Shown: positions 1 through 20,000 of the stretch, piece by piece | Layout of the letters: each line of letters opens with the position of its first letter | Position numbering within the stretch: position 1 is the first letter of the stretch | DNA from: an uncultured virus (IMG/VR IMGVR_UViG_3300038629_000369) | Lineage: Duplodnaviria > Heunggongvirae > Uroviricota > Caudoviricetes | Length of the DNA: 20,000 nt | Direction: 5' to 3' (one strand) | IMG/VR virus record: IMGVR_UViG_3300038629_000369 | Notes under the pieces: generated by a model | What the model saw: only the letters and a program-made list of their open reading frames with translations | Databases searched by the model: none | Told to the model about the DNA's origin: nothing | Position numbers and translations under genes: made by a program

Positions 1-268
1 TCGGATTGTCAGGATCGCGCTCCGTGCCGCAGTCCTCGTCGCCGCAGATACCCGTCAGCTCCGCGAGTGCTGACGACATGATCACGTTCACCGTGAGGCG
101 CCGAAAGCCCGCGTACGACGTCTCATGGTCGGGCGGGTCCTCGAAGTCGACGTGGTACTCATAGCTCGACAGCGCCGTTATGACGGCTTCGAGCATGGTG
201 TGCGCCTCGACCTCGACCTGCTTCGGGTCGCCGTGGTGCGGGTTCAGCTCGACAGTGTACTTACCCAT
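1..268 (-). CDS. Hypothetical protein, truncated at window edge (MGKYTVELNPH...)
   Basis: ATG at 268 after RBS AAGGAGG, overlapping the stop of the upstream gene; frame open to position 1 by manual translation. Confidence 0.7.
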   Translation of the reverse strand, partial: MGKYTVELNPHHGDPKQVEVEAHTMLEAVITALSSYEYHVDFEDPPDHETSYAGFRRLTVNVIMSSALAELTGICGDEDCGTERDPDNP

Positions 269-1058
269 TGGCGGCCTCCTTTTTTTCGACCTCAAAGGTC
301 TCGATGATGTCAGCAATCAGTAATTGCTGGAGTAGGGTTGCGAAGCGGTCAGCCGACAGAACCAGGGCGAGCGTCGCGTACTGGTGCGACTCGCCATGGG
401 TCGACACTTCCCCTCTCGTGAGCGTGAACGTCAGTGGAAGCTTCGCCAGTAGCTCGATGAGCTTCCGCACAGCGGTCTCACCGTACGCGCCGGTGCCAAA
501 GTGAATACCCTCGGCGCTGACTGTGAGCGTCTGGTCCACCCGTGGGTAGCCGTGGTCATAGTTGTTGCCGTGAGCGGTAATCGCCGGACAGCGAAGCGAA
601 GCGAGGCTTCGCCAGTGATCACTCGGATGCACATTGCGGTTTTCCAGAATCTGCATCAGTGCTTGGTGGTTGCGTTCCGTCTTGTCCGTTTCGATGCTGA
701 GCGCCGCTTGGTCCGCGGTTTTCATCTTGGCCATGTCACTCATCAGGCCGGCGATCTTGTCGATGTCAAAGCCGCCTTTGGGCTCCGGGAACTGCCGCTT
801 GTGGCCGTATCCGCCGAGCACGAAGCGCAGGTTGCCACTGAGACCACGGGTGTAGCCAGCGTGGCTATCCTCGGTCAGACGTACCGACAAAGAATGTCCG
901 TCAACCGCCCAGACGAAACGGACGGCAGCGGTCGCGTGGCCCAGCTCTCGGAGCTTGGCGCCGAGCATCCACGCAATGGCGAGCCGGCGCTCATCAACGT
1001 TCGGCACCGCCTTGCGGTGCCACTGGATATTCAAATCGCTCAGTTTGGTTTCAGCCAT
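261..1058 (-). CDS. Hypothetical phage protein, 265 aa (MAETKLSD...)
   Basis: ATG at 1058 after AAGGAGG, coupled to the upstream stop at 1051; the longer track start (1196) overlaps the upstream gene. Confidence 0.75.
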   Translation of the reverse strand: MAETKLSDLNIQWHRKAVPNVDERRLAIAWMLGAKLRELGHATAAVRFVWAVDGHSLSVRLTEDSHAGYTRGLSGNLRFVLGGYGHKRQFPEPKGGFDIDKIAGLMSDMAKMKTADQAALSIETDKTERNHQALMQILENRNVHPSDHWRSLASLRCPAITAHGNNYDHGYPRVDQTLTVSAEGIHFGTGAYGETAVRKLIELLAKLPLTFTLTRGEVSTHGESHQYATLALVLSADRFATLLQQLLIADIIETFEVEKKEAANG

Positions 1059-1071
1059 TGGCGGCCTCCTT
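265..1071. repeat. 17-bp direct repeat CCATTGGCGGCCTCCTT at 265-281 and 1055-1071 (gene-junction repeat)
   Basis: Exact match; two consecutive proteins both end in KEAANG. Confidence 0.9.
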
Positions 1072-1542
1072 CGCGTCCATTTCGCGGTGGTACTCAGCCA
1101 GCTCTTGGGTGCGCTTCGCGTCCAAGTAGCCCAACGCGATGGCCAGTTTGCGCACGAAGGTGCTCTCGAATCCGTGGCGGTCGTGCTTGAGTGCATCGGG
1201 CCACCACCAGTGCTCGCTCAGATCGTCGTCGGTGTAATCTTTGTACCAAGGGATCTGGTGTCGCAGCACCTTGATGAACAGTTTGATCATGAGCTTCTCG
1301 GCCGCAGCCGGCTCCAAAAAGATCACCTCGACGTCGTCGTCTTCGTCGGCTTCGTACACCGTTGCGGCGTCGTAAGCGCGGAGCAGTCCGGTGACGATGT
1401 CCTCAACGTCGCAGCCGGCAGGACCGTCGCCGAGTTGCGTGAGCAGCACCGCGTCGATGACCTGCTCGCGCAGGTTCTCTGCCTTCGGCAGCTCCGGCAT
1501 GCTCATCCAGCGGATGCACTCGGCCATTATGTTTTCGCTCAT
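1051..1542 (-). CDS. Hypothetical phage protein, 163 aa (MSENIMAE...)
   Basis: ATG at 1542 preceded by GAAAGGACATATCCCG; lies downstream of the motif copy at 1576-1606. Confidence 0.75.
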   Translation of the reverse strand: MSENIMAECIRWMSMPELPKAENLREQVIDAVLLTQLGDGPAGCDVEDIVTGLLRAYDAATVYEADEDDDVEVIFLEPAAAEKLMIKLFIKVLRHQIPWYKDYTDDDLSEHWWWPDALKHDRHGFESTFVRKLAIALGYLDAKRTQELAEYHREMDAKEAANG

Positions 1543-1575
1543 CGGGATATGTCCTTTCGGGTGTGCGGTGTGTCT

Positions 1576-1606
1576 CGCACCCTGCTCGACCGCGGTTGCC
1601 CGTTGC
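1576..1606 (-). promoter_or_regulatory. Repeated promoter-like motif, copy 1
   Basis: Minus strand GCAACGGGCAACCGCG GTCGA GCAG GGTGC|GAG; intergenic. Confidence 0.7.
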
Positions 1607-1630
1607 ATCCGTGGCCGAGCGCGGCGCCAG

Positions 1631-1867
1631 TCAGTCGACGTCGAAATACTTGCAGGCAGTCGCCAGCACGTGGTCGTAGTCGCCACTCAGCATTTCCTTT
1701 TGGAGCGCCGCCATCTGGTCGTGGCTCCAGCGTGCCTTGCGCGCTGCGCGCTTGCAGGCGCTGAGTACGGCGAGGGCGTGGCCGTCCCTTCCGGTCAGTT
1801 CGACTGAGGGCTTGGGGTCGCTGGTGGGAATGGTGGTTTCGGTCACTGCGGTATTCGTATTGCTCAT
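1631..1867 (-). CDS. Conserved small phage/MGE protein, 78 aa
   Basis: Pattern VELTGxDG(H/N)AxAVL...SGDYDHVLAT is typical of a widespread uncharacterised phage family; coupled to its neighbours. Confidence 0.8.
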   Translation of the reverse strand: MSNTNTAVTETTIPTSDPKPSVELTGRDGHALAVLSACKRAARKARWSHDQMAALQKEMLSGDYDHVLATACKYFDVD

Positions 1868-1869
1868 CT

Positions 1870-2016
1870 CTATCCGTTCCTTTCGATGTCACGACGCCAG
1901 CTGTTGCGGGCGTCTTTGCCACGCCGCTTGTTGCGGCTGGTCATGATCTTCATGCGGGGGTGACGCTTACGCATCGCTACCGCATACGGATTGCTCCGTT
2001 TGACGCGGCGTTTCAC
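1870..2016 (-). CDS. Small basic protein, 48 aa (VKRRVKRSNPYAVAMRKRH...)
   Basis: GTG at 2016 overlaps the upstream TGA (GTGA); GAGG upstream; fills the gap exactly. Confidence 0.6.
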   Translation of the reverse strand: MKRRVKRSNPYAVAMRKRHPRMKIMTSRNKRRGKDARNSWRRDIERNG

Positions 2017-2582
2017 GGCCGTGCCTCTGCACTGCACGCCGGGGCGCGCTGGACGCACGGGAGCCCTAGCGCCTCGATGGCGGCGAGCCGTGCTGCATCG
2101 CCCTCGGAGCGGCAGTCTTCCTCGCTGTGGAATCCGCCGCAGCTGTCCACCACATTGCCGTGGCGGTCCTCGATGACGAAACAGTAAATCTCTCCGCGCA
2201 GAAAGCGGTCGTAGTCGTCAACCTCGGCGACGAGGCACTCGGCAGCGCGCGCCAGCTCGACACCGATCTCGGTGAGCCGCTTGGCGGTCGTGTAGATGAC
2301 GCCCACGCGGCCGCTGTCCCAGCGGCAACCGAACGAGGTGGTGCTCATGCTGAGCCCGCTGTGATCCATGAGGTAGAGCGGCAACATGGCCACAGCACCA
2401 CACTCTTTGCGCAGGTGCTGCTCGATGGCTTCCCAGTCATCGAAATCGCTGTGATCCAACGCGAGGTTGTCGTCGCCAAGGCTGTAGCGCTGGTGGAAGC
2501 ACAGCATGGTGCCGACGTTGTCCCATTCGCGCGGCGACATGGGATCGGTGTCTTGCTCGACCCGAAGCTTGAATCTGTGCAT
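2013..2582 (-). CDS. Conserved phage/ICE protein, 189 aa (PREWDN...LPLYLxDHSG...WDSGxVG...DSCxGF family)
   Basis: ATG at 2582 after AGGAG; motif series recognised from uncharacterised phage/ICE proteins. Confidence 0.8.
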   Translation of the reverse strand: MHRFKLRVEQDTDPMSPREWDNVGTMLCFHQRYSLGDDNLALDHSDFDDWEAIEQHLRKECGAVAMLPLYLMDHSGLSMSTTSFGCRWDSGRVGVIYTTAKRLTEIGVELARAAECLVAEVDDYDRFLRGEIYCFVIEDRHGNVVDSCGGFHSEEDCRSEGDAARLAAIEALGLPCVQRAPACSAEARP

Positions 2583-2584
2583 CG

Positions 2585-3205
2585 CTATCTCCTGTTTGCC
2601 TGTTCGTTGAGTACATCGCGCAGCGTCTCGTGCGCAGTGCGCAGCGCCTTGCGTGTGAGCGGCGGCGTAGCCGCGCAGGGGCACGGCCCGTGGATGGGGT
2701 TGGTGTAGAGACACGCGCCCGTTGCCGGGTCGTGGCACGCCGCACCGTGAACGCAGTCACACCTCACCCCATGCTCGGGCGCGGTCGCCCGTTGCTCGGG
2801 GAGCTGCTCATCGGGGAGCTGCTCATCCGGATTCATGTAAACGGTCGCTTGCCAGTGACCCACGACACGCTTGTACGATGGGCCAGTCGACACGAGCTTG
2901 CGCCCAAGGTGTTGTGCCAAGAGCGCAAGCCCCTTCAGGGCGCCCGCGTTGCTGTGAGCGATGACGACCGCCGCGTGGCTGCCGGTGCGAGCGAAAACAA
3001 ATTCAGGTCGGTCACTCACAGCGCCAAAGTGTGGCGCATCTGGAATTCCCATTCCGGGACCGTCGATGTCGACCCGCTCGCCCGGCTCGAATTCGTCGAG
3101 CAGTGACATTGCGTCACGCTCGGTTGGCGTGTACTCGTCTTCGCACCACAACGGAAACGCCATGGTGCCATGTCGATGATGGTAGATCGCAAGCCACAGT
3201 TTCAC
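2585..3205 (-). CDS. Hypothetical protein, 206 aa, possibly a fusion; Cys/His-rich C-terminal module
   Basis: GTG at 3205 overlaps the VWA gene stop; contains a 15-bp tandem duplication (2796-2825) and an internal motif copy (2765-2795). Confidence 0.6.
   Translation of the reverse strand: MKLWLAIYHHRHGTMAFPLWCEDEYTPTERDAMSLLDEFEPGERVDIDGPGMGIPDAPHFGAVSDRPEFVFARTGSHAAVVIAHSNAGALKGLALLAQHLGRKLVSTGPSYKRVVGHWQATVYMNPDEQLPDEQLPEQRATAPEHGVRCDCVHGAACHDPATGACLYTNPIHGPCPCAATPPLTRKALRTAHETLRDVLNEQANRR
2765..2795 (-). promoter_or_regulatory. Repeated promoter-like motif, copy 2 (intragenic)
   Basis: GCAACGGGCGACCGCG CCCGA GCAT GGGGT|GAG. Confidence 0.65.
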
Positions 3206-4359
3206 AGCACAGCTCCTTGCATGGCGCCAATTTCGCCATCGCGCAGCTCCGCGCCGCCGATGGGGATGTATTCCTCCGCACGGGCCCGCAGTGGGTTGTC
3301 GCGGTCGATGGGACACTCCACCGCCACCGTCCAGAGCCGGGCGCCCAGCGCCTCGACGCGGTCGATAGCAGCCGTGTGGCGGCTGGTGATGTCCTCGACA
3401 CCATCCGTGATGAGGATGACGTCGGAGCCCTTGTTACCTTTCTTCGCGAGCCGGTCCACTTCGTCGGCGCCGTTCTCCAGCGCGAGCGCTGCGTCGTTGC
3501 CGCCGCCGAACCAGTGCTTGATCACTTTCATCAATCCGGAAGTGTCACCTACGGGCAGGTCCGTAATGTGCACGGAGCGCGACCAGTGCACCACCGAGCA
3601 GTGCCGTTCGTCCTCCCAAGCGGAGCGCACCAGTGCGATGGTTGCAGCCTTGCACCATTCGCCTCGCTCGCCGCTCATGGATCCCGATTCGTCAGCACAG
3701 ATCACGAGCGGTCCCTTGCTGCCGTCGTCCGTGCCGCGGTACTGGAATTGCAGCGCCTTGTGGTTAGCGAGGTTGTCGAGCAACAGGATCTCGGTCGGTT
3801 GACCGAGGTGAATCAGCTCACTGGGCAGTAGCCGCATGAGGTTGGAGCCCAGCTCCACGCTGTGCAAGTCCTCGGGCGCTGCCGCTACCTGCTCGCTCTT
3901 GGCGCGCTGTAGCTGGGCGAAGATACGTCCCGCCATTTTGGCGATCCGTACCATCTCGTCCGTCTTGTGGTCCGTGCGGAAGTCGCGGGTCGACTCCCAT
4001 GCGTCCGACTCGTCAAAGCCGAGCCCGTATTGGACGTCTGAGGCTTGCTTGGCGCGGTCAGCGAATGCGACCCATGCCTTGCGCGCCAGCTCACGCCGCT
4101 GAAACGGCGTTTCATGCTTGGCCACGTTCCAGTGAGCCCAAAGGCACTTGAGAGCGTAGGCGTTGGCCGTGCCGCCCAGCGCCAACACGCTGGCGTATTC
4201 GGATGGCGCAGTGTCCAGCGCTGCCTCGGTGTACGAGTCCAGCTCCGGGTCGCCGTCGCCCTTCGTGGCCATCCACAGAGCACGGGCCCCCGCGGGGTCC
4301 TGCTGGGCGCAATCGCGCACCACAGAATTGCGCTTACGCGCCTCAGACCATGTAGCCAT
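3202..4359 (-). CDS. VWA-domain protein (ViaA/CoxE-like partner of a MoxR AAA+)
   Basis: MIDAS-like DESGSM, GGGND and ITDG; GSNLMRLLPSEL segment typical of ViaA-like proteins; directly downstream of the ATPase; RBS GGAG (alternative TTG start at 4365). Confidence 0.88.
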   Translation of the reverse strand: MATWSEARKRNSVVRDCAQQDPAGARALWMATKGDGDPELDSYTEAALDTAPSEYASVLALGGTANAYALKCLWAHWNVAKHETPFQRRELARKAWVAFADRAKQASDVQYGLGFDESDAWESTRDFRTDHKTDEMVRIAKMAGRIFAQLQRAKSEQVAAAPEDLHSVELGSNLMRLLPSELIHLGQPTEILLLDNLANHKALQFQYRGTDDGSKGPLVICADESGSMSGERGEWCKAATIALVRSAWEDERHCSVVHWSRSVHITDLPVGDTSGLMKVIKHWFGGGNDAALALENGADEVDRLAKKGNKGSDVILITDGVEDITSRHTAAIDRVEALGARLWTVAVECPIDRDNPLRARAEEYIPIGGAELRDGEIGAMQGAVL

Positions 4360-4394
4360 TTTCAATTTCTCCGTTTGGGCGAGCCACCATGGCT

Positions 4395-4425
4395 CACACC
4401 CTGCTCGGTCGCGGTTGCCCGTTGC
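4395..4425 (-). promoter_or_regulatory. Repeated promoter-like motif, copy 3
   Basis: GCAACGGGCAACCGCG ACCGA GCAG GGTGT|GAG; overlaps a 19-bp-arm inverted repeat at 4400-4442. Confidence 0.7.
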
Positions 4426-4477
4426 AGCCGCGGTCGAGCAGGACGCCGGAGCCGTAGCTCCGAAGCGCCCCTTTGAA

Positions 4478-5692
4478 TCAGACCCGAAGGCCAGCCTTCA
4501 CTTCGTTGGCGAAAGCCGTTTTCATAACGCCCATTTCGCCCATGCGGCGCTTCACCTTGGCAGTGCCGCGCTTACCGAATTCGTTATTCTCGATGCGCTC
4601 TTTTATCGCGTCGCCGAGGTTCACCATTCGGGCGTTCAGCCGCAACAGCTTCGCGGGCCGCTCGGTCGGGTCAGTCGTGACGGCGTGGCCCTCGCGGAGC
4701 AGCTTGTCGATTGACTCGATGGCTTTCGCAGCCTCGCTGCGCTCCAGGGTGCGCAGCACAGCCAGCACCTTTTCACGCTGCTCGGGAGTGTCCCAAAGCA
4801 CGAAGCGCAGGATCTGCATGTGATCCACGTTCACGTCCGACTCGCCATCGAGCCAAGCGGCCGCTTTCAGCGCTTTCAGAAGCTTGACCGCACGACGATC
4901 GCTCATGACGATTCCGTCAGCCGCAAGCTTGCCCTTGATACTACGCAGCACCTTGACGATGTGCGCCGATATGGTGACCGTGTTGACGTCTGCGGCAATG
5001 GCGTCCAGCTCCGCTATGGTGAGCTGACACGGCACCGCGAACGTCGCGAGCGTACCGTCCGCTTTGGCCAGCAGCAGCGCCTCCCAAGCCTTATCGTCTT
5101 GGATGTAGCCGATCACGTCCCGGTACAAGAACCGGTCGTACAGCGCGCCCAGCGAGTCATCCTGTGGAAACTCGTTGCTGGCGCTAAAGCACGATCGCAG
5201 CGGTAGCTGGTGGACGATACCCTGCTCGCTGTATTTGCGCTCGTTGAGCGCGTTGAGCAGAGCGTTGAGGCTCAGCGTGTTCGCTTTCCAGATTTCATCC
5301 AGAAACACGATCTCCGCATCGGCAATGCCGCCAACGAGGTTACGTCGGTACACCTTTTCCAGCTGGAATTTAGCCAGATCCAGCGCTCCGAAAAGCTCGT
5401 CTGGTGTCATTGCCTTGTGCATGAGGCGACCGGCGAATTTGCTCGCCGGCTCCAGGCACTGAACGATCGTATCGATCAGCAGTGACTTGGCAGTGCCAGG
5501 CGGACCCATGGTGAACGTGTGCTCGTTGGTGACGAGCGCGGCGAGTGTCATTTCGACAGCCTCGTCCCGCTCCGTCAGAAACGCGCACATCGCGTCACGG
5601 ATCTGCCAGACTTTGGCACGCGCAGCCTCGACGTCTACGGCCGGAGCCGCTAGCGCCACGGCTGCGTTGCCGTCTGTTGCAGTGGTTTTCAT
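4478..5692 (-). CDS. MoxR-family AAA+ ATPase, RavA-like, 404 aa
   Basis: Walker A GPPGTAKS, Walker B IVFLDEIWKA, LNALLNALNER, sensor I ASNEFP, ALYDRF, sensor II SDRR. Confidence 0.93.
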   Translation of the reverse strand: MKTTATDGNAAVALAAPAVDVEAARAKVWQIRDAMCAFLTERDEAVEMTLAALVTNEHTFTMGPPGTAKSLLIDTIVQCLEPASKFAGRLMHKAMTPDELFGALDLAKFQLEKVYRRNLVGGIADAEIVFLDEIWKANTLSLNALLNALNERKYSEQGIVHQLPLRSCFSASNEFPQDDSLGALYDRFLYRDVIGYIQDDKAWEALLLAKADGTLATFAVPCQLTIAELDAIAADVNTVTISAHIVKVLRSIKGKLAADGIVMSDRRAVKLLKALKAAAWLDGESDVNVDHMQILRFVLWDTPEQREKVLAVLRTLERSEAAKAIESIDKLLREGHAVTTDPTERPAKLLRLNARMVNLGDAIKERIENNEFGKRGTAKVKRRMGEMGVMKTAFANEVKAGLRV

Positions 5693-5722
5693 ATCCAATG
5701 TTCCTCCGCGGTTGCCCGTTGC
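5692..5722 (-). promoter_or_regulatory. Repeated promoter-like motif, copy 4 (predicted +1 is the A of the ATPase ATG)
   Basis: GCAACGGGCAACCGCG GAGGA ACAT TGGAT|ATG. Confidence 0.7.
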
Positions 5723-5898
5723 CAGGCAAGCCACGAATCGAAAATTCAGAGTTGGCAGGATCGCCGTCCCCGATCGGCCCGCCAGGATTCGCAGGGCGTA
5801 TGGCCCTCAAGCGATGTTGCGCTGGTATCGGTCCCCTTTCGAGTGACCTCTACCAGCGATCCTGGCGAACCGATCGCGTGCGGCGAGCACGCTCATGC

Positions 5899-6177
5899 TC
5901 ACATGCCCATGGCACAGATCATGATGTAGCTGGCGAATTCGACCGGGTCGACGTCGCCGTTTTTCTTGTCGAGCGTGAGCTTCGCAATGCGCAGCCAGGG
6001 GCCACGCTGGCGCATCGCCCACGCACGTATCGAGTCGGATTCGACATGTGCGAGCGCTGCCTCTAGCAGCTGTGAGGCGTTGAGCGCGCTCAGCAGAACC
6101 TCGACGTCTACACGCTGGTCGTCCAGCGCTTCGTCGGCCAGGGCCATGGCCCTGGCGTTGTCAGTCTTGGCGCTCAT
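5899..6177 (-). CDS. Hypothetical protein, 92 aa (MSAKTDNA...)
   Basis: ATG overlaps the upstream TGA (ATGA). Confidence 0.65.
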   Translation of the reverse strand: MSAKTDNARAMALADEALDDQRVDVEVLLSALNASQLLEAALAHVESDSIRAWAMRQRGPWLRIAKLTLDKKNGDVDPVEFASYIMICAMGM

Positions 6178-6374
6178 CGCGGTGACAACGGCGGCAGATC
6201 GCCGCACGCCTTTCGGAAGCGTTCCACGTCGAAACGCGGGTTGTTCTCGCGACCCATGTAGATCGCCAGACTCACCATGCCGCGGATGAAAGCATCATTT
6301 AGCTCATCCTTGCCAGGCTTGACGCTGTGCGCGCGGATGTAGTCCGCCATCGCAACGAAATGCTTGCGTGTCAT
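6174..6374 (-). CDS. Conserved small phage protein, 66 aa (MTRKHF...NPRFDxERFxKAC)
   Basis: Strong RBS GAAAGGGG; motif typical of a widespread small phage family. Confidence 0.8.
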   Translation of the reverse strand: MTRKHFVAMADYIRAHSVKPGKDELNDAFIRGMVSLAIYMGRENNPRFDVERFRKACGDLPPLSPR

Positions 6375-6412
6375 TCGGATTTCCCCTTTCCGTGGGAGTG
6401 ATTGTAGTCGTG

Positions 6413-6443
6413 TCTCGCATGCGCCACAACGGTTGCCCGTTGC
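6413..6443 (-). promoter_or_regulatory. Repeated promoter-like motif, copy 5
   Basis: GCAACGGGCAACCGTT GTGGC GCAT; intergenic. Confidence 0.65.
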
Positions 6444-6487
6444 GGCCCATGAGGCACGCGGCTACGCGCTACGCAGGTTGCGCGGGC

Positions 6488-6775
6488 TCATCGCCAGCTG
6501 TCCAAGTCGCGAGCCAGCGCGGCGCGCTGTGCGTCGGCGATGTCATCCCGGTCGCATGGGAAGCAATCGGTCGCATAGCCGGCGCAGCACCCGAGCGTGT
6601 GACCGCACGTGCCGCAGCAATAGCCGCGCCACGTGTCGTCGTGCTGGTCCAGCTCCAGAATGGGCGATCCCCACCCCTCGCAATACTCCGGCAGCTTGTG
6701 TGCCGGTTCTACGCAGCCGTCACAGTAGGTCTGGCCGTCAAACAGCCACCCCACGACGCCAACGCCGGCGCTCAT
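6488..6775 (-). CDS. Cys-rich putative Zn-binding phage protein, 95 aa
   Basis: YCDGC, CGTC and CFPC motifs; ATGA overlap with the upstream gene. Confidence 0.7.
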   Translation of the reverse strand: MSAGVGVVGWLFDGQTYCDGCVEPAHKLPEYCEGWGSPILELDQHDDTWRGYCCGTCGHTLGCCAGYATDCFPCDRDDIADAQRAALARDLDSWR

Positions 6776-7293
6776 AGCGACCTCACAGCGCGGGGGGCGC
6801 TGGCGGTGACGATGGCGGCCGTCTGGAGCTTCGCGACGAGTGCGAAGCGATGCGCGGCGTTCGGGGTAATGTCGCCGTCCTCGGCGACGTGGCGCGGCCG
6901 GTAGGTCGGATGCGACGGCACCACGCTCGATGAGGCAGCGACGTTGCGCATGCGGGCAATCCCGGCGCAGCCTTGCACCTTTTGTGCCGCCTTGCTCATG
7001 TCGTTGAGTAGGACGGCATGGGGGCGCGGCTCGATTGCCGCGACGGCCGCGGTAGTCGGCTCAGGTGCCGGCTCAGGTGCCGGCTCAGGTGCCGGCTCAG
7101 GTGCCGGCTCAGGTGCCGGTGGCGCCTGGAGCGCGGCGTAGCGCGCCGTCAGCTCGCCAAAGTCGCCATACGAGCGGCTCTCGTATTGAGCCCTCGCAAG
7201 GGAGCTTGGAGCGGCGAGCGCTTGCGCTTCGTGCACGCCCTTGAAGGGCTTGCCATCACGCAGCGTTACCCGCCGGTATGTGTTTTCGTTCAT
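6772..7293 (-). CDS. Hypothetical protein with (APEP)5 linker, 173 aa; first gene of the left arm
   Basis: ATG at 7293 after GAGGA; in-frame 12-bp tandem repeat. Confidence 0.65.
   Translation of the reverse strand: MNENTYRRVTLRDGKPFKGVHEAQALAAPSSLARAQYESRSYGDFGELTARYAALQAPPAPEPAPEPAPEPAPEPAPEPTTAAVAAIEPRPHAVLLNDMSKAAQKVQGCAGIARMRNVAASSSVVPSHPTYRPRHVAEDGDITPNAAHRFALVAKLQTAAIVTASAPRAVRSL
7057..7119. repeat. 12-bp tandem repeat CGGCTCAGGTGC x5
   Basis: Five exact units at 7057-7116 plus CGG; encodes APEP on the minus strand. Confidence 0.97.
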
Positions 7294-7304
7294 GTTGTTG
7301 TCCT

Positions 7305-7384
7305 CACCACATGCTGTGTCGCGGCGGCTCGTTGCCGCCCTGTGCCGTGGTCTCACCCTATGCTGTGTCGCGGGTGCCCGTTGT
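7305..7384 (-). promoter_or_regulatory. Two tandem leftward motif copies (7305-7335, 7354-7384)
   Basis: GCAACGAGCCGCCGCG ACACA GCAT GTGGT|GAG and ACAACGGGCACCCGCG ACACA GCAT AGGGT|GAG. Confidence 0.65.
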
Positions 7385-7394
7385 CTTCGCGGCG

Positions 7395-7472
7395 TTATGC
7401 GTTACGGTAATTAGTCATACGTTACGATAATACTCATACGTTACGGTAATTCACATTATCGTAACGTATGAG
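7395..7472. repeat. AT-rich hub: four 17-bp elements TCATACGTTACG(G/A)TAAT, three direct (7395, 7415, 7434) and one inverted (7455-7471)
   Basis: Read directly; elements 3 and 4 form a 40-bp imperfect palindrome (7433-7472) at the exact point of transcriptional divergence. Confidence 0.93.
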
Positions 7473-7482
7473 ACCGTTCGCC

Positions 7483-7561
7483 GCAACCGGCAGCCGCGAC
7501 ACAACATGAGGTGACAGCACCGACACGGAGTCAACGGGGCGCCGCGACGGAGCATCACTTG
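7483..7561 (+). promoter_or_regulatory. Two tandem rightward motif copies (7483-7513, 7531-7561)
   Basis: GCAACCGGCAGCCGCG ACACA ACAT GAGGT|GAC and TCAACGGGGCGCCGCG ACGGA GCAT CACTT|GAG. Confidence 0.6.
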
Positions 7562-7597
7562 AGACACACACACAGCGCTGCGGCGCAACGGAGCAAC

Positions 7598-7927
7598 ATG
7601 AACAACTGTATCTTCAAGAACACCAAGCGCGGCGGCAAGCGCGTCGTGATGGGCCCCACCTCACTCGTGAAGGCGGGCGCCACCGTCACGGTGGACGGCG
7701 CCGACGTCGCCATCGACTCGGTCGGTCGCTCCTTCGAGCGTAGCGGCGTCGAATGCTGCTACGGCTACGGCGACTTCCCCAACGTCGCCGCGACCGCCGG
7801 GACCACGGCCCCCGCTGCCACCGACGAAATCGCTCAGCTTCGCGCTGAGGTCGCCGCTTCGGCCGCACAGGTCGCACAACTGCTCAGAGCGCTCGGCGCT
7901 GAGCAGGACGCTGCCGGGCCCGTCTAG
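7598..7927 (+). CDS. Hypothetical protein, 109 aa (MNNCIFKN...), C-terminal coiled coil; first gene of the right arm
   Basis: ATG at 7598 after GGAG; strong GC3 bias. Confidence 0.75.
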   Translation: MNNCIFKNTKRGGKRVVMGPTSLVKAGATVTVDGADVAIDSVGRSFERSGVECCYGYGDFPNVAATAGTTAPAATDEIAQLRAEVAASAAQVAQLLRALGAEQDAAGPV

Positions 7928-7988
7928 CAGCAACACAACCCAGGACGCTGGGCCCCTCGTGGGCCCTGCCTCCTGGCCGGTGCCCGTG

Positions 7989-8288
7989 TCAACGGGCATC
8001 CGCCAGGGTGCATGACGCATCTGCCATAAGGAGGCGCTCTCTTAGCGCAACGCGAGCCCGTCAACGGGTGTCCGCGAGGGTGCATGACGCATCCGAACAA
8101 CCCACAAGCGAAAGGTGGACCCCATGGTCGCCCCCATCGCAACCGCACGGCCTTCCCTGGAGGGTGCGCGAGCTTAACGGGCGCTACACGTAACCAAAGT
8201 GCGGTAGGCCGCACAAGGCAGAGGGCTTTCGAGCCCCCTCACGGGGATCCGCTGACTGCAACGGGTCTCCGTGAGGGCGCACGACGGG
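7989..8288 (+). promoter_or_regulatory. Three variant motif copies (7989-8019, 8061-8091, 8258-8288) in a structured non-coding stretch
   Basis: TCAACGGGCATCCGCC AGGGT GCAT GACGC|ATC; TCAACGGGTGTCCGCG AGGGT GCAT GACGC|ATC; GCAACGGGTCTCCGTG AGGGC GCAC. Confidence 0.55.
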
Positions 8289-8443
8289 AGGAATACACTT
8301 CCTGCCCCCGATCGTCTGCAACAACCACTTGCGCCATGCCGCTTAGCCGCGGCCGCTGGCGTAGAGATGTGAGCTGGACGTACCGGGGTGTCAAAGTGAC
8401 AACGGCCGTCGTGCGTCCTGCTTTTTTGGAAAGGACAACTCCA

Positions 8444-8692
8444 TTGCAACACACACAAATCCGACCGGGCGTCGTGAAACGCTCCCGGATCGTCACGGCG
8501 CTTCGGCGCGACGCGCGTGAGCGCGGCGTCGAGCTGGTATTCGACAGCCTCTGCTGGATCGTCTGGTATCGGTTCGCCGGCCGCAAGGTCAAGGCGGACA
8601 CCTACCGCTGCCCGCATACCGCACGAGCGGCCGCGAGCAAGCTCAACACCCTGCCCGCGCTGGATGCGTGGGTCACACGCTCCACCCGGTAA
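8444..8692 (+). CDS. Small basic hypothetical protein, about 82 aa
   Basis: TTG at 8444 after GGAAAGGA; 3' part of track ORF 8084..8692; start uncertain. Confidence 0.55.
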   Translation: MQHTQIRPGVVKRSRIVTALRRDARERGVELVFDSLCWIVWYRFAGRKVKADTYRCPHTARAAASKLNTLPALDAWVTRSTR

Positions 8693-8792
8693 CAACCGGC
8701 CAACAATCCAAACAACGGAGGTCCACCATTCGTTAGGTCTCGTGGGGACATACGGGCGCGCTGCCCCGCTTAAATAACCGGCGCGTCCACAC

Positions 8793-8880
8793 CGCACGTC
8801 TCGCCAATAAGGCTCCGGGTAGGAGCGCCTGAACAGGGTCGGCGAGGCTCGACAGGGTTCGACTCCCTGGCGTGCGACCA
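8793..8880 (+). ncRNA. tRNA-like RNA A (acceptor stem, T-arm, encoded CCA; no canonical anticodon arm)
   Basis: CGCACGT/GCGTGCG 7-bp stem, discriminator A plus CCA, T-arm CAGGG-TTCGACT-CCCTG. Confidence 0.65.
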
Positions 8881-9009
8881 TTCGTGTGCTCAAGCAGGGG
8901 CATGAGGACCGTGGGGAGACACCACCGGCTAAGAGAGGCCAGTGTCGGCCAGACCTCCGCTAGTGCTCCACGTGCAGGTTCGATTCCTGCCCCCGCTTGA
9001 GCACACGAA
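8881..9009 (+). ncRNA. tRNA-like RNA B (T-arm on a 19-bp closing stem with one bulge)
   Basis: TTCGTGTGCTCAAGC(A)GGGG pairs with CCCCGCTTGAGCACACGAA; T-arm GCAGG-TTCGATT-CCTGC at 8974-8990. Confidence 0.6.
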
Positions 9010-9051
9010 CAAAACACGCTAATCTCAAAACCTCAAAAAAAGGGGAACACC

Positions 9052-9225
9052 ATGTCGGTCACTGATCTGGCCGCGCTCGTATCGTCGATTCCGACGCATA
9101 CGGATGCGTGGCTTGCGTCACTGCACCCGAACATGGCGGGCGTCGACAGCATTGCGCTGTTCTGCGTCGCCGTGATCTCATTGCTAGGCTCGCGAGCAAT
9201 CGCGGGACGGAACTACAACCCATAG
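9052..9225 (+). CDS. Small membrane protein, 57 aa (below the ORF-track cutoff)
   Basis: RBS AAAGGGGA; hydrophobic SIALFCVAVISLLG segment. Confidence 0.65.
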   Translation: MSVTDLAALVSSIPTHTDAWLASLHPNMAGVDSIALFCVAVISLLGSRAIAGRNYNP

Positions 9226-9270
9226 CGACCTGCGTCCAGCCTTCGGCTGGGCGCCTCGCTGGATGCTGTG

Positions 9271-9301
9271 GCAACGGGCAACCGCGACGCAGCATCGAGC
9301 G
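9271..9301 (+). promoter_or_regulatory. Repeated promoter-like motif copy, enclosed by a 19-bp inverted repeat (9252-9306)
   Basis: GCAACGGGCAACCGCG ACGCA GCAT CGAGC|GAG. Confidence 0.7.
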
Positions 9302-9352
9302 AGGCGAGGCAATCCTGCCACGTCTCAGTTTCCGGAAAGGGGAACAGTAACC

Positions 9353-10480
9353 ATGACAAGTCATGTCACGCTGGAGACTCCAGCAGAGACACGCGACCGC
9401 TGCAAAGCGCACGGTGCCGAGTGGCTCGGCGATCGGCTGTCCTTTCGACAGGCGGGCGCTAGCTACAAGCGCAACGTGGTCCGCGGCGTCTTCGATGCTC
9501 ACGGCTACGGCAAGCATCTGCCTGCGGAGCCCAAGCCCGAGGCACAGCTCAAGCGAGCGGGCCGCGAGGGCCGCACGCCCAAGGGCTACATCACGCGACC
9601 GTTCGTGTCGCACAACCCCGACACGCCCATGGCGATCCATATCACCAAGGTCAGCGGCTCGGATGAGACCGGCGACAGCTACGACTGCCGCGCTCGGGTG
9701 CGCATCGCGCACCGTCTCGACCCCGTCACCGGGCTTGCGGAGCCGTTCGCGGTGGCCAAGCCCCCCGAGGGCCAGACCGAATTCACGGACCTCACGGCCC
9801 GCGACCGGGCCATCTGGATTGCCAATCATTGCAACGTGTTGTTGCACGAAGCGCAGAACAAGGATCTGGGTCTCTGGATCCGCTCGGTCTACACCGGCGT
9901 AGGCGCTGCTCAAGCGCTCGGCGGTGGAAACAACTACTGGGTGCCATCGGTCCTCTGCGACTCGATGCACGCCCTCATGGTGGACCTGGCCACACGGTTC
10001 GGCGTCCACTACGAACGCGACCCCAAGACCACCTTGGGAGCCCCGCACACCAAAGCGCTGTTCGCTCAAGCGGCCCAGCGCTCGCTGAGTGAGAGCGTGG
10101 CCGAAATGCGGGACGAGCTGCTCACCGCCGTCGAAAAGAGCGGTGGCAAGCGCAAGCGCAACGCCAGCAACCAGCACCAGCTCGACCGGCTCGAATCGCT
10201 GGGCGACAATATCGTGATGTGGAAAGACATCGTCGCTGAGCAGATCACCGGGCCCATGGCCGAGGTGTGCGAGCTGTATCGACAGCACTTCAACACGCTG
10301 ATCGACGGCGGCGAGGTCAAGCTCGACGACGACGACGGCGACGAGGGCGGCAACGCGCCGCCCGCGCCCAGCAGCGAGGGCTTCGCCCCCGCCAGCGAGC
10401 CGCCCGCGCAAGCGAGCGGCGAAGCGGTGCTCGCCGCGGCCGCCGCGGGCGACCCCGACCTCGACTGGCTCAACTGCTGA
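9353..10480 (+). CDS. Hypothetical phage protein, 375 aa, acidic low-complexity tail; possibly DUF6744/DUF3150-like
   Basis: ATG after GGAAAGGGG; strong GC3 bias; the GGGNNYWVP segment recalls that family (weak). Confidence 0.8.
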   Translation: MTSHVTLETPAETRDRCKAHGAEWLGDRLSFRQAGASYKRNVVRGVFDAHGYGKHLPAEPKPEAQLKRAGREGRTPKGYITRPFVSHNPDTPMAIHITKVSGSDETGDSYDCRARVRIAHRLDPVTGLAEPFAVAKPPEGQTEFTDLTARDRAIWIANHCNVLLHEAQNKDLGLWIRSVYTGVGAAQALGGGNNYWVPSVLCDSMHALMVDLATRFGVHYERDPKTTLGAPHTKALFAQAAQRSLSESVAEMRDELLTAVEKSGGKRKRNASNQHQLDRLESLGDNIVMWKDIVAEQITGPMAEVCELYRQHFNTLIDGGEVKLDDDDGDEGGNAPPAPSSEGFAPASEPPAQASGEAVLAAAAAGDPDLDWLNC

Positions 10481-10492
10481 GCCATCCCGATT

Positions 10493-10522
10493 CCCCAGCG
10501 CGCCGCTCGCGGTGCGCTGGGG
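10493..10522 (+). terminator. GC-rich 13-bp hairpin after the 375-aa gene (no U tract)
   Basis: CCCCAGCGCGCCG-CTCG-CGGTGCGCTGGGG. Confidence 0.4.
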
Positions 10523-10612
10523 CGTCTAAGAGTGCCGTCAAGCGGCCCTTTCCGTCACGTGTGTTGTGTCTACTTTCTGCTTTCCGCAACCGCTTGACGG
10601 CACCCTTAGACG
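10523..10612. repeat. 23-bp inverted repeat (1 mismatch) around a 44-nt spacer
   Basis: CGTCTAAGAGTGCCGTCAAGCGG ... CCGCTTGACGGCACCCTTAGACG. Confidence 0.9.
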
Positions 10613-10644
10613 TTCAAACCATCACCCCGAAAGCACCAATCGCA

Positions 10645-10821
10645 ATGTGTCAATGGATCGGCTGGACCCGCGGCTACGTGGGGCACGCATGGCTCAACGG
10701 AGAGCTGAGCACAGCAGAGCTGCACGACCACTGCACCGGTTTCGAGTACCTGCGCGCACAGCATGACCGCTATGTGGAACGGCTCGTGTCGCGCTACGAC
10801 CGAAGGGACATATCGAGATGA
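10645..10821 (+). CDS. Hypothetical protein, 58 aa
   Basis: ATG at 10645; stop overlaps the next ATG (ATGA); weak RBS. Confidence 0.5.
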   Translation: MCQWIGWTRGYVGHAWLNGELSTAELHDHCTGFEYLRAQHDRYVERLVSRYDRRDISR

Positions 10822-11051
10822 GCAAGAAAATTCTGCATACCCAGCTACTGGGGCGCCGCGTCAAGTTCGACGACGGTATCAACGACAAGATCGCCGGCGA
10901 GACGGCTACCATCCGGTCGGTCTTTATCGATCGTGAAAGCGGCGATCCGATCTACAGCGTCGAGTTGGATGACGGGCGACTATTCGAGGGAGCCACGTCG
11001 ACATTCTTCACCCTGTTACAAGAGCAGCTCGACGATGAGGTATCGCGATGA
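10818..11051 (+). CDS. Small protein, possible SH3-like beta-barrel, 77 aa
   Basis: RBS GAAGGGA; LGRRVKF...G...YSVELDDG pattern. Confidence 0.75.
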   Translation: MSKKILHTQLLGRRVKFDDGINDKIAGETATIRSVFIDRESGDPIYSVELDDGRLFEGATSTFFTLLQEQLDDEVSR

Positions 11052-11335
11052 GCGACAACCTCATGACCGAGCGCATCTACATGGCCATCGGTGGCCACGG
11101 CTGGGGCAAGGGCCTTAGCGCCGACGAGGCGAAGCGCCAGGCGCGCCAGCGCGCAAAGCGCGGCACCCGCTTGCGCGTCTACCGGCTGCCACGTGGCGCG
11201 CACAGCGCCTACGTTAACGAGATGGGTGACCTGCGCTGGCTTTTTCAGGACGGCGCCGACACCGAGGCTCAGGCCGAATTGGTGGAGCCCCGGCCGCGAG
11301 TGCAACGGGCAACCGCGACGGAGCATGGGGCATGA
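11048..11335 (+). CDS. Hypothetical protein, 95 aa
   Basis: GAGG RBS; ATGA coupling at both ends. Confidence 0.75.
   Translation: MSDNLMTERIYMAIGGHGWGKGLSADEAKRQARQRAKRGTRLRVYRLPRGAHSAYVNEMGDLRWLFQDGADTEAQAELVEPRPRVQRATATEHGA
11302..11332 (+). promoter_or_regulatory. Repeated promoter-like motif copy (predicted +1 is the A of ATG 11332)
   Basis: GCAACGGGCAACCGCG ACGGA GCAT GGGGC|ATG. Confidence 0.7.
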
Positions 11336-11529
11336 CCACTATCGAGCTGACCGCCGACGAGCTGCACGTCATCACGGGCGCGCTGCGCGTGGCCGGCACG
11401 CAGTACGACAGGGACGCAAAAGATATGCGCTTCAGTGTCCCCGTTAACGAGCGGCTAGTGGAACAATTCGACCGCCAAGCGAGCGACGCGCGGCAGCTTC
11501 TCGAACGACTGGAGAATCTCGATGACTGA
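11332..11529 (+). CDS. Small helical hypothetical protein, 65 aa
   Basis: Coupled to both neighbours. Confidence 0.7.
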   Translation: MTTIELTADELHVITGALRVAGTQYDRDAKDMRFSVPVNERLVEQFDRQASDARQLLERLENLDD

Positions 11530-12166
11530 ACTACTCGACTGGGGACTGCGACACGCGGTGCCCAAGCACGCACCCGTCGCGTGGGGCGCTCGCGCCATCA
11601 TCCACGACGGCGGACAGACCTTTGAGCTGCTGGGCGACCGCCAGCAGATGGTTGGGGCGCCCGCGCTCCGCAAGGCACTGGGTCGCGCCATGAACGGCGC
11701 CGATGGCAAGCAGGACGGCTACCTCGCGAAAGCGCAGGCCGAGTACCGCGAACTGTCACTGTTCGGCGGGCTGCGCTGGAGCAGCGAGGGTGAGGTGCAG
11801 CTCGTGCACGACCACCACGTGTGCATCCAGGCCGACCCCCGCGGCAGTTTTGGATACCTGTACGTCGCCGCGTGGTTCGACGCTGACGACATCGACACGA
11901 GCGACGCTGTTTGCTACGGCACCGAGGGCTACGGCGACGACGCCACGCCCCTCAAGTGGTCGCACAGCGAGCCGCCGCCAGCGATCGGCGAAGACCGAGA
12001 CTTCGGGCTGCGCGTCGGTCGCGCCACCGTGGTGGGCTACCGCGAGACACACGGCTTCCTGATGGCGCTCGTGGTTCCCTACGAGGCTTTCTGTAATCCC
12101 GACCGCTTGCCCGTCGTGGCCGTCTACGGCTGCGACATCGTCGAGCCTGAAAGCGAGGCATCCTGA
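11522..12166 (+). CDS. CbeA/YeeU (YagB/YfjZ)-like type IV antitoxin domain plus a C-terminal extension of about 95 aa
   Basis: WGL...WGARAI...LLGDR...G and IQADPRGSFGYLYVAAW align by eye with YeeU WGL...FGARLV...LADR...G and CEADTLxSCGYVYLAVY. Confidence 0.7.
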   Translation: MTELLDWGLRHAVPKHAPVAWGARAIIHDGGQTFELLGDRQQMVGAPALRKALGRAMNGADGKQDGYLAKAQAEYRELSLFGGLRWSSEGEVQLVHDHHVCIQADPRGSFGYLYVAAWFDADDIDTSDAVCYGTEGYGDDATPLKWSHSEPPPAIGEDRDFGLRVGRATVVGYRETHGFLMALVVPYEAFCNPDRLPVVAVYGCDIVEPESEAS

Positions 12167-12620
12167 TGAGCTGGAACAAGCTAGTCGAAAACCTGCGCAG
12201 GCTCATCGTTGCGCGTGTCGAAGAACGCGACCTGGACCTCAACACGGTGCTGAGCATCGTGCAAAGCGCTGAGATGAGAAACGTCATGGTGGACGCCACG
12301 GAGGAATACCAACGCCTCTGCGCGACCGACATCGTGAAGAAGCTGGCGCACGTGGCTGAGCAGAAGCGCTGCGCGTGGATGCGCTCCGAGCTGGCAAGCG
12401 CCGCCGACTACTGCGGCAACGCGCTCCAAGCGTGGCAGTGGCACGAGGACGAAGCGCAGCGCAAGCTCGCGCTGGGCGAGTGCTTGTGCTGCGCGGCCGT
12501 GGCCGCGCACACCGAGGCCCGCTACGAGCGCTGCCCCGAGTGCGGCAAAACGCAACCGGAGCCGAATCCGGACGACGCGCCGCATCCCCCCAACGACCTA
12601 GAAAGTGAGGCATCCTGATG
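12149..12620. repeat. 20-bp direct repeat GAAAG(C/T)GAGGCATCCTGATG at 12149-12168 and 12601-12620
   Basis: 19/20 identical; two consecutive proteins both end in ESEAS. Confidence 0.9.
12166..12618 (+). CDS. Hypothetical protein with C-terminal Zn ribbon, 150 aa
   Basis: CLCC...CPECG; TGATG coupling at both ends. Confidence 0.75.
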   Translation: MSWNKLVENLRRLIVARVEERDLDLNTVLSIVQSAEMRNVMVDATEEYQRLCATDIVKKLAHVAEQKRCAWMRSELASAADYCGNALQAWQWHEDEAQRKLALGECLCCAAVAAHTEARYERCPECGKTQPEPNPDDAPHPPNDLESEAS

Positions 12621-12947
12621 GCTGTAATCATCTACCCCAACGGTAGCGACGCGCCCATGGCGCCGCCTGCGAACGGCAAGAGCTACACGCTCGCCGAGAT
12701 GTACGCCGCCATCGGTTGCGACATGGTGCAATCCGTGCGCATTACCAACGACGACGTGCTGCTCATGGACGAGGAAGCGAAGCTGCCCCGCAACGGGCAA
12801 CCGCGGCCCAGCGTCAACGTGAGAGCGACCGGCATGGCCAGCGGCGTGCTGCGCTTCGGCGACAAGATCATCGGCACCGTAGTGCACGTCCGGCTCACTG
12901 AGTCCGGCGACTGGGTGCCGCTCACAAAGGAAGGGACATCCGAATGA
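12618..12947 (+). CDS. DUF3846-like phage protein, 109 aa
   Basis: TLAEMYAAIGC..VQ.V...LLMDEEAKL...NVRAT...IIGTVV pattern. Confidence 0.75.
   Translation: MAVIIYPNGSDAPMAPPANGKSYTLAEMYAAIGCDMVQSVRITNDDVLLMDEEAKLPRNGQPRPSVNVRATGMASGVLRFGDKIIGTVVHVRLTESGDWVPLTKEGTSE
12790..12820 (+). promoter_or_regulatory. Repeated promoter-like motif copy (intragenic)
   Basis: Exact GCAACGGGCAACCGCG then GCCCA GCGT. Confidence 0.55.
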
Positions 12948-13825
12948 CTGATCAACAACAGGCGCAGGCTGCCGACGACGCAGCGCCCAAGGGTCCACCG
13001 TTCAAGGTGGAGGCCAAGCTGTGGCACTACAGCGAGACCACCGACGACCGCCGCAACAAGCAGTATTACCGGCGCGTGCGGTTCGGCGTGAACATTCTCA
13101 TTCGAGACTATGGCGCACAGCGCAAGCTCGACGACCGGGTGCACTGGCAGACGGAGAGCGTGCGCTCGCCGCTCGGATACGCCCGTGACGCGCTCGACAA
13201 GGCGATGGCAGAGTGCCCGTGGCCGGTGCGCGTCAAGGAGTCCACCTACCACGGTGGCTCCAGCCGCCTGACCGAGCGGGAGCGCACCGCGTGCGATGAT
13301 GAATACGAATACAGTATCGGTTATGCGTTCGTGGCTACGTTCCACGCGCCCAAGCCGAGCAAGATCCCGTCCGAGGAATACTGCATGGCGGCACTCGGCG
13401 ACGCGGATAACCTGGGCCCCTTCATGGCTGAGGCCATGGAGCGTGGCTTCGAGACGGCGCGCGAAGAAAAGCGCGCCTACGAGCGTGCTCGCATCGCGAG
13501 TCTCATGGTGGTCGACTACGCCGAGCGCGTGGACGATCGTGCATTGAAAAACGTACGTTTCGAGCAGCGCTACGCAGCGCTCGTCGCCGAGTACAAAGCA
13601 GAGCTGGAAGTTCAGACGGCTGAGCTTCTCACCGAGCTGGGCGCGGAGCACGGGATGACGTGGAGCGACGCGCCCGACTACGTGCCCGACGAACGCAGCA
13701 CCAGCGCTGCAAAGGCGACGCTACCGAAGCTCATCGCCAACAAGAACTCGCCGGCCGAGCGCGGAGGCTTCTTCCACAGCGCCGGGCAGAGCAAGATGGC
13801 CGTCGACATCGAGGACGTGCGCTAA
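12944..13825 (+). CDS. Hypothetical protein, 293 aa
   Basis: RBS AAGGAAGGGA, ATGA coupling, GC3 bias. Confidence 0.8.
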   Translation: MTDQQQAQAADDAAPKGPPFKVEAKLWHYSETTDDRRNKQYYRRVRFGVNILIRDYGAQRKLDDRVHWQTESVRSPLGYARDALDKAMAECPWPVRVKESTYHGGSSRLTERERTACDDEYEYSIGYAFVATFHAPKPSKIPSEEYCMAALGDADNLGPFMAEAMERGFETAREEKRAYERARIASLMVVDYAERVDDRALKNVRFEQRYAALVAEYKAELEVQTAELLTELGAEHGMTWSDAPDYVPDERSTSAAKATLPKLIANKNSPAERGGFFHSAGQSKMAVDIEDVR

Positions 13826-14173
13826 ATGCTTCCGGGTTGGCAAGCCGAGCGATGGGGCTACCAGCGCCAGGACGGCCAAGCCAAAGTGGAGACCCATGGC
13901 CCCCACGGCGGCCGCTGGGCCGTGTATGTGCTGTATGGCATCGACTGGCGCCTCGTGAAGCGGAACATCAAAGGCGAGGACAGGGCCATGACCATGGCCG
14001 ACGCAGCGCTGGACGACCGGCGCCCAGCGCGCCCGCTAAACCCAGGCAATCGAGAAACCTGCGATAACTGCGGCGGTGAGTTTGTGCTCGACGACGCAGC
14101 CAGCGGCCGCGAGCGCGCATTCAACCTCAACGGCACGGTGCACGTGTGCGCCGACTTCTACAAGGACTGGTAA
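13826..14173 (+). CDS. Hypothetical protein with C-terminal CxxC...HxC motif, 115 aa
   Basis: TAAATG abutting junctions at both ends. Confidence 0.7.
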   Translation: MLPGWQAERWGYQRQDGQAKVETHGPHGGRWAVYVLYGIDWRLVKRNIKGEDRAMTMADAALDDRRPARPLNPGNRETCDNCGGEFVLDDAASGRERAFNLNGTVHVCADFYKDW

Positions 14174-14386
14174 ATGCAGACATACAAAATCATGCGTTAC
14201 TTCTTCGAGGGCCATTGTCCGGAGATTGTCCACACCGGCCTGACGCTGGACGAAGCGCAAGAGCACTGCAACAATCCCGAGACGGACAGCACGACCTGCA
14301 CCAGCGCGACGGCCCGCCAGTTGGCTGTGAAGCGCGGGCGGTGGTTCGACGGTTACGTGACGGAGATCGCGCGAGAGGGGATCTAA
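14174..14386 (+). CDS. Conserved small phage protein, 70 aa (YKIxR...GLTLDEAQEHC..PET...WFDGY)
   Basis: AAGGA RBS; motif typical of a widespread small phage family. Confidence 0.8.
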   Translation: MQTYKIMRYFFEGHCPEIVHTGLTLDEAQEHCNNPETDSTTCTSATARQLAVKRGRWFDGYVTEIAREGI

Positions 14387-14387
14387 A

Positions 14388-14963
14388 ATGCTGCAACAGT
14401 ACCTGAATGCCATGGTGACCATGCGCAAGCGGATCCACTCCGTGCCGCCGTCTGGATTCGCTTACGCTTCAATGGAGGAATACGTCCTCTGTGAAGGCTC
14501 GAACTTCGCGTCCGAGCCACTGACCGACGCCGAGATGCGATGGATCTTCGCAGCGATCGGGGACACGCGATTTCAAATCAAGCAGTGCTACTACAACGCG
14601 CAACGGCTGTTGACGCGTGCGTCATTTCAGGGCAATCCCGATGGTCACGAGCTGCGCTACGTGGAGGGCTACGCCAGTGGGGTGATTCCGTGTTTGCACG
14701 GCTGGCTCTCCCTCAACGGGAAGGTCGTAGACCTCACCATGCGCCTGCGCAACAAGCTGCCGCGCCGCAAGAGCACAGTGGGACGCCGCCGCCTACAGAA
14801 CCGCGTCCTGGGGGAGTTTCCTGCGGACGAGCGGCAGTACCGTGGCGTCACGTTTGAGACTGATTTCGTTCATGCGCGAATCGTGCGAACTGGCATGATG
14901 GGTACGCTGATCGACGACTGGGAAAACGGATACCCACTACTCAAGCTCAAGGAGGCCGTCTGA
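14388..14963 (+). CDS. Putative transglutaminase/papain-like fold protein, 191 aa
   Basis: KQCYYNA, YVEGYA, HGWL and VVDLT give a Cys-His-Asp order. Confidence 0.65.
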   Translation: MLQQYLNAMVTMRKRIHSVPPSGFAYASMEEYVLCEGSNFASEPLTDAEMRWIFAAIGDTRFQIKQCYYNAQRLLTRASFQGNPDGHELRYVEGYASGVIPCLHGWLSLNGKVVDLTMRLRNKLPRRKSTVGRRRLQNRVLGEFPADERQYRGVTFETDFVHARIVRTGMMGTLIDDWENGYPLLKLKEAV

Positions 14964-15185
14964 ATGCCCTGGAAAGAAGAACCAAAGCTCCCCACCAAGA
15001 CGATCGTCGAGGTGAAGGGAAACCAGTACGCGCCTATCCCTAACAGCGCCATCGTGCTGCTGGGGCCCGGTAAGCTGGAGATCACTCGTCACCCCAGCGG
15101 CGCCGTCAACGGCCGTGTTCTCGAAGGCAACACCGGCACACTCGATACCGCAGTGTGGGCGCACAGGGAGCGTGTTGGATGGTAA
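14964..15185 (+). CDS. Hypothetical protein, 73 aa
   Basis: AAGGAGG RBS; abuts the upstream stop. Confidence 0.7.
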   Translation: MPWKEEPKLPTKTIVEVKGNQYAPIPNSAIVLLGPGKLEITRHPSGAVNGRVLEGNTGTLDTAVWAHRERVGW

Positions 15186-15403
15186 GCGTACACACGGCAT
15201 CACACAAAGACGCCGGTGCCTGTAACGCCTGCGCCAAGCGCGATGGTCACGTGTACGTCATGAAGCTGAGCAAAACGCTGAGCAATGCGAGCATCGAGAT
15301 TCGCGTGTGCGACGACTGCCTTGACGAGCTGGTGCTTGGCGCTTTTAACGCGAGAGTCCAGCGCGCTCAAGCCATCAAACGTGGCGTACTGCCACGCCGA
15401 TAG
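15179..15403 (+). CDS. Small CxxC...CxxC Zn-finger protein, 74 aa
   Basis: CNAC and CDDC; GGGAG RBS. Confidence 0.7.
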   Translation: MVSVHTASHKDAGACNACAKRDGHVYVMKLSKTLSNASIEIRVCDDCLDELVLGAFNARVQRAQAIKRGVLPRR

Positions 15404-15413
15404 CATTTACAAA

Positions 15414-15495
15414 TGCGCCCCGATGGGCGCTCACCTTCGCCCCCACGCTGCGCGCGCAATGAGGGAGGATCAAGGTGGGTGGCCATCGGGGCGCA
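15414..15495 (+). other. Long intergenic stem-loop (24-bp arms)
   Basis: TGCGCCCCGATGGGCGCTCACCTT ... AAGGTGGGTGGCCATCGGGGCGCA; two G-U pairs and one mismatch on the + strand. Confidence 0.8.
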
Positions 15496-15522
15496 CTGCA
15501 TTTTGAGAAAGGACACATTGAG

Positions 15523-15693
15523 ATGACTGAATTGAAGCTGCTGCTCCGCGAGATCAAGCCAAAGTCCTGCAAGTTCCTCATCCTGGTGCCGGAGCACTAC
15601 CGCGCAGACGGCTCATGCCTTTGCGACGACGAGGAGCATCGCAAGATGATGATCAAAAAGTGGGGCTACGCACAGGAGGATTTCGACACATGA
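15523..15693 (+). CDS. Small conserved phage protein, 56 aa (PEHYRxDGSCxCDD)
   Basis: GAAAGGA RBS. Confidence 0.7.
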   Translation: MTELKLLLREIKPKSCKFLILVPEHYRADGSCLCDDEEHRKMMIKKWGYAQEDFDT

Positions 15694-15851
15694 TGCTGCT
15701 GCACCTGTTCATCATCATGGCTGGTCATTCGTATGCGTACGAACCGCCAGCCGTCTGCGAGCCGCGACCCGCGCCTATCGTGCGCGAGTGCGCAGCCGAC
15801 GAGGGCTGCGAAGAAGTGTGGACATTCGGAAAGGAGGTTCCCCTGTCATGA
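15690..15851 (+). CDS. Small protein with hydrophobic N-terminus, 53 aa
   Basis: AGGAGG RBS; ATGA coupling. Confidence 0.6.
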   Translation: MMLLHLFIIMAGHSYAYEPPAVCEPRPAPIVRECAADEGCEEVWTFGKEVPLS

Positions 15852-16063
15852 ATTTGAGTCTGCAAGGAACAAAATGGCGCCACAAATCCAACGGTGACCT
15901 AACCGCCAAAGTCGTGCGCCACAACAAGGCGACTGGGCGTATCGTCCTCATGGCGGATGGCCGCTTCGTGCGCACACGAGTGGGAAACCTGCGCTCAAAC
16001 TGGACGCCTTTCGGTGCAACAGCCAAGCAGCGTGGACTTTTGGAAAAGGAGACGCTGTCATGA
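15848..16063 (+). CDS. Small basic protein, 71 aa
   Basis: AAAGGAGG RBS; ATGA coupling. Confidence 0.7.
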   Translation: MNLSLQGTKWRHKSNGDLTAKVVRHNKATGRIVLMADGRFVRTRVGNLRSNWTPFGATAKQRGLLEKETLS

Positions 16064-16299
16064 GCGACAACATCCTCGTAGTCGACGACACGTTCCGCGA
16101 AGTCGTGAAGATGGCGAGCAACCGGGCTGAGCACCTCGCAAACCAGCATCGTCGCGAGACGGTGCAACACGGAAACGGCTGGAAGCTAGCCGCCGTGCTC
16201 GCCGCGGTGTGCGACATTCTCAACCATCCGGACGGCCAAGCGATGCAAAGCGAGCTTAACCGACTGTACGCCGCGACACCGGAGGCGCGAGAGGAATGA
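16060..16299 (+). CDS. Hypothetical protein, 79 aa
   Basis: AAGGAG RBS; ATGA coupling. Confidence 0.7.
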   Translation: MSDNILVVDDTFREVVKMASNRAEHLANQHRRETVQHGNGWKLAAVLAAVCDILNHPDGQAMQSELNRLYAATPEAREE

Positions 16300-16763
16300 G
16301 CATGCTGCTCCGCTTCGTTGCTCCGCTTCATCGTCGAGCGCTGGGCGCCGGTGTCAAGCCCCGCTGTTGCGAACACTGCGGCCAGCACATGAAGCCACGC
16401 CAGCGACGCAGTCGCTGTCAGACATGCGACGTTTTGATATGCGCGGGATGTTGCCGCGCTCGTCGCTGCCCCACTTGCAGTTTCATTGTTACCGGAAAGG
16501 TAGGCGGATGAGCGACAACACCATCGGCGAGCGTCGGCCCGACTGGCGCGGCGAAGCGACAACGTTCGTCGACAAGCAGGGCGTCGAGCGCGTGGTGATC
16601 GCCGTCGATCACTACACCGGGGAGCCGGGTTACTATGGCGGCGTGAGCCCTAATATGTACGAGCGCAACGGGTTCTCGTGCGGCGCCCGTTACTATTTCG
16701 GCGAAGCGGTCGCCGAACTCGGCATCGAAGTGAAGCGCGACACCGGAGGCGCGAGAGGAATGA
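16272..16763. repeat. 28-bp exact direct repeat CGCGACACCGGAGGCGCGAGAGGAATGA at 16272-16299 and 16736-16763
   Basis: Read directly; each copy carries an RBS and ATG. Confidence 0.95.
16296..16511 (+). CDS. Cys-rich Zn-finger protein, 71 aa
   Basis: Four CxxC pairs (CEHC, CQTC, CAGC, CPTC). Confidence 0.7.
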   Translation: MSMLLRFVAPLHRRALGAGVKPRCCEHCGQHMKPRQRRSRCQTCDVLICAGCCRARRCPTCSFIVTGKVGG

Positions 16764-16951
16764 CATACCGAATCGACATGGACAATCTCACCGTCATCGC
16801 TACAGATGCAGCGGGTGAAGATCATGATCTGAACGCGAGCGGCGAACCCTGCGAGACCACCACCGATCTGGCCGACTTCGTGCGTGAGTTGTATGAGCAG
16901 AGCGCCTTTGACATCGCCGTTCGCGATGAGCTGCTGAGTAAGGTGCAATGA
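16508..16951 (+). CDS. Hypothetical protein, 147 aa; apparent in-frame fusion with an internal RBS+ATG at 16760
   Basis: ATG 16508 coupled to the upstream stop; the second repeat copy supplies an in-frame start (MTYRID...). Confidence 0.7.
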   Translation: MSDNTIGERRPDWRGEATTFVDKQGVERVVIAVDHYTGEPGYYGGVSPNMYERNGFSCGARYYFGEAVAELGIEVKRDTGGARGMTYRIDMDNLTVIATDAAGEDHDLNASGEPCETTTDLADFVRELYEQSAFDIAVRDELLSKVQ

Positions 16952-17178
16952 CCGAACAGCGATTTCGTATCACGATGTTGGTTGTCGCCGCCGTCTTCAT
17001 AGTGCCAATGGTTGTCGCCATTGCGTACGCGATATTGTCGCAGCCACCGGCTGTCGAGACGCTCTACACCATCCCGGCGCCCGCGCTCATCTACGAGCCG
17101 CCCGGTTACACCTACCCGTCCGACGACGGTCCCTCAATCAACGAGGGTTGCACCGCCAGCGACTGCTGTGCACACTAG
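16948..17178 (+). CDS. Single-pass membrane protein, 76 aa
   Basis: ITMLVVAAVFIVPMVVAIAYAIL hydrophobic helix; ATGA coupling. Confidence 0.7.
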   Translation: MTEQRFRITMLVVAAVFIVPMVVAIAYAILSQPPAVETLYTIPAPALIYEPPGYTYPSDDGPSINEGCTASDCCAH

Positions 17179-17210
17179 ATACTTCCGTAGTTAAGAGGCC
17201 CCACGGGTCC

Positions 17211-17277
17211 GCCCCCGGCACGCCGGAGCTGAGTTTTGTCCTTTCTCAGCTCTCGGCGCGCCGGGGGCCTTTTTTTT
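17211..17277 (+). terminator. Intrinsic terminator ending the right-arm operon
   Basis: Long GC-rich stem (GCCCCCGGCACGCCGGAGCTGAG / CTCAGCTCTCGGCGCGCCGGGGGC) followed by T8. Confidence 0.75.
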
Positions 17278-17358
17278 GTCCAGAATTTGGCAATTTCAGA
17301 TGGGCCAACGTGATCGAAATAGGGTGTCAGATCCGTGTTCGGTGCACGTCCTTAAAGT

Positions 17359-17949
17359 ATGAACAAGCCATTCCCATTCACCGCTTTCACCGCCTCAAAC
17401 ATCTGCAAGGCGCTCGACGCAGCGCCCGTGGGATCGCGTGTCATCGACGCCGCTGGCTTCAGCGACGCGCTGATCGCTGCCATCGACGCCCACGACTTCG
17501 CCGCCGAGCGTGTGCCAGGACAGGCGTTCCTGCCACTGCCTGACGCTGTCGGCTCCGTGAGCGCCGGTGAAGGCCAGCGCACCACCGATCCGGCCGACTA
17601 CGTTGCCGTCGAGCACAGAGCAAAGGTGGAGCTGTATCTGCGCCGCGAGTGCGCCGCCGAGTGCACCTTCTGTGCTGCGGTTGTCTACACGGCAGCGGCC
17701 TACTTGGCTGATCCGGACGTCCAGAACGAGCCTGACGAAGCGGCGCGCGTCAAGGCCACCGGTGCGCCCTACGTGCTCGTCGCCGTCATCGCCTCAGCCG
17801 CTCCCAAGGGTCCGCTGACTCCTGACCGCTTCGTCGCCAACCTAGCAGGCGGCAACAAGGAGGCGCAGCTCTGGAGCGCCGACGAGATCCGCGCCAAGGC
17901 CAAAGAGGTCGAGGCGCACTGGTCCGAGTGGTGCGTGGTGGCGGGCTGA
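17359..17949 (+). CDS. Hypothetical protein, 196 aa; possibly distant DUF3228-like
   Basis: Clean ORF with GC3 bias; the VVYT...YVLVAVIA...PLTP..FVAN..GG...HW pattern resembles DUF3228 (weak). Confidence 0.75.
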   Translation: MNKPFPFTAFTASNICKALDAAPVGSRVIDAAGFSDALIAAIDAHDFAAERVPGQAFLPLPDAVGSVSAGEGQRTTDPADYVAVEHRAKVELYLRRECAAECTFCAAVVYTAAAYLADPDVQNEPDEAARVKATGAPYVLVAVIASAAPKGPLTPDRFVANLAGGNKEAQLWSADEIRAKAKEVEAHWSEWCVVAG

Positions 17950-18003
17950 AGTTGCAGGTTTGTGTGGGAGCTTTCGCTGTAGCTCGATGCCATCGATCGG
18001 TGC

Positions 18004-18144
18004 ATGGACGAATGCAAATCGTGCGGACGCGAGATAGATGAGGAAGTAGCCAAAGGGTTCTGGGGTAGGTGCCCAGAATGCAATGAAGAAGACGATGCTA
18101 TTCGCGCCGAGTTAGACGCAGAAGAAGCAGGCGAACTATACTGA
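18004..18144 (+). CDS. Small acidic Zn-ribbon protein, 46 aa (below the track cutoff)
   Basis: MDECKSCG...CPECNEE; manual translation. Confidence 0.55.
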   Translation: MDECKSCGREIDEEVAKGFWGRCPECNEEDDAIRAELDAEEAGELY

Positions 18145-18236
18145 TCGCTGTCTCGTTCCGGGGCGTTTTAGTCGGTGCACCGGCGAGCCCCTGGGCGAGA
18201 CATCATCGCCTCTGCAAAACGTGGTAATCTGGATGC

Positions 18237-18986
18237 GTGAGTTTCTCGGTTCAGGACTGCGATGTGTGGGGCGTCCGTCGCTTCCACCGCCCGAGCTTTG
18301 AGGCGCCGGCCGAGCCGCGGGCTGACGATGCGTCCAAGCGCGCCTGGAAGCTCACCGACGAGGGCGTCTTGGTCGAGAACGAGGACACCGAGCGCCGCAC
18401 CAAGGGCGAGCCCACGACGCTCACGCGCATCGTGGAAGACTTTGGTGACGCCATCGCCGAGGCGAGCGAGCTGACGGACGTCCCCGAACAGCTAATTGCC
18501 GCTGTGATCGCTACCGAAAGCGGAGGGCGGCTGGTCGTCAAACGCCGCGACGAAGAAGGTAACATCGAGGAAGGTCCCGCCGAACGCTTCGAGGCCCATC
18601 TGAATGACTGGTCGTTCGGTCTAATGCAGACGCTCACCAACACCGCTCATGCGCTCGCGCTCCAGGCGCCAGCCAAGCTCGGCGTCGAGGGTCTCAAGGC
18701 ATATCGCCCCGTCCCAAACGGGGGGTCGGCCGACGAGTGGCGCGAACTTTTGTCGAATCCGGAAACGTCGATTCGCCTCGGTGCGCTCTACTTAGCACGC
18801 AGCAACGATCGCTGGAGCTTGGAGTTCGATCCCATCTTCGTCTACGCCACCTTCAACGCCGGTAGTCCGCAACCACCTGGTGCAGTCGGCAACGAGTGGG
18901 GCATTCACGGCGCCGCAAACGGCAAAGTGTTCGACCATTTTGCAGCCTGGTACGGCGACGCTTGTGCCGTGTACGGAGTCTGCTGA
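18237..18986 (+). CDS. Lytic transglycosylase (SLT domain), probable endolysin
   Basis: LIAAVIATESGG (catalytic Glu), GLMQ, NPETSIRLGALYL, ATFNAG. Confidence 0.9.
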   Translation: MSFSVQDCDVWGVRRFHRPSFEAPAEPRADDASKRAWKLTDEGVLVENEDTERRTKGEPTTLTRIVEDFGDAIAEASELTDVPEQLIAAVIATESGGRLVVKRRDEEGNIEEGPAERFEAHLNDWSFGLMQTLTNTAHALALQAPAKLGVEGLKAYRPVPNGGSADEWRELLSNPETSIRLGALYLARSNDRWSLEFDPIFVYATFNAGSPQPPGAVGNEWGIHGAANGKVFDHFAAWYGDACAVYGVC

Positions 18987-18999
18987 CACAGGAGAAGTG

Positions 19000-19482
19000 A
19001 TGCCTACGGTTCAACAGTTGATGGAGTGGATGCGAAGTGGCGAGGGGCGGCTCATCGCAGCCGCCGTGCTCTACATTCTGATGTGGCTGCTCAAGGCTCA
19101 CGTGCCGATCGTTGAGAAGTGGCTTCAGACAGACGGAAAGCTCAACAGTAAGCGCAAAAAGGCGCTCGCCAACGTCGTGCTCGCCATGGCTCCGGTGGCC
19201 GTGGTACTCACCGACACCAGTCAGTCCGTCACCGAGGCATTCTGGTTGGCGGTAGGCACCGCGACGAGCGCTGGCGGCATTCACAGCTTCGGTAAAGCGC
19301 TGCTGCACAAGCCCAAGGCGTCCGAGTCTGCGAAGTCTGAGCCCGACCCCGGCGAGCCCGACAAGGAGAGCGACGATGACGGCGACGAGGCAGCTGAGGC
19401 TAGCAAAGACGACGGCTCAGCCGACGACACCAGACGCACCGAGCCAGCTGCCGGCGACGAAGCCTCCAGCGACGAGAGCTGA
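19000..19482 (+). CDS. Holin-like membrane protein with acidic tail, 160 aa
   Basis: ATG after AGGAG; two to three hydrophobic segments; directly follows the lysin. Confidence 0.65.
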   Translation: MPTVQQLMEWMRSGEGRLIAAAVLYILMWLLKAHVPIVEKWLQTDGKLNSKRKKALANVVLAMAPVAVVLTDTSQSVTEAFWLAVGTATSAGGIHSFGKALLHKPKASESAKSEPDPGEPDKESDDDGDEAAEASKDDGSADDTRRTEPAAGDEASSDES

Positions 19483-19735
19483 CTGCGAGTACGGCCCGCG
19501 GCCGTGTCCCTACTACACATGCCGCCACCATTTGTGGATGGATCGCCGAGTCGTCCGGCTGGATGAGCTTCCCGCGGATACCTGTTCGCTTGATGTTGCC
19601 AAGGAAGGCGGGGCGACGCTCGGTCGCGTGGGTGTTGTGTTTGGTCTGACGCGCGAACGCATCCGTCAAATCGAGGCCATCGCGATACGTAAGCTTGAGA
19701 TGCGTGGCGTGCACCTGCGTGTTTTCTTCTACTAG
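19376..19735 (+). CDS. Stand-alone sigma70 region 4 HTH protein with N-terminal Cys/His motif, 119 aa
   Basis: TLGRVGVVFGLTRERIRQIEAIAIRKL matches sigma70 region 4.2; TRADC...RPCPYYTCRHHL...C; AAGGAG 7 nt upstream of the ATG. Confidence 0.85.
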   Translation: MTATRQLRLAKTTAQPTTPDAPSQLPATKPPATRADCEYGPRPCPYYTCRHHLWMDRRVVRLDELPADTCSLDVAKEGGATLGRVGVVFGLTRERIRQIEAIAIRKLEMRGVHLRVFFY

Positions 19736-19857
19736 CCGTAGCCGCCGAGCTTGAGCACTTCCGGCGCCTTCTTGTTCCACCAAAAGAACTGCACAACGAC
19801 GAGAGCGCTGAGTCCGAGCGCCGCGTACTGCCAATTTCTGCTGACCTGGTCGTTCAT
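19732..19857 (-). CDS. Small membrane protein, 41 aa (MNDQVSRNWQYAALGLSALVVVQFFWW...)
   Basis: Manual translation; convergent, with its stop overlapping the sigma-4 gene stop; TACTAT 6 nt upstream of the ATG. Confidence 0.5.
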   Translation of the reverse strand: MNDQVSRNWQYAALGLSALVVVQFFWWNKKAPEVLKLGGYG

Positions 19858-20000
19858 GGCGCCATAGTACGCCAAAGCGCGGCATTCTGCGCATTTCTGC
19901 TACGGTAGAAAAGTCTACTTGACGTGTTGACCCGGTTTGGGTCATGGTGTGGGTGTGGCTGTTCGTGACCGAAACCTTCGCCTGCTCGTGTCTGCAAAAG

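Follow-up and report, generated by a model that had tools for sequence, protein, structure and literature searches.

In the T4-like phages RB49/phi1, PST and nt-1, promoter-early stem-loop (PeSL) cassettes are repeated intergenic units of promoter, stem-loop, ribosome site and ATG, set in a hyperplastic region of ORFans in which indels are gene-precise; their promoters resemble those of sigma70 and are AT-rich in the upstream part, and the stem-loop sits just 5' of the promoter (PMC2839356; PMC4122927). T7 has pairs of promoter and RNase III site, phi3.8/R3.8 and phi6.5/R6.5, in which an internal promoter falls together with an RNA hairpin that would be processed in read-through transcripts (PMC6938266). 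ECF promoters of Myxococcus xanthus have AAc and cGT in common, and the DdvS promoter reads GTAA-n16-CGT (PMC6061681). Comparators for Xer recombination include the dif sites of Anaeromyxobacter and Myxococcus (PMC2731167), as well as IMEX attP and plasmid resolution sites (PMC5357621).

The array described here lies in a 20,000-nucleotide stretch (the window) of an uncultured virus classed as Caudoviricetes (IMG/VR IMGVR_UViG_3300038629_000369). It resembles PeSL cassettes in its repeated intergenic units, its ORFan-rich setting and its gene-precise indels, the last of which are each seen in single contigs. However, its candidate promoters are of a non-sigma70 type and themselves supply the hairpin's 3' arm, a U-tract is lacking, and the copies fan out from a dif-like core. 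As in T7, predicted internal promoters coincide with hairpins that may be processed in read-through RNA; unlike T7, no polymerase is detected and the hairpin is mostly upstream of +1.

Fifteen copies of the motif had been listed in a preliminary description, and all of them are real: a matrix built from the fifteen scores every one at 24.9-46.2 bits in a scan of the window, and leave-one-out scores are 10.8-42.4 bits. The next-best scores (11.4 and 10.1 bits) are far lower; the former is an antisense echo of the palindromic copy at 6443. The top score in 10 Markov shuffles is 10.2 bits. The sequence GCAACGGGCAACCGCG occurs exactly six times, as described, starting at 1606, 4425 and 5722 on the minus strand and at 9271, 11302 and 12790 on the plus strand; allowing up to 3 mismatches gives 12 matches against 0.92 expected, a number reached in 0/200 shuffles. 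In all 15 window copies CAAC occupies motif positions 2-5, and GCAT or a listed variant (GCAG, ACAT, GCAC or GCGT) follows after 16 nt, at positions 22-25. A pyrimidine|purine (Y|R) step is present at 30|31 in 12 of the 15, the exceptions being 6443, 8258 and 12790. The pattern Y|GAG is present in 7/15. As claimed, there are no copies beyond 12.9 kb in the window by matrix scan, and every copy is oriented with the local genes, that is, outward from a centre at 7400-7466. Because transcription diverges at 7430, "gene direction" and "away from 7430" mean the same; copy orientation alone proves nothing, since gene direction flips at the same point. Three copies are within coding sequence (2795, 11302 and 12790).

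The core of the array has two copies in each direction. On the minus strand are the inner leftward copy (7352..7384, predicted +1 at 7354) and the second leftward copy (7303..7335, predicted +1 at 7305, with an ATG 12 nt further on); on the plus strand are the inner rightward copy (7483..7515, predicted +1 at 7513) and the second rightward copy (7531..7563, predicted +1 at 7561, with an ATG 37 nt further on). Both inner copies are without a hairpin. Between them are two plus-strand recombinase-type arms, arm 1 (CGTTACGGTAA, 7400..7410) and arm 2 (CGTTACGATAA, 7420..7430), and a 28-bp dif-like site (7439..7466) made up of arm 3, a 6-nt centre and inverted arm 4 (11-6-11). The preliminary description overlooked this centre, as well as the upstream hairpin arms discussed below. 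Arm 1 is 16 nt from the inner leftward copy and arm 4 is 17 nt from the inner rightward copy; this 16-17-nt phasing of outer arms to inner copies is found in 8/8 cases. The site has 3 mismatches in 17 specified bases over both strands (0/200 shuffles), and the 28-bp layout is also present in five relatives (G001, G002, L099, G005 and G006). Its arms match Anaeromyxobacter dif at 15/22 bases, the best in the window; the match is 15-16/22 across the window, G005 and G006, and an unremarkable 11-13/22 in G001, G002 and L099. The distance from the centre to the cumulative GC-skew maximum is 0.6 kb in G005, 5.8 kb in G002 and 13.8 kb in G006 (3/3 complete relatives). Each of these encodes an XerC/D-like protein of 1220-1280 aa, with the domain scoring below curated cut-offs. 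Layout, XerD-type arms, skew position and recombinase resemble the dif/Xer systems cited above. In contrast to those, distinct XerC and XerD arms are not seen (the site is symmetric, with both arms XerD-like), there are two extra arms, the predicted promoters keep a fixed phase with the outer arms, and the ~1220-1280-aa recombinase is encoded 12-37 kb away.

Three distant relatives (G001, G002 and L099; ~40% protein identity) share the four-copy core, two copies pointing left and two right, and the inner pair is spaced 99, 100, 98 and 99 nt apart across the window and these relatives. A matrix built from window copies only gives four hits at 27-32 bits in G001 (next 8.4), forming the 2+2 core at the gene divergence, and eight hits at 16-36 bits in L099, with the same core. 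In G002 the core copies are the top four hits but are weak; with positions 26-33 removed, 2/5 copies exceed 10 bits. The full set of 33 copies comprises 15 from the window and 18 from relatives, including one G002 copy and one L099 copy added by eye; G003 duplicates G002 and is left out of the counts. In G005 and G006 the centre is likewise present, the CAAC motif is absent, and a different mirrored element stands in its place. Examination of L125/G007 (28% vWA match) covered the large recombinase, sigma region 2 and the G005-type element. An exact 16-mer scan found 17 loci in viral contigs (16 singletons, with a cluster in L015 alone) and 14 in metagenomes, every one a singleton; a relaxed scan found 52 loci, with several matches in G001 alone. 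The core DNA has no match among 50,697 GenBank phage records, and single-protein searches for related loci returned nothing. A palindrome scan gave 14 loci, 11 of which lacked the context and were discarded as chance. The dif-like palindrome combined with mirrored outward elements also works as a marker, having recovered five more related virus records and one binned contig.

The motif had been proposed as a promoter class with +1 at 30 nt, and the relatives bear this out as far as sequence can: the Y|R step is present in 18/18 non-window copies and in 30/33 overall, against a background of 27%. A matrix blind to the Y|R positions still finds the step in 14/16 hits. An ATG with a ribosome site lies exactly at the predicted +1 in 5/33 copies (background 0.4%); as previously suggested, 5692 and 11332 are such cases. 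A gene start is found within 65 nt of 25/33 copies (background 19%). Taken together, these three signals make promoters with the predicted +1 the best reading. CAAC is present in 30/33 copies, the other forms being CATC, AAAC and TAAC. The tetramer at 22-25 has 14 forms in 33 copies and sits at -9..-6 relative to the Y|R step. The spacer GGGCAACCGCG had been thought to be bound as one unit; as written this does not hold, as its middle triplet has 18 forms in 33 copies, but a C-x-G-N4-C-x-G frame and the CG that follows are kept.

The suggested ECF reading fits in part. The motif shares the AAC upstream box of the M. xanthus promoters and likely their host phylum, and CGT follows AAC after 17 nt in 4/4 G001 copies. 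However, CGT is present in 1/15 window copies, most copies having CAT, CAG or CAA; the tetramer is degenerate, with G at 24 in a minority only; the spacer is conserved like the boxes; and the tetramer is 5 nt from the Y|R step, closer to +1 than ECF promoters have their -10 element. Two other sigma classes were rejected. Sigma70-type sites number 2 against 3.1 expected, none at the copies. Sigma54 promoters have GG-N10-GC at -24/-12; in the position table a GG is conserved without a conserved GC 10 nt later.

Eleven outer copies flank the core. On the minus strand, the copy at 1574..1606 (predicted +1 at 1576) is the 3' arm of a hairpin at ~1577-1627 that is significant in both shuffle tests. 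The copy at 2763..2795 (predicted +1 at 2765) lies in the 3' part of ORF 2585-3316, and its hairpin is doubtful (28/100 shuffles; p 0.05 in the second test). The copy at 4393..4425 (predicted +1 at 4395; hairpin ~4396-4446) is upstream of a vWA protein gene (3202..4365, minus). For 5690..5722 (hairpin ~5694-5750) the predicted +1 at 5692 is the A of the ATG of a MoxR AAA+ ATPase gene (4478..5692, minus; homologues in G001 and G002 at 47% and 41% identity). The self-complementary copy at 6411..6443 forms a GCAA-loop hairpin (9/100 shuffles; p 0.015 in the second test). On the plus strand, copies lie at 7989..8021 (hairpin ~7968-8012), at 8061..8093 (a short weak hairpin, 5/100 shuffles and p 0.33 in the second test; a small ORF 33 nt downstream), at 8258..8290 (hairpin ~8229-8284; G|G at 30|31) and at 9271..9303 (predicted +1 at 9301; hairpin 9252-9306). 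The last is upstream of a gene for a DUF6744-like family marker (9353..10480, plus), an assignment that is a lead from DUF6744 clusters at score 0.90-0.91, with no Pfam match. The copy at 11302..11334 overlaps the final codons of ORF 11048-11335, its predicted +1 (11332) being the A of the following ATG; it has no significant hairpin in the shuffle test. The copy at 12790..12822, inside a DUF3846 gene, is the weakest of all.

In many outer copies, an upstream arm that differs from copy to copy can pair with the motif, which then makes up the 3' arm of the hairpin. Such a hairpin reaches p<0.05 in 12/17 outer, 4/8 second and 1/8 inner copies, z-scores differ between outer and core copies (p=0.003), and 6/11 outer window copies pass both shuffle tests. 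Sense and antisense stability do not differ significantly (p=0.059). In L099 the 9271 hairpin has 2 compensatory pairs and 1 A-U to G-U change; covariation over these two sequences is not significant (124/500 shuffles). Sequence downstream of the copies pairs with the motif no better than chance. The hairpins overlap the predicted promoter, and the terminator-like hits include none of them. An Rfam search of the window gave 3 chance miRNA matches, and ARAGORN gave no hit.

These hairpins raise a quite unlikely alternative, that long early transcripts carry the motif as an RNA signal for processing or translation, with position 31 as cleavage point or ribosome-site-to-ATG spacing. A GGAG/GAGG ribosome site lies within the motif in all 5 copies with ATG at +1, so read-through RNA could account for the ATG spacing, and G002 has motif-free double hairpins between early genes that end at the ribosome site. 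Against this, inner copies are intact in sequence yet have neither hairpin nor identifiable upstream promoter, and hairpin registers vary among copies while the motif stays constant; the internal CGG-N4-CCG mini-hairpin was rejected as an RNA structure, being disrupted in 10/33 copies with no compensation. It is distinctly improbable that the copies serve as promoters for an RNA polymerase or sigma factor which the phage encodes or packages in its virion and which has diverged beyond detection; one form of this idea is that a DNA hairpin is recognised, as in N4. Conservation is near-contiguous from -29 to -15, unlike typical host promoters; the other mirrored element of G005 and G006 looks like lineage-specific specificity; several G002 ORFs of 760-1100 aa have no informative family or structure match; and within bin G004 the motif was found only on the phage contig, and it occurred once in 40 other genomes of the bin's phylum (not Myxococcota by title). 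Yet the earlier suggestion of a phage sigma or polymerase finds no support in the complete 143.7-kb G002, which has no match to Sigma70_r2, r4, r4_2 or RNA_pol (the PF00940 search ran without a positive control). DxDGD is absent from six frames of G001, G002 and the window, and sigma region 2 was not found in G002, G005, G006 or G007. One G002 ORF gives a weak HrdB/SigA match, which comes from a stretch rich in Lys, Arg and Ala. N4 promoters each have a short conserved DNA hairpin and are served by a very large virion RNA polymerase, whereas here inner copies lack hairpins, 5' arms are not conserved in sequence, and the largest G002 ORF is 1222 aa. In the one motif-bearing relative that is complete, neither a sigma factor nor an RNA polymerase could be detected, which makes a host non-sigma70 enzyme likely. 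A sigma factor could be encoded in the part of the window's genome that lies past 20 kb; a Cys-rich protein at 19376..19735 (plus) has sigma70 region 4 only and, being without region 2, is not a full sigma factor.

Polar binding sites for replication or segregation around the terminus (a Ter-like fork trap or KOPS-like guides) are a highly improbable reading. It would suit the fixed phasing to the outer arms and the flip of orientation exactly where a dif-like site lies close to the GC-skew maximum, but it predicts neither Y|R nor ATG at +1 nor leaders of 0-65 nt; the motif is missing from G005 and G006, which share the centre, and GGGNAGGG has no polarity toward the centre (9:12, 11:7, 6:4). 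Least credible is a role of the copies in shuffling the small genes, as points of recombination or as cassette sites (attC-, REP- or PeSL-type crossovers). The genes of the window stand in a shuffled order in L099, where the homologue of ORF 7598 is found elsewhere with its own motif copy; 3/13 strain joints end on a motif edge or no more than 4 nt from one (8021, 11331, 12786); and relatives encode a tyrosine recombinase. However, there is no copy-to-copy joint among the 15 joints listed of 17, G001 has just its 4 core copies in 41.7 kb, the GTTRRRY partner box is absent, and Y|R and ATG phasing are left unexplained. Cassette shuffling could be a by-product of the promoters rather than their function.

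The host probably belongs to marine myxobacteria/Myxococcota, which rests on two clues; named homologues of the region-4 protein are mostly from Myxococcota/Polyangia, and it has no match in 50,697 GenBank phage records. A contrary clue is that L099 is in a genome bin titled Gammaproteobacteria. Terminase, portal and capsid genes were not recognised in G002 (60 ORFs against PHROGs, PF03237 and atlas), so the term phage rests on the IMG/VR class and on tail and lysin hits.

We favour, as the probable explanation of these sequence features, an early/accessory-gene promoter of a ~140-kb phage-like element of probable Myxococcota, used by host RNA polymerase with a non-sigma70 sigma and accompanied by a dif-like core and hairpin punctuation. 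An alternative host sigma, perhaps ECF-type, would read CAAC at -29..-26, RGG at -25..-23, C(C/A)GCG at -19..-15, RC(A/G)N at -9..-6 and Y|R at -1/+1. On either side of the four recombinase-type arms, including the dif-like site, at the replication terminus there would be two promoters in tandem, and additional copies would re-start transcription ahead of downstream genes. In read-through RNA, the upstream copy-specific arm may pair with the promoter sequence in many outer copies; the resulting hairpin might punctuate or process the upstream transcript, by RNase III-type cleavage or pausing, where new transcription starts.

A bolder version is speculative and rather unlikely: an undescribed ~140-kb Myxococcota phage family whose new class of promoter is recognised by an alternative sigma of the host, in which the giant Xer-like recombinase, on arms placed -46 to -57 relative to the inner promoters, switches both early arms, and promoter-as-hairpin cassettes allow single-gene swaps with their own start and processing signal. 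If true, early transcription would be coupled to chromosome state by a terminus-bound recombinase. For uncultured phages of a predatory phylum that has been little studied, the array offers a precise candidate promoter consensus together with predicted start sites. It points to a non-housekeeping host sigma, which is unusual for early phage genes, and the phasing of recombinase sites with divergent promoters suggests that dimer resolution or integration may be tied to gene control.

Both the six exact copies of the 16-mer and its nine variants lie where the preliminary description placed them. A position matrix built from these 15 copies scores them at 24.9-46.2 bits and the rest of the window at no more than 11.4; with up to 3 mismatches allowed, a scan of the window gives 12 matches against 0.92 expected. 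The 16-nt gap is constant in all 15, and no copy occurs beyond 12.9 kb. The pyrimidine|purine (Y|R) step is present at positions 30|31 in 12 window copies and absent from three. The window consists of many densely packed small unknown genes, diverging from about 7430. Recognised genes encode MoxR, vWA, DUF3846, an SLT lysin and a protein with sigma region 4 only; most named homologues of this region-4 protein come from Myxococcota/Polyangia, and one from Gammaproteobacteria. Window DNA is present in marine sediment and marine DNA sequencing runs. The rightward early arm ends at a strong terminator-like hairpin with a U-tract (17249-17278, plus strand), some 4.4 kb past the last copy.

A viral-contig scan with the 16-mer gives 17 loci, one of which (L015, in the 41.7-kb record G001) has four copies. 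G001, G002 (143.7 kb, complete) and L099 (4.7 kb) were found via alignment of 18 homologues of the DUF6744-like protein at 9353, which is common to the window and these three relatives at 38-41%; MoxR and vWA are also common to G001 and G002. The MoxR, vWA and DUF6744-like trio (window 3202-5692 and 9353-10480) is found in all long relatives, on differing arms of the divergence. A window-only matrix finds four copies in G001 at 27-32 bits (next match 8.4) and eight in L099 at 16-36 bits; of its top four matches in G002, at 22-11 bits, three belong to the core and one is an outer copy. With G002 copy 88342 and L099 copy 1479 entered by eye, there are 33 copies in total; G003, a partial twin of G002, is left out of the counts. 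The core, two leftward and two rightward copies, lies at the gene-divergence point in all four elements. The distance within the inner pair is 99, 100, 98 and 99 nt and that between tandem copies 37-58 nt; all 33 copies face away from the centre. G002 has primase, helicase, tail and lysin matches; no terminase, portal, capsid or DNA polymerase is recognised in its complete 143.7 kb. In the window (7045-7119) and in the G002 locus L033 (14557-14916), 12-nt tandem repeats encode Pro-Glu-Pro-Ala-type linkers of early proteins.

Gene direction reverses where copy orientation does, and so orientation cannot decide whether the motif is a promoter. The Y|R step is found in 30 of 33 copies (background 27%). 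Since the search matrix contained positions 30|31, the search was rerun with positions 1-25 only. This gave 16 matches exceeding 10 bits across the three relatives, 14 of them with Y|R; the two lacking it are isolated G002 sites distant from the centre. Just 2 of 5 G002 copies exceed 10 bits in this search, which counts against the promoter case. In five of the 33 copies (background 0.4%) position 31 is the first base of an ATG that has a ribosome site, and in 25 of 33 (background 19%) a gene starts no more than 65 nt away; all five ATG cases have the ribosome site inside the motif, which also counts against a promoter. Sigma70-type sites are not above chance, and therefore another factor must start these transcripts. 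Three features, the Y|R step, the ATG and gene-start spacing and the absence of excess sigma70 sites, favour the promoter reading, which is probable.

A phage sigma factor or RNA polymerase had been suggested as the reader of these copies, a proposal which finds no detected candidate of either kind in complete G002. Profile searches give no Sigma70_r2, r4 or r4_2 match there (controls positive in 10-14 of 14 genomes; PF00940 was searched without a positive control), no polymerase is found in 160 ORFs scanned against Pfam, and G002 has no DxDGD motif. Given this result, the copies are likelier to be read by a host enzyme. ECF-type promoters had also been proposed. AAc and cGT are the elements common to M. 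xanthus ECF promoters in the available portion of PMC6061681, and AAC-N17-CGT occurs in 4 of 4 G001 copies; against this, the tetramer (positions 22-25, at -9..-6) takes 14 forms among 33 copies. The conserved spacer described earlier holds for seven conserved bases (C5, G7, G8, C12, G14, C15 and G16) but not for the middle triplet, which takes 18 forms. Some ECF promoters have conserved spacer elements (PMC5333181, in part). ECF identity is a fair lead, short of a result.

Many copies are preceded by sequence that pairs with the motif, and CAA frequently falls within or next to the loop. When only the upstream 30 nt are shuffled, hairpins reach p<0.05 in 12/17 outer, 4/8 second and 1/8 inner copies. 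Among the 11 outer window copies, six are significant in both shuffle tests (1606, 4425, 5722, 7989, 8258 and 9271), three in one (6443, 2795 and 12790), and 8061 (borderline in one test) and 11302 in neither. Arm sequence and register vary from copy to copy. In L099 the 9271 hairpin persists, two of its pairs having changed in a compensatory way and one A-U having become G-U; this conservation is suggestive, though with two sequences it falls short of significance. The upstream arm is missing at copies without an upstream transcript, which would fit a structure acting in read-through RNA. Hairpins at copies of the window type would then work like the T7 promoter/RNase III pairs outlined in the available text of PMC6938266. 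PeSL cassettes, as far as excerpts of PMC2839356 and PMC4122927 describe them, resemble the hairpin-bearing copies, but window copies fall outside the sigma70 criterion of PeSL. G002 has motif-free intergenic cassettes (L033 3594-3668, 4117-4191, 5672-5746, 6478-6552 and 6987-7053) in the order stop codon, small palindrome, long hairpin and GGAGGACAACAAC-ATG; the same ribosome site also follows window copy 7335.

Four recombinase-type arms (7400-7410, 7420-7430 and two in 7439-7466; consensus CGT(T/G)AC-NN-TAA) occur only at the centre. A leave-one-genome-out arm matrix ranks all four first in the window and G001, and in G002 and L099 three of the four top its ranking. The outer arm is 16-17 nt from motif position 1 in 8/8 inner copies, in mirror orientation (about -46 to -57), and the linker between them is unconserved in sequence. 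Together arms 3 and 4 make up a site of 11-6-11 layout at 7439-7466. On both strands it agrees in 14 of the 17 specified bases with the Anaeromyxobacter dif of PMC2731167, picked by eye as the nearest one (0/200 shuffles equal). Over all 22 arm bases the match is 15-16, best or tied-best in the window and in the complete relatives G005 and G006; the G001, G002 and L099 centres match at 11-13 of 22 and are not the best there. A palindrome scan gives 14 loci, with the centre between divergent genes in G001, G005 and G006, the last two being new complete records. The cumulative GC-skew maximum usually marks the terminus, and the centre lies 0.6, 5.8 and 13.8 kb from it in the three complete records (G005, G002 and G006). 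The likeliest role of the centre is that of a site at which the element's own recombinase carries out resolution or attachment; it may instead be a replication origin with reversed skew.

G005 and G006 share 17 proteins with G002, including a large XerC/D-like recombinase (G002 125788-129456; G001 34361-38071; G005 121465-124605; G006 13768-15345). Proteins of this family have 1220-1280 aa; roughly residues 306-490 make up the XerC/D-like domain, and some 700 more have no assigned function. A conserved unknown trio (G002 35504-38460) is also in both. The CAAC motif is replaced in G005 and G006 by a different mirrored outward element (27-30 nt, GGGGGCYGTTCC core; loci L109 4900-5103 and L117 4903-5087), which flanks the dif-like centre ahead of divergent genes and is probably a second promoter type within the same family.

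Strain contigs differ by indels of whole genes. Of 17 joints, 15 were examined, and none of these links two copies; once two with 21-base sides are removed, 3 of the other 13 stop at the edge of a motif. In L099 the ORF 7598 homologue occupies a different place and has a motif copy of its own. A tiny ORF starting MVAP, seen by eye behind a motif copy in the window (8124-8177, plus strand) and L099 (1520 onward, plus strand), is absent from one strain contig. Folding and comparison reveal a tRNA-like RNA at window 8793-8880 (plus strand), L099 1638-1725 (plus) and near G001 13983 (minus); ARAGORN and Rfam do not detect the window example. It has a 7-bp acceptor stem, a T-arm, a 3' ACCA and two inner hairpins which replace the D and anticodon arms, one with a conserved GGGUA loop. 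Between window and L099, 8 of 27 pairs are compensatory (3/500 shuffles), and the RNA is a candidate tRNA mimic or processing signal. Directly 3' of it is a second long hairpin with a T-arm (window 8881-9010, plus strand; G001 near 12609, minus; z -5.2).

No account of this element was found in a literature search which covered few subscription journals and did not use the literal motif string as a query. Promoter, XerC and MoxR never occur in the main text, as partly available, of a 2026 preprint on myxobacterial viruses (10.64898/2026.09.14.751636). As judged from sequence, the copies arrayed around a dif-like site in these viruses are conserved and are probably early promoters of an unfamiliar kind, in part lying within hairpins; the array is probably a variation on known phage promoter cassettes.

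Follow-up and report, generated by a model that had tools for sequence, protein, structure and literature searches.

Circular genomes that replicate and recombine give rise to dimers and concatemers. In phage P1, a tailed phage with a terminase, Cre keeps the circular genome monomeric by acting at loxP, a 13-8-13 site without accessory repeats. The central region of loxP is 8 bp (PMC2847244, in the part cited here). According to the same part of that source, the TnpI/IRS system of Tn4430 uses a single tyrosine recombinase on inverted core motifs that lie 4 bp apart, with a 6-bp stagger, and two direct repeats (DR1-DR2) allow synapsis only between head-to-tail sites, which makes the system selective for resolution. 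Xer recombinases, which have a role in unlinking circle multimers, act on sites in which two arms, each of about 11 bp, flank a 6-bp centre (XerH/difH, XerA and XerS); as far as the cited part of PMC5241119 goes, dif lies on the cell chromosome, depends on FtsK and lacks accessory repeats. The integron site attI1, on which IntI1 acts, combines an L/R inverted core with direct repeats DR1 and DR2 (PMC8946536, cited in part). Baculovirus VLF-1, an integrase-family protein found in the nucleocapsid of a large circular dsDNA virus, has a proposed role in turning replication intermediates into circles of unit length, by a mechanism that the cited portion of PMC6669607 calls unclear.

The locus described here is a block of four repeats in the window analysed, a stretch of 20,000 nucleotides that forms the last 20 kb of a 72,395-bp virus record (G000) rated 57% complete. 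At up to 3 mismatches, TCATACGTTACGRTAAT occurs in the window at 7395-7411 (+), 7415-7431 (+), 7434-7450 (+) and 7455-7471 (-); shuffled controls gave a mean of 0.01 matches, and four matches in 0/200 shuffles. A sequence-only reading had described four 17-mers, and all four are present, but copy 1 is inexact, with 2 mismatches (0 in copies 2, 3 and 4). The three direct copies start 20 and then 19 bases apart, in line with the 19-20 bp given in that reading for the two extra copies to the left; the fourth copy is inverted and separated from the third by 4 bp. Copies 3 and 4 are the predicted left and right core binding sites, whose arms at 7439-7449 (TAA end) and 7456-7466 (TTA start) enclose a non-palindromic 6-bp spacer at 7450-7455. 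The 11-6-11 core at 7439-7466, TAA-N6-TTA, thus reads as first reported. The spacer is the predicted strand-exchange region, with cleavage placed there on the geometry of Xer and TnpI. Copies 1 and 2 form the distal and proximal accessory direct repeats, with 11-bp arms at 7400-7410 and 7420-7430, 39 and 19 bases before the core arm. A variant in run X7 has a sole change in copy 2, 7427 A>G, to the other consensus letter. The block is 77 bases long (7395-7471) with a GC content of 34%, and the lowest-GC 80 bases of the whole record fall in it. A search for other copies of the 17-mer, proposed in the sequence-only reading, found none outside the four-repeat block at up to 4 mismatches in the 72,395-bp record.

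As in TnpI/IRS, inverted motifs 4 bp apart (17-mers in the present block) are accompanied by two direct copies beside them, both here and in the relative G001 and several metagenome sites. IRS, as far as its source describes it, is 116 bp long, has 14-bp core motifs and belongs to a Tn3-family transposon, whereas the 77-bp block is tightly packed and viral; small viral genes flank it, and no scanned G000 protein matched a transposase. The candidate recombinase also differs from TnpI in being encoded 37 kb away and in being about four times the usual length, and the accessory layout varies among relatives. The block shares with difH and the XerA and XerS sites a 6-bp centre between arms of about 11 bp and, by our proposal, the role in unlinking circle multimers, and the nearest solved homologues of the recombinase are XerD and XerA; in contrast to dif, as described in the cited part of PMC5241119, the block has accessory repeats and lies in a viral record. 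It resembles attI1 in its inverted core plus two direct repeats, yet no integrase gene is adjacent and no half-site remnants occur elsewhere in the record, which also rules out cassette shuffling. Like Cre/loxP it would involve a virus-encoded tyrosine recombinase as monomer keeper, but the spacer is 6 bp (7 in G007 and G011) and accessory repeats are present. VLF-1 is a loose precedent: it comes from a eukaryotic virus and no defined site is given in the cited part of PMC6669607, whereas a candidate site is defined here. On these comparisons the block would work like TnpI/IRS, or like a single-recombinase dif equipped with accessory sites, while being a member of neither.

Genes on both sides are transcribed outward from the block. 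The first left-arm gene (6772..7293, minus strand, 173 aa) and the first right-arm gene (7598..7927, plus strand, 109 aa) are without a Pfam match. Between these genes and the block lie four copies of a 24-base motif that resembles a promoter and may act as one: inner and outer leftward copies at 7360..7383 (-) and 7311..7334 (-), and inner and outer rightward copies at 7484..7507 (+) and 7532..7555 (+). The inner copies start at 7383 (-) and 7484 (+), 11 and 12 bases from the block, and the outer ones at 7334 and 7532, another 49 and 48 bases away; these positions agree with the 11-12 and 48-49 bp first reported. At up to 6 mismatches the motif has 19 copies, 12 leftward and 7 rightward, all pointing outward from the hub.

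Such a setting invites the view that the block is an operator array only, on which a repressor or activator bound to the four repeats controls both gene arms. On each side, 11-12 bases separate the block from the inner motif copy downstream of it; almost all relatives have the site between divergent genes; each 17-mer is centred on a 7-bp near-palindrome; and a sigma-70 region 4 protein is encoded within the window. However, the 15 other motif copies lack such a repeat upstream, and the sigma region 4 family occurs in just 1/4 circular site-bearing genomes and 2/7 sister genomes. An operator needs no fixed TAA-N6/7-TTA geometry with a free spacer, which also counts against an operator-only role. 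Because no regulator tracks the site (small genes being incompletely annotated, and repressors below 120 aa lying outside the Pfam scan), we regard this explanation as very unlikely. A protein bound to the block may affect the flanking promoters.

Several other features of the region were noted. The 19 motif copies span window positions 1605-12791 and G000:36756-65186; four minus-strand copies and one plus-strand copy lie exactly 29 bases before a start codon, the middle of the motif is unusually conserved for a promoter spacer, and the same motif flanks the G001 site. A gene-poor stretch at window 7980-8093 holds two more copies 72 bases apart, one of them inside a 28-bp inverted repeat. Within the first left-arm gene, a 12-bp tandem repeat (window 7057-7119) codes for a Pro-Glu-Pro-Ala run and breaks assemblies in several runs. 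A MoxR AAA ATPase and vWA gene pair lies near the hub at window 3202-5734 (-), as it also does in G001, G003 and several metagenome loci. The 119-aa protein with the sigma-70 region 4 domain (window 19376-19735, +) is not conserved across relatives. No tRNA genes were found in G000:1-54000.

The sequence-only reading stated that no cognate protein is in the window, which is true of the window; the same contig, however, encodes a candidate, and the contig search for a tyrosine recombinase that it recommended found it at G000:19133-23113. The product, of 1,326 aa, matches PF00589 (Phage_integrase) at residues 325-505 (E 1.4e-14). Residues R343, K368, H467, R470, H492 and Y501, which we take to be the tyrosine-recombinase catalytic set, are invariant in 39/39 aligned homologues, and the alignment to XerD is consistent with this assignment. 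Among solved structures, XerD and XerA match best (E about 2e-18) and IntI4 is weaker. The protein is unlike XerC, XerD, XerA and XerS in scoring far below the cut-offs of the Xer families (48-56 bits against 220-335, for example 55.9 against 335), in an insertion of about 110 residues in its N-terminal domain, and in its long C-terminal extension. These C-terminal residues, some 690-800 in number, had no match in ESM Atlas or Pfam, which implies neither novelty nor absence. Homologues of similar length numbered 41 proteins in one search and 81 clusters at 50% identity in another (E <= 1e-30), and a single-sequence search returned none. In 5/5 records tested there is exactly one PF00589 match, and in 0/5 a match to the serine resolvase family PF00239, for which the positive control matched in 12/14 genomes. 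The gene lies 13.7-47.3 kb from the site in 8/8 records measured and, in G000 and G003, is located within or next to the virion-gene block. In G001 it has one early in-frame TAG although the site is intact; the stop may be genuine and interrupt the gene, or it may be an error. Most of the giant recombinases also keep a C-terminal Asn-Pro (residues 1307-1308) followed by a Pro-rich hydrophobic tail, which could, speculatively, serve as a virion-targeting signal.

The site was then sought in relatives that carry this gene. An alignment gave 14 viral loci; 11 of these records were fetched whole, making 13 together with G013 and G000. G005, L015 and L017 (10-20-kb fragments with the gene), G016 and G017 lay outside the fetched set. 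The search rule made no use of the arm sequence; it required inverted 11-bp arms (up to 2 mismatches), a spacer of 5-8, inner TAA/TTA (up to 1 mismatch) and, no more than 60 bp away, another copy of the arm. It was drawn up after 8 records had been seen; out of sample were G007, scored by the rule as fixed beforehand, G013 and the sister viruses described below. The site is present in 10/13 records (G000, G001, G002, G003, G006, G007, G009, G011, G012 and G013), corresponding to 9 distinct ones because G002 duplicates G003. Each has it at a single locus, intergenic and between divergent genes, with divergence only local in G006 and G012; one site per genome rules out Flp-type inversion. The three misses are fragments, namely G004, a part of G003 in which the region is missing, and G008 and G010, of 28 and 47 kb.

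The arms and accessory copies vary around this constant plan. Wholly different arms occur in G007 (TCTGGAAGTAA, with a 7-bp spacer and an extra copy at +42) and in G009 (CGGGCTCATAA, extra copy at -41), and a first PWM scan missed both because their arms differ. The spacer is 7 bp in G007 and G011 and 6 otherwise. Every family site has accessory copies; relatives repeatedly show a further copy of the arm at 30-42 bases from the core, and three layouts occur: direct copies at -19/-20 and -39/-41 in G000, G001 and others; a lone direct copy at -30/-32 in G006; and, in G003, G011, G012 and G013, a second and less exact inverted pair at a distance of 40-42 bases. Arms and protein distance show no simple match; G013, 33% identical, keeps the G000 arms, which G007 and G009, 37-40% identical, do not have. 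A comparison of the DNA-contact helix with the arms gave no clear covariation, and an 8-protein tree did not settle the branching.

A blind scan with the degenerate core pattern matched 5 viral contigs, comprising 4 already known and G013, which was found by DNA pattern alone and encodes a 1,279-aa homologue of the recombinase (E 4.8e-42). The exact G000 core pattern had 0 matches in viral contigs. When the spacer was allowed to range over 1-14, viral contigs gave 8 matches, five with spacer 6, two (both low-GC records) with 7 and one with 10; the chance expectation for viral-contig matches is 0.06-0.5 on an assumed collection size. Among metagenome contigs, 9/22 core matches lie among homologues of the viruses' genes, and 9/9 of these carry one more copy of the arm, at a distance of 30-41 bases; 2 further short contigs have the layout without gene evidence, and the remaining 11/22 are unrelated. 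We aligned the sites, leaving out the 11 unrelated metagenome matches and the near-duplicates L067, L078, L081, L084 and L089. In 14/14 aligned sites all spacers are different, and 0/14 are palindromic. The majority-letter frequency is 0.44 in the spacer compared with 0.88-0.90 in the arms, whose conservation among pattern-found sites is partly built in by the search design. A free spacer of fixed length has the look of a crossover region, because XerH barely contacts the central region of its site (PMC5241119, in the part cited).

The same observations bear on a hairpin telomere, that is, a protelomerase site of a linear prophage. A long near-symmetric hub together with a tyrosine-recombinase-like enzyme is what such a telomere would offer, but none of the 14 spacers is palindromic and the palindrome is not continuous through the centre; the recombinase shows the usual H-x-x-R and His-Tyr set and matches XerD/XerA, with no protelomerase among its 14 solved matches; and the contigs of 8 runs contain no strand-changing joints. 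We consider this reading extremely improbable.

Nearly identical repeats also occur outside the group. The unrelated low-GC phages L087, L093 and L118-L120 carry direct as well as inverted copies of the same arm sequence, which precede a gene that we take to encode a VirE-like primase, and the one low-GC phage searched lacks such a recombinase. Three Bacillales genomes (L121, L122 and L130) carry a bare 11-6-11 palindrome of the same consensus, followed after 15-45 bases by a gene that is presumably serine-recombinase-like. The palindrome alone is not diagnostic, because near-identical repeats occur in these unrelated phages and Bacillales genomes.

As a control, sister viruses were chosen by the conserved capsid candidate, blind to site and recombinase, and 9/11 were fetched. 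An intergenic core with an extra copy was found in 0/9 of these records, the one match lying inside a coding repeat of G023, and the giant recombinase is absent too. Seven sisters have instead a single short recombinase (306-345 aa) of another kind, Xer-like in G022 and G026; those of G019, G020, G021, G023 and G025 form a group that we take, from their motifs, to be Cre-like. Among the 22 families common to the 4 circular site-bearing genomes, the giant recombinase alone is absent from 7/7 large sisters. Since the sisters form one clade (bootstrap 100), the match between presence and absence of gene and site counts as a single evolutionary event. Genomes rated at least 90% complete have one tyrosine recombinase each (2/2 and 3/3), in keeping with a required function that different enzymes can supply. 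The sister-clade recombinase has the appearance of a non-orthologous replacement. A near-perfect 13-6-13 palindrome with inner TAA/TTA lies between divergent genes at G021:22734-22761 and is a candidate site for the short Cre-like recombinase of that virus; among the Cre-like sisters, lox-like sites were sought and a candidate was found in G021 only.

Taken together, the candidate on the contig, the one-per-genome geometry with a free spacer, the blind prediction of G013 and the gene profile bear out the earlier suggestion of a tyrosine-recombinase site. From this comparative evidence, the virus's own Xer-like recombinase, of 1,326 aa, very probably acts on the block. What the recombinase does there is a separate matter, for which resolution, circularisation and integration had all been put forward; resolution fits best and integration least.

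If the block were the attP of a temperate virus, the genome would integrate at a matching host core, and the direct repeats would stimulate this step, as they do at attI1. The attI1 layout is the same, with L/R plus DR1/DR2 (PMC8946536, as cited in part), and the collection classes G001 as a provirus. The site in G001 is whole, however, with viral genes on both sides; the gene lies 14-47 kb from the site; and a search of genome_contigs with a single peptide pattern confirmed no relative of the recombinase. No host was found there, and cluster names were uninformative. The 10 core matches in genome_contigs have no family genes nearby and are close in number to the chance expectation of 1-6. Spacers differ at every site, although a match to attB would constrain the spacer within one host only. 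Because of the gene distance, the whole site in the provirus-classed G001 and the lack of a host match, integration appears quite unlikely.

Cre in P1 also circularises the terminally redundant genome after entry. The same recombinase and site could act in this way on linear DNA here, or open a circle at the spacer and stay attached to the ends. The hub does resemble two genome ends joined head to head, with 19/19 motifs outward, and the recombinase gene lies inside the virion-gene block. On the other hand, contigs of 6 runs (X1, which is possibly where this DNA comes from, X2, X3, X5, X6 and X7) cross the core without joints or loose ends, a weak argument because contigs drop rare forms; four relatives circularise at unrelated positions; and the accessory sites suit an intramolecular filter. 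Junctions or breaks at 7450-7455, for which the sequence-only reading had recommended a search, were not seen: in all contigs of 8 of 13 runs there is no joint or loose end at the core, and of 3 low-GC phage records of another kind none ends at a half-site. This continuity says nothing on resolution, because resolution leaves the sequence unchanged. We judge action on linear DNA to be unlikely.

The preferred reading is that the recombinase uses the block to resolve dimers and concatemers into monomer circles, which seems reasonably probable. Two subunits would bind the core arms and exchange strands across 7450-7455. Further subunits on the accessory copies would permit a synapse only between head-to-tail sites on one molecule, so that deletion would win over fusion, as has been shown for TnpI/IRS. 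The monomer circles would be the packaged genomes, as suggested by the lack of a terminase or packaging ATPase among the proteins searched and by the position of the gene by the virion-gene block in G000 and G003. If no enzyme cuts the DNA to unit length as it is packaged, monomer circles would have to be made beforehand; the place of the gene, within or next to the virion-gene block, also suggests late action.

The group likely consists of large, tailless prokaryotic viruses. G003, G009, G012 and G013 are circular (110-182 kb, with end repeats of 108-141 bases), and G000 shares 24 genes with G003, although the capsid gene is absent from the G000 fragment. No terminase, portal or HK97 capsid was found among 84 (Pfam) and 33 (PHROGs) of the 222 predicted G003 proteins, and motif scans and family searches found no FtsK-HerA packaging ATPase in them, a result that a divergent motor could escape. 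Within the shared families, the Walker A motif is confined to DnaB and its loader. A conserved 251-aa G003 protein is predicted to be a single jelly-roll capsid protein; its model is one beta-sandwich (pLDDT 80, or 32 when modelled without an alignment). The capsid protein of SPV1 was the top match in both fold searches, at a middling level (Foldseek E 0.022; Z 6.9, rmsd 3.5, 137 aligned), and the nearest named Atlas clusters, PM2 P2 and PRD1 P3, are leads only. SPV1 (Portogloboviridae) has a single jelly-roll capsid protein and, in the cited part of PMC8812541, is described as lacking a packaging ATPase; viruses of this kind appear to assemble around the genome (PMC5894146, cited in part). 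Unlike SPV1, the present viruses have genomes of 110-182 kb with bacterial-type genes, and the capsid match is middling. The predicted jelly-roll protein leads a conserved three-gene block (G003:35513-38460 and relatives) with 655 homologues, which marks a large group of 110-182-kb viruses without a cultured match. No cultured phage among 50,697 records matched the capsid protein or the recombinase.

Replication genes bear on one further alternative, in which the block is an origin: its repeats would be iterons, spaced two helical turns apart in the most AT-rich part of the record, and would be bound by a viral initiator or primase-helicase. The 19-20-bp spacing and the record's lowest GC agree with this, as does the position of the same arms just upstream of the primase-like gene in the low-GC phages. 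DnaB and loader families, however, are also present in sisters that have no site. The replication modules of site-bearing genomes are non-orthologous (primase-helicase fusion, DnaG plus VapE, or DnaB) and lie 33-67 kb from the site in the 4 circular relatives; none was seen in the 57%-complete G000 fragment. Since these modules differ, are distant and have repeats of their own (the G003 and G011 tracts), an origin is highly improbable. The repressor operator and the iterons, both raised in the sequence-only reading, are thus weakened, the former by the gene profile and the latter by the distance to the replication modules. Origin-like tracts of short repeats and AT- or A-rich runs lie beside or inside replication genes at G003:22350-22650, G011:7650-8000 and G009:162950-163560. 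Intergenic regions of G009 also have a palindromic motif repeated at several divergent promoters, likely an operator separate from the recombination site.

The chemistry proposed for the block is known, and what is new is the protein family and the virus group, for which the literature searched, covering few subscription journals, held no earlier description. The giant tyrosine recombinases form an undescribed family, accompanied by nine distinct candidate sites, which differ in arm sequence (three kinds) and in accessory layout (at least three); these sites make the design of the topological filter testable and offer orthogonal recombinase-site pairs. Resolution at the block would bear on how unit-length genomes arise in a virus of more than 100 kb that has neither a terminase nor a packaging ATPase, the same step that is left unexplained for VLF-1 in the cited part of PMC6669607. 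More tentatively, and we regard this extension as doubtful, site-specific recombination may have replaced the terminase altogether, with the 1,200-1,400-aa Xer-like protein excising unit circles and its C-terminal domain of about 800 residues handing them to the virion. If that is true, the site would be res and pac at once, in widespread uncultured single-jelly-roll viruses of 110-182 kb.
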